Assembly: GCA_010093815.1 (NCBI GenBank)
Contig: ML996572.1
Reading direction: 5' to 3' (one strand)
DNA: 64,000 bases
From: Pseudovirgaria hyperparasitica
Taxonomy: Eukaryota
Shown piece after piece: positions 1-64,000 of this stretch. Positions within the stretch are counted from its first letter, which is position 1. Every line of letters starts with the position of its first letter. Position numbers and translations under genes: made by a program. The notes beneath the pieces were generated by a model. The model worked only from the letters and a program-made list of their open reading frames with translations. It had not been told where the DNA came from and did no database searches.

Positions 1-2355
1 ATAGGTTTCGTGAACTATTATCGTAAATTCATTATAGGTTTCTTACGAATTACGGCGCCGCTTAATAAACTCATAGAGAATGGCGGTAAAATCCCCATAG
101 GTGGGCGAGCATAGTACAAAGCTAAGTCGGTCGAGATATAGTTGACGCCGGAAGCGTGAGATACGTTCCGATCGTTAAAGAATTGCTTTATAACTACGCC
201 GATTCTTAGGCATTTCGATCTCGAGAAGCATATTTAGGTCGAAACAGACGTATCTAGATTCGTAATTACTAGAATCATTAGTTAACCGCATAAAGATGCG
301 AAAGACAAGGTGCAATAGCACCCGGTCGCCTTCTTTTCCCGTAAAATGGCGGATATAGAGACGCGTTATAACACGCACGACCAGGAACTACTCGTAATTA
401 TTAAGAGTTTCAAGCAATGGCGACATTATTTAGAAGGCTCCATATATTAGATTGAATTATTATCGGATTACGTAAATCTACGTTACTTCATGTCGACTAA
501 GGTCCTTAATCGCCGACAAGTACGTTAGGCTAAGTAGATGTTAATATTTAACTTTAAAATCTTATATAAAGCTAGAAGAGAGAATAAAGTAGATCCTCTA
601 TTACGGCGTGAAGATTACGAGAAATCGTCGTAGAATGACGTAGATAGTTGGTGTAATTTAGACTATACTATACTATAGATACTAAAAGACTAGTTATCTA
701 ATAGAGTGCCGGAAGCCAGGACACTTTCGGCGACTCTCCGCGGGAATTAGAGCGGGCATTAAGTAATCTAAACTAATGTCTAAGAAATAGAGCAAATCCT
801 CGAAGACTTGATTAAATCTACCTAGAATTCTGATGTATTAGCAAAGAAAGTCATGAGTATAAAGGGAATGGCTATAGAACCGCCGTAGTTATTAAGGTGG
901 GAACGACGATCGGACGCGATCTACTTCTAAGGCCGACTCTACGTGCCGGAAGGCGGCTTACGAATCGATGTTTTAAGGGAACAGCACGATTACGCGTTAG
1001 TAGGGCACTTCGGCGTTATAAGGACGGTCGATTTAATCCGAAGGACGTACGACTAGCCGGGTCTTTATAAATATATAAAAGACTACGTAAAAACGTGTAA
1101 CGTTTACCAGCATACGAAAGTATATAGACACTTACTATATAGCGAATTAAGGCCATTACCTATGCTAAAGGAAGCATGGAAGGAATTATCGATGGATTTC
1201 ATTATAGATCTACCCCTAAGTAAGTATCTTAGGCATGTTTATAATAGTTTACTCGTAGTTTTAGATAGATTTACGAAGATATTATACTACATCCCTATAA
1301 GGAAGACGATCCAAGCACCGGATCTTATAGATATACTACTTCGTGACGTAGTTCGGCTCTACGGTGCGCCGAACGGCATAGTTTCGGACAGAGGTCCGTA
1401 GATAACGTCTAAGTTTTAGAAGGATTTCTACTATACGCTAGGAATCAAGCGGAAACTTAGCACCGCGTTCCACCCATAAATAGATAGGTAGATAGAGCGG
1501 TAGAATTAGATAGTTAAGGCGTATTTACGCGCATATTATAACTATAAGCAAGATAACTAGGTAAGGTTAGTCTGTATCGCGGAATTCGCGTATAATAATA
1601 GCCGACATGCGTCGACCTACGTAAGTCCGTTCGAAGTAAACTTCGGTCGAAACCATAAAGCGTAGTTTATGGGAACTTAGTGTAAATCAGAGTAGCCTAA
1701 CGTTAAGGCGACGGAGATTACGATAGAACTATTCCAAACGCAAAGAAGCGTTATAAAGTTATTATAAGATACTATAGATTATAGTAAATCGCACTATGAT
1801 AAGGGCAGAAAGCCTATAATCTTTAATATTAGAGATAAAGTTTTACTAAATAGTAAAAATATTCGTAGTATCAGGCCGAAGAAGAAGCTTAACTATATGA
1901 TAATAGGTCCATTTAAGGTTACTCGTGTAATTAATGACTAGGTATATGAGTTGAAACTCCCTCCCACGTTAAAGATACATAATATGTTCCATATTATGCT
2001 TCTCGAGCTATTCCATGCCTTATCGTTACCGGATCGTTCTAAATAGACGTTATATAAAGTAGTTATATAAGGAGGTGCGGATATCTACGAAGTTAAGTAG
2101 ATACTAGGCCAATAACGTGCCGAAGATGGCACGTGGCTATATAAAATTCGTTGGAAAGGGTATAATCCTAACGAAGATACTTGGGAACCCGTAATATACA
2201 TTAGCAAAGCAGCGATGTTAGCGTATAAGTAGCGATTAGCAAAGGAAGCCGCGGAATCGTAGAGAATTATACTAAAGTACGGCGATTCAACGTTTTTTAG
2301 TATAGTTCGGCGCCGAGGACGGCCGCCTAAAAGGAAGAAGATAAAAGAGACATAG
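1..2355 (+). pseudogene. pol of A1 (RT end, RNase H, integrase, chromodomain, C-terminal RRRGRPPKRKK), inactivated by RIP
   Basis: One reading frame interrupted by RIP-type stops. Chromodomain at about 2080-2200; AT-hook-like motif at 2308-2340. Confidence 0.9.
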
Positions 2356-2710
2356 ATCTTTAAAACATTCCAAGGAATTAAGAAACTTCCTTAGAAAGTT
2401 CGAACTTAGAACTTTAAAAAATTAACTAAAAAAGAGACTTAGAAAAATGATTTACTAAGAGAAATGGACATCGAAAATCGGTGCCGATCGGTATAGATCG
2501 GTATAGATTACTAAAGAGATTAAAGAAGTTATTATCAAAGAAAGATGAAATTAAGGAAGCTGAAAGAAAATACGAAGATCTATATAGATCTATATAAACT
2601 CGCACTAATCTATCTAGAAGAAGCAAGATCGCTTTAAAATTAAAACTGAAAAAACCAAAACGCTAGATAAAAGAGACATATTAGTACTAATTGGTGTAGA
2701 TCCAAACCGA

Positions 2711-3605
2711 TTAAGTCGGAGTAGGAGTAGAAGTACTAATTACCGCGATAGTTACATCTAATTCCTTCCGCTGGTTCTTATTTAGTATAGTGTAGAGCTT
2801 TATGATATAAGTCTCTAGCCTTTCGTTCCGACGCTATAAATTCTATATAGCGCGCCTTATAGCTATGAACTCCTCTATAGAAACCTACGGAGCGGCGGAA
2901 CCCGGGACGGAGAGGGACAGACCGGCACGGGCACGCTAAGAATTATATAAATCAGCGAAAAGATTCAACGATCGGTATAGAACCACATACCGTTGGTATA
3001 GAAACTTCTAGATTAGAGCCATCTTCCCTAAATTTACGGCTCTTTAGCACGCGCGAGGAAGGAACCTTAGCCTTTTTACTAGAACCTTTTCTAGGAATTT
3101 TAATATCGCCGGTATATAGAAAGAAGTCCGAAGTAGTAGAGATTTTAGCACTATTATAGAGATTAATACATATTAGTAAGAATCTATAACAATTTAAGAA
3201 AAACGATATTACCTAGTAATCGCGGTAATAATAGCTATAGTAGATTCTAATAAACCCTTACGGATCTTATTAGAATCGTACTCCTAGGCGTAACCCTTAC
3301 CTTAGGTATATAGCTCGTAGAAAGCCTTCTCTAAGGCGTTACGATCGGTAGTACCACGCTCCTTATTAGTAGGGGTTACTAGAGGCCTAGTAGTAATCTA
3401 TACCGATATAAGTAAATCTACGTAAAGTTCTTCGAACTTACTTAAATACCTATAAGTAATGACGCTTCTTAGTTATATAAGTGCCGTATATTATAGATTT
3501 AGTACCGCCGTAAGTAATGTATGACGGAAAGCGACAACCATAATAATATATAGCTAGATTATTAGAGCCCGGCCTAGGTCGGGGTAGATTAATAGCTTTC
3601 GACAT
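2711..3605 (-). pseudogene. Spliced antisense accessory gene of element A1 (Cys6 zinc-cluster-like motif, basic region, coiled coil); start may lie further upstream
   Basis: Minus-strand introns at 3449-3398, 3212-3151 (GTAATA..ACTAAT..TAG) and 2990-2936 (GTATGT..GCTGAT..TAG). Splicing gives one frame whose only stops are RIP-type TAG/TAA. Motif Y-G-T-Y-x6-Y-L-* reads C-x2-C-x6-C-L-Q after de-RIP (inferred). Confidence 0.7.
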
Positions 3606-4176
3606 ATCGGTAATATATGCGAGATAGGGATTATTTAAAGGCGCCTATTTCCGCGCCGATTACTTTAGAGCGTCAAGATTTCGGGAAACTATATTATGAT
3701 TATTATTGATTTATGCGGATTATTGCGAATTATGTTATTACTAGCTAAGGACGGCATGAAAATTAGTAAATTGCGTAAATCGCACTAAATAGTAGTAAAT
3801 CTATATAAATCTATGTCTATAAGGATCGGGTGATATACCTAATGATCTAAAAAACTCTATAAAGAGTTGAGAAGTTTTTTAAAGAAAGGAATATTTCTAA
3901 GAAAAGATTTTGATATAGGTAGCACCTAGGCTTACCTAATCACATCACGTGATACGCTAGGCCTAATTAGGTAATCTTACCTATGTAAGAAGTTAAGATA
4001 GATAAAATCTAGTTTATTAGGAAAACGCTTGTATAAATCTTAGATCGGTGAATATCGGTAAGTATCTAAGACGAAGCGTAGAGAACGACTAAGGTCTTAC
4101 GAGACTTAGGATAGGGATATAGGGATAGGTAACGATCTAGGTCGCTAAGGGTAGCTTCCTAGAGGGAAGGGATAAT

Positions 4177-4404
4177 TATTAGGACTTAGCCTTAGGTAGG
4201 ACTCGATCTATATATACCTTAGCTAATAGGGTTAGGAGGTGACGTGAAGGGCGGTAAATAGTTACGTGCTAGATAGATCGGCGTCCCTTTATATATATAC
4301 TCTCGGATTCCTACCGAAAGGGTTCGGTAGTAATTCGTTCTATGATAGAATATACCCCATTGTTCCATCTAGCTATACTACTATCCAATAATCCTATTCT
4401 TACA
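4177..4404 (+). repeat. 3' LTR of A1 (228 bp)
   Basis: Follows the PPT, starts TATTAGG (RIP of TGT..), ends CTTACA, has a TATA box at about 4289-4299, and matches 19443-19670 at the same length. Confidence 0.92.
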
Positions 4405-4433
4405 AATATACCCTATTATTCTATCTAACTATA
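4405..4433 (+). repeat. Internal fragment of the 5' LTR of A2, stranded between the A1 and B insertions
   Basis: AATATACCCTATTATTCTATCTAACTATA matches the family A LTR (4349-4377). The LTR sequence resumes at 12480-12511. Confidence 0.85.
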
Positions 4434-4671
4434 TGTAAAGAGTGAAGACGTAGGATAGTAGTCTAACAGTTTATAGAGAGACATAGGAATGTATTTATAG
4501 GGTAGTCTCACTCTTATACGAGGTTGATTCCTAACGAGTAGGAGTCGGTTTATACGGTCTACTTATATAGTGACCTCGCTTAACTTAGCTAACTCGACCT
4601 AGCTCTGGCCACTACGTGGCTGCATGGATTAGAATAGTCCATATAGGTCCGTTATGGTTCCCGTCCTAATA
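4434..4671 (-). repeat. 3' LTR of element B
   Basis: Direct repeat of 12242-12479, adjacent to the minus-strand PPT AAAAAGAAGAAGGA. Confidence 0.93.
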
Positions 4672-5150
4672 ATATCCTTCTTCTTTTTATGCTTCGCCCT
4701 AAAGTACTTAAGTATATATAATCCTAAGTCTCTATAATCCATCGTGTATCTATATATCCGTGACTAAGTTTCTATGACGTCATAACCATCCTTAATATAG
4801 GTAAACTCGAGATTCTAGTTCACTTTTACTAGTTTATGTACGCGCTTATCCCTTACTTTGTGGCTACTACCTAGGACACGTGATTACCACTCTGGTCGAG
4901 CATATATTTAGCTTCGCTCGCCTTTGATTTTATTCTCTAGTATATCCACCTCGCTCTCAAGGTAAGTCGTTAATTCATATACTATCTTCCCTAGTTCAGG
5001 TTTAGAAGGGTCTATTATGGTCCATTCTTATTAGAACCGGTCCTATATGACCCATTCGCGTTATTACGGTCACTGATTTAGCTTTATTAATTACCGTTAA
5101 GGGTGGACGAATATTCCTTCCTTAGATCTTTAGCTAACATGTATATATAG

Positions 5151-6466
5151 ATGTCTAATACTAGTCCTATCTCTAAGCCTACCTCCTCCTCTCGTAAGAC
5201 TCGCTCTAAAGGCATCGCCTCCTCCCCGGCCACGCCGGCTAAGAAGTCTACCCATCGCGGTAGTATAAAGGCGCGCTCCAAGTCGGAGAAGAGAGTAGCT
5301 AGGGCTGCTACTACTACTTCTACCTCTACCACTAATGTAGCCACTAGTCGCTCTAATCCAGGTGATCCTAGTACTGAATTTATGGATAAAGCGGTCGTAA
5401 GTTCTCCCCTCGCTCTAACGCGTACGCCGCCTACTCTACCTCCTCTAGAGGATGAAGAAGATCTCGTTATAGATAATGATCGCGAGCCCTCGCGCTCACC
5501 CACGCCGCCGCCTCGCCGCTCTTTCTTCCGGTCTAACATAGACCGATTTAGTCGCTCTAGGTCCTTTTAGAACCTTAACATCCGCTCTAAACCCCAGCCT
5601 ACTAATAATAAGGCCTAGGTCGCTGAGGATACTAAACGTGGTCGCGGTTTACGCTATAGGAAAACGGCGAACTACGGTTTAATATACTATAAGTGTATTA
5701 AGGGCCATGCGGCCGGCTCTAAATATCTCTTTCGCTCTAACTCTAGCATTAGCTACTGCTCTACTAACCGCGACGGGCCTATACGCCCTATCTTTACTCT
5801 GCCTACCCGCTGCCGCCGCTATGCCGTAACTAGTAAGACTTGTCTATAGGTAAGTATAATAGGCTATCTTGGTCTAGTGTAATCTAAAGTTATCCGCGCT
5901 GATACATTCTTAGGTTCCTATGCGTATATAAGATATATATAATGACCTTCGCGTCCGCGAGACCCTCGGGGGTCCTTATAGCTATCTACCTACTATATAG
6001 AGGGAGTTTAGGGAGCGCTATAAGCTCTTTCTAGAGGTTATTAAAGTATAAGTTGCGAACACGTTAATTATTTTTAATACCTATTAATATTTCTAGCCGC
6101 CGCGAGATCCCTAGCGCCTAGGCTACCCATTCTAGGGAGTCTATTCTAGCCATAGAGGCCGTAGAGAGGATTCGCTCTATCCCCCCCTATCCGTCTCGCG
6201 CTACTAACGGATCTCGTAAGAGGTCTACTATTTCTCCCTCTAAGTCGCCTCGTAAGAGGGTATATATTCCCTTCTAGATTATTCTAGATCGTATTAGCTA
6301 ACTTTAGACCCAGTCGCTGCGCTCCGGTGCTTAAGGCTCTTCCCTCTAGGCTCTAACGGATCGAGTTATTACTCTAGAGGCTAAGGTCGTCGTCCTCCGC
6401 CGCTATATCGTGCGGTTAAAGAGAACTATACTAGAGGTTAGAACGGATGATGAGATGGAGGAGTAG
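5151..6466 (+). pseudogene. Spliced antisense accessory gene of element B (S/T/K/R-rich N-terminus, Cys6 zinc-cluster-like motif, NLS-like RKRS..SPRKR, C-terminal coiled coil)
   Basis: 5'-UTR intron 4962-5150 (GTAAGT..GCTAAC..TAG) ends directly before the ATG. Coding introns at 5850-5913 (GTAAGT..GCTGAT..TAG), 6048-6096 (donor RIP-mutated to ATAAGT) and 6260-6307/6313 (GTATAT..GCTAAC). The spliced frame is continuous except for RIP-type stops and contains YYKC..C..CRRYAVTSKTCL*|VP. Confidence 0.8.
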
Positions 6467-6960
6467 CTCTATGGTTCTGGCTCTATGGGTTTGGCTCTGT
6501 ATATTAGCTCTATGTATTCTAGATCTACTATAGGTGGTGCGCGCCGACTCTATTTACCTGGCTTTTATCCGTTTTAGTCCTTTTTAGACCGTTTAGATAC
6601 CCGTCGGCCAGTTCCTAGTAATTTAATTCTTAACTTAACGATATTATATGTGCGCTCGCTTAGCTTATAACTATCGGTTTCTACATTCTAATTTTCCTTG
6701 AGTTACCTAAGTGTGGGCACCGCATATTAATTGGTTTATCTCTATGAATTCTATTAGAGCACCCGAACTAGTAGCCTAGTAGTTATTAGTTCGGGTACTC
6801 TAACCTTTTGTATTTCGTGTTAAGAGTTTAATTCTATGGTGGGGTACCTTTTTAGGTTCTTGGTCCTATATTTTTCTCGTGTGCAATAGTCCATGTTGGT
6901 CCATTCTAGACTCTTCTATGTTGTTCTATTATGGTGTATCGCGTCGCGTTCCTGAAATGG

Positions 6961-9900
6961 TTATTTACGCTTTCTTCGCGTCTGGTAACCGTGCGACGCT
7001 TGAATTATAGGGCTGCCATATAGAGTTTTCCTAGTGCGCGTCTAGATTTCCTAGTTTGGCACTTCGTTCTCTACGGTATCCTTCTTCTTTTTACAACGAC
7101 CGCGACGTCGCTATACTTACATTAATAATACGCTATTCTATACCTTTTGCTTATACGCAGCCATTACCGAACTTAAGATATATACTACTGGTTCCTAGGT
7201 GTCCTCGTCCTCGGTGTAGTCCTTCTAACGGATTCTGTATTTCTAAATACCGTCTTCATCGATTCTATGTTCGATAATATGGTCCACTTCGAACACGTCT
7301 AGTCTATCTTAGGGTATAATAGAGTATAACTACACGTTCGTGCGGCTATACACGTTAGGTCGAAATCTTTCGAGTAGTAAGACGTGGAACACGTTATGGA
7401 TTCTTATATCGCTTCCTAAGTCGAGCTCGTAGGCTCTTATACCGATATAACGTTTGATTCGGAAGGGACCAGCCATTTTATAATCGAGCTTCTTATTTAC
7501 TCGCGACGTTCGTATATTACGGACGTTAAGAAGGACCTCGTCGCCCTCCTCGTACGTCTAATCCTTAGCTAACCTATTATAGTACTTCGTATACGAGTCG
7601 TTTACTTATTAGATTATAGCGCGATAGTTACGTGCGGTTTCGAAGATTTTAATCGCTAATTCCTAAGCGTGGACGTTCACGTCTATTATTCGATTAAATT
7701 AGACCGTCTAAGGCTTAAAACCTATCCTTGGACTGCGTTCGAGGTTCGCCTAGAAAGGTATAATACCTATCGTGCTATAACGACTATTATTATATACGAA
7801 CTCTACTATACTTAGTAGAGAGGCCTAGTCGTCCTACTCGAAATTATAGAATACGCGTAGGTAGGCCTCGAGCGTCTAGTTCTATCGCTCTATCTAGCCA
7901 TCCGTCTAAGGATAAAATACTATAAACATGTTTCTATTCATGCTTACCATTTCGTAGAATAACGTCTAGAATTTAGACGTGAAGGTACTTCCTCGGTCCA
8001 TAACGATCCTTTTTAGTATACTATGGACCTTAATAATCTCGTTCTAGAACACCTGCGCTAGTTCTTTAGATGTAATCGTCTTCTACACCGGGATGTACCT
8101 AGACATCTTTATAAGTCTATCCACGATAACAAGAATAGAATTATAACTCATCCTAAGCATCTCGCTTAGAGATAAGTTAACTATAAAGTCTATAGTAACG
8201 TCTTCCTACATAAAGAGGGGGACTAAAAGAGGCTATAAATTTCTATATGGCTTATGCCTAGGGGCCTTCGTTCTTTAATAAATCGGATAAGTAGCTATCT
8301 ATTCTTCGACGTACTTAGGTATATCTTCCTAAAAATAGTACTAATGAATTAAGCTTAGGGTACGTATATACCTAAAGTATCCTACTAGGTTAGCGTTATA
8401 GTATTGGCTAACTACATTAAATCGCGCGTTACCCGTCGGCATATAGCACTTTCTATTATAGTAAAGTAAGCCGTCCACGAAGGTCTACTTATAGTCTACT
8501 TTAGTCTATAATAACCTATCTTACTATATTTTATATAACTTTAAAACTATCGGGTCTATCTTCTATAGATCCACGATTAACTAGGCGAGGTTAATTAGAT
8601 ATTCACGCCGGGTATTGTCGCCCTTCCTAACAGCGCCAATAAACGGCCTACTAGGGACTTCGGTACCGCGTCTTTGGTCACCGGCTTCGGTCTTAGAGAT
8701 TTAATCACCGGTATCGACGTTAGTATCTCGCTAATCGCCTAATAACTTAAAATCCAACCTCGTCCTTAAGAGTTAGGCCTATAGCTACTCTAGGACCCTA
8801 TAGCTACTATGATCCTAGGCGCCTTCTTCATAGTTAGGTCTTCTTAATATCCTATTAGCTAGGTTTATACTTCTAGGTCGATGGTAGATTATAAAGTGAA
8901 AGTTCGTAAGCTACTTAGCCTATCGAACCTATCGACGGTTTAAAACCGTCGTGCTTATAAACCCCTTTAAGTTATAGTAATTAGTTAGTAACTCGACGTT
9001 ATGTATAGCACCTTTAAGATAATATCGCCACTATTTAAACGACTCTACTATTACTAGTAGCTCTTGGTCATGGATAGTGTATCTAGTCTTAACATCGACT
9101 ATTTTACGCGAGAAGAACGTAACTAGATGCCATTAGACCTTTTTAGACTTAGTTGGTCTAGGCTAGGAGAGAATGCCTAAGATTATAAATCCTAACGCGT
9201 CGGTTTCGACGCGGATAGGTTTGGTCGGGTCGAAGTACACTAGTAATAGAGCAGTTATAAATGCCTCTTTAATTTTCTCGAAGGAGGCCCTTTCGCCTTC
9301 CGATAATTCTATAGGCTACGATTTAATATTACGCTGTTTCTATCTACCGCGGACCGTAATAGACGAATCTATGGTAGTAGTGCGCGTGTTAAGCGGTGCT
9401 ACTAGCCGGGAGAAGTACTTAACGAATTTTCGGTAGTAATTGGCGAATCTAATGAAGACACGTATATCTCGAACCGATTTTAGTTTAGGCTAGTCCACGA
9501 TAGTAGCGACCCTGTCCCTTTCTATGGTTACACCTTAATTAGTAATAACGAAGCTAAGGAAGTTAACGTGGTCCTAGTGGAACTTATATTTAGATAGCTT
9601 AATATATAGCTTATGTTTTTCTAGCCTATCTAGGACTACGCGTACGTGCTAGATATATTCTTCTTCGTTATCCGAGAAGATAAGGATATTATTAAGGTAT
9701 ACGATGCACGTCGTGTTAAGTAGGCCTACTAGCGCGTTATTAATGTACGCTTAGAAGGTCCCTAGCACGTTAGTTAGTCTAAAAGGGACCACTATGTACT
9801 TAAAGTGTCTATAACGGGTCCTGAACGCCGTTTTCCACTTATCGCCCTTCTTAATACGTAGGCGGTGGTAGGCGTCGCGTAGATCGAGCTTGGTAAAGAT

Positions 9901-12182
9901 CTTCATGCGCCCTAGTCTATTAATAGACTCGGAGATAAGAGGTAGTGGGTAACGATTCTTTCGTATGATATTATTTAGGCTACGGTAGTCGATACATAGA
10001 CGGAGACTCCCATCCTTCTTCTTTATAAAGAGGATTAGGGCTCCGGCTAGGGATATACTAGGCCTAATCTATTCTCGCGTAAGGTTCTTTTCGATATATT
10101 CTCGGAGGACCTATAGCTTAGGTTCTAATAGAGGGTAGATGGGTCCGTGTAGAGGTTATTAACCGTCCTCGAGGTCAATAGTAAGATTAGTAGGTTGGTA
10201 TTAAGGTAATTCGGACGAGTCAATCGCTAACGCGACATATTAGTACATTTTATACTAATATGGTAGGTTTTCGTCTACTCTAATACTAAGCTCTCTATTT
10301 TAAGTGAGTGAGAGGACGTAGATAGTAGAGATTGCCTTTTCGTAGTCCTTCTAGAATTATTCGTCGTCGACTAGCTATACTAGGTTCCATTATAGTAGGT
10401 ACATGCGCCAGCTAGCTGTTTTCTAGATAAAGTCTAGTTTCGGGTTATGTTTTTCGAGCCACGGCATACTAAGAATCATATCGAAGGGGCTATCTACCAC
10501 GATAAAGGTTAAGTAGCAGGGTTTCCACTTCCCCCCGCTGTCCTAGATACTATATTTAATAGTATAGGTACCCTACGATTTAATGGGACTATCGATACCA
10601 TGGAAGGTAGCATCTATTAGTACTTGAATATCGACGTTAAGTTCTCGTGCTCGTTAAGTCGATATAACGTTAGTGGCTAAACCGCTATCAAGTATTATAG
10701 TCCAATGTTATCCACGGGGGACCTCGATGGGCCTAGCCTATAGTTCGATATACTAGTTAGCTGGTTATCCCTCTATTTTAGTTACGCCTATGAGTCGCGA
10801 GGGTTTCTTGTAGGCAGTTAGTTTTTTATATTATATACCGGGTAGTTAGGCGCGATGTGTCCTAGCTGCTAGCACTTATAGTATGTAACTAACTTAGTAT
10901 CTATATTAGTATTCGGTGGTTTCCTAGAGCGGTACTCGGGTACTATATGGCCTATCCTACCATAAGTATAGTAGGTGACTTTAGGTCGTTTATACGAGTC
11001 GTTTCTCGCGTCTCGATATATCGACTAGTAGAAAGATCCGCGGTACGGGTCTCGTCTTCTCGAGTTCGTAGAGTAGTAGCACCCACGAGGTGTTCCGCGC
11101 GATCTATTACTAAACCGGTTCTCTTTAGACGATTTCGCATTAGGTTAGATTAATAGGGATAGTCGTGCGCCTATACGACGTTAGTTATTCATTATGCGCC
11201 AATGTCGTTCTACGAGATTCGCGAGTGCCTAAAGGTTGGTAGGGATAGACGTTATAAGGTCGATACGTTCCTTTATACTTAGGTTAAGGGACCTTTTAAA
11301 GTCGTCGCATTATCGAACCATGCGATCTTCCTCGGCTTCTCTCTAGAGAGGTCGGAGGTATTTAAGGAGTTATAACGGGGATTATCTTTCTCGCTATTAA
11401 GTCTTAAAGATATAGCTCTAAGCCCATTCGCGTCGCTCGGCTCTGTCGCCAAAGCATTAAAGGAGGAATTCGGTGAACGTATCCTAGTTATACGCATCCT
11501 TAGGGTGTTCGATTCGATATACCATCTAACGTTTAGATAGCGTTAGGTCTAGGTAGTTCTATGCGAACCTAATCTTATTACTATCGTTCGTGAATAGGTG
11601 GAAGAATCGGCTATACTAGTAAGCCTATTCGTGAAAGCTCCTCCTGGTTTTACCGTCGAAGTAAGGTGGTTTCTTAGGCCGAGGCAACTAGAATAGTAAT
11701 GGACTTGGTTAGACTGTTTCGGCTTAAGTTAGTCTATATTAGTATAGGTTAGTTACTACTAGCACTAAAGCGCGTAGTGCGGCTTCGAGTCTAGCGGTTC
11801 GTCCTCGCGCTTTATCGAGTTCGCGAAGTTACTATTTAAGCTACGCCTAACGCTACCTTTCCGTGTATAGCCTAGTATACACGTTATCGTGAGGCGTGGT
11901 TAACGTTAGTCGGTTCTAACGAATTAGTTTATCAACGTTAATAGGGTCTGGTCTTATAGTAAGGATAGGTCTAGTATAGTGTGAACTGGACCGCGATGGA
12001 GTATAATAGACTCCTTCCTTATTATCTAGGTAGTCTTCCACGGTTACACGGAATACCGTACTAGTTATTAGTGCGATAGCTTATAGGGTATACTCATCGG
12101 TGGAGGTGGTCGTAGAGAGACTATTCTCCTCATTTAGGTTTAGGGAGAGTCTCTCGTAGGAGGTCGTGCCACGGGTATTATG
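6961..12182 (-). pseudogene. gag-pol of element B, inactivated by RIP (ends approximate)
   Basis: Gag zinc knuckle (Y)YKC*QLGHIAPN(Y) at about 10843-10885, slippery AAAAAAC then TAA at about 10818-10827, protease LDSG at about 10681-10692, [15 protein letters not shown] at about 9982-10020 and CIVYLNNILIFS at about 9673-9708, integrase F(Y)P*TDG*IER at about 7885-7917, chromodomain YRIR*KDYTEDEDT*EP at about 7188-7240. Confidence 0.92.
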
Positions 12183-12241
12183 GCGTATAGTAGGAGCTAT
12201 CTCTATAAGCTACCGTCGTGCTATATAGAGAGGAATTAAAA

Positions 12242-12479
12242 TATAAAGAGTAAAGACGTAGGATAGTAGTCTAATAGTTCATAGAGAGACATAGGAATAT
12301 ATTTATAGGGTAGTCTTACTCTCATACGAGGTTAATTCCTAACGAGTAGGAGTTAGTTTATACGGTCCACTTATATAGTGACCTCGCTTAACTTAGCTAA
12401 CTCGACCTAGCTCTAGCCACTACATGGCTGCATGGATTAGAATAGTCCATATAGGTCCGTTATAGTTCCCGTCCTAACA
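12242..12479 (-). repeat. 5' LTR of element B
   Basis: Direct repeat of 4434-4671; ends CCTAACA on the plus strand and is followed by TSD CTATA. Confidence 0.93.
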
Positions 12480-15400
12480 CTATACTACTATCTAATAACC
12501 CTATTCTTATATTTAAATTACTCCCTATATAGTACTATAGTTAAGATAGTCTAACTAGAACCGAGAAGGTTAACACGATCTACTATAGGGATAAGTAATA
12601 CTATATTAAATAATAGAGATTCTCTATAATTAGTATTAATCCTAGCTATTTCTAACTAAGAAGTAGAAATATTAGACTAAATTACGGAGCTTTTAGATAA
12701 AGAAATAGTAGATACGCTAAGTAACTTCTAATAATATAAAGCCGGATAATAAGTCGTAGCGGAGCCACGTAAGGTATTATAATAAACTATTACTAAACTT
12801 TAGGAATACGTCGCGAATTAGACTTAAGAGATTTAAACTCTTAAAGAATAGATAGAACGCGCGAAACTCCTTATAAAGAGACGAGAACTTAAGGAGTCTC
12901 TTAAAGAACTACGCCGAACGATAGTAGGTAGACGACTTCCTATACTAATTTAGGCGGAATTAGTTTACCTACCATTAGAGTTATAATAATCTACCGTATA
13001 CCCGGCCGCTTCGTTACCGATTTACTCTACTCCTTCCCTAGATATACTAAAATCTAAAGATCTAACTATATTTATAGAGAAGAACTAAAAGGAGTAGAAA
13101 GACTAGAAGAGAGACTACAAAAAGTACTTCCTTAATAACCCTCTACTCTTTTCTACTAAAGTATAACATATTTCGTTCGGAGAACGATACCTAGACTTAT
13201 AATCCCGCGATTAATAGAATAGATAGAAGGAAGTATAGCTACTATCTACGATAACCTAGGAATATTTAGCTATATTTATACTAAATACTCTCGGAACGGA
13301 TAGAGAACGTAAAAGAAAGGCACTATCTAAGTTAAGAAGTGTAGTATAACGACTGAACTAGATATCTACTTAACTACTATAATACCTCTAAGACCTATAG
13401 AATAATATCCCTATACTATAGGAAAATATTTATATATTCTAGTTTCGCGAAGTACTACTTCCGTTAATCCGCGAAAGACTAGAAATAGTATTATTAAGTT
13501 TTAACTATCTATATAAATTAGAGGAGAAAGCTAATAAATACTACTATATTCTTAAGAAACGCGGCTCTCTAGGTAAAACTAACGAACCCTATATAGATTA
13601 GAAACGAGGTCGATTAAATACGTTCGATTAAGAGTAACCTTACTATAATTAGCGCTAGAAGAGCGTAAATCGGGGTAGAAACGCGTTAAGAGAATACTAA
13701 AATAATTAAGGCGGTACTTCTTAATATAGAAAAGGATAAGGTATAGACTTAAATATAACGCCTATTATAAAATAGTAGGATTATAGTATACTTCGTTACT
13801 ATAAGTATAGAGAAATAGAATATATTTCGCCTAACTATAAGAATCTAAAAAAAGAATAGGCTAGTATATAAGATCTAACCGCATTCTTAGCTAAATTATA
13901 TATACTTAGGAGAAGCTATAGCGCCTTCCGGCGAGTAAAGATCTAATATTACTAAAAGTATCGTTATCTATAGTAAATAGTAATAAAACTATATAGGCCC
14001 TCGTAGATACTAGTATAGAAGATAACTATATTTTATCGATTCTTATAAAGGAGTATAGATTATCATATAATCTTAGTAAAGTTAGCTAAACTATTATAGT
14101 TAATAGATATAAAGTTAGAACTTTAGATAAAGCTATAATAAATTATAAAGTTCATAACTTAAAGATAATAAAATAGTAGATATCTAATAAATTTATCGTA
14201 GCTAATATTAGCTAATAGAATATAATTCTAGGGATGCCTTAGCTTAGACGCCTAAACCCTATCCTTGATTTTTAGAAGGAGATATTAACGTTCCGATAAT
14301 ACTATAGTAAATTATACTAGTAAATTATAACTATTAGTAAGGAGGCATAGAACCTCGCTATACGGACCTAATTATTACTAATCTATCTTATATCCTTATT
14401 AATTATTAATAAAGATAAGGATAATAGTAATAATTAGGGCGAAGACACGCTATCTAACGTATATTCGTAGTATGCGGATATATTTTTAGTAGGAGATATA
14501 TTACTTCTCCCTAATCACGGGCTATATAAGCTAAAGATTAAGCTCGAAGAGGGAGTGGACGTCCCTTATAGCCTACTTTACCTACTTTTAAGACTAGAAC
14601 TTAAAGTTCTTTATAAATATATTAAAGAATACCTTAGAAGAGGCTAGATACGTTATAGTACGTTATTAGCTAGTATATCTATTCTCTTCGTAAAGAAGAA
14701 AGACGGAAGTTTATATCTATATATCGACTATTAGGTACTAAATATAGTAACTAAGAAGAATCGTTATCTATTACCGCTAGTTAGTAAATCTTTAGACTAA
14801 TTAATAAAGGTAAAGTACTTTATAAAGCTAGATTTATAAGATATATATTACTAGCTTTAAATTTATCGTGGAGATAAGTGGAAAACCGCATTTCGGACTA
14901 GATATAGTTATTTTAAGTATACTATTATGCTATTTAGGCTAATAAATACGCTAGGAGCGTTTTAAGGATATATTAATACTATACTTATAGAATTACTTAA
15001 CGTGATTTACGTAGTTTATCTCGATAATATACTAATTTACTCCGATAGTATATAGGATTATAAAGAACACGTGAAATTAGTACTAAATCGTCTAAGGTAG
15101 TATAAACTCTACGTAAAATTATCTAAATATAAGTTTTACTAATAAGAAGTTAGGTTTCTCGGCTTTATTATAATATATAGCGGCCTAAAAATAGAGCTAG
15201 AGCGTGTAAAGACTATTATAGAATAGCTAGAACCTACTACTATACGTTAAATTAGAATATTTATAGGTTTCGTGAACTATTATTATAAATTTATTATAGG
15301 CTTCTTATAAATTATAGCGCCGCTTAATAAACTTATAGAGAATAGTAGTAAAATCTCTATAGGTAGGCGAGTATAGTATAAAGCTAAGTTAGTTAAGATA

Positions 15401-17977
15401 TAGTTAACGCTAGAAGCGCGAGATACGTTCCGATTATTAAAGAATTACTTTATAACTACGCTAATTCTTAGGTATTTTAATTCTAAGAAGTATATTCGGG
15501 TCGAAACTAACGCGTTAGAATTTATAATTACTAGAATTATTAGTTAACTATATAAAGATACGAAAGATAAGGTATAATAGTACCCGGTTACTTTCTTTTT
15601 CTATAAAATAGTAGATATAGAGACGTATTATAATACGTATAACTAGAAACTACTTATAATTATTAAGAGTTTTAAGTAATAGCGATATTATTTAGAAGGC
15701 TCTATATATTAGATTAAATTATTATCGGATTATATAAATCTATATTACTTTATATCGACTAAGGTCCTTAATTACTAATAAGTATGTTAGGCTAAGTAGA
15801 TATTAATATTTAACTTTAAAATCTTATATAAAGCTAGAAGAGAGAATAAAGCTAATCCTCTATCGTAGCGTAAAGATTATAAGAAATCGTTATAGAATAA
15901 CGTAGATAGTTAGTATAAGTTAGACTATACTATACTTTAGATACTATAAGACTAGTTATCTAATAGAATACTAGAAGCTAGGATACTTTTAGCGATTCTC
16001 CGCGGGAATTAGAGCGGGTATTAAGTAATCTAAATAAACGTCTAAGAAACTAAGAAAACCCTTAAAGACTTAATTAAATCTATCTAGAAGTCTAATATAT
16101 TAGGAAAGAAAGTTATAAGTATAAAAGGAAGTACTATAGATCTACTATAGTTATTAAGGTAGGAATAATAATTAGACGCGATCTACTTCTAAGGCTAACT
16201 CTATATACTAGAAGGCGGCTTATAAATTAATATTTTAAGGGAATAGTATAATTACGCGTTAGTAGGGTACTTTAGTATTATAAGGATGGTTAATTTAATC
16301 TAAAGGACGTATAACTAGCCGGGTCTTTATAAATATATAAAAGACTATATAAATACGTATAATATTTACTAGTATATAAAAGTATATAGATACTTACTAT
16401 ATAGTAAATTAAGGCTATTATCTATACTAAAGGAGGTATAGAAGGAATTATCGATGGATTTTATTATAGATCTACCCCTAAGTAAGTATTCTAGGTATAT
16501 TTATAATAGTTTACTCGTAGTTCTAGATAGATTTATAAAGATACTATACTATATCCCTATAAGAAAGATAATCTAAGTACTAGATCTTATAGATATACTA
16601 CTCTATAATATAGTCTAGCTCTATAGTATACTAAATAGTATAGTTTTAGATAGAGGTCCGTAGATAATATCTAAATTTTAGAAGGATTTCTACTATATAC
16701 TAGGAATTAAGCGGAAACTTAGTACTACGTTCCATCTATAAATAGATAGATAGATAGATAGAGTAGTAGAATTAGATAGTTAAGGCGTATTTACGTGTAT
16801 ATTATAACTATAAGTAGAATAACTAGATAAGGTTAGTCTATATCGCGGAATTCGTATATAATAATAGCCGATATATATTAATCTACGTAAGTCCGTTTAA
16901 AGTAAACTTTAGTTAGAACTATAATATATAGTTCTTAGAGACTTAGTTTAAAGTAGAATAACCTAATATTAAAGTAATAGAAATTACTATAGAACTATTC
17001 TAAACGTAAAGAAGTATTATAAAGTTACTATAAGATACTATAGATTATAGTAAATTATACTATGATAAGGGTAGAAAACCTATAATCTTTAATATTAGGG
17101 ATAAAGTTTTACTAAATAGTAAGAATATTTATAGTATTAGGCTAAAGAAGAAGCTTAACTATATAATAATAGGTCTATATAAGATTACTCGTGTAATTAA
17201 TAACTAGGTATATAAGTTATAACTCCCTCCTATATTAAAGATATATAATATATTCTATATTACGCTTCTTAAGCTATTTTATACCTTATTATTACTAGAT
17301 TATTCTAAATAGATACTATATAAAGTAGTTACGTAAGAAGGTATAGATATCTATAAAGTTAAGTAGATACTTAGCTAGTAACGCGCCGAAGATAGTATAT
17401 AGCTATATAAGATTTATTAGAAAGGATATAATTCTAATAAAGATACTTAGGAACCTATAATAAATATTAGTAAAGTAGTAATATTAGTATATAAGTAGTA
17501 ATTAGTAAAGGAAGCCGTAGAATTATAGAGAATTATACTAAAGTACGGTAATTTAACGTTTTTTAGTATAGTTTAGCGCTAAGGACGGCCGCCTAAAAGG
17601 AAGAAGGTAAAAGAGATATAGATCTTTAAAATATTCTAAGGAATTAAGGAACTTCCTTAGAAAGTTTAAACTTAGAACTTTAAAGAATTTAACTAAAAAG
17701 GAGACTTAGAAAAATAATTTACTAAGAGAAATGGATATCGAAAATCGGTGCCGATCGGTATAGATTAGTATAGATTACTAAAGAGATTAAAGAAGTTATT
17801 ATTAAAGAAAGATAAAATTAAGAAAGCTAAACGAAAATATAAAGATCTATATAGATCTATATAAACTTATACTAATCTATCTAGAAGAAGTAAGATCGCT
17901 TTAAAATTAAAACTAAAAAACTAAAAACACTAGATAAAAGAGATATATTAGTACTAATTAGTATAGATCTAAACTAA

Positions 17978-18871
17978 TTAAGTTAGAGTAGAAGTAGAAG
18001 TACTAATTACTATAATAGTTATATCTAATTCCTTTCGCTAGTTCTTATTTAGTATAGTATAGAGCTTTATAATATAAGTCTCTAGCCTTTCATTCTAATA
18101 CTATAAATTCTATATAGCGCGCCTTATAGCTATAAACTCCTCTATAGAAATCTATAGAGTAGTAGGACCTAGAATAGAGAGGGACGGACCGGCGCGGGTA
18201 CGCTAAGAATTATATAAATTAGCGAAAAGATTTAATAATCGGTATAGAACTATATACCTTTAGTATAGAAACTTCTAGATTAGAGCTATCTTCCCTAAAT
18301 TTATAGCTCTTTAGTATATATAAGAAAGGAACCTTAGCCTTTTTACTAGAACCTTTTCTAGAAATTTTAATATTACTAGTATATAGAAAGAAGTCCGAAG
18401 TAGTAGAGATTTTAGTACTATTATAGAGATTAATATATATTAGTAAGAATCTATAATAATTTAAGAAAATAATATTATCTAGTAATCGCGGTAATAATAG
18501 CTATAGTAGATTCTAATAAATCCTTACGGATCTTATTAGAATTATACTCCTAGGCGTAACTCTTATCTTAGATATATAGCTTATAGAAAGCCTTCTCTAA
18601 GGCGTTATAATTAATAGTACTATACTTCTTATTAGTAGAGGTTACTAGAGGCCTAGTAGTAATCTATACTAATATAAGTAAATCTATGTAAAGTTCTTTA
18701 AACTTACTTAAATATCTATAAGTAATAACGCTTCTTAGTTATATAAGTACTATATATTATAGATTTAGTACTACCGTAAGTAATATATAATAGAAAGTAA
18801 TAACTATAATAATATATAGCTAGATTATTAGAGCCTAGCCTAGGTTAGGGTAGATTAATAGCTTTTAATAT
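17978..18871 (-). pseudogene. Second, more degraded copy of the family A antisense accessory gene
   Basis: Colinear with 2711-3605 at an offset of about 15266. Confidence 0.65.
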
Positions 18872-19442
18872 ATTAGTAACGTATATAAGATAGGAATTAT
18901 TTAAAGACGTCTATTTCCGCGCTAATTACTTTAGAGTATTAAGATTTTAGAAAACTATATTATAATTATTACTAATTTATATAGATTATTATAAATTATA
19001 CTATTACTAGCTAAGGATAGTATAAAAATTAGTAAATTATATAAATTATACTAAATTATAGTAAATCTATATAAATCTATATCTATAAGAATTAGGTAAT
19101 ATATCTAATAATCTAAAAAACTCTATAAAGAGTTAAGAAGTTTTTTAAAGAAAGGAATATTTCTAAGAAAAGATTTTAATATAGGTAGTACCCGGGCTTA
19201 TCTAATTATATTACGTAATACGCTAGGTCTAATTAGGTAATCTTACCTATATAAGAAGTTAGAATAGATAAAATCTAGTTTATTAGAAAAACGCTTATAT
19301 AAATCTTAGATTAGTAAATATTAGTAAGTATCTAAGACGAAGCGTAGAGAATAACTAAGGTCTTACGAGACTTAGAATAGAGATATAGAGATAGATAATA
19401 ATCTAGGTCGCTAAGAGTAGCTTCCTAGAGGGAAGGGATAAT

Positions 19443-19670
19443 TATTAGAACTTAGTCTTAGATAGAACCTAATCTATATATACCTTAGCTAATAGGGTTA
19501 GGAGGTAACGTAAAGGGCGGTAAATAGTTACGTACTAGATAGATCGGCGTCCCTTTATATATATACTCTTAGATTTCTACCTAAAGGGTTTAGTAGTAAT
19601 TCGTTCTATAATAGAATATACTCTATTATTCTATCTAACTATACTACTATCTAATAACTCTATTCTTATA
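19443..19670 (+). repeat. 3' LTR of A2 (228 bp)
   Basis: Follows PPT AGAGGGAAGGGA; matches 4177-4404. Confidence 0.92.
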
Positions 19671-19897
19671 CTTAAAGTCTTAATCCTATACTTACTTGCT
19701 AAATAACCTTAATAAATATACTCTAAATACTTATCGGACTTTATAAATACCGCCCTATAGATTAAGCTATACTTCTTATAAAATAAGTAAGGGAAAGGTA
19801 TCTCGTTACCCTTATAATTAATTAAAATAGATAAAGTAACTCTCTATTTCACCGGATTAGATTTAGAAGGCTTAACTAATTTTATAACTCTAGATAT
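19671..19897 (-). pseudogene. Truncated Zn2Cys6-like ORF in relic C, interrupted by A2
   Basis: Frame reads (I)SRVIKLVKPSKSNPVK*RVTLSILINYKGNEIPFPYLFYKKYSLIYRAVFIKSDKYLEYIY*GYLASKY. Tyr codons fall at x2-x6-x9-x2-x9 spacing, the Zn2Cys6 pattern if TAY derives from TGY by RIP. Confidence 0.6.
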
Positions 19898-19942
19898 AAT
19901 AAAAGAAAAGGAAGAAGGGCTCTTTACTAAAGAAAGTTAGAA

Positions 19943-20094
19943 TGTCAGGCACGTGAGGAGCACGTGGCCTGCCAGTTGATTATACATGTGTGCAGCAGTC
20001 GTATATAAGCAGTGTGCTCCACCCTTGAAGCAGTAGCTTCAAGATTCGGTCCTTTTGGTGTAGTTGGTTGGTGCGTGGAGCCCGCCTCCTTACA
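19943..20094. mobile_element. Solo LTR (152 bp), not RIP-mutated
   Basis: Begins TGTCAGG and ends CCTTACA, flanked by direct repeat TAGAA (19938-19942 and 20095-20099). Contains TATATAA. Normal GC and CpA/TpG content inside AT-rich DNA. Confidence 0.88.
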
Positions 20095-21544
20095 TAGAAT
20101 AACCCTCTACTTATAAGTAGCTATAGAAGTACTTTAGAACGAAGTACCTTAGAAGGGGTATTATATAATAAACTACTAGCTAGAGCTATAGAAAGATATA
20201 TAGACTCTAGTACGAGTAGTATAAGAGATAGTATAATATATAGAAGAGGGGCCTATAATATAATAGATAGTCTTAGGTAATAATCTAAGACTAAGGTAGA
20301 TATCTATAGGGAGAGCTAATTATAGATACTTAGAATAGATATTCTAAGTAGCCTACTAGATAATTAGAAATAGAATATTAGTATTCTAAGTAGTATACTA
20401 AATACTTAGAATAAGTATTCTAATTAGCGGACCTTAGTAGAACTATATAGACCCTTTAGACCTAATCTCTAGAGATAGTTCTATAGTAATTAATTTAAAC
20501 TTATACCGATATAATTACTACTTTACTTACCTACTAGCTAGTTACTATTTATACCCTATTAATACTTACTATAAACCTACTTATACTCCTCTAAGCCTTC
20601 TAAGTACCTTTATCTATAGGAAAGCTAAGATACTCTATGGAATAGACTACTTTAGAGATAAGCCGCGTTCTTATTAGAAAAGGTTTATTATAATATAGAG
20701 ATAGAGAGATAATAGAGTAGTAGAATTAAAGTAAAACTTTAATAAGATTAATAAGATAACTAAGTTTTAGAGAAGGGACTTACTTTTATTAAAATATAAT
20801 AGTTTTTATTAATAAAAAGGTATTTTAAGGCTTTTATAGTAAAGTACTAGGCTTATAATCTATTATAAGTAGAAAGTAGACGTGATTAAGGTTATTAAAT
20901 ATATTCTATAAGTATATAAAGAACTAAGTTCTAGGAGATAGAGTCGAAGCTATTTAACCGTTTAGACACTAGTCCCATTTAGGAAACAGTGTCCCTCACT
21001 CAAAGTGCCTTCCGACAACAAAGTAGAGTGCATAAATGCTCAATACTGTAAATACGATCCATGAGGATCAATCGTAATGCTAGAAACATTCTGATGGTGT
21101 TGCTCGGAATGATACTTTAGATACAACGGGAATCGGATGGTTGTCTGTTATGCGTTCTTCATATTTGGCGCCTGACCGGACACGAGCCTTTCACAGAGTG
21201 GCCACCTTCGCGATCGACGACTTCATCGTGCCACAAGATTGCCAGACGTCAGCCACGTAAAGCCAAAGAACGCTGATATCAATAGTGAAAACACTTCTAC
21301 GGGCTGTGATTGTGTGGAGTGGAGGAGTGTTTTTAAGGAAATCAGCTTCCAAGGTATCCATCTTATTTGGCTAGTCCGCAGTAACCTAAAACAGATGAGC
21401 GCCGCTTAAATCCGTGTACTCGCAGTTGAGCTTCACATACACCAAAGTAGGTAGCCGTTGCAGTACAGAGAAAATATATGTCTTGGCTCAACTTCCTTGT
21501 CGTTGACGCAGTCCATCCATGCTGGTGACTCAGGATTTCTCAAT

Positions 21545-23277
21545 ATGGGAGCGAATCAGTCCTCCAACACAGGCAGTGCGGGCGCGTCGCAAAATGGTGG
21601 GGAAGTAAAAACCAGTTATTACGAACTGCTTGGCGTAGAACGTCAGGCTACAGATGACGAGTAAGATGGGAATAATATTCTTCTCATGTCTGCTCACTCC
21701 GCTAATGTGCCAGACTCAAAAAAGCGTACCGCCGTAAAGCGCTCGAGCTACATCCTGATCGTAATTATGGCGACGTCGACCGAGCGACCAAGCTTTTCGC
21801 AGAGATCCAGGCCGCGTATGAAGTCTTATCTGATCCCCAGGAACGCGCATGGTACGACTCTCACGAGCAAATCATACTACGTGGGGGTGAGCCCACTGAT
21901 GAGGGCAACTACGAAGCAGATTTGGGGATAACTTCTGCAGACGAAGTCACTGCGTTGATGCGCAAATTCAACCGCAATGTAGACTTTAGTAATTCACCCA
22001 GCGGCTTCTTCGGATTCCTGCGAGATATTTTTGAGAAATTGGCAAAGGAAGAGATGGCTGCAGCGCATATGGTCGGCGGGCAGGCGAGGGACTATCCCTC
22101 GTTTGGACACAAAAACGACGACTACGATGATGTTGTGAGGGAGTTCTACGCCGTTTGGATCAGCTTTGCAACTCTCAAGACATTTTCATGGAAACACAAA
22201 TATCGAAAGTCAGAGGCAGACGATCGCTGGCAGAGACGTGCTGTAGACAAGGAAAATGCAAGATTAGCTGAGCAAGGGAGGAGAGAATTCAATGAGGCGG
22301 TGAGGACATTGGTGGCTTTTGTAAGGAAGCGCGATCCCAGATACACGCCAAATACGCAAACAGATGATGAGCGTGCCAAGGCTATGCGGGATGCTGTCAA
22401 GGCTCAAGCTGCGCGACAGAGAGCGCAAAATGAAGCTTTGAAGAACCAAGCTATCCCAGAATGGGCAACAAGGAGAGCGCCTGACGAGCTTGAGGAGAGT
22501 GAGGAAGAGGTGGTGGAGGAAGAGCACTTCGAGTGCATGGCATGCAAGAAAACCTTTAAGAGCGAAAAGCAATGGGATGCACATGAGAAAAGCAAGAAGC
22601 ACCAGAAAGCAGTCCAAACCCTGAAGAAGAAAATGCGGAAGGAAAATGCTCATTTCGGTTTAGACGACGACTTCTCGAGCAGTGGTGGCGTAGTCACTCC
22701 AGTCGAAGTAGAAGCTGAAGACTACGAGACCGCGAAATCCGTCATTCACCCACACGCAAACAGAGACGAGAACAAAGACGAAGAGACAGGTGAAGACCTT
22801 GCTGAGGTCCTCGAGAATATCTCCGTCGCATCGCAAGTGGAGAATCATGGCACAAAGGTCACTATAGAAGGCGAAACTACCATCAATTCGCCCACGCCAA
22901 CTAGCGCAGACCAAGCCAACGACATTGAGGACTTAACAGCCGCTCAAGAGTCAGACTCCGAGCACAGCGAGCCGGACAGCTCTGAGCAAAACCACAAATC
23001 TGGCTCAGAAATGCCAGTAATAATGAAAAAAGATAGCGACGATTACGATATTTCAACAGTCCCGAGAATGGGTAAAGCTGCCCAGAAGCGGGCGAAGAGG
23101 GCTGCTAAGCAAGCAGCGACTGATGAGGACGAGTTGAGGCATAAATGTGCAGTGTGTAATACAGGTTTTCCTTCGAAGACAAGGTTGTTCCAGCATATTA
23201 ATGACTTGGGTCACGCGGCCCCTGTAACGGCGACAAAAGGTGCAAAAGGTAAAGGTGGTAAAGGTAAAAGGAAATGA
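21545..23277 (+). CDS. JJJ1: J-domain protein with C2H2 zinc fingers (Jjj1/DNAJC21 family, 60S biogenesis co-chaperone); intron 21661-21713
   Basis: YYELLGV..|[18 protein letters not shown]-domain, [18 protein letters not shown], and two C2H2 fingers ([46 protein letters not shown]). Confidence 0.92.
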
Positions 23278-23629
23278 CATTTCAGAGTTGTTATTCAAAA
23301 GTGATGCATTGAATTAGCAGGGTGATTCCTATGGGCATAGCGTGGCGTTGTGAAATATGAGCATTAGATAGATGAAGGCAGTATTCGATATTTAGACGGC
23401 TCATCTCTTTCGAATACAACTGTTTGCATGCATAAGCCTTGACAAGTCGTCATTGTTATTGGAACGGCTAGTCGTATGGATCCCGCTTAGGAACTATTTC
23501 CTAAACCTCTGGGTCCCTCGTGCAACACTTTCATTTTAGAAGTCGCATGCATACGCAGGTTACAAAGATCCGTTCCTTTACGACGTTTCCTGCCACCACA
23601 CCTGCTAACACCATAAATCAACAACGCTC

Positions 23630-24251
23630 TTATGCTGCTGCACCAGGTCGCGCGGCCTGTTGAGGGTTAATCTTCTTGCCATCCTTGTTGAATCGAACAC
23701 GTGGAGGAGGAGCGCGGTTGCGGCGGCCGACGCGGGAGCGAACACTGTTGGGCACATTATCAACTAATGTCCAAATTTCATGGTCGTTGCGTGCTTTGCT
23801 TACCGAACGATCTTGCCGTGGATGGCACACGATACGCAGTACTGCAGCTTCAAATACATCTTCGGCACGGTGTATTCAGGGTAGACTGATGCCTCAGAAA
23901 TATCACCTAAGGAATCCCTTACATTAGCCTCGGTTTCTCTATTATCAATGCGGCGCCACCCCTTCTGTCCATTCTTCGTAACGTGGAAGATCAACGCGCT
24001 CGAGTGCACCTGAGACATCTGAGACATCGCGGGGGTACGTACGGATGGCAGCAGACTCGACCATGTTCCTTATCGTGAATCGCTTGATCGCCTTGTCTTT
24101 GGGTGTGCATCGCGAGCAGTTGGAGCAACGAATGGGCTTGACATGGCCGCGGCCCTTCTTGTTGCGGCCGCTGACGTCTCATTAGCTTTTCGTTCCTCAA
24201 ATGTGATACCAAAGGGTGGTCCACATACTTGGATGCACGCTTCTTAACCAT
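23630..24251 (-). CDS. RPS26: 40S ribosomal protein S26 (eS26); exons 24251-24229, 24170-24043, 23906-23804, 23744-23630
   Basis: [76 protein letters not shown]; three GT-AG introns. Confidence 0.98.
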
Positions 24252-24830
24252 GTTGACTGATGGCTAAATTTAAGGTTAGTTGAGGTCGAGTTGTCCTGTC
24301 CTGGATGTTGGTACCTGGTTGATAAGTAGTGAGGTCGAGTTAGTGATGTGCGTGTTGTGTCGCTCGTTCGCCACGGCAAAATGAGGTGTGGGCCGAAGAA
24401 CTACCGGTTTGAGACAGGTGCGAGGAAGTTACCGAAAAATCACCGAGTACGGATCTTATCTTTACTTTTAGCTCTGCTCTAGAACGCCCCCTTCACTGAG
24501 TTTGACTACGCTATAATTCGACGAGCGAAGTTCGAGGTCTTCAATTGTGTCAGAGTTTCATAACGAATGATTGAGCGTGAACACACAACACCAAATTCTT
24601 CGGATGAAACCTCAAGTAGACGTGGTGAACTAGTGGTGGTACCTTCCCATCGACAAGTTTCGGAACTTATCGGCGTGATTGGCCGGCTCTAAAATCTCGG
24701 ACCCTGCCAGTTGTTTTGCTGACCCTTGACCGAGCAACGACCTGAACCCCGTACACACTTGGTTCCACTAGCCACTGATTCCAACGACTTCTTCACATTC
24801 GAAGTCTTACGAACCTCATAACTTGCAAAT

Positions 24831-26945
24831 ATGTCCGCAGCTGGTGCAGGAACCTTCAGAGGTACCCCAAAGAACTCGAGAGCTCCAGCACCTTTTCCTA
24901 ACAGTCCCTCTGGCATTCCTCGACCGAGCCACGACCAGCACCCTTCGCAAAGCGATGCAGGATCCACATTGAGTGCCAGCAGAGCGAAGCAGTCAAAGCG
25001 AGATGAAGTGAGATGAGCTTCCTTCGGACTCCTGACGACCTGCCTGGCTAACTTCATCGCTAGGCAATCCGTCGAAAGATCGAAACGGATTTGAACAAGA
25101 AGAAGCAATCCCGCACAACAGTTCGTCCTAACCGAAAAGCCCCTCCCGGAACTGTCCTTGCTCTCAAGCCAAGCCCCGCTCTACAGATAAAACCTAATAC
25201 AACAGTTGCAGAAGCTGCACAGTTGATGGCAGCGAAGAGAGAAGATTGCGTACTTGTCACGGACGACGACGAGCGCATTGCGGGTATATTTACTGCTAAA
25301 GATCTTGCATTCCGTGTCGTAGGAGCTGGAATCAAGGCTCGAGATGTCACCATTGCAGACATTATGACCAAGAACCCCCTGTGTGCCAAGACTGACACCA
25401 GTGCCACTGATGCCCTTGATCTAATGGTCAGGAAGGGCTTTAGGCATTTGCCTGTCATGGATGAGAACCATGATATCGCAGGCGTACTCGATATTACCAA
25501 ATGTTTCTACGATGCAATGGAAAAACTAGAGCGCGCCTATAGCTCATCTCGGAAGCTATACGATGCTATGCAAGGCGTACAAGCTGAACTAGGCTCCACA
25601 CAGCCTCAGCAGATTATTCAATATGTGGAGGCACTACGATCGAAGATGTCTGGCCCAACTTTAGAGTCTGTTTTGACTGGCCTGCCACCAACGACTGTGT
25701 CTGTACGCACATCGGTCAAAGAGGCTGCAGCACTTATGAAAGAGAACCACACCACAGCAGTCTTGGTACAAGATGGAAGTTCTATCACTGGAATCTTCAC
25801 GAGTAAAGATGTCGTTCTGCGTGTTATTGCTGCTGGACTCGACCCAGCAAATTGCAGCGTCGTCCGTGTGATGACCCCACATCCCGACTTTGCACCAATG
25901 GATATGAGTATCCAGGCTGCTCTGCGGAAGATGCATGGTAAGATTAAAGCCTCCCACTATGATAGTCTGGAATACTGATCGTTTCTCAGATGGTCACTAC
26001 CTTAACTTGCCTGTGATGAGCGAGCATGGTGAGATTGTTGGAATGGTTGATGTGCTTAAGCTCACATACGCCACGCTTGATCAAATCAACTCAATGAGCA
26101 CTGGCGATAATGAAGGTCCCGCGTGGAACAAGTTCTGGCTCTCGCTCGACAATGAGACCGAGTCTGTCATGTCCGGCGACGGGAGTCGTCTTCCCCAAAC
26201 GCCCGACCATCGTTCGCTCATATCACCAGAGCACGGGAGACCAGGCGGTATGCTGGACCGCGGCGATAGTGTGATGCCAAACGAATCTGCATCGCATCAT
26301 GGTGCCGATTCTCCTCCACAATCCGCGATGGGTGGACCTTCAGCATCTATCGAAGATTCGCCATTTCCTTTCAAATTCAAGGCACCAAGCGGACGCGTAC
26401 ATCGTCTTCAAGTTGTAGCCTCTGCCGGTATCGAAGACTTATTCAATCGTGTAGCGGGCAAGCTCGGGGGAGAGGCCGACTCTATTGGGGGTGTTCCAAC
26501 ATTCGAAGATGGGAAGATGAACACTGCAGGTTTCGCGCTTAGCTATCTGGATAATGAGGGAGACCAGGTCTCGATTACGACGGATCAAGATCTTTTGGAA
26601 GCCATTACCATCTCACGCCATGCTCATCGCGACAAGGTCGACCTATTTGCCCACGATCCCAATCAGCCAGCATTACCTGCAACGCTTGACCCTCATCCAG
26701 GTCTGCCCAAACCACCCACTCCACCTGAGTCTGTCATGAGAGAACGCCGAAGAATTCTCGAGGGAGACGACGATGAAGAGGAAATTGAGAGGCATAGGCG
26801 CAAAACTGCTCAGCAATCGACACCCAAGGTTGAAGAGCAGCTGATTGCGGGCGTACCGAACGAGCTGTTGCTACCTGGTGCTATCGTTACGTTGGCCGTT
26901 GTCATTGTGGGAGTTTTCACATTGAGTCGCTCCACGAGCAGGTGA
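24831..26945 (+). CDS. CBS and PB1 domain protein with C-terminal transmembrane anchor (Mug70-like); introns 25008-25063, 25938-25989
   Basis: Four CBS repeats (GIFTAKDLAFRVV, GFRHLPV, GIFTSKDVVLRV, GHYLNLPV), PB1 domain (FKFKAPSGRVHR..LSYLDNEGDQVSITTDQDL) and a hydrophobic C-terminal helix. Confidence 0.92.
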
Positions 26946-27595
26946 TATCTGAACCTTGCGCTCAGTCGCCTTGGTCGACCAGTCATCCGCATTTACAATT
27001 TGTGCGTCTAATATCCCGTTTCATTTTGTAGCGTAGTATTTCACATAGTAACGCCCTAGTAGCGCATGTATGTAAATATATGTTTACTGTAGGAATTACT
27101 ATACTCTATAGTCCACATATATAGTCCACATATGTTTCAGGATTTAATATTTTACCAGAGGAGAACTCAGCCAAAATCGCGGAGGGCGGACTGTGTGAAC
27201 TATGACATTTCTCCGAAATAGAAGTAATTGTTATTCTTGAAGCAGAGCATGTTAGATCTTCACATTTATGTTGGACCCTGCGCTACGTTGTTATTATCGC
27301 GGAAGGGAAACAGGGCACGCCACTCATTGGCTACGGAGATGCCTCTTGGCGTTTAGGGCGGGCATGAAATTCGCGGGTCCCACAGACAACATTCGCACTC
27401 AACGTACAAAGGCGGGGACAGCACTTTTCAAATACCGAACGCGTTTCCAGAGATTCTTTCCTTAGTTAAACCATCCCACAGAACTGTTTATCGAATATTA
27501 CGACTTTATCGCCTGGGAGGGCTTTCAAAGTTCGTGCCCGCGTTACTATATACCCCACCATTACCACCGGTACACACAACAACTGTTTCGCCACG

Positions 27596-30500
27596 ATGTC
27601 GATACTCCCACCAGAAGTGCACACGGCACTGAGCCAGCTTCTCCATGGCCTCCAGGCATCTGATAATACTGTTCGCTCTCAGGCAGAGGAAGAGCTGAAG
27701 AACAACTGGGAACAGACCCAACCTGAAATTCTGCTTATGGGTTTATCGGAGCAGATACAGGCTGAACAGGATCCTTCAGTAAGAGCTTCTAGAGCGGTTC
27801 CCGACCATGCTAAAGAAAATGAGCATCGAATCTTTCGTAGCCTGGTGGTACTAATACAGGCTTCTCTCCTAGATCCGCACTTTTGCTGCTGTCCTATTCC
27901 GTCGCATATCAATACGATCGCGCAAAGACCCCAATACAAATGCAACAAAGGAGCTATTCTTGCTTCTCGGCGCAGAGCAGCGCCAGGCTATCCGTACAAA
28001 GGTCTTGGAGACTCTTGGGACCGAGACAGTTGCCAATGTGAGGAACAAGATTGGCGACGCCGTTGCTGAGCTGGCAAGACAGTTCACTGAAGAAGGTATG
28101 CTCAGTGACTCTCGAATTCTATCAGTAGACTGATCCACTTATTTTACAGGAGAACAGTGGCCTGAGCTCCTGGGATCACTGTTTACACTCAGTCAATCGG
28201 CTAATGCCCAGCAGCGAGAGGCTGCGTATAAAATATTCTCAGCCACACCTGGAATCATCGAAAAGCAACATGAGGATACTGTCCAGTCAGCGTTTACAAA
28301 AGGGTTCAAAGATGAGGATTTTGCGGTAAGAAAGTGCTCTCAAGGTCTTGAACTCAATGGTTAATTAATGCGAAGGTGCGCATCGCCGCCATGGACGCCT
28401 TCTCGAGCTTTTTTCGTTCGGTCCAAAAGAAGGTCCAAACCAAGTACTACATCCTTGTTCCGGATATTCTGAATATTCTGCCGCCGATCAAAGAGTCCGG
28501 AGACTCAGCGCAACTCACCTTAGCTCTAGTCGCACTGATTGAGCTGGCTGAAATCGCGCCAAAGATGTTCAAGCCTGCCTTCAACAATCTCGTAACATTC
28601 TCTGTGACCGTCATCCAAGACAAGGAACTGGACGATACGACCAGACAGAACGCATTGGAGCTTATGGCTACCTTCGCTGACATGGCACCTCAAATGTGCA
28701 AAAAAGATGAATCATACACATCTGAGATGGTGACACAGTGTCTTTCACTCATGACAGATGTGGGTGCAGACGATGACGACGCCTCAGAATGGAATGAGTC
28801 CGAAGATGTAAGTATTTCCAGTCAGCCAGTGGCGTAGCTAATCGATTGTTTCAGCTTGATAATGATGAAAGCGACATGAACCATGTCGCTGGAGAACAAT
28901 GTATGGATCGGTTGGCCAATAAGCTCGGAGGACAGGCTATCCTCCCCCCGACTTTCAATTGGCTTCCGCGCATGATGACTTCTTCTGCATGGAGAGATAG
29001 ACATGCCGCACTTATGGCGATTTCAGCGATTTCAGAGGGTTGCCGAGACCTCATGACGGGCGAGCTTGATAAAGTTCTCGACCTTGTACTTCCTGCTCTG
29101 AGAGATCCACATCCTCGAGTGAGATGGGCCGGATGTAATGCTGTCGGTCAGATGAGTACCGACTTTGCCGGGATCATGCAGGAGAAGTACCATCAAGTCG
29201 TTGTTCCCAACATCATACCCGTCCTGGAGTCACCCGAACCACGTGTGCAAGCTCATGCGGCTGCTGCGCTTGTCAACTTCTGCGAGGAGGCTGAAAAACA
29301 AATCCTGGAGCCATATCTTGATGGCCTATTAAACCATCTTCTGATTCTGCTCCAAAGCCCGAAAAGATTCGTCCAAGAACAAGCCTTATCGACCATTGCC
29401 ACAGTCGCTGATTCCGCTCAGACTGCTTTCGGCAAGTATTATGATACGCTCATGCCATTGCTGTTCAATGTGCTTAGAGAGGAACAGTCCAAGGAATTTC
29501 GCCTGCTACGCGCGAAGGCCATGGAATGCGCGACTCTAATTGCCTTGGCTGTGGGCAAGGACCGAATGAACCAAGATGCATTATCTCTTGTTCAGCTCCT
29601 TGGAGTTATCCAGCAAAATATTACAGAGCCTGACGACCCACAAGCGTCGTACCTGTTGCACTGCTGGGGTCGCATGTGCCGGGTATTAGATGCAGATTTC
29701 GTCCCATATCTCAGTGCAGTCATCCCGCCGTTGACTGATCTTGCCGGTGCCAAGGCCGATATACAACTGCTCGATGACGAGGAGCAAGTTGCGCAAATCG
29801 AAGGTGAAGAGGGTTGGGAGCTGGTTCCTTTGAAAGGCAAAGTCATCGGAATCAAGACTAGCACACTAGACGATAAACACATGGCGATCGAGCTGATTGT
29901 CATCTACGCTCAAGTTCTCGGTCCTGCCTTCGAGCCGTACGTTACCGATATCATGGAGAAGATTGCTCTGCCCGGATTAGCATTTTTCTTCCACGACCCA
30001 GTAAGGGTCGCATCTGCCAAGGCTGTTCCTCAACTACTTGCATCTTATAAGAAAGCTCACGGTGAACAGTCTCCTCAATTTGCAAAGCTTTGGGAAGGTA
30101 CCATCGAGAAGGTACTCGAAGTGCTCACGACAGAACCAGCCATTGACACTCTGGCTGAGATGTACCAATGTTTCTACGAGTCCCTCGAGGTTGTCGGCAA
30201 GGGCTGCCTCACTGATGCTCATATGGCCGCCTTCATCAAGGGTGCAGAGTCTGTCCTTAAAGACTATGATTCTCGTGTGAGCGAACGATCGCAAGAATTG
30301 GCAGAGCAAGAGGAGGGCGAAGAACTCCCCGAAGAGATGTTATATGCCATCGAGGACGACCAAACGCTCTTGTCAGATATGAACAAGGCTTTCCACACTG
30401 TCTTTAAGAACCATGGGGTCGCATTCCTGAAACATTGGGAGATTCTTCTGGGATATTATAACAAGGCTGTCGTCAATCCCGATGCTACCCAGCGTCAGTG

Positions 30501-31187
30501 GGCTCTTTGTATCTTCGACGACGTTCTCGAGTTCTGTGGGCCGCAAAGCTGGAATTACCAGGCCCATATCGTAGGCCCACTTGTGGCCGGCATGCGAGAT
30601 GATGTTCCAGCCAACAGACAAGCTGCAGTGTACGGTGTTGGCTGTGCTGCTCACAAGGGTGGTGAAGCTTGGGCAGAGTTTGCAAATGCAAGCCTAGCAC
30701 CATTGTTTGAATCGACGCAACGCGCAAATGCTCGAGACGACGATGATGTGTTCGCGACGGAGAATGCATGTGCAGCTATTGCGAAAATCTTGCACTACAA
30801 CCCAGGAAAGGTTACCAATTGGCAAGAGGTATCGCAAATGTGGATCGAAACTCTACCTGTCGTCAATGATGAAGAAGCAGCCCCGTATGCATATTCATTC
30901 CTCGCTCAACTCATCGATCAGTAAGTCCGGTTCTCAGACTGCAATATACGAACAATTACTAATAGTTTAACAGAGGTAATCCAGCCGTTATGGCTGGCAA
31001 CCGTCCCAGCCAATGTTTCACATACATTGCCCTTGCCCTAGAGGCGGAGACAGTCCAGGGTCAGATCGCCTCCCGAGTCGTTGCGGCGGCCAAGCATTTG
31101 ATTGCTACTGCTGGACTCGACGCCAACCAGCTACTGTCCAGTTTATCTCCAGAAACTCAACAGACCGTACGCGCATATTTCGGGTAG
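27596..31187 (+). CDS. KAP121: Importin beta-3 / karyopherin Kap121 (Pse1, Sal3, IPO5 family); introns 27779-27872, 28096-28149, 28326-28375, 28808-28854, 30921-30973
   Basis: HEAT repeats: WRDRHAALMAISAISEGC, DPHPRVRWAGCNAVGQMSTDF, RVQAHAAAALVNFCE, LRAKAMECATLIALAVG, ATENACAAIAKI. Confidence 0.93.
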
Positions 31188-32146
31188 CAAGGAGCTGGAT
31201 GAATCTTTAAGGGATTGGGTATGAGGTAATCAGTGAGGTGACATGAAAGATGAGGCATAGCTCGGCGCGACATTGATGGATATATCCCCTAATAGCTCAC
31301 GAGTTCCGCATATAATTTATGGTGTTTTCTATGTTCTGGTACTGCACTAGATAGACGACTAACAAAATTCACACTACGTATAACCTCATATACTTTCACT
31401 AAGCCGTAGACTATGCTGACCTTGCTCCACATTCGCTTTTCACTTCTACAGTCGCCCATCGTCAGTCGCTTTATGGTCTAGCCCTCGTCATGAATAGCCT
31501 CGTGGGTTGGTATTTTGGACGTTAATAAGAGAACAGCTTTGTGCTTCTCTAGAAGGTCATACAGATTTGCATTAAACTCACGCGTTCGTATCAGAGTACG
31601 TACAGACTGTTCTGTGGATTCGTGCGATCAAACACGTCCGTGTCAGCGGAGATATGGCTATTAGTGTTCGCGCAGTAGTCATCCTGTATCACAAGCTCGC
31701 CAGGCTCAAATGCGTCCGTCCATGCTATGCGCATGAGAAGGAGTCTTTTGCAGTCGCCCCTAGCTAGAGAATAGTACACATAGCTCTTTGAGTAACACAA
31801 CTGGTTTCACATAGTGTTGTTTGATCTGCATGAGTTCGTTTCAGCCTTTGGAAGTAATCTTCTGTACTCCTATGCTGAGCTCGCCAACAAGAGGGAATGT
31901 CTATTATGTTTTGAAGACAGTGTTAAAAGGCCTTGAGGACCACAAATTAAGTTCTCTTAAAAGCTTCTTCTCAGCCTATTTGAAGTACAGACGGAGAAGT
32001 TCTTGTTGTTAATGCCTCGTAGCTTTGGCCGTGTATTTATTACATTTGTATATTTACAAGAATGCTGCGATGCATAGGAAGGTCTATCAACTGGATAGAC
32101 TCGGATATACATCTCTTCCTCTCATATCTGAATGTGGTGATCTCCC

Positions 32147-32743
32147 TCAGAGGCCTTTTGATACCAAAAATTTCAACACCTGCGGCGCGACATCTTTACC
32201 TCCTGGACACTATAGGATGTGTTAGATCTGAGCCATATCTTTGCGCATGTACCCTTCGGAGTAAGAGAAGAGGTCAGGAGCACATACCGTAATATCAATA
32301 TGCCCTGTTAATCTATTGATATTGACATGGGTGTTTGGCAGTTCCAGATGATCCTTTATTTCCGTTGCCAGGACGTCCAAGTTGCCATGCAGCTTCCTGA
32401 TCTTCACAAGCTTCTTCATGCCATGTGCCTTGCTGTCGCGATATACCGGCAATTGGCCAGAGGGCGTGCGCTGGACAAAGTATGGCAGCTTTTCCGCAGC
32501 CGGTGCTCGCGAGCCACTGGCGTCTGTCTTGGTTATGTCTGAGGGAGTCTGTGTAGCGGCTGAGTGAGGCGAGGTAGCTGGGACAGCGACTGGTTCGATA
32601 TTTGATATCCGTGATGAGGGTGCGGAAGTCTCCAGACGTCGTATTTGAGGGCTGTTGATGCGCATGAAGGAGCGGATCGTGGCAGGTTGTGGCGGAGCGA
32701 GAGGGCGGAGAAAGGAGAGTGATAGTTGTGATCGGAGAGCCAT
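32147..32743 (-). CDS. IMG2: Mitochondrial large-subunit ribosomal protein L49/Img2; intron 32287-32210
   Basis: Presequence-like N-terminus; LPYFVQRTPSGQLPVY..KIRKLHGNLDVL..INRLTGHIDI; second exon ends VLKFLVSKGL*. Confidence 0.88.
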
Positions 32744-33011
32744 GTTGGAGCGCCGAACTCTGGTCGATCAATGTTTGATACGGAGACGTTGACGCTGAAG
32801 GTTGAGCTTCCAACGCGGAGTTCGCAAAGCACTCTGTAAATGCTTGGCGCGTCAGGTCGAACTCTCACTAGCGCAAACTGCTCGTTTAGCATTTCGATCC
32901 CCCACTAATCGCGCCCGCATCTTTTACGCTCAACGTCGACAGGACCTGCACATCGTGATATCTACCTCTCTGCGTCTCGAATAACGACTGTTGGACTGAT
33001 ATCCTGCAATC

Positions 33012-34444
33012 ATGGCGGACGATCTAGCAGCAGAGTATGATCTGCTCCCAAAGATGATTCCAAACCTCGACCGACACCTCATCTACCCGCTCCTCCAATT
33101 TATAGCCGGCCCTGAGGATGAGCAAACAACAGAAATGAAGCAGATGCGCTTCAACCTCCTGAAGGCGACGAATATGATCGACTATGTGGGACAACTCGAT
33201 GCCGAGGTCAACAACCTACCGCAAGTGCCTGCAGAGTACACAAAGAAAAGGGAGCAAATATTGAAGAAGCGGGATGAATTAGAGGCTGCGACGGAAAGGA
33301 TCAGCGAACTTTTGAATGACGAGGCGGTGGTAAACAATCTTAGGAGTGATAAGGTGGCCAACATGAGCTACCTGAAGGAGAATCACCAGGTCACGGAAGA
33401 GATGGTTAACAGTCTGTACGAATACGGCAACTTCCAGTACACGTGCGGAAGTTATGGTGATGCATCCGAGCTGCTGTACCGCTTTCGCGTTCTGGTGAGA
33501 GCATAGGCACACGAGCATCACAGTCCAAGCTAACATTCGCAGTCCACCGACAACGACAAAGTAGGCGAGGCAACTTGGGGCAAGCTAGCGTCTGAGATTC
33601 TCTCCGTACAATGGGAACCCGCCATGGAAGAGATCCAGAAAGTCAAAGAGAACATCGACACGCGCCTCTTCAACGCACCACTAGACCAACTCAAGCACCG
33701 CACATGGCTGATCCACTGGTCACTCTTCCCCTTCTTCAACTACGAGCCCGCGCGCGACGTGCTCACCGACCTCTTCTTCTCACAACCCTTCATCAACACC
33801 ATCCAGACCTCCTGCCCGTGGATCCTACGCTATCTCGCCGCAGCCGTCATCACGAACCGCCAGCGCAGCCGCAACTCGAACCAGTACCAGAAGCAACTCA
33901 AGGACCTGGTGCGCATCGTCAAGCAGGAAGGCTACGAGTACGCCGACCCGCTCACCGACTTCGTCCGCGCCCTCTACATCGATTTCGACTTTGAAGAGGC
34001 GCAGAAGAAGCTCGGCGAGGCCGAGGAGGTGCTGAAGAACGACTTCTTCCTCGTCGCAACGGCCGAGTCGTTCGTCGACAGCGCCCGCCACCTGATCTCC
34101 GAGTCATACTGCAAGATCCACCAACGCATTGATATCAAGTACGTAAAATTCCCCCTTACCCCCTTTCCACAACACCTTCCTCCCACTTCGTCCTCCACGG
34201 CATAGGCTAGGCTAATAAGCAACCCTCCAGGGACCTCTCCACCCGCCTCGGCCTCTCCCAAGACGAAGGCGAGAAATGGATCGTCAACCTGATCCGCGAC
34301 ACACGCGTCGACGCCAAGATCGACTACCAGCAAGGCACCGTCGTCATGAACCACCCGCCGCAGTCCGTCTACCAGCAGGTCATTGAGCGCACAAAGGGCG
34401 GCTTCTTCCGCACACAGGTGCTGAGCGCCGCCGTGGCCAAGTGA
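33012..34444 (+). CDS. INT6: Translation initiation factor 3 subunit E (Int6); introns 33495-33542, 34139-34230
   Basis: [50 protein letters not shown], and PCI domain [21 protein letters not shown]. Confidence 0.96.
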
Positions 34445-36399
34445 GCATGCGCGCGCGCGCGTGTTGTCTGTCTTATGTGCGAGGGGTCTGGGTTCCTATT
34501 TTGTTTTTCTTCTTCTTCCTCTTTCTTCGTTGCTCTTGCTGTCTCAGTCTTTTCGGCCAGGAGGACATAGAGCGAGAGATGAGGAGAGAAGGGCTGCCGC
34601 TTGTGGGGAAGGAAGGGGGAAAGTGATAAGAGAAAGCGTGCAAGCGAGCTAGCTCGAGTCGGGCACTGGCAAACGGTCATATTTACATCTACACGGAAAG
34701 CAGTATACGTGTCTGTCCACGTGCAGTGGACCGATCACGTAGGAACGAGATAGGGAACCCGAAAGATCAGCGACGCAGAGACGACGAAAAAAAAAAAACA
34801 GAAGACATACCATTGCTCTTAATTCAAGGGCGCTGCCATATGCGGCGGGGGAGGGTTAGGGCTAGGGCTACCACATAATCACCATATATTGATCTTGTAG
34901 CCTGAACAATATATATAGCAAGGCACAGCATAGTTCAATGAAAGTCACGAACTTGGCAATTCTTTCGTAGCCCCCAACCGTCACTGCTTGAAAGGACCGT
35001 ATATTTGTTTTACCGTAGAAAGGAGGACGAACTTGTGCAAAGTTTACGACCGCACGGATGTAAGTAATTGTCATTGTTAGAGCAGTGGCCGCTGCGCATC
35101 TAATATCAGTATCTCAATGCCAGATTGTCACGAGTAATAATGACAGTAGTTTACCTATTGGAACTGCTCTCATTCAGTCCATACACCATTGTAATACTCA
35201 CTCAAACCGATTTAGACCGGACACACTCCGACCAGACGAGCTCTAGGCGATTCCAGCGCGCAAGATCGTACCAAGACATATAAAGTCATCTCGACAACAA
35301 GACTGTACCTGAGTTCCAAACGAAAGAATGAACGTTGTCTAAGATTCGTTAATCTGGACCCATGTTCCGGTAGGTTGAGGTGGATCAGCGAGTGCAAGGC
35401 TGACATGCATATACACAAAGGATGGATTAGATTCATCACAGATGACGACGGATTGAACCCACAGCATGAGGGGAACTCATGCATCACCTTGTGCCAACAG
35501 GTGAGTTTCTGATTGACAGCATACTTATGCGTGCCATTAGTGGAGCGGCATTCAAATACTTTACCAAGTAAAGGAATTAAGTATTGGGTGCTGTGTTTTT
35601 AGCACGACACAACGGCGCCTACGTGTGTCCACTTAGGCACAGTATCACATCGAAACGCGATGCCAAGGCTTACGGTCTGGAGACGCACCCGCCGAACGAT
35701 GGTTAAGACCGGCGGGACGGAGCGTTGCAGTGTGCCGGTGTGATGTGCGCCGGCTGGCACGGAATCGCGCTGTGGTTGATCTTTGGGACCTTGTGGAATA
35801 GCAGATGACATAGTATGGACTCGGATGGAACAGATCTAGATGTGGTTATCAAGGGACTTTGAATGATGGTGGCTGGGAAGAAGAGTTTAGCTAGGTCAGA
35901 ATCATGTTCATAACTCCCTGCTTGTGATGCTGAAGTGTGCATGATGCAGGAGCCTAGACGCTCTTGAATTGTCAGCATTTGACGGCCAGACATGGAGGCG
36001 GCGTGAACTTGGGAGCGAATGGGATGTGTCTGGTATCGTAAAAACCCGTGTAAGACTGACAAACTGCACACCGTTAACGAGGTTCTGATATACAATACAA
36101 GGCGGTTGGTAGTTCGACCCACATGAGGAATCATTCTGAATGGCAGCGAATAGGAGTACGGTCGAATCCCTTCAGGTGCCGTACTGAGAGGCCGCTATTG
36201 TGGTCTTCGAGAGGGTCGAGATGTTGTGGTCGAAGAGGAAAGTCTTCTTGGTAAAGGTTTCAATTCGTCGTGACAAGAATACGCGCGTTGAGCGCAGGCG
36301 TGTATGGCACAGAGGATGAACCGGTGGTAGAGCTGTAAGCTGGTGTTAGCATAAGGGTACCAAAGTGAGCGTCGGAGGGGGTTTAACGGAGTATTCCCG

Positions 36400-37449
36400 T
36401 AGTGTACCTGAAATCTCATCAAGGGTCCTGAGAGACATGAGCGAAAGCCAGACGAGGTACCGTGTCTAGGAAGAGTGAAGATGGGTGATCGATCGATCGG
36501 TTGCAGTCGGAGTGCCACGCCACGGTACCGTACGAGATGAAGATCAAGGGTCTCAAATATATGGATATCAGACCCTGAAAGCATCGTATCAAAGGAGTGA
36601 CAGATGAGCAATCGATCGATCGAGTGCAGGGCGGAGTGCTATTATAGCGGGAGTGAGGCAAACTCGGTGATCTTAAGTGAGTTTGAGCGTACAACAGTAA
36701 AAGGGCTGAAGGAAAAGTGCGATCGGTCGATCTATTGCAGGCGGAGCGGAGAGGAAGAGACAGAATTTAAGAAGAGTGCAGCGTGAGTCCGGTGGACCGT
36801 GGACGTGTTGGCAGAAGCAGAGACCCCATATCGTCGGTGGAGCTGCAGGTACGCTGGAGCTCTTGCATATTATATTCGCCGACGTCAAAACAATGAGCTG
36901 GGACCCTGGAATGGAGTCCGCGAGCTACACTTTTTCTTCTAGAGTCACCATGCAAGGATGTGACAGGGCTAAGCGCGTAAAGCGATGTGAAAAAGAAAAA
37001 TGCCAATCTGAAGAGAAGCTTTGGAGGCACGGTTGTTCAAGTGTCTGCATTTGGCTTCCCAAGCGGCTGCTAGAAGGACATATTCATCTCAGAGGCAGCG
37101 TCTCAGGTTGTTTGTTTACAACTGGTAGCGCAGCGGGCTCCTGCAGGATGTGCTGCAGTGTCTCGTACAGCTGCATCCACCACACCCACAGAGTGGAAGT
37201 ATACACATGATGGAATTTACTGGAAATGGTACCTAGGCGATTCAGCAGTATTGGATGTTTACTGCCGATCGTTCTGTTGGAGTTTTGAGGGGGGGGCATC
37301 TGCTCAGAAGCATCACGATACAAGTGGTCAGAGATTGTGTTGAAGGCGCAGCTCGTCGGGGCTATAATCGCACATTCCTTCCAGTTTGGTCCCCAACGCA
37401 CATTCGCAGAGGATTCAGAAGAATTGATTATATGAACAAATACGAATAG
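36400..37449 (+). pseudogene. Possible decayed, frameshifted gene of unknown function (start approximate)
   Basis: Protein-like segments in changing frames (GPWNGVRELHF, PTEWKYTHDGIYWKWYLGDSAVLDV, FTADRSVGVLRGGHLLRS..FLPVWSPTHIRRGFRRIDYMNKYE*) and three degenerate ~30-bp repeats. No family recognised. Confidence 0.35.
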
Positions 37450-40400
37450 GGTGCTCACGCTTATGTAGATATCAAGACCATCAAAAAGAATCGCATTTGC
37501 TAAAGGAAGCTTCATAATGAAGCTTCTTCACAAGATCAGCACTTGGAAGCTGAGCTGGCGTGTTGAACGAGCCTGATCAAACTAGCACAGCGCATTACAG
37601 TACGTGCAGGGCAACAGGAACAGAGCATAGCGCTGTAGTAAGATACGAAGTCATGTCGGACAGGCAGGCAGGAGAACGGATTAGCGTGCACTAGGGGTGA
37701 AGGGTGAAAGGGGAGGTCCGGCGGCAGGAGCTGCAGTCCATTACAGAATATTAGAAGTAAGATGATTTAGTAAACAGTCACAACTGCCAGAATGTGTGGG
37801 GTGCATGGCGCGATCCCAGAACGGTGATGGAGAGGAATACCGGTAATTACGTTGGCGGAAGCAGTCTTGACTGTCTACGGTGCTGGCCCCGGAGGACCGT
37901 GGGCTGGCTGTATCGTGTGGCTATCTTTGTCCGAGCAGCAAAGAGAACCTCGGCAACAGATGGATAGAAGTGGCAGAATGGACATTCATATTGAAGATGA
38001 AGGATAGATGGGTGTTAGAGGTCACCGGCTGAGGAGATGGAGGAGTTGGGAAATCTGAAGAGTAAAGCGAGGTTTTTGGTGGCAGCTGGCAGCTGAATTA
38101 ATGATTAGTATAAGGATGATGGGATAATGGCGTCAAAGGCCGGCCAGGCGTGTTTATGGCTTGATAATAGTGGTTCCTGGGACCAAAAGGCTTGCGGGAT
38201 GCCGGATTGGGACAAGCGGCGAGCCCTATAGTAGACCAGGAGCTCGGGGATGCATGCAATGGCCAACCAGATATCCGGGAGGATTGACGTAGTGAGTGGA
38301 GAATAAACATTCGGGGGTGGCTGCCACGCCGCGCGCCACATTCGAAACTGTGCATCATCTGTGCGGCGCCATGTCCCAGGGAAATGGGTGAATAATGAAT
38401 GCTGATAGTTGTTGATAGGTAGGGAATGGATCGAGTGGTTCGGTGCTGGACGGGACACGGCGGGCCGTACGATACGATGATATGACGTGGTTCTCGCAGA
38501 AGCTAGTACTACTATTAAAGGAGGTCGCCGGTGGTCCTAATTAATAGTAGATTCTAGGCTACCTAAGCAGTGGCTAGCTACGTACCTGGCCTACCACCCC
38601 ACGTATTCTACAGACTGCTTGATGTCGTCGGGAACGTGAAGCTGCAAGGGCAGGTACTAAGTAGCTGTAGGTACCTGGCTATCTAGGCAAGAAGCATGTC
38701 CAGCTAGGTACTTGTCTAGGAGTTGAGTAGCTAGCGCTTGCTCCCTGGATAGAAATGAAGAGGTGCGTGCGGTGAAGTGCATATACGAGCAAAAGCGCGG
38801 CGGTCACTGATGGCACAGCCTCTCACTGGTCACTCCAGATCTCTTAGGATTCTTGGTTTGGAGTGGTAGTGAGATAAGCGAGGCGATCGTGTTTCCGATC
38901 TGGGAATGACAACGGGACGATCGATCGAGGAGAGCACGGCAGCACTCTAGATCTGATCCTTTTTTTTATCTTTCAGATGGAGCGTGTTAGTTTATTACTG
39001 AGTATTTGCTAGTCTGCTTGACATGTAGTTACAGAGTACTGGATAATTAGTGTACTAGCTAGGTAGCCAACACTTGTCAGGTAGGTCGCATCGGCATATT
39101 TCCAGAACACTTGGCCTGTTGCCGTAGTAGCAGCATTACAGCCTTCACTCCAAGAAAGAACGGACAGGTTCGGGAAGGCGATTGAGGAATGCCATCAGCA
39201 AGCCTGACTTTATTGCGGGTCTCCGGGCATGGAGCTGGACAGAAGTAGATTGCGATAAAAACCAGAATTCAGCTTGTGACAGCAGATTGACGCGGAGAAT
39301 GGGAAGAATGGGGAGAAGGGGAGAAGGGTGGACTGGACGGAGAGAAAAAAGATTGATGGCGGTGGTGGTGGGCGTGGTGGCTGCAACGAAAAAGTGGGCG
39401 GCTCTCTAGCTCTACCGCCAACACGACCAGGTAGTATGAGCATAGACACAACATGGCGTCCTCGCTTATCGAGATTTCCAAAAAGGTTGTCGTGGCACGA
39501 GATGAGATGATCCAATCACAGTCTCTTCTTTTCTGTCTCTACCTAGCACACACAAACAGCCACATGTGTGACAGGGCAAAAACAGGACGGCAACATCGAG
39601 AAGGCTATTCACGATCTGCAAGACATGTATGGGAGCACAAGTGAGCCGCGCATGCTGGGCTGCTTGATAACTCGTCTGTCTCTTATCTGCACTGGTAGCA
39701 GCGATAAAGTGTGCTATTATCTCGGAGGAGCACGAGGAGCACGAGGAGCAATAGTTAGCAGCAGTACCTACAGATAATAGCTTCTACCTCCAGGCTAGGT
39801 ACCTAATACCTGCCTACCTGCCGGGGCCTATGTACCTACGTAGCTTTCTAAGGTATGTTGATACCTGTGTCCCTGTGTCTACCTGTCTAGAATACCTGTA
39901 TCTGTTGTCAATTTACTAGTAATTAATTACTATTTACTACAGTACGCGACCGAGGGACGCTCGTGCCAGGACCGAGTGCACGCCCAGCCCGCCCAGAAAA
40001 GCTCAGGGCCGCTAATGGCAACAAAACTAGTCGCTAGTACTGCTGGCTGCTGCTGCTCCTGCTGCTGCTGCTTGCTGTTCTTCCGCCCCTCCGCCATCCG
40101 CCATTCCATCCATTCATACTACTGCACCATCCAGGGCAAAAACGGCTTTTTCCGACCTGAAGCCCTCTCTTCTTCTTACCCCCCTCCCCCCCCCCCCCCC
40201 CTCACCAACAGTCATGTCGCTGCGGGCTCTGCAGCTTGTCCTGTTCGTCTGTTCTTCGACTCTGCTGTTCTGTGGTGGTGGCTTCATGAAGATCAAATAC
40301 GGCCGGCTTCCCACCAGTCGACTCTTCTTCTGTTTGTCATCTCTCTATTACTTCGTGCTTCATGCTCCTTTCTCATATCACTCTATCGAAAGCGCTGTAT

Positions 40401-41210
40401 GTAACCACCAGCCGGAACGTCGCAGCATCCTTGCATCCATTATATTTGATGAGCATAAAGCCCCCAGTCGCTGTGTTCCACTCTTTGCACACCTGCCCTG
40501 TCCCTGTCTGTCACTGGCAGAAAAGCCACCACGACCAGCAGCATCGAGCCGTATCCACTACCGCCGCCGCCATCATCACCGCACAACCCGACGCCTGTTC
40601 CCCTCTTCCGGCCCGACAAGCAACCAACTCTAGCTAATTAGCAGTCCTCCAACACCCACACGCTCTCTCTCAGATCGCCCGCCAGCTAAACGATAATTCT
40701 GCCCTTCTCGATCGTCGTCCCCATCGCCGCCGCCATCGACTTCGCAAACTTTCCCATCCGTCGACTTTCCTCGGACACGCAAAGCCTTCCTTATATTCCG
40801 ACTAAGCGCGCTACTGAAAAAGAAGTCGACGTAGTGCTCCAATCCGCTATCCTTTCTGCTGCCCGCTTGTGCGAGTAGTTCCAAACCTACCAAGCTCCCG
40901 CGTCCCCGAACCCTCCCAAACTCCCCCCCAAAAGACCGACCGAGCTGCCTGTCCACCATCCGCTCCTCGCTCCCTTACCACATCCGATCTTTGCACTGCT
41001 CGCTTGCTCTCCCCGCTCTGTCCCGCCCATCGCTCTATACTCTCGCCACCCTCTCTACTTTATCCACTGGCCACTCCCCCACACATTCTCTCTTGCTTTC
41101 TCTTCTCTCTCTACAAGATACTCTCGGTTTACTACCTTGCTATCCTTTGCCTCCATCCAGCAGTCGAATATTCGTGCTAGCGAATATAAAGTGCCAGCTT
41201 TACAATCGAC

Positions 41211-42712
41211 ATGCCTCCAATCAGATCGGTTACCAGCGTTCGCATTCCGCAAAAGACCGAACGCACTCATGAAGAGAACCAGGAAAGGTACTGCCGTCTG
41301 CTACCTTTCTATCCTGCATGACCGCTGACTGACTTTTGTTGTACAGAGCCTATATCGCTGCATCGCGCCGAAGTGACCGTAGTCTTGAAGCTCGCATGGA
41401 ATCTGCTCGACGAGCCTCGGATATCCACAAGAAACGTACCGGCCGCGCTCTCCGTGTTACCGAGAAGGATGTCGTCAACGAGGAGATGTATGAGGAGGAG
41501 GACGAGGATCTGGAGGCTCAAATGCGTCGTCTGACTGCCCACATCAACACTTCCTCGCCAGAGTTCAACCGTCGTCTGCAAGCTCTCCTCTCCACCCAAA
41601 TCTCGATGCGTATGGCAGTGAACAATGGCATGTACTCCAACGGTGCTGGCTTTGCTCCCAATGCCTACGCACAGAACTTGTTCAACATGCAGGGCACCAT
41701 GCAGAACAACATGATCAATATGCAGAATGCCCAAAACTTGCAAAACGCTCAGAATATGCAGAATATGCAGAACATGTCCAACATGCAAAACATGCAACAG
41801 TTCTCGAACATGCAGACCATCAGCCCTCAGATGATGGGACCACCTGTACGACAGCAACAACAGTCGACCCAGCAGCCACAGCAGCAGCAACAACAACAAC
41901 AACAACAACAACAACAAGCCAATTACCGCCACTCTCCTTACCAGCAGCATATGCGTCCCGTTGCACATCACCGCACCTCATCCATGAGCTCGACATCGCC
42001 CTCGCAACAATCGCTGTCACCCGTGATTCAGTCAGGACCTGGCTCTCTCAATGACCGACGCGCCTCTGTACAAGCTCGACCGTCTCTTTCCAGGAGCTCG
42101 TCCAGCTTGCATTCGCTCAAGTCAGAGTCAGCTAGACCCGCACACCTCGGTGCGAAACGCACTCCTTCACAGACACCTTCGCCAACTTCGCAGAACAATC
42201 CACCACTGTCAGCCATTCCAAGCAGCTTCGATTCCCTTCAGCAGACAAGCATCAGCCCACTGACTTCCATGCTCCCTGCCGAGTCTCAGGTCATGATGAG
42301 CTCGGCTCTCGACCCCAACGACCCATCTACCAACATGCTACTGGGTGGCAATATGTTCTCTAATCAACCATTCTTTAACTATTATAATAACTACCCTGGC
42401 CAACCGTCGAAGCCTTCTATTGATTCGATGTTTGATGGCATGAACCAGACATTGTCCACTAGCAACATGCCACAATTGGATACATCTCTACAGTGGTCGA
42501 GTGAGCCTCAGTCTGCGACGAACCTCACCTCCGCTACCACGGACATATACCCCACTTTTTCTCCAGACGAAACCACATTTTTCGACTCTGCGTTTGATAC
42601 CTCTACGGACCTTTCACGGAACAATAGCAATCAGGGAAGTACCGGCCAAGCGTACAACGCTGAGGACTTTAATGATTTGTTCGACTGGAACTCGGGATCC
42701 TACTCTCAATGA
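41211..42712 (+). CDS. Fungal protein with a conserved basic/acidic N-terminal domain and Q/N/M-rich low-complexity region (putative transcriptional regulator); intron 41288-41346
   Basis: Spliced N-terminus MPPIRSVTSVRIPQKTERTHEENQER|AYIAASRRSDRSLEARMESARRASDIHKKRTGRALRVTEKDVVNEEMYEEED, then NMQ repeats, poly-Q and an acidic/aromatic tail. Confidence 0.85.
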
Positions 42713-45199
42713 GTGGCGATCCAGCTTCTTTAATACCCTTTTCTTTTTGCATCCCCGCGGCGTTATTTCTCAATTAAGGCAACAATTGGTTATTGAATAT
42801 ACGCACACACTGAGAATACTTCTCATGGAGTCATTGGTGTTGGGACACTAGTTTCCCGTCCCACCATTCCATGTTCGAGCTTGATGCAGGTCTTGTACCA
42901 CTCAGCTGTACAGGATTTATTGCAAGGCGTTACGTGGTCGTCTTGGTGTCATCGGGGTCCTTGTTTTCGGATACCCTGGTCGACTATTATACCATTACTT
43001 CTCTCTTCTCCATCGTTACACGCCCGCCTCTTCGATATTGGGCCCAAATTTCATACTGTTGAAAGTCGTTGTCAGGTTCACATGTTCCATAGCGCAGTAG
43101 CGTGCCATCATCCACAATGATGACTTCGCAGCTCAAACGAAGCTGCGATTCGATGAGAGGTGATTATGTAGCGGAGACAAGAGATGTCTCGACACTAAAA
43201 AAATAAAATCTTGCTATTAAAGCGTTTGAGATACGAAAGTTTCATCATGAACGTTCCGTGTTCACCCTTGGCGTCTGTGTCCATCACCGGGGTTGACCCC
43301 ACTCTCAATTTGACTCCTTTGCTCCCCGATCGCGATCCTCACCTTTGTTCATCTCACATTCACATCGATCGTTATTAGCGACTGACGTGAAAGTCTACCT
43401 TCTGGCAGCCAACCCAACAATCCAAACACAAAACGCGCAGTGGGTATTGTTCTTGCCAAGTCCAATTCTAACCCGGTCTTTTTAACGGCCCATCGCTGCT
43501 CTGCTTGATGCCCGAAGTTACCACAATCACATGCCCTAAAAAAGCCATCGAGCCATTCTGCCGTCACCTCCAGCACTAATCAAAAACACTTCCCAGCCAC
43601 GTCACTTACGACCAGCGACCAGCCTACAAGGCCATCGTTCTTGACCTGTCGTAACCTAGTACACGGGGCTACATACAGTATGCAAGCTAATTAGCTATCC
43701 CAAAAGACGGCCCGGTATGTGTGTGCGCGCTCGTACCTGCATTGTAGCGCCTTATTGTAGTGAGTGAGAGTGGTACGACGAGCGCTTTCCAGAAATGGCG
43801 CGGGTGCACTTTGTGCTTTTTTCCCTTGGTCTTTTAAAGACTAATCGGCGGCGACGCTGCCTCTTGTTTCAATGCGGACGGGATGTCGCCACTTTCGTTG
43901 ACTTTCGGGCGTGACGGCGTTCGGTGCAGAGACTGTGATTCACATGTGCGCAGCACCACACACACAGCAGTTACGTACGATGATGCCAGCTGGGGACTAA
44001 GCAGCGAGGTACTGAGACTTTCCTTGTGTTCAGTGGACTAACTCACCATCTCAGGCCATACGATACGATGTGCGCGTTGAAATGAGTTTGTTTGGATTGA
44101 AGAGCTCTGGTTGGGTCGCTGGGTATGCGGGCGGCTAGATATGGTAAATCCGGATTGATCGGATGACGGACGAGGTGGATGGATGCACCGTTCGTTGCAG
44201 CGCTGCTTCAATTCATGCAGAGTTCGCAAAATAGCCCTATCTTATCTTCTTTCTCGTCTCTCTCAAGTAAGGGAGGACCCTGCAGAAAACACGAACCGAT
44301 CTTGTTATGCAGTACAGAAACACAAACTAATTACTAAGTGGGTGCTACAGTGATTTAATCTGTCAGAGCTCAAAACGGCAACTAGCTTAACGCCATTGGT
44401 GATACGAGTTGAAGGACTCACAATGGAGAAGAAGTTGGTTGAAGCTGAGGCGGCCTTGAACATCTTCTCTGTCTCGCTTTACGCAGTTGCATAGTCGTCC
44501 GATGATGATATATCATCTCGAAGGCAATGCTTATACATGCAGCTTAATTCAATGATATCTTATGCTTATACCACTACTCGTCGAGCCTTGAAAAGTAGGC
44601 AAGCACGGCAGGTACTCGAGCTACCCGCAACCATACTTGCGGTATCACTTGCGGTGTTACTACTACACGTCACCTTGGTATTTAAATCTGAGATACTGTT
44701 TTAAGAATTGCCGTTGAGGTCAGTGAGTGCAGTCCTATGCATCATCCTCACTGCTCCTTGGGTACCGATACCAAGAGACCATTTAGCAAAAGTATCTCAT
44801 GTGCTACTCTCCACAGACGGGAGCCGCGGAAGACACCATACTTTTCTGCTTCGTGTCACAATGTTTGGAATTGATTGTCAAGACGGTACGCTTCGACTGG
44901 AGCCGTTCACTGACGGACCACAATTCCAAAGGAAAATGGAGGTTCACTGCATCATCACGGCATACTGCTGCGCAACCACAGTATGTCCAACGTCTTGTTT
45001 GGAAGCGTTGAAACCTTCCCTTTGAGGTAGGTGGGATCTTGATGGTCTTCAAGGCTTCAGCTATAAAGTGATTTTGATGGCTCGGTGCCATGGCTTTTTT
45101 TCCTTTCCACAATCTCCTCCTGAGACAGGCTTTCCTTCTCCTGCCATTCGTTAGGCGTTCTCATCCTTCTGTCTGTCTCGTTACGTTGACTTGTTCAAG

Positions 45200-47891
45200 A
45201 TGAGGACTAACGGTATGTTGTCTGCGGGCGTCGTGGTGGCGTATGGCGTCGCTCTTGTGTCTGCCGGAGCTATACATGGTGAGTGCTATCCTCTTTTCGA
45301 AGCTGCCTGTACTCCAAAACAAGAATTTCCTCATGCCTCGATCTTCATGTGGAATTGAATGAGATAACTCCTGAAAGCAAATGACGGCCGTTCTCGGTCT
45401 CGAGCTGCTGTCCTTGGGAAACACGTTCACCTAGCAAGACTGACACTTCGTATCAGCTCGTGTCCCAGTTGAAGAGAGCACTTCATCTACTGCTGGATAC
45501 TATCCTCCTCCACCGCCTCCATACGGACCGTTGCCAACATCTAGTCATGTCGTATCGTCCACTGTATCGTTGACTACACCACCTTACCCCAGCTCAAACG
45601 GAACGACATCATCCCTGACAAGCTCTTCCAGTGAGGTCATCACATCTACTGCTAGCAGCAACACCGCTGCGAGTACCAACGCTCCTGTGGAGTCATCGCT
45701 CACGCCTAGCTACTACAGCTCATCTACACCAGTGCTGTCTACCCCGGCTCCGTCTAGTCCTTCAAGCGAAGTCCCTTATCCCTCGTCTGGAACGTTGATA
45801 CACTACTCGTCTTCGTCCGTTGGCTGGAACAGTAGTAGCATTCCACTCCCAACTACGTATGGCTCACCATCTAGCAGTTCTCACGGGCCATCTTCTGGAT
45901 CCTCAATCCATTATCCATCGTCTTCAGTCGGATGGAACAGTAGCAGTACTCCTCTGACGTCGTATGGACCGACTACGCCGATACCGACCTATAGTCATTC
46001 CAGCACAGTTAACCTAAACCATTCAACGACAGCATCGTTGAACTCAACACTTCCGCCGTACCCAACCTCGTCGTACGTGCCAGATAATAGCACAGGGACC
46101 ACAAACATCATGTCCACCGCTACAATAACTGTTCCAGGCACGGAGACCTATGCGGCCACATTGTCATCGCCTACGCCAAGCAGCTCTCTGACGGAGACAG
46201 ATTCGACAGTAAGCTATGGTAATAACACGACACCAATACTGTCAACCGGGAGTCCTACGCTGTATCCAAACACTACGGCCCCCTATCCGACGCACTCGAG
46301 CAGTACGAAGAGATCGTCGACACGGACGAGAACAAGAACGGTCAGGCCACCCATTACGCCGACACACTCGACTCGGTACCCGACAACGCCTCCTCATGGG
46401 AACTCTACGTCCAGCACTCCAGTCTCCACGCCACATGCATCTTTGTCAACTAGCGAGTCTATTCCATCATCGACGTATGAGACTCCCTCTGGGTCGTTGA
46501 GCTCTTCAAATATCTCGGTGCCATCGACTATCGAGGTGCCTACCGGGCACTCGTCAAGCGTCCTTACCCTTCCAGTACCAACATCTTATGGTGGCCCATC
46601 ATCTCCTTCAATCACGCCTCCATCAACTACTGAGTCACCAGGTGAAGAAAGCTCGTCCAGTTCAGTGTCATCAACTATCGCTGGGAGCGAGAGTTTCAGC
46701 GTTTCCATTGGTCTACCGACTCCATACCCGTCTGTCTCGTTGTCTTCTAGCTCCGGAGCGTCCGCCGAAGAATCAAGTACAATCCCGCTGCCGCTTCCAC
46801 CATCTCCGTCTACATACCCACCTGCGCCGTCGTCTTCTGGGACGGGTGAAAGTAGTTTGACTTCTTCTGGGGTACATACACCTTCCGTGCCGACAACGTA
46901 TGCAGATGTTGGAACATCTTCTGGTGTAGCTGGGACTTCTACGTACGCGCCTGGTGAAAACAGCCTGAGCAGTAGTGCCTCTACATCGCCTGTTTCATCA
47001 CCACCGTTGCCGAGCACATACCCTACTGCACCATCTTCTTCATCGTCGTCTGAGGTCAGCGCCCCCGAAGAAGGCAGCTACAGTAGCGGATCGTCAACCA
47101 TCTCGCCTCCTACACCAACACCGTATCCGAGCGTATCTCCAACGCCGTATCCAAGTGTATCTCCATCGCCGTCGCCGTCTTCGGACGTCGGTGGAAGTTC
47201 AACATACGCGCCGGGAAGTCTGAGCAGTGGCTCGTCGACCATTTCACCTCCCGGACCAACCCCTTACCCCAGCATATCGCAGCCTTCTTCATCCGAGGCT
47301 GGCAGCAGCAGCGAAAGCACAGCAGGTATCTCGACAAATGCACCGGCAGAAGGCAGCGCCTCATCTTCATCTCCATCAAGCCCAACCCCTTACCCCAGCT
47401 CATCATCCCCATCAGCCCCCACCAGCGCTCTTCCATCCCCTTTTGACTCCTCGTCAAGCGTCCCAGCGATATCTCCACCAAGCCCAACACCATACCCCAC
47501 ACCCTCCCCTTCGCCAGCCCCAACAAGCTCGCCATCGTCGTCGGAGATTAGTGGCACATCGACATATGCACCAGGTGAATCCTCAGCCTCAGCCTCAGCG
47601 TCATCATCGTCATCGTCACCATCATCATCATCATCCGCCTCATCGGATATCACACCACCAGCCCCAACCCCATACCCCTCTCCATCCACTACCCTCCTCA
47701 CCCTGACCTCCTCGTCAAGCTCCGGCGCCCCGGTGTACAGTCCGCCCGTATACGTGATCCCGACCGACTTTGCACCTTTCCCGAGCACAGGTCCGGGTCC
47801 GGGTCCCGGCAAGGATAATGGAGAGAAGGACAAGGAGGAGCGTGAAGGGTTCTGGGACTGGCTGGTTGGACACCGACCGGAGAGGCTTTGA
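45200..47891 (+). CDS. Secreted Ser/Pro/Thr-rich mucin/extensin-like protein; intron 45279-45456
   Basis: Exon 1 MRTNGMLSAGVVVAYGVALVSAGAIH is signal-peptide-like. GTGAGT..CTGAC..CAG intron joins it in frame to ORF 45531-47891, which has repeated PTPYPS and STYAPG motifs. Confidence 0.8.
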
Positions 47892-48463
47892 GGAAGTGGA
47901 GATGAGGGAGATATGTGATGGGTAGAGTGGTGGAATGGTGGTGGAGGTGGAGATGGAGATGTCAGGGAAGAAGAGTGGGGCTTGAGGGGCGTGTCAGCGC
48001 GCATTCGTTGTGGTGGCAGGGTTAGGTGTGGCAGTGTGGCAGTGTGGCAGTATAGGAGTGTTACATTATAAGCAGAGAGGCAGGAAGGCAGGCAAGCAGG
48101 CAGGCAGGCAGGGAAGCAGGCGATACGAAAATCGACATGAACACGCTCATTAAAACGTTCCAATCAAAATCAAATCAATCAAAATCATTCCTTTCTGGTC
48201 CCTGCCCTCCTCTTTTCACCCCAAAGGAAGATATACCACATCCATAAAAAGACAAAAAGACAAAAAGACAAAAAGACGATGATGGCGAAATTAGACAACA
48301 GTCCAATCTAAATACATATTCTAGATAGCAACCACTACTATCTCTTATTTTCTCTTCTCTCCTCTCCTCTCCTCTCCTATTCTATTCTCTCGACGCTCTC
48401 GGCTCTCGAGACGACGCTCTATTTTGCTTCTTTCCTGTTCTGTTCTGTTTACGACGAGACACT

Positions 48464-48710
48464 GGACGGGGAGAGATATACGGGGAGAGATGGACGGGGA
48501 GAGATGGACGGGGAGAGATGGACGGGGAGAGATGGACGGGGAGAGATGGACGGGGAGAGATGGACGGGGAGAGANNNNNNNNNNACGGGGAGAGATGGAC
48601 GGGGAGAGATGGACGGGGAGAGATGGACGGGGAGAGATGGACGGGGAGAGATGGACGGGGAGAGATGGACGGGGAGAGAAGGACGGGGAGAGAAGGACGG
48701 GGAGAGATGG
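48464..48710. repeat. 14-bp minisatellite (GGACGGGGAGAGAT)n spanning an assembly gap (N at 48575-48584)
   Basis: Directly visible tandem array; true length unknown because of the gap. Confidence 0.95.
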
Positions 48711-49019
48711 GATAAGTATAGAAAGAGTGTAATAAGCAAGAGAATAAGTGAGCAGTCTTGGGAGCTGGAAGCGACAGGCGCGCGTTAGTTGATACATTCA
48801 CGCCCGACCGGTGAAGGATGGTCGTCCGCTTATGCTTTGCCAAGCCAATGGACACGCCGGTTTTAGCGGCCACGGGAGCGGGGTGAGGGGTGCTAGATCA
48901 GGAGCGCATTATTAGTGGGGCGCGGGGTAGGTAGGTAGATAGGTGGGCAGTGTGAGACCTTTTTTTTTTTTTGCTTTATTGGCTAATCTCGATCATTGTG
49001 CTGTTTTTCCCTGGTAATT

Positions 49020-50522
49020 ATGATAGATGACGCACGAAGGGTATACGCATCGGCAGCGAATCAGGGCGGCCATGTGCCAAAAGCCATCGCACCGTTTGCC
49101 TTGCGGGCAGTACGCACTGCCACGGCCGAAGACACGATCTGGTCCGAGGTGAGCGAGCAAGCATTCCGCCGGCTTCTGGTCGAGTTGGAGGAGCGCACTA
49201 ATGCGGTTCCTATCGATGTCGTGACTGCAGACGTCCAGCCTGATGGTCGCGCTGACGGGGATCCTGCATGCCTGCCGTTGAGCGTCGAGAAGCAGGTCGC
49301 AGATGACTTTGCGTACCTTGCTGCCGTTACTGAGGGGGCGCAAAGTGTGGCTGCTGTGTGTGTGGAGCAGCATATCTGTCATTCGACGACAACGACGACG
49401 ACGACGACGACGACAAGGCTGGTCCTACGCATTGCTGGCATGGATGTAGTCGTCGAGAACGTCAGGGCGATGCTAAAGGATGTGTGCATCATACTAGAGG
49501 GCGTAGCGGCGTGCCGCCTGGATGTGAACCATGAAGGCCGCAATGAGATATTCGCGGTCGTCGTCCGCCAACACCGCCAGAAGCTCTTGGGCCGGATGCG
49601 ATCGAGGAAGTGGGTGAAGCCGAAGTACCTGAGCAAGCAGCACAAGAAGCCGCTTTGGAAGGACTTTGACAACGTCATCCACCGTGCGCCACACGTCTAT
49701 CCGAAGAAACGCGATTGTAGGACTCGAGATCTCGTGATCCAGAGTTTGACAGCGATGCAGGCGAGGTATACACGCTACGAGGACGTAAACGACGACGATG
49801 GCAGTGCCAACCTGCTGCATCTCCAGGATCTCGTCAAAGCGACTTATGACTTCTGTAAGCTCCCCGAGATTGCAGCGTTTGCCGCACACTTTGAAGATAT
49901 ATCGTCGCCGACGCCACAGGTCGGAGCAGTCATCAAAACACTCCGTCAGCTCGAGAAGATAGGCGCGTACTGGAGAATCAGCATGGACCTCGCATCAGCG
50001 GCGGGGCAATACTCGCAGTCATTCCAAAGCATACACTTGGCGTACGTGACGCCGTATGCTGAAGTCCCGACAGACATTGCATACGAAAGCTGGGCAAAGA
50101 CGATGCACGTACATGCTGAGGTCCAGCTGCTAGTTGAATACGCGATGCGGAAACAAGGCGAACACCATCATGATGACAAGAACAAGTTGGTAATCATCTG
50201 GCCACGCACGATCGGCACGAGCAAGTACCTCTGCTATCTCTGCTATCTCTTCCTGACCGAGCATGGCGGGTTCGGGACTGCGCTGAGTTCTCACGGAAGA
50301 CTGTTCGATCAGTGGACCGTGCCTGATCTGAGTGAGTTCGACGCGCAAACACAAGGCATATTCGCCAACGTGCTTGAGAGGGTGTATCGGCGTGTGGAAT
50401 GGCAGCTAGGGTCGACGAGAGAACCGGTGCGCTGGCGCTCAGAGCCAATGACGAGTCGACAAAGCTTGATCATGCATGTGGGAGGGAGGGCCATTCCAGT
50501 TGACCCGCCTTTAGTTACATAG
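49020..50522 (+). CDS. OTT_1508-like nucleic acid/nucleotide deaminase
   Basis: Zinc deaminase motifs HVHAEVQL and IGTSKYLCYLC, followed by SHGRLFDQW.VPD; N-terminal LPLSVEKQVADDFAYLAA..VAAVCVE block. Intronless ORF; first ATG at 49020. Confidence 0.85.
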   Translation: MIDDARRVYASAANQGGHVPKAIAPFALRAVRTATAEDTIWSEVSEQAFRRLLVELEERTNAVPIDVVTADVQPDGRADGDPACLPLSVEKQVADDFAYLAAVTEGAQSVAAVCVEQHICHSTTTTTTTTTTRLVLRIAGMDVVVENVRAMLKDVCIILEGVAACRLDVNHEGRNEIFAVVVRQHRQKLLGRMRSRKWVKPKYLSKQHKKPLWKDFDNVIHRAPHVYPKKRDCRTRDLVIQSLTAMQARYTRYEDVNDDDGSANLLHLQDLVKATYDFCKLPEIAAFAAHFEDISSPTPQVGAVIKTLRQLEKIGAYWRISMDLASAAGQYSQSFQSIHLAYVTPYAEVPTDIAYESWAKTMHVHAEVQLLVEYAMRKQGEHHHDDKNKLVIIWPRTIGTSKYLCYLCYLFLTEHGGFGTALSSHGRLFDQWTVPDLSEFDAQTQGIFANVLERVYRRVEWQLGSTREPVRWRSEPMTSRQSLIMHVGGRAIPVDPPLVT

Positions 50523-50569
50523 AAAGCTTGGCAGCTGACGTTCCGGCCATCTCGAAGTATTAGCGCCGC

Positions 50570-50960
50570 GCTACGCTCAGATAGACTAATTTACCCTATT
50601 AAGCGCATTATCCTCGTTCTCATTCTTAACCTCGACTATATCTCTACCTTTGTTAGGTATACTAATAGTATCACTAGATGGACGCTCGTTAAGCTTTGAA
50701 GAGGGTTTGGCGTAACATCTTCTCTAAAAAAACTCTAGAGTACCTTTGAGATAGAGATACGTGGCTATAGGGTAGCTAGTACTATTACTCGAGAGAAGGT
50801 TCTTTTAACTTCTTATTATATCTGAATTAGACTTCTCTATATATAAGTATTACAGGTAACCTAAAACACTGAAAAGAATGCTAATACAAGGCTAATATCG
50901 TATAAAACGAATACATAGTAGTACTTTTGACGATTATATAACTAATGGTTAACTATGATC
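50570..50960. mobile_element. Short AT/TpA-rich patch, probable RIP-mutated repeat relic
   Basis: Local TAG/CTA/TAT excess resembling the RIP block; no recognisable domain or termini. Confidence 0.4.
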
Positions 50961-51438
50961 TCAAATATCATTTACGATGTAGTTCGTAAGCGCGCGGCAT
51001 GGGTGAGCATCGGATGCGAAGCTTTCCCATGTAATTTTGGAAGGAGCAATTCGTAACCGGGCTGAAGCTACGTCGTGCATGCATCGCTATCCGCTATCTA
51101 TAATCACAACGGCACGCCGCACAGTGCGTCCCTGTCGGCGTATGCATGGCTAGTTCCCATGATGGATGGCAAGGTCCAAGATGCATGACCGCAAAAATCG
51201 TCCGGAAACCGCAAATACTCTGGCGAATGATATATATATTTGTCGAGCAGTCTCCCCGTCTATATCGTCTAGTGCGAACATATTGCAGTCAACACTCCAC
51301 CTCGACTCTCAGAAATACCCTCATTATTAAATAAATCTTTGGCTTGCTGTTCGCTTCTACATACTCTGGCCCATAGTTACGATCCAATTCGGCCACTAAC
51401 GCCATCTCATTGATCAAAGTCCTCGACCACTTACCACC

Positions 51439-51846
51439 ATGGCTACAGCAACACGCTACTCCACCATACCCACTGCTACAAACATACACCAATACACTCA
51501 ATCGACAACTATGGATCCACGCACTCCACACTACCCCCTCCTGTCCAACGAAGCAATTATTGCTCTGATGGGACTCTTCATGATGATTATGCTCCCACTC
51601 CTGGGCCTCATCTTCCGCCACAGCGGTATCCGAAACTCACTGAGCCAATCACTCCAGACAGCATGCAACTCGGTCTGGACGCTGTGCAGTCGTCGCCGTG
51701 CAGATGTGCTGACGACACAAGAGGCCTCTGTAGAGCTCTATACTGATCCAGAGCTGCTATTGAGAGCGGAACGGGACGGCTGGACGGAGCTTGCGGAGCT
51801 CAGGGCTATTTGGAAACGGGATGATGAAGGTGGAACGGCCGCGTAG
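51439..51846 (+). CDS. Small hypothetical protein with one transmembrane helix
   Basis: 135-aa ATG ORF containing LSNEAIIALMGLFMMIMLPLLGLIF followed by basic residues. Confidence 0.55.
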   Translation: MATATRYSTIPTATNIHQYTQSTTMDPRTPHYPLLSNEAIIALMGLFMMIMLPLLGLIFRHSGIRNSLSQSLQTACNSVWTLCSRRRADVLTTQEASVELYTDPELLLRAERDGWTELAELRAIWKRDDEGGTAA

Positions 51847-52597
51847 TAAGAGTATGGACTCACGCTTCAGCTTTCACTCGATTTCGAACGCGTAGAAGTT
51901 GGGAAATTGCTGACTTGGGTATTTCGCGTGTATATGGATGGGATATATCATCAACATCCCGCAAGGGGTATCAGACAAAACAAAATATCCTCAACAGGGC
52001 ATGGATGCACCAAAACCATCGATCCGAACGCAACTTGTCACGACCTCACTTAGGTCCTGCTATCGACTCCACACCTCCTGAAACCTTCTTCTCCACGCCA
52101 AGTTCCGGACACTCATCACGAGTATATTTCAAGAGTTAAAAATTTACGACTCTGCCATCCATCCAAGTCATCCACTCGAGATCCTACATCACAACATCCC
52201 TCGTAGCGCTCATGTATCTTGCGCACCTTATTAGCTTGAAGGACATCATCATATGAACTCGACCCTGAGATGGAGCTACACTAGGTCAGTCACATGCCTA
52301 GTAAAACATTAAAAAGGTCTCGCATGGCTAGCCAGTTATCCACGGTCCAGAAGCGAGAGATAAGCATTCTAAGCCTTCAAAGGATTTTGTTCCACAGCCT
52401 TTATTTGGTGGCCACATTCCTTAGTTATGTTCATTATATACTCGCACAACTCAGGACTAGAATTAGAAAAGGCTTCTCTAGCTCGTGCGCCTTCTTGCTT
52501 TCTCTCCTGTTCTAGAAGTGATGTATACCACATACATCCATGCACACACCCATGCACATATCCTGATGCTTACCACCACAACCCCACCAAGCCTTAC

Positions 52598-52785
52598 AAG
52601 CCCTTCAAACCCTCTTAGCCCTTTAAACCCTCTCAGCCCTTTAAACCCTCTAGGCCCTTCAAACCCTCTAGGCCCTTTAAACCTTCTAAGCCCTTCAAAC
52701 CCTCTAAGCCCTTCAAACCCTCTAAGCCCTTCAAACCCTCTAAGCCCTTCAAACCCTCTCAGCCCTTCAAACCCTCTAAGCCCTA
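52598..52785. repeat. 18-bp minisatellite (AAGCCCTTCAAACCCTCT), about 10 copies
   Basis: Visible tandem array with small C/T and A/G variants, followed by (ACACT)n. Confidence 0.93.
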
Positions 52786-54048
52786 CAGCCCACCACACTA
52801 CACTACATTACACTACACTACACCTAGCCCACTAAGCCTCAAACACACTACCACCACATCCACCACCTATACCTTACACCACCACCCCTCTAAGCGCCAT
52901 TACCTCGTGCACTAAACAGCTACCTATATATATATATATATACTAATACTTACATAGATATATCCAACCAACCAACCAACCAATGAAAAGAAAGGAGTAA
53001 CAAACAAACGAACGGACGGAAACTATACACCGATCTGATAGGCATAGTTGACGTAGTTGACGCAGTCAACGGGCATAGGTAGAAGACCTGTCAGCATCAG
53101 AGTAACGAGGCAGGCGGACTGGAGGGATGGGACCTGAGAGTTAAGCCCGGGCGGCGCGGAAGGAGCGGATGCATGGAGTAGGATGTATGATGAATGGAGT
53201 AGGACAGGGGGCTAACAGCAGGACAGGCTTACAAGCTTACAACCAGCTAATCCACGTCCGTGTAACTAAACCGAGGGCTGCAGTACGTGTAACAAGTGGG
53301 TCATCGGCCGTACGAGGCCTCGCCAGCATTAGATAGTGCCGCGTGCCCCCCCTTAGGGGGGCTCTACGACTAGGCAGTAAATGAATAAACTAGCCAACCA
53401 ACCAATCAATACAAGCAGGACAGGCTTACAAGCAGGACAGACATGGAGCAGGACAGACATGCATGCAGTGCAGCAGGATAGACATTCATGCATACATACA
53501 TATATCAACAACATGTATGACCATACAGCATGCACATCCACATCATCGCCATCTGAGTATCTGAGCATCTGAGTATTGTATCTTGAATGTTCTGTCTGTC
53601 TGATTGTGATATTGAGATCTGGCCCAGTTGGACAGAACGTCATATGGGAAATGTGTTCCCCCTCTTCCTCTCCCTCCTCCCTCCTCCCTCCCGGTACGCA
53701 CTCTAGATTGACTCGCCTGCTGACTATCTCTCTCTCTCTCTCTCGCTCACAAAGTGTTCGTCGTCACACATACGATGCCCTGCCATGCCATACCATACCA
53801 AACCAAACCATACATAAACAATCATGTCATGTCGTTACAAGAAAAGGGTGTCTTGTCATGCGGAAAACGCTATGATCGCTCAAAAAGACAAAGAAATGAG
53901 GTCCCGCCCAACCGCAACCAGTATATAATTCCGTGGACCGCCGACACAATGATAATACTCGTACATATCAACCCAGCAAAACAATGTTTCCGAAACATTT
54001 TCAAAAAATGTCAACCCCTTCCTATACACGACAAAGTATAGCCAGAAT

Positions 54049-57000
54049 CTAATTATAAGCGTCCCGAATCTTCGCGTATAGCGCCGTGTCCAGGAAGTTG
54101 TAGTGCGGATCGCTGAAGCAGAAGGGCGCGCGCAACAGCGTCTCCGCCGTCGGCCTCTCCATAGTGTTAATTGTGAAGCAATCGTACATGAAGCTCAGAG
54201 CCTGCGGCGTGATCTGGGAGCTCACATCGTCTGGAATCGGCGGTGCTTGGTTCAAGGATCCAAGCTTGTAGATGGCACCAATAGCCTCCTCCTTGGACCA
54301 GGGTCGACGACCAGCAAACATCTCGAGCACGACGCAGCCGAGAGACCAGATGTCTATTTTGGCTGAATACCCTTCGCCTTGGGCGCGGATGACCTCCGGG
54401 GCCATCCAGAAGACAGAACCTTGCATGGAATTCGAGACGTCGTTGCCGTAAATGTTATCTGTTTTCTTTGAGATGCCAAAGTCGGAAATCTTACAAGTCC
54501 CGTCGAGGTCGAGCAGGATGTTATCAGCTTTGAGGTCGCGATGCAAGATGCCTTGGCCGTGGAGATATGCAAGCCCGAGGAGGGTTTGGCGAGTGAGACT
54601 AGAAACTATCTTCTCTTCGAAACGGCCGTGTTTGCGCAGACAAGAGCCGACGCTGCCACCAGAGATATACTCGAGGAAGATGGAAATGGACATTTCCTTG
54701 CGCTCGCATCCAAGGTATTGCACGATGTTAGGATGGTCGAGATGTTGCATCGTGTCGATCTCAATGTCGAGTGACTTCACGAGCTCGCGCATCTTCTCCT
54801 TGTCTTGACCTGCAGCTTGCTGTTTGACTTCGACTTGTTTGACGGCAAGAAGTTCACCGGTGGTCAAGTTCATGCCGAGGTACACGCGACCAAACGTGCC
54901 TTTGCCAATGAGTTGACCCTTGACCCATTTGAAGGTCTGCTGGCGTTGTGGAACAGGAATCTGATCTTGCGGGATTGTATCGAGTGGAATCAACTTACTC
55001 TGTCGTGAAGGCTTGACCTGCTCAATCTTGGCGTTGAACATTTTCGTGCTCTTCCGACGCGTGATATCTCCAGACTTGATAGTGCTGATCCTCGCTGGTC
55101 CTGGCATGGACCTCTTGTCAGGGTGCTGGTATGCGCCCTTCACAACCTCACGGATGGACTTTGATCTGTTCAACCCACCCGAACGACGAATATTGCGCTG
55201 CGCCACTGTCTTGTAAGTATCGCCCCTCTTGAGTGTAGACTCGTTTGAGCCCAGCACGTCGCCCTCGTCATCAGCGGATGACATTGGCGTCGTCGCGCGG
55301 CTGACGTTTGTCGAAGACTTATTGCTAGCTTCTGCTCCACCTCCGAGCGGCGAGCTGGGTGGTGAATTGACCTCGTCTTCGATGGATTGATCGAGATTGA
55401 CGTTGGGAAAGAACTCGTCGAGATGCTCTACAAGCGCTTCAGCCGGAGGTCTGTTGGCCCATATGTTTTGTGTAAATGTTGAGCCGCGTCGACCGAAATC
55501 CGGCTCTTCGTGTGGTGTATCGATACTGCTTGATGGAAGGGCGGACTGTTTTGACTCTATCTCGGTACCGTCTGTAGAAGCACTCTTAGTCAAGGCAGTC
55601 CTCTCGGGAGATTCAAATGCCAGTTTGGATTTTGATGTTTCCAATGTCAAAGATGGTCTTTGGCTCGAGAAATCATCAGCCATGGCAGCCTTGCTCTTGG
55701 ATGGTGTTGGTGGCATTGTCTTGGCCGTCTTGGCGAGTGGCATGGCAAAAAGACCGTCATCAGACTCCTCGTCCGAATCCGACAAGTCATCGGTCGAGTT
55801 TGTGGCAAAAGGAACATGAGACTCCTGAAAATCAATGGTGCCGACGTAGTGTGAGATGCGGGACGACTCGCGTGACAGCGCATTTCTTGGCGGATGCGAT
55901 GAAGAGGGACTTATATCTGGTGTACGTAACCTGGGTTGGGGCTCTCTGAGCCTGGCGACAGTTGGATTGGGCTGCGTCTGCAAAGTAAGGGCGGGCTTGC
56001 TGTCTAAAGCTAGGTCTTCTGGAAAATCATCTTCATAGTCAGGAATCTTGAACGCAACATTTCCTTTGCTCATGGTGAAGCCGGGACTACGAGGAGACCC
56101 ACCTGGACTCGTGCCTCTTGCAGATGCACTCTGTGAGTTGTATTCGATCGATGCCAATGCCCCAGGGCGTCTTGACTTGGCGGATGTCTCCTCCCGTGAT
56201 TGTGACGAGGATGGTCTGGAATTGTTTTTGGCTCGTTCTGGAGCTCCGACAAGCGCCCCAACATTTCCTGCGCCAGCCAGTGCGGCACTAATATGGCTGA
56301 GGCCTGCGACGCTTGATGGGATTGCTTTTCGACGGTTGGGGTCAATCGAGGCGGCAGAATCACCGGATTTTCGATTCTCCGAGCTACCGCTGCTACGCTT
56401 AGTCAACGAGTTCGCCTTGATGAGAGTGCTGGAATCTGGTGGCACCGGTGGTGGCTCCCTCTGTGGTACCAGCTTCTTCTTCGTCCTGGCTTCCTCAGAT
56501 GGTTTCTGGCTGTCTTCGTATGGCGAGTCTCGTCGCTCGTCAAAATTGATGATACCCGGACCTCTGATTCCTGGAGAATCTATGGTCGACTCTCTCTTTA
56601 ACTTCTGCCGACGCTCTTGGAGGTAGTGATCCTGTTTGCGCTGCGCCTCTTGTCGGTAGCGCTCGGATTCGGCGGAAAGATCGCGACGCTCCACTTCTGT
56701 CCATTCTCTCTCTTCGCCAACGTCCCAAGTGCGATCCGTCTTTGAACGCGCGCTCGAGGGCTCGGCGGATATGTCACCATTCTTACCCAAGTTCGATCGC
56801 AGGACCTTATTTTCTGGCACCAGAGTCGACTCACCGGAGCGTGTTCCGCTTGGAGAGTCAGGATCGTGAGTACCCCTGACACGATTGAAAAGAGCGTCAT
56901 CGCGCGGCTTTTCAAAAGTAGCCCGACCGAACGGTGATGTAAGCCCCCCATGAGCAAACGCAAGACCGGAACCTGCCGAGTGTGGGAAGTAGTTCGGAGC

Positions 57001-59166
57001 GCTGACCAGAATCTTGAGTCCTGAAACTGGATCTCCATGTGACTCGCGATAGCGGAGAAGCTTCTTATCGGACAAAGGGTCATCGTGCTCTGTTTGACCG
57101 GGCGAGGTTAGGTAGTAGGATACGTCCATTGTGAATGGAATCCCAAGGCCATCACAGATTGCCTCCTTCATTGCGGAAGCGGATTGGCAATCCGTGATAT
57201 CGATCAGGCGGTAGTTCCACCCATCGGGTGTGACGAATGCGAACCTACGTGGTTCAATGTCTCTGTTCTTGGAGCGTGTTCTAGAAATGCCCTTGTCCTC
57301 CGAACGATTTGAGGTGGGCCGATCGTTCAGCGAGACGTCGCTGGAGTTCTTGAGGAAAGAAGAACCGTATGGCGTAGTTCGCGCCTGATTAGGGCTCGAC
57401 TCGCCATCTAGACTCGATTCGTCCGGCGATGGCTCTGCCGGCTTATTTCGCCGGCTGAAAATCTTCTGCAATGAAAATTTATGTTGACTGGTAGCACTGG
57501 GTAGCTCGTTGCTCATGGATTGTTCCATCGGGTGCGAGGTAGGGTGGCCATTTCTGTGATCCTTGCTAGCCTTTGCCGACGTCGGGCCTCCAGCTAGGTT
57601 TTGGGTGACTACAGGGTTAGATTCGGAGCTGTTGCGACGATTGGGTTGGTAGTAACGGTTGGAGGGCGCACCATTACTGCTGTTGTTCTGCAATCGCACT
57701 GCGGTCAAGCCTGGGCTCTGCTGTGGGCTTGCAGACTTGAGCTGGTCACGATGATTGAACGAGCCACCTGCGCTATGGTCACCAGAGCCGCTTGGGCTCT
57801 GAGGCTTGGGCCATGGTCCAAGGTTTTTTTCTCCAAGAATCCTGAGAGCCTTATCAGGTATCCCTCCCTGTCTCTTGTCGCCCTTCCTCAAACCCGACGA
57901 AGCATCCTCGAAATCACTCGACTGTTGACTTTGATGGTTTGATGGCGTGCTGACATTGCGCTGTTGGGTTGAATAGCGGCGAACGATTCCTGCGGGCGAC
58001 TGGCCCGGAGCTGGCATACCAAATCCAGGACTTTGTTCGCCGTCTCCAGCAGTTGTAGGGGTAAAGTTTTGATTTCTCAGATTTGGCGAGTTCTCTAGGG
58101 TGCCGTCAGTACCAGCACTGGTCAGATACTGAGAAGTTTGTCGGCCCGGGATTCTGATGTGGCTTTGTGGAGTGTTTTCCACAATGCTCCTTACGAGCCT
58201 CCGCAAACGTCGACCCTCATGTCTCTCCCGTTCTTGATCCCAGCCGGTGCCACTCGAGGTACACTGCTGCGCTAGCTTGGGGTAGAGCACCTGATGCATC
58301 ATCGCAACGTTCGTCTTTGAACCATGCCCTCGTCCAATCTCCAAGAACTGTGCGCCGAATAGATTCATGTGTTTGAACGTCTCTTGCCAATCCCTTGAAA
58401 AGTCGTTTTCAATGAGTAATTGAACCACTCGGTCCATAGGCCATTCAGCCCCTTGACCTGAAGGTGAAACTGGTGTGTTTCCTTGGCGTGCTGTGCTGTC
58501 ATTCCTACGTGGGTGGAGCACATAGGTGGGTTGCCGATGAGGCTGTGGATTCGAAACGGTGGCAGTGGGAGGACCCGAAGACTGATAATTTTGAGCAAGG
58601 CCAACGTTGATTGGCATGCGCGAATTCGAGGGGTGCGAGGGTGGCGTCGGTGGAACATTATTGTAGGACCGGTTGTCACCGTTGTAAAAGTCTGGGGTGG
58701 TAATAGTGGTGTCTGCAGTATTGGGTGTGCCACCTGTATTCCTGGAGCTGTCTGTGTTTGCGGAGTAGTCCTCCCGGAAATAAGTAGGATCCTGGTATCT
58801 AGAGGGTGTGTGTAAGGGTGGAATGCCAACACCAGGCCCAAAGGACTCCCCGTACGGAATGTAGGTTGCAGATGTTAACGGCTGTTGCTCTGGCGGAGGC
58901 GGCGGGGGTGGGAATTGGTTGTGTTGATAGTTGGAGAACAATTGAGGGTTGTACGTCTGGCCTTGTGGGTATGTTGGCCGCTGCTGATTCCAGTAGGCAG
59001 TTTGTGGAGGGGGTGGAAGCATTCCATGCGATGTGCCTCCAAGTTGACGAGGAGGCGGAGGAGGGATGTGTATACCAATCGGAGGACCGGGTGTGGCTGT
59101 TGGAGGAGGAGGTCCTGGAGGAGGAGGGAGGTATTGCCTCCCTGCATCTGGTGGATAATGCTGCAT
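54049..59166 (-). CDS. BCK1: MAP kinase kinase kinase of the cell wall integrity pathway (Bck1/Mkh1/Mck1)
   Basis: C-terminal STE11-family kinase (WVKGQLIGKGTFGRVY, LAVKQV, HRDLKADNILLDLDGTCKISDFGISKK, MQGSVFWMAPEV), WANRPPAEALVEHLDEFFP block, SAM-like and RA-like regions. First ATG at 59166; single uninterrupted ORF. Confidence 0.95.
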   Translation of the reverse strand: MQHYPPDAGRQYLPPPPGPPPPTATPGPPIGIHIPPPPPRQLGGTSHGMLPPPPQTAYWNQQRPTYPQGQTYNPQLFSNYQHNQFPPPPPPPEQQPLTSATYIPYGESFGPGVGIPPLHTPSRYQDPTYFREDYSANTDSSRNTGGTPNTADTTITTPDFYNGDNRSYNNVPPTPPSHPSNSRMPINVGLAQNYQSSGPPTATVSNPQPHRQPTYVLHPRRNDSTARQGNTPVSPSGQGAEWPMDRVVQLLIENDFSRDWQETFKHMNLFGAQFLEIGRGHGSKTNVAMMHQVLYPKLAQQCTSSGTGWDQERERHEGRRLRRLVRSIVENTPQSHIRIPGRQTSQYLTSAGTDGTLENSPNLRNQNFTPTTAGDGEQSPGFGMPAPGQSPAGIVRRYSTQQRNVSTPSNHQSQQSSDFEDASSGLRKGDKRQGGIPDKALRILGEKNLGPWPKPQSPSGSGDHSAGGSFNHRDQLKSASPQQSPGLTAVRLQNNSSNGAPSNRYYQPNRRNSSESNPVVTQNLAGGPTSAKASKDHRNGHPTSHPMEQSMSNELPSATSQHKFSLQKIFSRRNKPAEPSPDESSLDGESSPNQARTTPYGSSFLKNSSDVSLNDRPTSNRSEDKGISRTRSKNRDIEPRRFAFVTPDGWNYRLIDITDCQSASAMKEAICDGLGIPFTMDVSYYLTSPGQTEHDDPLSDKKLLRYRESHGDPVSGLKILVSAPNYFPHSAGSGLAFAHGGLTSPFGRATFEKPRDDALFNRVRGTHDPDSPSGTRSGESTLVPENKVLRSNLGKNGDISAEPSSARSKTDRTWDVGEEREWTEVERRDLSAESERYRQEAQRKQDHYLQERRQKLKRESTIDSPGIRGPGIINFDERRDSPYEDSQKPSEEARTKKKLVPQREPPPVPPDSSTLIKANSLTKRSSGSSENRKSGDSAASIDPNRRKAIPSSVAGLSHISAALAGAGNVGALVGAPERAKNNSRPSSSQSREETSAKSRRPGALASIEYNSQSASARGTSPGGSPRSPGFTMSKGNVAFKIPDYEDDFPEDLALDSKPALTLQTQPNPTVARLREPQPRLRTPDISPSSSHPPRNALSRESSRISHYVGTIDFQESHVPFATNSTDDLSDSDEESDDGLFAMPLAKTAKTMPPTPSKSKAAMADDFSSQRPSLTLETSKSKLAFESPERTALTKSASTDGTEIESKQSALPSSSIDTPHEEPDFGRRGSTFTQNIWANRPPAEALVEHLDEFFPNVNLDQSIEDEVNSPPSSPLGGGAEASNKSSTNVSRATTPMSSADDEGDVLGSNESTLKRGDTYKTVAQRNIRRSGGLNRSKSIREVVKGAYQHPDKRSMPGPARISTIKSGDITRRKSTKMFNAKIEQVKPSRQSKLIPLDTIPQDQIPVPQRQQTFKWVKGQLIGKGTFGRVYLGMNLTTGELLAVKQVEVKQQAAGQDKEKMRELVKSLDIEIDTMQHLDHPNIVQYLGCERKEMSISIFLEYISGGSVGSCLRKHGRFEEKIVSSLTRQTLLGLAYLHGQGILHRDLKADNILLDLDGTCKISDFGISKKTDNIYGNDVSNSMQGSVFWMAPEVIRAQGEGYSAKIDIWSLGCVVLEMFAGRRPWSKEEAIGAIYKLGSLNQAPPIPDDVSSQITPQALSFMYDCFTINTMERPTAETLLRAPFCFSDPHYNFLDTALYAKIRDAYN

Positions 59167-61817
59167 CTTGAGTGCTAGATATGGTCGCTTCGCGATGTGG
59201 TGGCTAGTTTTCTTGGTGCGAATGTTCGAGGTGGTCACTATATCGAGTCACGGCAGTACTATAAAGAACGGACCAGAAACAGGTCGAGAACTGCGCAGCC
59301 GTTGATCAGATGGCAGCCTGCGTCAGATTTCATAACGCGCGCGGCGCATATGAAGAAGGGCGATTGACACCTCAAATTGATGACATGCGACAATCCATTA
59401 TTGCACGGCGGAACAAGTAGACAAAGATATCCTCTCACTGCGTGTCTGCCACGTCTTGCCAGTCTCTCTTCTCACAACACTTTTCAGGGTCCAGTATGCT
59501 CGGTGTGGGCGTGAAGAAGTCGAAGATATCGCAGAATGGCAGTGGAAATGCGGGTGCGCCGGTGGTGAAGCGGTAAAAGGATGAGGACCGAAGGATAACG
59601 AGCGGCTACTGCTGAGAGGGCAATGATCACTCGGATCTGGAGACAGCGAAGGTATGCTAGGTATACTACAGACACACAAGATCAGCATGAGGCAGACAGG
59701 CTCTTGAAAATATGGATATGGCAGCGCTGTGGAGCGATTGGGGCGGAGGAGCCTACTCACCGAAGCGCAATGACGGACGGGCAGATGAGAAAGTGGCGAT
59801 GCAGTAAAGTCGCGAAAAAACACACACACACAAACACACACAAAGATGGAAGAGGACTGCAAGGTGATAGTAGAGATGGTGAAAAGGAAACAGAAGAGGA
59901 GGCGGCAGAGAAGTGGAGAGAGGTGTAGGCGTTGGTAGGTGATTGGGACGGACGAGGATCTAGTGCAAAGTAAAAGGTAGGTTGGGGTTATTACTAGTTA
60001 GCAGGAGGAGGAGGAAGAGGAGAAGCTGATGAATGCGGATGGAAGTGTGTAGGTGAGGGCTGATGAGTTGCTGTGAGTGGTGGTGGTGGGTGTGCAGCTT
60101 TGTGCTTTGGGCGCTAATAACTGCTGCAGCTGTGGCATGGCATGGCATGGCACCAGGCATGGGAACCCACCTGCACCCACTCAGACTCCCCACCCCCCAT
60201 GTGGCATCCGACTTGGCCTAGGTAATGATTAATTCGGGGTAGAGGGCATCTCTTCATATCATCAACTTCCATGTATCGTCCGCATGAGACAGTTGGGATG
60301 GAGAGATGTCGTCTCTCCTTGGTAGACCGACCAACAGACCTGAGGCATCTTTGCGAGTGCCTGTTGTTGTGCGTAGGGAGATTGAAGCAAGTGATAGGGT
60401 GAATAGTCCTCGCGAACATGGTGGTGTGCGCACTATCAAATGTCCCTTGACAATTGTAGTTATGTAGCGACATGCAAGACAGGGTTGATGCCAGTCTGCA
60501 GTGCGGCATGTGCGTCTGTCACAGCATCCGTGTTGTCGCTATCAATACCGATCGGATCGTATATTAGGATGTAGAGGTTCAAGGGGATTTCGGTTGTCGT
60601 ATGCAGAGTGATTTGGGGTTTACCGTGTCAAGGCAAGGGGCTGAATGAATAGATGAAGGCGTGTGTGGGTGTGTTTGTTGTGCGTAGAGCAGGACGCCAG
60701 CAAAATTACCATTTCGGGCCTCGCGATGAGCCTAGATAATAGTAACAGCCAATAACGGCTGTAACGGCGGGAGGGTTATTAGGTTATTAGCGATATATCC
60801 TACTGTAGTTAGCATAGCAGTGCAGCGTACCGGGCGCCATAACTAGGGGCTTCTGCGAAAGCCACACAAACTTAGCTAAGCCGTGCCCGGCCACATGAGG
60901 ATGGATATACCGTGATTAATTAGTACTAAGGAAGGTGTGTGTAATTACTGTATATTCAACATCGCCTTGAATGGTAGAAAGTGATTAATCAATTCTGAGT
61001 AGACAAGATCCAAGTCCGCCGTGCGCATCGCCGGCGCCTATGGGCCTGTCCTGTCCTGTGGTTGTGCGTTTGTGCCTGTCTGTGCCTATCTGTGCCTGTC
61101 TGTGCCTGTCTGTTTATGCTTTGTACCCGTGCTTGTATGTGCTGATGCCCGTGCCTGTATGTGCCTGGGTGTGTCCAGTGTCTCTGGCGCGCTGACAGCC
61201 CGTGGCCATGCCTGTGCGTGTGTGCGTGTGCGTGTCTGTGCCACTGCCACTTCCCCCCGGCCCGTTTCTCGTTTCTGTGTGCACAGACAACGAAGCCGCC
61301 AGATTGTCGAGGGTCGGTCGAACCGTCGAGGCCATCGGTTCATCCATGCCCTGGATGGATTACATAAGCTATCTTTTATTGCTTACTACTCCACCTGGGC
61401 AGATCCGAAGCATCTCTTGGCTGTGTTTCGTGTCTAGGACTCTATTAGGCTGCGTCGCGTCTTCCCTCTCGTATCTGGTGCCTGCACAACACATCACAAC
61501 TATTATGCTACTGTATATCAAAATCATATCACTGGTAATTCGCCTCAACATGCTTTCACTGCTAGTCCAAGCCCGTAATCGTCTCTACAATCCATCCTCT
61601 TCCGTCGTCTTCCGCGCGCTTTTCGCCGATGGAGGCCTCAAGCCCAATTCGATAAATACCTATGACCTCATACCCTCGCCCCTCTACCCAGTAGTCTCTA
61701 CATAGGTAGCTATCTTAGCTATCTAGCTTGCATCAACTCCCACGTTCTACGTTTGCCCTTCCAAGACTTCAATTCGTCAGTCCTGCACTTGAACTTCTTT
61801 CCTCATATCTGGCAGCC

Positions 61818-63693
61818 ATGGCCACTGATATTCGTACCTCGGAGCTCAAGGAGCCCGTAGATGTTGCTGAGGTTCGTCCTACTCTCGCTTGACCTCCAAC
61901 GTCAAGACTGAACTTTGTACAGTACCTTTTCCGACGCCTGCACCAAGTTGGCGTGCGATCAGTACATGGTGTCCCTGGGGACTACAACCTCGTTGCATTG
62001 GACTATATCCCCAAAAATGGTCTGAAATGGGTGGGAAATGTCAACGAGTTGAATGCAGGTCCGTGCTCGATATCCTTCAATTGCATGGATGGATACTCGT
62101 CTGACCTTGGCGTTCAGGCTACGCCGCCGATGGCTATGCGCGTGTAAAAGGAATCGCTGCAATTGTTACCACCTTTGGCGTAGGAGAGCTGTCGGCCGTT
62201 AACGCACTGGCCGGTGCGTACAGCGAATATGTTCCCGTTGTCCACATAGTCGGATGTCCTTCCACTGCTGCCCAGAAAGACGGTCTTCTTCTGCACCATA
62301 CTCTTGGAAATGGTGACTACTCCGTTTTTGCCAATATGTCTCGTCAAATCTCCTGCGCTGTCTCCATGCTCAATGATCCTTACGAAGCCGCAACTCTCAT
62401 CGACCATGCCATACAAGAGTGTTATATTAAAAGTAGACCGGTCTACATTTCTCTCCCCTCCGACATGGTCACGAAGAAGATTGAAGGCGCAAGGCTGAAC
62501 GCGCCGTTGAACCTGGACTTTCCAACCAATGATCAAGACAAGGAAAATTACGTTGTTGATGTTGTGATGAAGTACCTCGAAGCAGCTAAATCACCCTGCA
62601 TCGTCGTTGATGCCTGTTCCATAAGACACCGTGCTCTTGAGGAAGTCCACAAACTCGTTGCAACATCTGGCATACCTACCTTCGTTGCTCCAATGGGAAA
62701 AGGGGCAATTGATGAGACCCTACCAAATTATGGCGGGGTGTACGCTGGTGATGGGTCGAATGAGGGCGTGCAGAACTACGTTGAAAATTCCGACCTTGTT
62801 CTCAACATTGGTGCAATAAAGTCTGACTTCAACACTGCTGGTTTCACATATCGCATGTCGCAGCTCAAGTCCATCGACTTCCATAGTTACGGTGTATACG
62901 TTCGATACTCCGAATATCCTGGAGTGCGCATGAATGGTGTTCTGAGAAAGGTGGCCGAGAAGCTCGGAAAGTTCAACGTGACAGCCCCATTCCCTAAACC
63001 AAGCAATGCAATCCCAGCAGAAGAGAAACAAGACGACTCTGGCGTAATTAGCCACGCTTGGTTGTGGCCACGTCTGGGCCAATGGCTGCGTGAGGACGAT
63101 GTTATCATCACAGAAACAGGTTTGTACCCATCGGATGCCAGAGGTCACCATGATTGACGCGTATAGGCACAAGTAATTTTGGTATTTGGGAGACTAGGTT
63201 TCCAAAGAATGTCATCGCCATATCGCAGGTACTTTGGGGTAGTATTGGATATGCGACGGCAGCATGTCAAGGTGCCGCATTAGCTGCGCGAGAGACAGGC
63301 AAAAAGCGGACGATTCTGTTCACCGGTGACGGTAGCTTCCAACTCACTGCCCAAGAAGTGTCAACAATGATCCGAAATGAGTTGGACCCGATAATATTCG
63401 TGCTTTGTAACAAGGGGTACACCATCGAACGATTTATCCACGGATGGAAAGACGCGTACAATGACGTGCAAGAGTGGGATTATAAGGGCATTCCGGCGGC
63501 TTTCGGCTGTTCCCCAGAAAAGCACCAGACGTACCGAGTTAAGTCAAAGAAAGAGATTGACGACCTATTCAACGACCAGACCTTTTCTGACAGCAATAAG
63601 CTGAGATTCGTGGAGATTGTAATGGACTGGGACGATGCTCCAAGGGCCCTTAAATCAACTGCCGCTGCATCTGCTAAGAGAAATGAGGGATAG
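61818..63693 (+). CDS. PDC1: Pyruvate decarboxylase; introns 61872-61922, 62059-62117, 63120-63166
   Basis: [55 protein letters not shown], and thiamine diphosphate motif [19 protein letters not shown]. Confidence 0.95.
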
Positions 63694-64000
63694 ATGTAAG
63701 TATACGAATGAATGACAAACTTGACTCTGATCTTGAGCTGTTGACAACCTATGACATGGTCCCAAATCGCACAAAGAATGTACCATGCAAATCGAGTCCC
63801 TCCTGAGTGTAAGTGAACCTACCAATGCTGGGGGTTGTCTATCCACTAGCAGCCTCGAAAAATAAGTGAATCAACAATATCCGCGGCACGTGGCGCCACA
63901 TGACACTGTTTATAATTACAAGCTTGTTGTCTTTGCTTGTTCATCGTCGCGTAGCATAGCCTTGACTTGCCCACGCACACCGCACCTGGTTAATCTTAAA

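Follow-up and report, generated by a model that had tools for sequence, protein, structure and literature searches.

Antisense ORFs located between pol and the 3′ LTR are described, in the available text of two papers, for Grande of maize, RIRE2 of rice, Retand of Silene and PvRetro13 of Phaseolus, and Boty of Botrytis and Sclerotinia is given there as the non-plant case (PMC7264820, PMC11963269). For the plant ORFs the same excerpts propose a nuclear or DNA-binding regulatory role, and the title of one of the references speaks of transcription of Grande from its own promoter (PMC7264820, PMC11963269); the antisense proteins of deltaretroviruses (HTLV-1 and relatives) are cited as analogues in what is accessible of PMC11963269. 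Both the extra ORF of Boty, brtn, and the chromodomain of this element are mentioned in the available parts of two further papers (PMC8365987, PMC4227169), the ORF being written 'brtn-106' in PMC4227169. In our literature search, Boty brtn was the only fungal case, and none of the papers found reported introns in genes of this type; neither is proof of absence in print. To our knowledge, extra antisense genes in LTR retrotransposons are seldom annotated, and their function is unknown. The original brtn paper is reportedly that of Zhao et al. 2011 (Virology 417:248).

Here, we examine a window of 64,000 nucleotides from Pseudovirgaria hyperparasitica (contig ML996572.1 of GCA_010093815.1) and relate a stretch on its minus strand, positions 3605-2711, to these systems. 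We consider it probable that this stretch is an antisense accessory gene killed by repeat-induced point mutation (RIP), of the kind described for Boty (brtn), Grande, RIRE2 and Retand. The first 21.6 kb of the window are AT-rich (25-43% G+C vs approximately 50% beyond), and positions 1-19670 consist of two related Ty3/Gypsy chromoviruses, families A and B, which are nested and degraded by RIP. The 3′ part of pol of the first family A copy occupies 1-2355 on the plus strand. With stops translated as X, frame 1 of this copy matched the Pfam families RT_RNaseH_2 (3.4e-22), Integrase_H2C2 (3.2e-14), rve (1.2e-07), SH3_Tf2-1 (7.4e-15) and Chromo (4.7e-07), and its pol closes with the chromodomain and an AT-hook-like tail, after which comes the first stop, TAG at 2353-2355. 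The second copy, also on the plus strand, has RVT_1 at approximately 14690-15173, followed by RNase H, integrase and SH3 (Pfam). Family A thus shows the domain order of a Ty3/Gypsy chromovirus, with RT, RNase H and integrase in succession and the chromodomain last. Element B lies on the minus strand at 4434-12479, has 238-bp LTRs, RT, RNase H, integrase and chromodomain, and has a target duplication of 5 bp (CTATA) on its two sides, 4429-4433 and 12480-12484.

The two family A copies align at 85% (1-4430 with 15263-19696), and within 2300-4433 they differ in 268 columns, of which 231 show C>T or G>A changes towards copy 2 and 18 the reverse. Since the transitions run mostly towards copy 2, this copy represents the same sequence at a more advanced stage of mutation. 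An earlier note on this DNA had stated that the antisense stretch travels with the element; this is borne out by the same alignment, in which its second, more heavily RIPed copy is real (17978-18871, minus strand; 67 of 242 model codons differ and three extra stops are present). Behind the complete 3′ LTR of copy 1, no more than the final 56 bp of a further family A LTR precede the internal part of copy 2 (4405-4433, 12485-12511). It looks as if copy 1 had inserted into the 5′ LTR of copy 2, and element B later into the 56-bp LTR remnant. Two tandem family A copies with one common LTR were rejected as an arrangement, the second LTR consisting of its last 56 bp only. Directly behind the 5′ LTR ends, the first bases of the two families are alike (TTTAAATTACTC at 12512-12525 in A; TTTAATTCCTC at approximately 12231-12241 on the minus strand in B), and presumably are the RIPed primer-binding region. 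Adjoining the end of the AT-rich block is a 523-codon open frame (21706-23277, plus strand), in which a J-domain-like HPD motif at the start and C2H2-like zinc-finger stretches were read by eye. A search of 1-22000 against Rfam gave no family.

The antisense stretch is held in the internal region of family A that runs from the pol stop to the polypurine tract (2356-4160, 1.8 kb). The tract itself, AGAGGGAAGGGA (12 nt, 4161-4172, plus strand), stands immediately 5′ of the LTR start, as it does in element B, and the 3′ LTR of copy 1 (4177-4404, plus strand, 228 bp; 19443-19670 in copy 2) begins with TATTAGGAC, a RIPed TG, and ends with TTCTTACA. A TATA run is found near 4290 and the last bases are TTACA, which together with the polypurine tract gives the TG..CA ends and tract by which an LTR is recognised. 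The nine bases TATTAGGAC at 4177 are the same that open the RIPed 3′ LTR of B behind its own tract; ATTRTTAGGAC matches twice in the window, at the A and B 3′ LTR starts only (0.10 expected), and all A and B LTRs have ACTACTATCY at 19-28 nt from their ends (six matches vs 0.6 expected, one of them unrelated). Logan contigs of public runs show joints at 4176 and 4179. Given this tract, LTR start and the joints, a long LTR starting near 2352 or 2676 and enclosing the stretch was discarded; the same tract and LTR-start evidence removes an LTR start at 3984, where TGTAAGAA mirrors the LTR end. Alignment of the whole LTR of B to A is weak, as 2 of 100 dinucleotide shuffles reach its score and a placement at 2562-2781 is equally good. 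With pol ending at 2355 (plus strand), the polypurine tract at 4161-4172 and the LTR at 4177-4404, the stretch 2711-3605 is internal and antisense to gag-pol. Both the position between pol and the 3′ LTR and the opposite strand, by which an antisense additional ORF between these two (aORF-3R of PMC7264820) is defined, are therefore found here.

The coding-like signals are confined to the minus strand; read on the plus strand, the stretch falls below its shuffles. Both window copies of family A contain the stretch (2/2), and among the Logan contigs, those of X1 and X2, which are DNA runs, cover all bins of 2404-4005 at no less than pol depth, a summed contig depth and not a copy count. No RNA run was listed among those containing the sequence, and for X3 and X4, with five and four contigs, the kind of run is not on record. 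A second sample of the same species label (run X3) contains a 2840-nt contig, of depth 2603, which matches within the family A LTR (4185-4310; runs X3 and X4). Next to the match (next to 4215-4310), this contig has a C/G-rich counterpart of the LTR promoter region of family A, with C for T and G for A of the window, which suggests that unmutated, perhaps active, relatives exist.

Rebuilt from 3605 down to 2711, the gene model joins exons of 156, 185, 160 and 225 nt into 726 nt, divisible by three, and thus 241 codons plus a terminal TAA; six internal stops lie in the joined frame (five TAG, one TAA and no TGA). The three minus-strand segments of 52, 62 and 55 nt proposed as introns by the earlier note are indeed all GT..AG, and their removal joins the exons in one frame. 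Exon 1 (3450-3605, 52 codons) starts with ATG at 3605-3603, ends in TAG and has 8 Tyr, 1 Cys and 1 His. It is followed by intron 1 (3398-3449, 52 nt, GTATTT...TAG; donor ATATTT in copy 2) and by exon 2 (3213-3397, 61 codons plus 2 nt), which contains one TAA and one TAG stop and has a strong coding-like signal. Intron 2 (3151-3212, 62 nt) reads GTAATA...ACTAAT...TAG, with donor ATAATA in copy 2. Exon 3 (2991-3150) is, as the earlier note had it, open and basic: its frame is fully open, contains the peptide quoted there, holds 12 Lys+Arg in 53 codons, and has a purine/pyrimidine codon score above all controls. It sits in an 86-codon open frame (2952-3212), which is open in copy 2 too (18219-18500, 93 codons). 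Intron 3 (2936-2990, 55 nt, GTATGT...CTGAT...TAG) has textbook ascomycete signals. Exon 4 (2711-2935, 74 codons plus TAA) has three TAG stops and a heptad-patterned C-terminal part; the string I*NL*RRNERLETYI previously read from it is present, its end is a Ser/Thr/Pro tail over a 6-nt repeat, and another frame of this exon has equally few stops.

The introns differ in quality. Defining a textbook intron as 45-80 nt with donor GTRNGT and a CTRAY branch 8-35 nt before YAG, we found intron 3 to have all of these features, as one of three such candidates with distinct donors on the minus strand of 1-21600. It coincides with a frame change, and copy 2 retains RIP variants of its signals (GTATAT, CTAAT). 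In intron 2, TAG is present and a good branch (ACTAAT) precedes the end by 22 nt, but the donor GTAATA is non-consensus. For intron 1, no CTRAY branch was seen by eye and the donor, GTATTT, is likewise non-consensus; a perfect GTAAGT 8 nt downstream of it (3441-3436) gives a stop-filled frame. Conservation of this first donor (3449), on which the earlier note had staked its model, failed: copy 2 reads ATATTT, though the change is of RIP type. Overall, copy 2 keeps GT in one of three introns, the donors of introns 1 and 2 both having become AT by G>A, and the sole indel between the copies within 2711-3605, at 3199, falls in intron 2.

Such signals have to be weighed against another explanation, namely that the stretch is a noncoding spacer behind pol, a 3′ untranslated region that never was a gene, whose open frames and GT..AG segments would be products of RIP, of the composition of the strand and of having been picked by eye. 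Loose GT..branch..YAG segments are plentiful, with 11 distinct donors in 895 nt, and this abundance of intron-like segments agrees with a spacer; a textbook intron exactly at the frame change does not. The minus strand of the stretch is pyrimidine-rich, which in itself gives fewer stops on this strand and is thus a further point for a spacer. In copy 1, the best-spliced-ORF score was 171 against 134 ± 20 for dinucleotide shuffles (z 1.8), a modest excess reached by 7 of 200 and again compatible with a spacer, while copy 2 scored 155 against 88 ± 21 (z 3.2; 0/200 reach). Among the controls, equally RIPed true pol windows gave z between -1.0 and 2.4; the flank on the LTR side, in either orientation, and the stretch itself read on the plus strand gave -0.4 to -1.0, so that noncoding and opposite-strand controls fall below their own shuffles, a point against a spacer. 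The scoring program picks other intron sets, equal or better and differing between the copies, and therefore openness alone cannot fix the exon structure; this abundance of competing spliced paths is also a point for a spacer. As the region was chosen by eye from 64 kb, the nominal p-values overstate the case. Taken by itself, openness supports something coding-like on the minus strand rather than one specific gene model.

RIP makes transitions only, which leave the purine/pyrimidine string untouched, and it can therefore neither create nor erase purine periodicity; for any such transition-invariant test, the two copies are not independent. In the model frames (241 codons), the purine fractions at codon positions 1, 2 and 3 are.61/.46/.39, compared with.585/.53/.55 in family A pol and.70/.58/.52 in a host ORF. 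By exon, they are.50/.52/.37 (exon 1),.69/.48/.34 (exon 2),.64/.45/.40 (exon 3) and.60/.41/.45 (exon 4). When frames were chosen by fewest stops, the difference between the first and third positions (R1-R3) was 0.183. Shuffles gave 0.035 ± 0.041, with not one in 2000 attaining the observed value, and 38 real noncoding blocks gave a mean of 0.031 (sd 0.095). Such periodicity in the least-stop frames counts against a spacer, and no period-3 tandem repeat that might account for it was found in 2736-3690. A sliding scan blind to stops and splice sites found strong periodicity only at approximately 2650-3600, with the purine-rich phase at coordinate mod 3 = 1, then 2, then 1, matching the model. 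The flanks at 2350-2650 and 3610-4000 show little periodicity, and both this restriction and the change of phase at the proposed introns tell against a spacer.

A four-state segmentation with parameters from the gene model itself returned phases 2, 1 and 2; the switch at 3176 falls within intron 2, and that at 3467 overshoots intron 1 by 17 nt. With parameters from element B, the phase model found the same segments, but its gain and its switch penalties cancelled out to a score of 0.0, which 15 of 300 shuffles attained, and pol also went undetected by it; the zero score of this independently parameterised model is a point on the side of a spacer. When a codon score based on purines and pyrimidines was trained on the window's 10 long host ORFs, the model frame came out best of the three in all four exons. 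Exon 3, with 0.214 bits per codon, is above all 38 control blocks and exon 2, with 0.132, is high; exon 1 (0.014) and exon 4 are inside the control range. The spread of copy-to-copy transitions over codon positions proved powerless as a test, pol itself giving p = 0.057 over 2349 nt. Altogether, the RIP-invariant tests favour the proposed frames, strongly for exons 2 and 3, moderately for exon 4 and weakly for exon 1.

The composition of the predicted product carries traces of RIP as well. Beside six TAR stops, its 240 codons include 1 Gln and no Trp, a depletion which, with the stops, reflects the effect of RIP on CAR and TGG codons; changes of CAG>TAG, TGT>TAT and CAT>TAT are seen between the copies. 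Stops of the TAR kind only and the depletion of Gln and Trp count against a spacer. Compared codon by codon, the copies differ at 67 codons, 14 synonymously and 53 not, and there is thus no sign of constraint after duplication. On balance, we regard a noncoding spacer as unlikely, the empty homologue searches described below counting in its favour. Of the proposed antisense gene, exons 2 and 3 with intron 3 form the well-supported core, exon 4 is plausible, and exon 1, intron 1 and the zinc motif are conjecture.

In its residues, the model is basic, with 40 Lys+Arg against 18 Asp+Glu. Over the C-terminal 45 residues, 69% of heptad a/d positions are hydrophobic, compared with 42% overall, and the coiled coil proposed by the earlier note is real as a heptad pattern on the condition that the TAG codons were Gln. 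Exon 1 contains 15% Tyr, against 5.7% in pol. The single surviving Cys of the earlier note is present there beside 8 Tyr, with one Cys counted in copy 1 and none in copy 2. The zinc motif drawn from it is not supported, as it rests on Tyr read as Cys; neither copy keeps a further Cys, and no Pfam match was obtained. A generous six-position C/Y pattern occurred in none of 420 control blocks, a figure to be read with the pattern having been defined after seeing the sequence; it is stop-free at three loci in the six frames of the window, two of which are the two copies of the stretch. The Zn2Cys6 consensus (PF00172) is C-x2-C-x6-C-x5-12-C-x2-C-x6-8-C, and the proposed spacing departs from it with x4 instead of x6 at the second gap. 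A bolder version would have family A carrying, as an antisense gene with introns, a Gal4-like regulator that combines a Zn2Cys6-type cluster with a basic stretch and a coiled coil for dimerisation. As the related family B has an unrelated antisense ORF in this slot, the interval from pol to the polypurine tract of these fungal chromoviruses would then serve as a swappable cargo bay for host-type DNA-binding regulators; we rate this as quite improbable.

Homologues of the stretch were sought widely. Pfam gave no match in any of the six frames of the internal region 2356-4160 (E<=1) and no family, TRP28 (PF04195) included, for the exon frames of both copies (E<=10). A phmmer search with the frame of exons 2 and 4 returned 0 matches at E<=0.001 among 1,835,955,588 representative proteins. 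Word-indexed searches gave 24 candidates for the frame of exons 1 and 3, one for the 86-codon ORF and 706 for the antisense frame of element B, none of which scored, and the ESM Atlas no usable match. From metagenomes, 198 relatives of the integrase of A were found and 80 kept (28-48% identity); tblastn of the A and B antisense frames against these 80 chromovirus loci produced a single hit, at E = 0.57, and no homologue. In six metagenome relatives, the ORFs that follow pol on the minus strand were set aside, since they had no match or were part of adjacent elements or genes (copia gag, ankyrin, RVT_2). The metagenome contig L027 has the top best-segment identity to the integrase of A (48%), and its next gag ORF follows the integrase after approximately 540 nt, so it is without a long region behind pol. 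The cargo region may be specific to the lineage of A and B.

Element B has the same layout as family A, with 2.5 kb between chromodomain and polypurine tract. In this interval, an antisense ORF runs on the plus strand from 5151 to 5570, possibly to approximately 5870, with 139 codons from ATG. It is rich in Ser/Thr/Pro and Arg/Lys, and its purine periodicity, up to R1-R3 = 0.42, is stronger than that of A. Read on through two TAG codons, the frame enters a stretch that has a C/Y-x2-C...H motif; minus-strand frames overlapping this place are open as well. No homologue and no Pfam family was found for this ORF. The regions behind pol of A and B share no protein similarity (best E 0.46) and no collinear DNA similarity, and comparison with the element B protein, which the earlier note had called for, accordingly came back negative.

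What A has at this position is unrelated to what B has there, which brings in a second alternative, in which a fragment of a host gene or of an older, unrelated element was captured in reverse by an ancestor of family A and remained a passive relic, never of use to the element. In keeping with such a capture, the purine periodicity of the stretch is nearer to that of the host ORF than to the element's own pol, L027 as the nearest metagenome relative has no room for such a region, and transduction is discussed, in the available text of PMC11963269, as an origin of such ORFs. Capture of a host gene sits poorly with the lack of a host-like homologue among the 1.84 billion representatives, and a passive fragment with the full depth of the stretch across the family in two DNA runs and with an apparent start, stop and introns in one piece. 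We judge this origin without function to be quite improbable.

Returning to an antisense accessory gene as the preferred reading, its working can be sketched from position and composition. Such a gene would be transcribed from a promoter of its own, within the approximately 550 nt between the ATG (3605) and the polypurine tract, converging on pol, and would contain two or three short spliceosomal introns. Being antisense to the genomic RNA, these introns would not be removed from it by splicing and would thus persist through retrotransposition; antisense-intron retrotransposition reporters use the same logic. The predicted product would have approximately 240 residues, a basic middle and a C-terminal coiled coil, and, by analogy with the antisense ORFs of other retroelements, could be a nuclear, nucleic-acid-binding regulator of the element. 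In the copies seen, such a gene is dead, its stops all being TAG or TAA, its Gln and Trp nearly gone and its Cys and His turning to Tyr from one copy to the other.

Since the copies seen are dead, the practical consequence for this genome is small. If our reading is true, A and B would add a second and a third fungal case, unrelated in sequence, in two related chromoviruses, which would suggest a recurring feature, and antisense introns would be a simple mark of such genes even in RIP-degraded repeats. The purine/pyrimidine tests, immune to RIP transitions, can be reused on other RIPed repeats.

How far, then, does the family A stretch resemble what has been described? Deltaretroviruses, as far as the accessible text on them goes, share antisense coding in the 3′ part of a retroelement and products that are nuclear regulators. 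The HBZ protein of HTLV-1 combines a basic region with a zipper; it has no sequence relation to the product predicted here, whose basic stretch lies approximately 35 residues from the heptads and is not a bZIP. The fungal Zn2Cys6 domain (Gal4-type, PF00172) binds DNA and has a coiled-coil dimerisation element next to it. The likeness is an N-terminal six-position C/Y pattern, a basic stretch and a heptad helix in this order; the differences are that here one position is Cys and the rest Tyr, and that the coiled coil is approximately 135 residues away rather than adjacent. Judged by the available descriptions, Retand differs from family A in being a non-chromovirus, in having a TRP28 domain (PF04195), which Pfam did not find in the family A stretch, and in the size of its region (2.9-6.6 kb vs 1.8 kb). 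With the plant antisense ORFs in general, the same partial sources show family A to share position and orientation, within Ty3/Gypsy elements that have a long region from pol to the LTR. The copies here are all RIP-dead and are likened to Boty brtn by description, not by sequence; on what the available text says of it, brtn is likewise an extra antisense ORF without assigned function, of the pol-to-3′ LTR class, in a fungal chromodomain-bearing Gypsy element.

Follow-up and report, generated by a model that had tools for sequence, protein, structure and literature searches.

What occupies the long interval between pol and the 3' LTR in the Ty3/Gypsy elements of this locus, and did the opposite strand of that interval once encode a protein? 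The window (the whole stretch of 64,000 nucleotides that was analysed) contains two families of such elements, A and B, both of them RIP-inactivated chromoviruses. Pfam matches in A1 and A2, the two copies of A, and in B place them among the chromoviruses, which carry RT, RNase H, integrase, a Tf2-type SH3 domain and, at the C-terminus, a chromodomain within a single frame flanked by LTRs; B also has its pair of LTRs.

Two damaged chromovirus families

The elements and their parts are arranged as follows.

1..2190, plus strand: A1 pol fragment with RNase H, integrase, SH3 and chromodomain (PF17919, PF17917, PF17921, PF00665, PF24626, PF00385)
2250..4160, no strand assigned: A1 3' region, from the pol end to the PPT-like run, collinear with A2 17516-19426
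4161..4404, plus strand: A1 PPT-like run AGAGGGAAGGGA (4161-4172) and 3' LTR ending ...TTCTTACA at about 4404; the alignment with A2 stops at 4402
4433..12491, minus strand: B, complete and RIP-damaged, with LTRs at 4433-4681 and 12241-12491 (TG..CA) and the TSD CTATA
12521..19670, plus strand: A2, with its 3' region at 17516-19426 and the antisense motif YSTYITKKRYY-L-TAG at 18754-18716

A1 (1-4404, plus strand) aligns collinearly with A2 (15263-19668); the two are 85% identical, and nearly all the differences are C<>T or G<>A. The pol of A1 is truncated by the start of the window; RIP has damaged it, and its 733 codons include 36 stops. A2 is the most strongly RIPed copy, with a GC content of 25-27%. 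The 5' LTR of A is truncated, and the remnant of the one belonging to A2 (4405-4432 and 12492-12520) is split by B. The LTRs of B are 249 nt long and 93% alike, and its 5-bp TSD lies within the last ~56 nt of the A2 5' LTR, so B is nested in A2. On the minus strand of B, Pfam detected RT, RNase H, SH3 and the chromodomain; pol ends at about 7100 and the PPT lies at 4675-4688, read on the reverse complement. The long pol-PPT interval that a first-pass annotation had described was borne out, measuring ~1.9 kb in A and ~2.4 kb in B from the chromodomain end.

Reading frames opposite to pol

In B, the candidate relic of an antisense gene at 5151-6466 (plus strand) sits between the LTR at 4433-4681 and the end of pol, on the strand opposite to gag-pol. 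The parts recognized in B and A1 are listed below, where slashes mark splice boundaries and L001 and L002 are two intact relatives described in the next section.

5151..5849, plus strand: B antisense exon 1, with an ATG start, an S/T/P/K/R-rich N-terminus, an acidic stretch EDEEDLVIDNDRE, then [Y]YKC...C...CRR[Y]AVTSKTC-L-TAG
5850..5913, plus strand: B candidate intron 1, 64 nt, GTAAGT...TTCTTAG, phase 0, two codons past the third Cys as in L002
5914..6045, plus strand: B candidate exon 2 (helical), VPMRI-stop-DIYNDLRVRETLGGPYSYLPTI-stop-REFRERYKLFLEVIK/GTATAAGT
6107..6259, plus strand: B candidate K/R-rich exon ending ...SRKRSTISPSKSPRKR/GTATAT, acceptor inferred; exon 3 of L002 ends ...GGSPAKR/GTAAGT
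6308..6466, plus strand: B candidate last exon with a heptad pattern, ...LTDRVITLEAKVVVLRRYIVRLKRTILEVRTDDEMEE-stop, with two in-frame stops; the L002 counterpart is at 3679-3864
3450..3704, minus strand: A1 candidate antisense exon 1, ...NNPYLAY...YYGCRFP...YGTYITKKRHY-L-TAG, with Tyr placed where L001 has Cys (NNPCVKC)
3387..3449, minus strand: A1 candidate intron 1, 63 nt, GTATTT...CTAG, with a weak donor; A2 has ATATTT at the same site
3301..3386, minus strand: A1 candidate exon 2, ASSNPY-stop-stop-GAWYYRS-stop-RLREGFLRAIYL, ending AG/GTAAGG in phase 2, the phase of L002 exon 2

The half-motif of B at 5811-5855 (plus strand) reads TGC CGC CGC TAT GCC GTA ACT AGT AAG ACT TGT CTA TAG/GTAAGT, or C-R-R-Y-A-V-T-S-K-T-C-L-TAG, and besides the terminal TAG, exon 1 has two more in-frame TAGs. 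The Tyr at 5820 falls on a Cys column in alignments to L002 and L001. All the parts that had been claimed for B, a half-motif ending at a phase-0 intron followed by helical, K/R-rich and heptad stretches, were found again at 5811-6466 (plus strand). The end of exon 2 looks by eye like that of L002 (...IFRETRNIKRQLAE/GTAAGT), a likeness that no alignment score backs, and exons 2 and 3 of L002 gave no alignment signal against B. The ORF at 5151-5846 (plus strand) has frame-specific, host-like codon usage, with a score of 0.161 compared to 0.059±0.020 for the best of six frames in shuffles; none of 1000 shuffles reached it, and it is the strongest coding-like signal within 1-21 kb. Three frames are nearly stop-free in the region 5101-5400, so the openness of the ORF there is partly compositional.

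In A, the motif with the donor, YGTYITKKRHY-L-TAG/GTATTT, lies at 3488-3444 (minus strand) of A1, and NNPYLAY in the same candidate exon aligned onto NNPCVKC of L001. A half-motif at an intron had been claimed here too; the motif is indeed present in antisense, but all three of its supposed Cys are Tyr in both A1 and A2, and GTATTT is a poor donor.

Canonical Zn2Cys6 in A and B was not supported. No ORF in 1-24000 has the six-position spacing C-x2-C-x6-C-x5-12-C-x2-C-x6-8-C even when Tyr is allowed for Cys, save for an all-Tyr string in A2 (18722-18808), and this fails at its second position, where A1, the copy with fewer mutations, has Arg (CGT). A second half-motif is absent after the intron of B, which has one half-motif only. 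The same search did not reproduce the canonical-spacing ORF that had been described for a third relic, C.

Genes in related elements and in known systems

We compared A and B with 78 chromovirus contigs or loci from metagenomes. By pol identity, L001 and L002 come closest to B (42%, compared to 37.7% for the next best), and in the pol tree these two, A1 and B form a clade with an SH-like support of 0.943, in which the grouping of A with B may be inflated by common RIP-type substitutions. Each is a single-element contig, and each carries an antisense multi-intron gene. In L002 this gene has four exons: the first ends with C-x2-C-x6-C-L-x at GTAAGT, followed by helical, K-rich and coiled-coil exons, so that the exon layout read in the window was reproduced by an intact gene. 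Exon 1 ends QCGRCMLMNSECLA/GTAAGT, the phase-0 intron lies two codons past C-x2-C-x6-C, and the introns (49 and 72 nt) are canonical GTAAGT...YAG. At the position where B has Tyr, L002 has a true Cys. Among the 78 loci, the strict composite motif occurred antisense after pol in L001 and L002 only, with one further chance match inside pol. The Cys spacing of L001 is C-x2-C-x14-C-x22-C-x2-C-x5-C and exon 1 of L002 has eight Cys with other spacings; a PF00172 search of both proteins found no match.

Given these genes of L001 and L002, the antisense frames of A and B are most likely dead copies of an accessory gene that intact relatives have kept, in a lineage whose Cys spacing is not canonical Zn2Cys6. 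The claim that these chromoviruses carry an antisense, intron-containing, Cys-rich gene with basic and coiled-coil parts thus stands through the relatives, and could not have been demonstrated from the window alone. We give a probability of about 0.6 to the whole explanation, namely that A and B hold RIP-killed copies of an antisense spliced Cys-rich accessory gene whose product was probably a regulator. Intact members of the lineage carry this additional gene antisense to pol, in the interval before the 3' LTR, with two or three short spliceosomal introns; these survive retrotransposition because they are antisense to the genomic RNA of the element and are not spliced from it. In the predicted product, a Cys-rich module contains two CxxC pairs and ends C-x2-C-x5/6-C-L-x at the phase-0 intron; helical, K/R-rich (NLS-like) and coiled-coil parts come next. 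It would most likely be a nuclear, zinc-dependent DNA- or chromatin-binding regulator, which might dimerise. By analogy with retroviral antisense regulators, a promoter in or adjoining the 3' LTR might drive the gene, and the product might modulate the transcription or silencing of its own element. In the window, the gene would have died by changes of Cys to Tyr and of Gln or Trp codons to stops, and by mutation of one donor site.

The screen of intact elements for antisense Cys6 genes that had been suggested was productive: 9 of the 78 contigs have an antisense ORF with full Zn2Cys6 spacing after pol. The canonical spacing is confined to chromovirus lineages other than that of A and B. The six-Cys spacing is unsplit in L019, L036, L077 and L058, runs across a gap of 78-85 nt in L043, L048, L049 and L015, and has a variant form (x5/x8) in L026. 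Over these last five loci the gap measures 78-87 nt, and in L043 it can be read as a GTAAGT..TTAG intron, the removal of which completes the six-Cys spacing. In a census of the double C-x2-C-x5-7-C within 3 kb after pol, 9 loci had it in antisense and 1 in sense; elsewhere, in four times more DNA, there were 7 (junk or antisense of pol). PF00172 was the sole Pfam match in three of the four unsplit ORFs, at E values of 0.006-0.036 (L019 14.6 bits, L077 15.0 and L058 17.0, all under the gathering score of 21), and L036 had none. The relatives' genes are under purifying selection, with dN/dS of 0.21 (L043 vs L048, exons 2-3), 0.31 (L019 vs L077) and 0.44 (L019 vs L053), and the ORFs of L043 and L077 lie inside LTR pairs. 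In an AF2 model of L019, a small domain with the Cys residues is followed by a basic linker, predicted as disordered, and by a helix of 53 residues (pLDDT ~90), and a PDB profile search matched designed coiled coils; we take both as hints of the architecture only.

It is possible, but rather unlikely, that the antisense gene is real and encodes something other than a zinc-cluster or DNA-binding protein, such as a lineage-specific protein of a brtn-like or structural kind, or a Cys-rich module that binds RNA or protein, with a superficial likeness to Zn2Cys6. The non-canonical spacings and missing PF00172 matches of L001 and L002 would fit this, as would the single half-motif of B, and no similarity was detectable between the A/B/L001/L002 type and the canonical-spacing types. 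However, the two types agree in position and strand, both have first a Cys module, then a basic stretch and then a coiled coil, and the split canonical types also have an intron a few codons past the first C-x2-C-x6-C.

Zinc-cluster factors are the largest fungus-specific transcription factor family. The Gal4-type Zn(2)-Cys(6) arrangement (PF00172), C-x2-C-x6-C-x8-11-C-x2-C-x6-C with basic residues, a linker and a long helix, is also found in L019, L036, L077, L058, L043, L048/L049 and L015. These ORFs differ from such factors in being retroelement-encoded, antisense and 200-340 aa long, and in lacking the usual middle homology region, and the A/B/L001/L002 type lacks the canonical spacing as well. 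The 3' LTR of HTLV-1 drives antisense transcription of HBZ, a bZIP factor with a spliced message; it is nuclear and dimeric and modulates LTR activity. The resemblance to HBZ is by analogy and in concept only, an antisense protein of transcription factor type beside the 3' LTR, as the virus is a human retrovirus, the domain is bZIP and not a Cys cluster, and there is no homology.

The placement of the gene has a precedent among fungi. The first-pass annotation knew of no characterised fungal Gypsy example, but brtn of Boty, published in 2011, is an additional antisense gene located after pol and before the 3' LTR in a fungal Gypsy element with a chromodomain (Virology 417:248, as cited in PMC8365987, PMC7264820 and PMC4227169). 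It has the same place and strand as the gene of the window and its relatives, a likeness by description only. A further paper describes a BRTN-like transcript from Monilinia (PMC5987419), and a review, as excerpted, calls the function of such antisense ORFs unknown (PMC7264820). The same excerpts list the plant LTR retrotransposons Grande, RIRE2, Retand and PvRetro13, where most copies of a family have an additional antisense ORF after pol and before the 3' LTR; some of these are nuclear and spliced, and a regulatory role is suspected (PMC7264820). Place and strand are shared with the fungal gene, whereas the hosts are plants, the lineages are mostly non-chromovirus, and zinc-cluster architecture goes unmentioned in these excerpts (PMC7264820). 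Our literature search did not find zinc-cluster-like architecture for an antisense retrotransposon gene. While the antisense placement is already known from brtn, this architecture is the part that we did not meet in the literature.

In many fungi, the RIP-mutated, effector-rich compartments of the genome are filled with retrotransposons. Should chromoviruses supply a zinc-cluster-like nuclear factor themselves, their control of their own expression or escape from silencing, the rewiring of host gene expression by active elements, and the exchange of factors between mobile elements and hosts all become testable, and natural intact copies exist for such tests. For annotators, the result would be a reason to inspect the opposite strand of the "empty" 2 kb after pol in fungal Gypsy elements, allowing for introns. 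The practical consequence for the window itself is small, because its copies are dead relics. We entertain, as a tentative and less than even proposition, that several fungal chromovirus lineages carry an antisense, intron-containing family of Zn2Cys6-type and derived Cys-rich proteins resembling transcription factors, under purifying selection, which might act like HBZ on their own LTR or on host silencing and might be an unrecognised source or sink for the zinc-cluster family, with A and B as RIP-killed members.

Chance patterns and captured sequence

A pattern of this kind could arise by chance in RIPed DNA, which is rich in Tyr codons and TA; the 3' regions of A and B would then be non-coding, or have coded for something unrelated, and the likeness to L001 and L002 would be coincidental. 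We consider this unlikely, and several controls do agree with it. In all six frames TGA is nearly absent (0-11 per 600-975 codons); de-RIPing therefore opens any of them, and openness alone proves nothing. The bare half-motif [CY]x2[CY]x6[CY] occurred 13 times in 1-21700, compared to 13.9±3.9 in shuffles, which is the chance level. In A, a double-motif search tolerant of C/Y showed no strand bias (3 vs 3 in A1; 4 vs 6 in A2), and the single-frame codon score of A1 2701-3750 gave no signal, being reached by 83 of 200 shuffles. Alignment scores that allow for RIP were weakened by comparison with real RIPed windows: B vs L002 scored 71, reached by 2 of 100 shuffles and under the 95th percentile of such windows (83), and A1 exon 1 vs L001 exon 1 scored 89, reached by none of 200 shuffles and equal to the 99th percentile, with unrelated windows scoring up to 106.

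Against a chance origin, the composite motif [CY]x2[CY]x6[CY]-L-x followed by GT occurred exactly twice, in B and A1, both times antisense in the 3' region as predicted; the mean in shuffles was 0.113, and two occurrences were reached in 2 of 300 (P about 0.007). The codon signal of the B ORF likewise exceeded every shuffle, and the motif, intron phase and exon order recur in precisely those loci that cluster with A and B.

Searches for homologues within the window gave little. Pfam found no family in 12 of 12 translations of the A and B 3' regions, nor in the six frames of the A1 3' region at E<=5, and the best tblastn match of the relatives' proteins to the window had an E value of 0.087 and lay on the wrong strand. 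The lack of similarity among the 3' genes that had been noted earlier was confirmed for A and B, the translated comparison of their 3' regions having a best E of 0.84 vs 1.5e-82 for the pol control.

The summed contig depth of the B and A 3' regions in the DNA runs X1 and X2 was 84k-308k, compared to 297 in a single-copy flank, with pol in the same range; this is contig depth and not a copy count. The 3' regions therefore appear as multicopy as pol, which contradicts the idea, raised beforehand as a possible refutation, that they are one-off captures. In the bin 5026-5618, depth was about half of that in neighbouring bins, yet several hundred times the single-copy depth. It is very improbable that the B ORF at 5151-5846 was captured from a host gene, or was left by a different mobile element that had inserted into an ancestral copy of B. 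Its codon usage resembles that of the host more closely than pol does, the halved depth would agree and homologue searches with it found no genuine match, but its region keeps a depth far above single copy, it lies inside the LTR pair, and its motif, intron and exon order match those of the genes in related elements.

Anatomy and mutational state of families A and B

Translating the window in six frames, with stops written as X, and scanning the products against Pfam revealed two chromovirus families. Family A is present as two copies, A1 and A2, and the second family, B, is nested on the opposite strand.

Chromovirus copies (domains from Pfam) and PPT-like runs in the window
1-2190, + strand: A1, RNase H, integrase, Tf2-type SH3 and chromodomain
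~14.7-17.3 kb, + strand: A2, RT to SH3, second and more degraded copy
~10.0-7.17 kb, - strand: B, RT to chromodomain
4161-4172: PPT-like run of A
4675-4688, read on the reverse complement: PPT-like run of B

A1 (1-4402) and A2 (15263-19668) are 85.1% identical over 4408 columns, and the mismatch columns hold 623 C/T or G/A differences, 39 other substitutions and 8 gaps. This pattern is the signature of RIP, and the GC content of A2 falls to 25-27%. De-RIP of A from its two copies restored only about 50 positions and was set aside. B is bounded by LTRs of 249 nt that are 92.8% alike and end in TG..CA, with the 5-bp duplication CTATA on both flanks. Its insertion point falls within the final ~56 nt of the A2 5' LTR, the rest of which is missing, straight after the end of the A1 3' LTR at ~4404; the A2 remnant (4405-4432 plus 12492-12520) thus abuts the A1 3' LTR and is split by the B insertion. 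The arrangement records a nested and truncated history in which an A-A tandem or a recombination came first and B came later.

The positions of the PPT-like runs place about 1.9-2.4 kb between pol and PPT in each family, bearing out the long 3' regions described in the first-pass annotation. The same holds for the reported lack of similarity between them: the best translated match between the A and B 3' regions has an E value of 0.84, versus 1.5e-82 for their pol genes. For contigs at least 80% alike, the two DNA runs give the 3' regions a summed depth of 84k-308k, which is a contig depth and not a copy number; the pol bins lie in the same range, and the single-copy flank has a depth of 297/269. 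Because the 3' regions match pol and stand far above the flank, the depth argues against one-off captures.

Beyond A2, a further repeated, RIP-like stretch (19700-21000; summed depth 36k-56k in the DNA runs) was without a Pfam match in any frame. It may be the third retroelement that had been named Relic C, for which an antisense ORF with canonical Zn2Cys6 spacing was claimed. No such ORF was found, and on this point the annotation was wrong: the six-position Zn2Cys6 pattern is absent from 1-24000, apart from one all-Tyr string in A2. That string was rejected since the second position is CGT in A1, the less mutated copy, which points to an ancestral Arg.

A probable antisense spliced gene in intact relatives

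The wider pattern in intact relatives is the result of interest in this study. With the B pol as query, 3451 proteins were recovered at E<=1e-20, the best about 40% identical, although RIP lowers this figure. An alignment of ten of the B-pol matches was used to retrieve 78 metagenome loci (with L numbers), in which pol was oriented to the + strand. LTR pairs were present in 21 of the 53 loci examined. Intervals of 1.4-2.0 kb from pol to the 3' LTR were common among these, and many of the intervals carried antisense ORFs.

Several of these ORFs share a paired Cys module. In L019 it reads CLHCTKHKAKC-x11-CMKCAGLKERC and is followed by GKGKAK..SPRGGEKRKKKK, then by a run of acidic residues, a long helix (FLERLDRLTGAVEEMTRQMRR...) and a tail that is again acidic; L036 and L077 have an ORF of the same type, and L058 has the spacing C-x2-C-x6-C-x8-C-x2-C-x6-C. 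In L043 the module is divided by an intron: exon 1 ends in ...CERCADFGILCIPQNL, then CC|GTAAGT, the intron of 58 nt ends in CTTCTTAG, and exon 2 resumes with (P)HATSCAPCAKAKAACKPF... Splicing therefore yields C-x2-C-x6-C-x10-C-x2-C-x6-C, then a basic stretch and a coiled coil. L015, L026 and L048/L049 (two sightings of a single element) have the Cys pattern split in the same way. The distance from the LTR to the ORF start is 118 nt in L043 and 183 nt in L077. Intact elements carry this set of antisense, intron-bearing ORFs beside their 3' LTR, and the encoded product has a Cys module and a long helix as well as a basic stretch. One in-frame TAG (L043 9268-9270, - strand) separates the Zn-cluster/basic exon from 102 more open codons that hold the coiled coil and acidic tail, and L048 is without a stop there; the L043 copy, with LTRs 95.8% alike, is probably slightly decayed.

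We counted a loosened double Cys pattern over all 78 loci, 39 of which have at least 1 kb after pol.

Census of the loosened double Cys pattern
Within 3 kb after pol (106 kb): antisense in 9 loci; sense in 1 locus (Cys-rich junk)
Elsewhere in loci whose pol end was located (406 kb): antisense in 5 loci; sense in 2 loci
Loci in which no pol end was located (143 kb): antisense in 2 loci; sense in 1 locus

Outside the 3-kb zone after pol, the matches are low-complexity sequence, gag knuckles or the opposite strand of conserved pol. The only Pfam match of L019, L077 and L058 was PF00172 (E 0.036, 0.026 and 0.0062; 14.6-17.0 bits), in all cases under the gathering score of 21, and L036 had no Pfam match. 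The antisense ORFs are under purifying selection, with dN/dS values of 0.21 for the pair L043-L048 (exons 2-3), 0.31 for L019-L077 and 0.44 for L019-L053. In an AF2 model of L019 (mean pLDDT 63.8), a small Cys region (pLDDT 61-76) is connected by a disordered basic linker to a helix that spans residues 100-152 at pLDDT ~90; sequence searches of the PDB found no zinc-cluster chain.

Some loci carried other ORFs around pol. Long + strand ORFs with a coiled coil at the start follow pol in L009, L017, L018, L032, L042 and L062, and in L009 and L017 they run on into sequence resembling gag and protease; these ORFs therefore appear to be the gag of a following tandem copy and not a third ORF. The 8-kb interval from pol to the 3' LTR in L075 (6268-14225) holds long opposite-strand ORFs of another element, one translation of which appeared Ty1/Copia-like by eye (...TAFLNPKVDGDVYM...), and is probably a nested insertion, not an accessory gene. 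In L039, a CGGCLRARKPVC-x11-CALCAHRAQGC pattern (980-1081, - strand) is located upstream of a pol truncated by the contig end and may belong to the antisense gene of a preceding element.

Antisense signals in A and B and their possible relation to L001 and L002

In the window itself, B reads ...TRCRRYAVTSKTCL, then TAG, then GTAAGT on the + strand, and A1 reads ...YGTYITKKRHYL, then TAG, then GTATTT on the - strand, where A2 has ATATTT at the donor site. Taken alone, these readings are weak evidence. With Tyr accepted in place of Cys, the half-motif was counted 13 times in 1-21700, where shuffles give 13.9+-3.9. TAA and TAG can always be called revertible and TGA is nearly missing from all frames (0-11 per 600-975 codons), so that de-RIP would open any frame, and maps of stop density and TGA did not discriminate among frames.

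Two signals are more than chance. A codon log-odds model trained on the host ORFs of the window, with stops scored neutral, gave B 5151-5846(+) a score of 0.161 in its own frame, compared to 0.059+-0.020 for the best of six frames in dinucleotide shuffles (0 of 1000 reached it); this is the strongest coding-like signal of the 21-kb repeat block and higher than the pol frames, with the caveat that three frames are nearly stop-free at 5101-5400. When RIPed pol was the training set, the codon model proved too weak. The second signal is the composite [CY]x2[CY]x6[CY]-L-x + GT, which occurs twice, in B and in A1, both times antisense in the 3' region; block-wise shuffles had a mean of 0.113 and reached two occurrences in 2 of 300.

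Direct searches were negative. Twelve translations of both 3' regions matched no Pfam family at E<=5. For the B ORF (232 codons), no true relative emerged from three sequence searches, from the Atlas or from a scan of metagenomes: the word-based search gave 968 candidates, none at E<=0.01, the C-terminal 91 aa gave no candidate, the uninterrupted 139 aa had no usable match in the Atlas, and none of the 364 pattern matches of the metagenome scan was confirmed. The sole phmmer match among 1.84 billion representatives, a low-complexity bacterial repeat protein, was rejected.

The closest loci by pol were L001 (42.1% identical to B) and L002 (41.8%), followed by 37.7% for the next best. We built a FastTree phylogeny of 29 pol C-terminal halves, namely A1, B and those 27 of 56 loci in which this part of pol is an uninterrupted ORF of at least 700 aa (others were left out). 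A1, B, L001 and L002 form one clade with SH-like support of 0.943; the support of 0.999 for the A1-B pair may be inflated by shared RIP-type substitutions. The strict motif C-x2-C-x5/6-C-[LIV]-x|GT occurs three times in the 78 loci, antisense after pol in L001 and L002 and once inside the pol of L076. In L001, exon 1 ends in ...YYKCESCTGATNCLE|GTAGGT and continues with ...LRAARKRKAANAPEISRKKAYK...

Antisense gene of L002
4748-4482, antisense: exon 1, ends ...QCGRCMLMNSECLA|GTAAGT, phase 0
49 nt: intron 1
4432-4206, antisense: exon 2, helical, ends ...IAIFRETRNIKRQLA, then GA|GTAAGT
72 nt: intron 2, CTGAC branch site
4133-3923, antisense: exon 3, K-rich, ends ...GGSPAKR|GTAAGT
3679-3864: last ORF, ends ...TKEKRKLEKEITALEKQK

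This gene matches the exon order that had been proposed for B. The candidate B intron is 64 nt, in phase 0 and two codons past the third Cys, and the K/R exon of B ends in ...SPRKR|GTATAT, an end judged by eye to be like that of L002. With MAFFT and with a RIP-aware aligner, a B Tyr (TAT at 5820) falls on the Cys column of L001 and L002; in A1, NNPYLAY aligns with NNPCVKC of L001 and YGCRFP with YGCVFP of L002. The RIP-aware score of B against L002 was 71 (reached by 2 of 100 shuffles) and that of A1 against L001 was 89 (0 of 200). As a control on real sequence, RIP-aware Smith-Waterman was run on 2136 windows of 120 codons each from the RIPed 21.7 kb, giving 95th and 99th percentiles and maximum of 83, 95 and 111 for L002 exon 1, and of 75, 89 and 106 for L001 exon 1; the top control windows were unrelated and located in the most mutated copy. 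The alignment scores do not prove homology of A and B to L001 and L002. Exons 2 and 3 of L002 gave no alignment signal on B, tblastn of the L001 and L002 3' regions against A and B gave no match, and neither did the antisense proteins of the relatives against the window.

The case for A and B is therefore built on five elements: the motif and the intron next to it, the order of the exons, the placement in the pol tree, the codon signal of B and the presence of the gene in relatives. This lineage does not have the canonical Zn2Cys6 spacing. Its Cys module reads C-x2-C-x14-C-x22-C-x2-C-x5-C in L001 and comprises eight differently spaced Cys in L002; both are without a PF00172 match, and no second half-motif follows the B intron. 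The observations of the first-pass annotation were partly confirmed: the families, the intervals and the motif readings stood, and the Relic C ORF did not. Its interpretation was partly supported: intact relatives speak for an antisense spliced Cys-rich accessory gene, and the Zn2Cys6 identity proposed for A and B is unproven.

Possible role, precedents and local transcription

By established splicing rules, antisense introns are not spliced from genomic RNA, so those of the present gene would outlast retrotransposition. Antisense transcription may start from or near the 3' LTR, and the protein might then be imported into the nucleus, where it could bind zinc, dimerise and bind the LTR or chromatin of the element, tuning its expression or silencing.

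The annotation's guess that no characterised example exists in fungal Gypsy elements is not correct. [quoted passage not shown] In fungi, passages of three papers present brtn of Boty-like elements as an antisense additional ORF (PMC8365987, PMC7264820, PMC4227169), and BRTN itself may be of the zinc-cluster-like kind. A figure legend in a survey of fungal Gypsy elements lists an "add. ORF with unknown function" (PMC2864245). No zinc-cluster gene in LTR elements was found in the literature searched full-text, judged mostly by titles and abstract openings.

The RNA runs X3 and X4 left only trace contigs over the elements, and none of the splice joints listed for them fell in the A or B 3' regions. 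They were recognised as RNA contigs because two introns of the neighbouring host gene are spliced out in them. This gene starts about 1 kb away from the RIPed block.

Host gene beside the elements
20991-23277, + strand: DnaJ, zuotin-homology domain and C2H2 'jaz' zinc finger
21384-21438, + strand: intron, 55 nt, spliced out in RNA contigs
21661-21713, + strand: intron, 53 nt, GT..AG, spliced out in RNA contigs

In the repeat relic beyond A2, 128 nt (19967-20094) are matched without mismatch by X3 and X4 contigs of 940 and 772 nt (depth 52 and 22) that run on at both sides into sequence unlike the window; the segment thus belongs to an expressed transcript that either originates elsewhere or is spliced. 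Two short tandem arrays lie in the GC-normal part of the window, at 48463-48710 (units of ~112-133 nt, 90-96% identity) and at 52580-52787 (units of ~97-109 nt, 85-88% identity).

Follow-up and report, generated by a model that had tools for sequence, protein, structure and literature searches.

The retrotransposon called here element B contains, on the strand opposite to its own pol, an intron-containing gene that is very probably a dead, RIP-mutated accessory gene of the Ty3/Gypsy chromovirus family to which the element belongs. The element lies in a 64,000-nucleotide stretch of Pseudovirgaria hyperparasitica DNA (contig ML996572.1, assembly GCA_010093815.1), which we call the window and to which all coordinates refer. 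The gene model (5151-6466, plus strand) occupies the interval that separates pol from the 3' LTR, inside the element and in reverse orientation, as is characteristic of antisense additional ORFs (aORF-3R). Position, strand, LTRs and pol domains agree with the preliminary description of an antisense gene inside element B, and removing the introns gives, as proposed there, one frame from the ATG at 5151 to the TAG at 6466; it measures 1155 nt. The product was probably a cysteine-rich, DNA-binding protein. The gene had been called complete, which fits its structure only: this copy is a dead pseudogene with eight RIP-type stops.

Element B (4434-12479, minus strand) is a RIP-degraded Ty3/Gypsy chromovirus (Table 1). 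Its two direct LTRs, detected as a 249-nt direct repeat with 92.8% identity to 12241-12489, are accompanied by a target-site duplication, and the empty target site is visible in a second, uninterrupted copy of element A. Pfam families were obtained from one of the six frames of the element, with pol domains on the minus strand only and in chromovirus order: RVT_1 (E = 1.1e-22), RT_RNaseH_2 (7e-19), RT_RNaseH (1.4e-17) and SH3_Tf2-1 (1.3e-14) scored above the Pfam cut-offs, and Chromo (0.0026; 18.1 bits versus a cut-off of 25.1) scored below. The pol resembles Dothideomycete entries and has 3419 relatives at E<=1e-10, the best of which carry PF00385. In a quick tree built from 75 RT-RNase H rows, element B groups with the related loci L001, L002 and L003 (SH-aLRT 96), and its highest identity (54%) is to L001. 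Of the pol relatives fetched from metagenomes, L001 and L002 are the two closest.

Table 1. Features of element B and of its antisense gene, in window coordinates.
Feature	Position	Strand	Remarks
Target-site duplication CTATA	left 4429-4433, right 12480-12484		5 bp; read from sequence
3' LTR	4434-4671	-	238 bp; 3' by element B's own orientation; TG...CA, with CA now RIP-changed to TA; ends refined by eye
Putative polypurine tract adjoining 3' LTR	4672-4690	-	reverse complement purine-rich (AAAAAGAAGAAGGA)
Candidate promoter and non-coding first exon	4672-4961	+	from LTR to donor of 5'-UTR intron; without long upstream ORF
5'-UTR intron	4962-5150	+	189 nt; GTAAGT...GCTAAC...TAG; ends directly before ATG
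Coding exon 1	5151-5849	+	233 codons; Ser/Thr/Pro/Arg-rich N-terminus, then cysteine module; RIP-type stops 5568, 5616, 5847
Six-position cysteine module	5685-5843	+	C-x2-C-x20-C-x17-C-x2-C-x6-C
Coding intron 1	5850-5913	+	64 nt, phase 0; GTAAGT...GCTGAT...TAG; starts two codons past last Cys
Coding exon 2	5914-6047	+	stops 5929, 5998
Coding intron 2	6048-6096	+	49 nt, phase 2; donor now ATAAGT; no clear branch site left
Coding exon 3	6097-6259	+	stop 6119; ends in basic patch SRKRSTISPSKSPRKR (6212-6259)
Coding intron 3	6260-6307	+	48 nt, phase 0; GTATAT...GCTAAC...TAG; alternative CAG acceptor at 6313
Coding exon 4	6308-6466	+	stops 6332, 6347; heptad-repeat segment 6353-6439; acidic end DDEMEE; terminal TAG 6464-6466
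Convergent space, antisense-gene stop to pol end	6467-7140		pol end ~7050-7140
Degraded gag-pol	7141-12241	-	reverse transcriptase, RNase H, integrase SH3, chromodomain
5' LTR	12242-12479	-	238 bp

The four introns have the coordinates and lengths first assigned to them, and three of them keep GCTAAC or GCTGAT branch points, the fourth being degraded as had been noted. Stops of RIP type and a GT at 6048 had been expected of the family consensus; in this copy all internal stops are TAG or TAA, and the donor at 6048 is not GT. A T precedes this ATAAGT donor, so it could have arisen from GTAAGT by a TpG-to-TpA RIP change. The eight internal stops are spread over 384 codons and confine the intact ORF, as observed before, to the first 139 codons; this is a stop in 2.1% of codons, compared with 5.4% (54 of 1001) in the element's own pol. 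Over the same exons the other two frames contain 46, 7, 9 and 8 stops in exons 1-4, versus eight in total in the model frame. Two other ways of splicing the region were rejected: taking out the intron-like stretch 5397-5551 moves into a frame full of stops, and reading 5903-6259 as one frame, with coding intron 2 retained, brings three stops, is less protein-like and does not fit the relatives. The opposite strand of the exon 1 region carries a 150-aa ORF at 5087-5539.

In the 21-kb AT-rich block there are, counting both strands, 13 intron-like patterns (GTAAGT...CTRAY...YAG), three of them within 4962-5913. At about one per 3 kb in RIP-rich DNA, they give some room to the view that the post-pol spacer is non-coding and the model a chance frame with introns picked to fit, the more so as the intron ends were freely chosen in the preliminary description, one donor is not GT and an ORF of 150 aa lies on the other strand. 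This view was already disfavoured, and we consider it extremely improbable: it is at odds with a stop density below that of pol, with the same exon number and phases in intact relatives that were modelled independently, with a cysteine-plus-donor motif that is unique in the window and with the colinear similarity to L002 described below.

The damage to the gene is that of a RIP-mutated repeat, both in its dinucleotide indices (TpA/ApT 1.87 and (CpA+TpG)/(ApC+GpT) 0.38, versus 0.74 and 1.21 in the GC-rich part of the window) and in the differences among copies, almost all of which are transitions (141 of the 149 places listed in run X1). Contig pieces from two DNA runs of one sample covered all 30 of 30 bins of 4682-7400 (7069 and 2712 pieces, numbers from which copy number cannot be read). 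This coverage, together with the transition-type differences, makes the post-pol region part of a high-copy family, and by these contig pieces the region is present in most family copies of that sample. Two further runs with the same species label contained next to none of the words of the stretch, and among the sequencing runs listed as containing it there was no RNA run.

L001 and L002 both carry an antisense gene that is intact and shares its location and orientation with that of element B. Each has four coding exons and, upstream of the ATG, a 5'-UTR intron-like stretch (196 nt in L001, 134 nt in L002), and each encodes a module of six cysteines along with a basic patch and, at the C-terminus, a coiled coil. 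Intron phases 0, 2, 0 are common to these two genes and that of element B, so that the build first described, three coding introns plus one in the 5' UTR, recurs in the predicted splicing of intact genes; L017 has no comparable 5'-UTR intron-like stretch upstream of its ATG. The first coding intron begins two codons past the last Cys in L001, L002, L017 and L052. The spliced model of L002 (287 aa, four exons) was the top model, and that of L001 (267 aa, four exons) was the second-best, chosen because it uses the conserved donor. The controls gave 79 and 71 aa on the sense strand, at most 83 aa for reversed sequences and at most 215 and 188 aa in 100 shuffles. The spliced antisense ORF of L052 is also intact and far longer than controls. 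That a dead copy and its intact relatives agree in the number of exons, the intron phases, the positions of the cysteines and the splice site shows this to be a genuine gene, whose introns have been maintained across retrotransposition.

The sequence similarity between the element B gene and those of L001 and L002 is weak. The preliminary description had recommended BLASTP and AlphaFold as checks; BLASTP of the element B exons against the L001 ORF found nothing better than E = 0.61 (and nothing for exon 2), and it was a colinear comparison of the last 234 residues that gave support, with z 4.9 to L002 (reached by 0 of 1000 shuffles) and z 3.1 to L001 (6 of 1000). For these two comparisons, reversed controls gave z -1.0 and -1.3, and one reversed control at z 2.4 shows the noise level of the method. 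The same comparison found no similarity to L017, L052 or L016. By eye, RI*DIYNDL in exon 2 resembles IPQDVLDAF of L001, the intron 2 junction reads ...VIK|VRREIPS in element B and ...CIQ|KNIVRIPES in L001, and SRATNGSRKR in exon 3 can be set against SRATSGKKRR of L001, exon 3 of L002 ending in SPAKR. The basic NLS-like patch and the coiled coil of the preliminary description were recovered at the end of exon 3 (RKRSTISPSKSPRKR) and within exon 4 (LTDRVITLEAKVVVLRR), with counterparts in L001 and L002. Read directly, the exon 4 heptad segment has hydrophobic residues at 4-3-4-3 spacing; a homodimer prediction on the segment 6350-6463 scored 0.21, below the mark. Coiled-coil-like C-termini with acidic ends are also found in L001, L002 and L052.

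Zn2Cys6-type factors are abundant fungal genes, and the presence of introns points to genomic DNA, not mRNA, as the source, both as expected of a passenger, that is, a host cysteine-cluster transcription factor gene captured in reverse by the family ancestor and of no use to the element. Presence within the pol clade is patchy (the gene is missing from L006, which belongs to the neighbouring pol clade that also includes the carrier L017, and the units of L004 and L008 are too short to accommodate it), and the proteins evolve very fast, so that those of L001 and L002 are not significantly alike (z 1.4). A passenger is nonetheless unlikely, given that several distinct pol lineages have antisense six-Cys genes in this position (12 of the 45 related loci whose sequence extends 1 kb or more downstream of pol) and that the whole high-copy family has the region. 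A useless gene should decay, yet the spliced ORFs of L001, L002 and L052 are intact and far longer than controls.

The spacing of the cysteine module, built in the preliminary description from four Cys and two Tyr, was confirmed from the codons: Cys at 5694, 5757, 5811 and 5841, and Tyr at 5685 (TAC) and 5820 (TAT). The Tyr codons had been taken for former Cys codons, and both positions do line up with Cys in relatives, YYKC of element B matching CVKC and CQRC by eye, and CRRY matching CESC, CGRC, CDRC and CALC. In the tool alignment at CRRY, three of the four relatives align by that triad and L001 by its first CVKC. Within the family itself, the Cys codon at 5811-5813 reads TAC in most other copies (G to A at 5812). 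With Tyr allowed, C-x2-C-x5-7-C followed by two codons and a 5' splice site occurs once in the six frames of the 64 kb, at 5811-5849. Across all six frames of the related loci (634,294 nt), C-x2-C-x5-7-C followed by two codons and GTRRGY was found five times, against an expectation of about 0.3, and four of the five occurrences are antisense to pol.

The module had been described as an atypically long-looped zinc cluster. Its six-Cys pattern stands; the spacing is not the canonical one of Zn2Cys6, and there is no Pfam match. It resembles the Gal4-type Zn2Cys6 domain (PF00172) in its six Cys in two C-x2-C-x6-C-like triads, in the coiled coil downstream and in its fungal host. It departs from the C-x2-C-x6-C-x5-12-C-x2-C-x6-8-C spacing of that domain, with two of the six positions now Tyr; the loops of element B, L001 and L002 are 14-20 and 17-32 residues long, versus 6 and 5-12 in Zn2Cys6, and the coiled coil of the element B protein lies about 120 residues downstream of the module, unlike the adjacent one of Zn2Cys6. 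We regard the protein as no more than a candidate member of the Zn2Cys6 family. Closer forms exist in other chromovirus lineages: the antisense genes of L016, L028, L070 and L075 have the canonical C-x2-C-x6-C-x11-C-x2-C-x6-C, and that of L052 has C-x2-C-x7-C-x11-C-x2-C-x6-C, within Zn2Cys6 spacing. PF00172 scores for L016, L025 and L075 were sub-threshold (15-16.3 bits against a cut-off of 21). The AlphaFold prediction for L002-type exon 1 was unusable (pLDDT 39.9), and that for the L016 type reached pLDDT 72-80 over residues 1-40; all 24 of 24 Foldseek matches of the L016-type model were Zn2Cys6 domains, each at E>0.1, and it superposed on several of them with an rmsd of 1.8-2.8 over 34-40 residues.

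Database searches with exon 1 found no protein resembling the element B product: a word-based protein search scored none of 654 candidates, an exhaustive phmmer search gave a single match, in which a low-complexity stretch aligned with a six-fold repeat protein, and a metagenome scan returned no relatives. A tblastx search of 4682-7170 against all 78 loci gave nothing at E<=0.01. Pfam reported no family at E<=10 either for the window pieces (an in-phase scan of exons other than exon 3) or for exon 1 of L001, L002, L017 and L052. A profile of the L016/L070/L075/L022/L025/L029 type missed the element B gene, its best hit (E = 3.5) lying elsewhere. Searching proteins with the L001 ORF retrieved one near-identical protein only and no named protein, and the best Atlas score for the stop-free 76-aa cysteine piece (0.76) was not meaningful.

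Genes of this kind are already known. In Boty-like Ty3/Gypsy retrotransposons of Botrytis cinerea and Sclerotinia, brtn is an antisense gene (PMC7264820, PMC8365987, PMC4227169, PMC5987419); by its description, it too is an extra gene of a fungal Ty3/Gypsy element in the pol/3' LTR interval on the opposite strand. Its hosts differ from that of element B, a RIP-active fungus with a pol resembling Dothideomycete entries. Antisense ORFs are also described, in PMC7264820 and PMC11963269, in the pol/3' LTR interval of the plant elements Grande, RIRE2 and Retand (the last with the TRP28 domain), with predicted DNA binding and a proposed regulatory role. They share with element B the place, the orientation and a long post-pol region, and differ in host kingdom, in lineage (non-chromovirus Tat/Retand) and in protein domain; the word 'intron' is absent from the main texts of both papers, the second of which mentions antisense genes of HTLV. 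In literature other than Zhao et al. 2011 (Virology 417:248), reportedly the source for brtn of Boty-like elements, our searches turned up no antisense zinc-cluster gene of a fungal Gypsy element. The domain content and conserved intron structure of the element B gene type appear to be new.

HBZ of HTLV-1, a spliced gene on the antisense strand of a retroelement, is expressed from the 3' LTR side; its product is a basic nuclear bZIP protein with a coiled-coil (leucine-zipper) dimerisation segment, which regulates the element's transcription. HBZ differs in being a bZIP protein of a vertebrate retrovirus without a cysteine cluster and has no sequence relation to the element B protein; the likeness concerns a possible mode of action, not membership.

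Botrytis LTR retrotransposons yield sense and antisense small RNAs (10.1101/2021.04.13.439636). This, and the very low protein sequence conservation across lineages, would suit a role for the antisense transcript itself, as a double-stranded or small-RNA partner or through transcriptional interference with the sense RNA, the frame being secondary. Such a role needs no intact multi-exon frames, conserved intron phases or conserved cysteines, and we hold it to be very unlikely.

As a protein-coding accessory gene, it would presumably have been transcribed from a promoter in or beside the 3' LTR. Being antisense to the genomic RNA of the element, its introns cannot be spliced out of that RNA and would therefore persist through retrotransposition. 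The protein encoded before RIP would have had about 384 residues: a basic N-terminus of low complexity would be followed by a module of six cysteines that probably binds zinc, by a basic patch resembling a nuclear localisation signal, by a heptad-repeat coiled coil in the C-terminal part and by an acidic end. Most likely it would have acted in the nucleus, as a dimer that binds nucleic acid and regulates transcription or retrotransposition of the element itself. More tentatively, and with a little less than even confidence, we propose that a fast-evolving antisense gene with introns is carried by fungal chromoviruses of several lineages, whose hosts are ascomycete-like and basidiomycete-like, and that it combines a Zn2Cys6-derived cluster with a coiled coil. 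It would be a retrotransposon-owned Gal4-type transcription factor, expressed from the 3' LTR side and controlling element or host genes as HBZ does for HTLV-1, and the long-looped form of element B would be a derived branch.

The element B copy is inactive, and no effect on the host is expected from it. Among LTR retrotransposons, antisense accessory genes have been described from plants and from one fungal element; the gene described here adds a concrete guess at the biochemistry, namely a zinc-cluster-like protein that would bind DNA as a dimer. Routine annotation does not see such genes, since it masks repeats and the proteins fall into no family, and fungal genomes may contain many more of them.

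Over its first 21 kb the window is AT-rich (GC 0.24-0.47; about 0.50 in the remainder). In the region of the antisense gene TpA/ApT is 1.87 and (CpA+TpG)/(ApC+GpT) is 0.38, compared to 0.74 and 1.21 for the GC-rich DNA; the repeat block has indices such as repeat-induced point mutation (RIP) typically leaves. Self-comparison of the window recovered two copies of the repeat element A, the second of which shows the empty site of element B, as well as the direct repeat of 249 nt in which the long terminal repeats (LTRs) of element B lie. Between the LTRs a single frame out of six, on the minus strand, contained Pfam families, and together with the LTRs they identify element B as a minus-strand Ty3/Gypsy chromovirus of 8046 bp. 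The end of pol leaves approximately 2.4 kb up to the 3' LTR, and the antisense gene sits in this space.

Features of the window and the evidence for each
Feature	Coordinates	Strand	Evidence or remark
Element A, copy 1	1-4402		85% identical to copy 2; split by element B
Element A, copy 2	15263-19668		GC only 26%; (CpA+TpG)/(ApC+GpT) 0.03
Element B	4434-12479	-	Ty3/Gypsy chromovirus
Direct repeat	4433-4681, 12241-12489		92.8% identity
LTRs of element B	4434-4671, 12242-12479		TG..CA ends, CTATA duplication on both flanks (close reading)
Pol domains		-	Pfam: RVT_1 1.1e-22; two RNase H models; Tf2-type integrase SH3; chromodomain sub-threshold
End of pol	~7050-7140	-
Antisense gene, exons	5151-5849, 5914-6047, 6097-6259, 6308-6466	+
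Cys triad and splice site	5811-5855	+
ORF opposite exon 1	5087-5539	-	150 aa, without a family match; reads like a shadow frame of the GC-richer exon 1
Repeat fragment	14870-15141	inverted	272 nt, 65% identical to the reverse-transcriptase part of element B (9575-9846); another degraded Gypsy remnant may lie between 12518 and 15262
ORF in GC-rich gene block	48996-50522	+	OTT_1508-like deaminase domain (2.7e-17); adjoining ORFs with zuotin-like, PB1, importin, protein kinase and TPP-enzyme domains

The preliminary description had proposed this gene from sequence alone, and direct checking confirmed its coordinates, intron lengths, splice and branch motifs, cysteine spacing, basic patch and heptad segment, with the four exons forming a single frame of 1155 nt. 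This frame holds eight internal stops, every one TAG or TAA; in the window copy ATAAGT stands at the 6048 donor. Stop density is 2.1% of codons, compared to 5.4% in the pol frame of element B and far higher values when these exons are read in the other frames. Intron-like patterns are enriched in the gene, with 3 of the 13 in the 21-kb block (both strands) falling inside this stretch.

Pol relatives of element B number in the thousands, at about 40% identity after RIP; Parastagonospora and Elsinoe entries are among those with a name. Among 78 metagenome loci retrieved with the pol profile, L001, L002 and L003 group with the window in a quick tree built from 75 RT-RNase H rows (SH-aLRT 96), where the window branch is long and deviant in composition. 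Both L001 and L002 carry an intact antisense gene immediately downstream of pol. An exhaustive spliced-ORF search of L002 gave a four-exon model of 287 aa as its top result; in L001 the four-exon model (267 aa) came second to one of 283 aa that reads through the first donor. Control searches stayed far below these lengths, reaching 79 and 71 aa on the sense strands, at most 83 aa on reversed sequences, and maxima of 215 and 188 aa over 100 shuffles. Both loci also contain a GTGAGT...CTAAY...YAG stretch in the 5' UTR, 196 nt long in L001 and 134 nt in L002. Locus L052 encodes an antisense product of 480 aa, which has a long N-terminus of low complexity, a cluster with the same intron site as the window, basic patches and a coiled coil, and whose end is acidic. 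L006, within the wider pol clade of the window, is without such a gene.

The window, L001 and L002 have intron phases 0, 2, 0 in common. The cysteine modules of L001, L002, L017 and L052 close with C-x2-C-x5-7-C, followed by two codons and a 5' splice site, and the window has the same arrangement. This juxtaposition occurs five times in 634,294 nt (six frames), where about 0.3 are expected, four of the five being antisense to pol, and only once in the entire window. In a tool alignment, Tyr 5820 of the window aligns with Cys in L002, L017 and L052; L001 was placed there by its first CVKC, and by motif it is the CESC of L001 that matches this site. By eye, YYKC of the window resembles CVKC (L001) and CQRC (L002), and further local matches pair the window with L001 (RI*DIYNDL and IPQDVLDAF; VIK|VRREIPS and CIQ|KNIVRIPES; SRATNGSRKR and SRATSGKKRR; KVVVLRRYI and KIELLRRQV) or with L002 (FRSN..C in both; SPRKR| and SPAKR|), where the vertical bar marks an exon junction. 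The intact relatives support both the proposed exon-intron model and the reconstruction of lost cysteines.

Overall sequence similarity of the window gene to L001 and L002 is modest. In semi-global alignments of its last 234 residues, with 1000 shuffles, L002 scored z 4.9 (reached by 0 of 1000) and L001 z 3.1 (6 of 1000), with reversed controls at -1.0 and -1.3; L017, L052 and L016 gave no signal, and one reversed control stood at z 2.4. BLASTP and tblastx between the window gene or post-pol region and the relatives were not significant, nor was the similarity between the L001 and L002 proteins. Pfam matched none of the window gene pieces, a word-based protein search scored none of 654 candidates, and the sole match of an exhaustive phmmer search of 1.84 billion representatives was a six-fold repeat protein, aligned along a low-complexity stretch. 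An Atlas search with the 76-aa cysteine piece of the gene product gave no meaningful match, and the metagenome scan found no relative of the gene. Since the antisense proteins evolve fast, the argument draws chiefly on position, structure and motifs.

Of the 78 loci, 45 include the pol C-terminus plus at least 1 kb downstream, and in 12 of these a six-Cys pattern lies on the antisense strand within 3 kb. Several (L016, L028, L070, L075) have canonical Zn2Cys6 spacing, with the intron preceding the cluster. Downstream of pol in L050 and L051 we saw by eye antisense triads CERCADFGILC and CAPCTKAKAAC with an apparent intron between them, a third intron position relative to the cluster. Pfam scores of the relatives are 15-16 bits, below the cut-off of 21. 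AlphaFold modeled the L016 type with pLDDT 72-80 across the cluster, and all 24 Foldseek matches to this model are Zn2Cys6 DNA-binding domains, every one at E > 0.1; for the long-looped L002 type no usable model was obtained. In the Atlas, the L016 protein adjoins unnamed eukaryotic clusters, most commonly Basidiomycota. A protein fragment encoded downstream of the element in L005 (6461-7056, minus strand), which looks more like a putative piggyBac-type transposase than an antisense cluster gene, is probably flanking DNA.

Contig pieces at 80% likeness from two DNA runs of one sample were placed on 4682-7400; the runs listed for this stretch included none of RNA. The runs gave 7069 and 2712 short pieces covering 30 of 30 bins, and the differences are nearly all transitions. 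We therefore regard the post-pol region not as a one-off insertion but as integral to a high-copy family mutated by RIP. The Cys codon at 5811-5813 is TAC in the majority of other copies, showing that RIP converts Cys codons of this gene to Tyr. Runs X3 and X4, with the same species label as X1, contain almost no family-B words, compared with thousands of pieces in X1 and X2, which may reflect either a strain-specific family or a different kind of run.

We conclude that the antisense feature is real and that the window copy is a RIP-killed retrotransposon accessory gene, of an already known kind in its position between pol and the 3' LTR. As described in citing papers, brtn of the Botrytis element Boty is likewise an extra gene on the opposite strand of this space (Zhao et al. 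2011, via PMC7264820, PMC8365987, PMC4227169, PMC5987419). Antisense ORFs at the same location are described for the plant elements Grande, RIRE2 and Retand in PMC7264820 and PMC11963269, and the latter proposes a DNA-binding regulatory role for that of Retand, citing HTLV antisense genes. The literature searched, in which Zhao et al. 2011 is represented through citations only, yielded no antisense gene of zinc-cluster type from a fungal Gypsy element. Zinc binding, dimerisation, expression and function of the antisense protein are putative; what appears to be new is its content, a cysteine cluster and a coiled coil, together with its conserved multi-intron structure.
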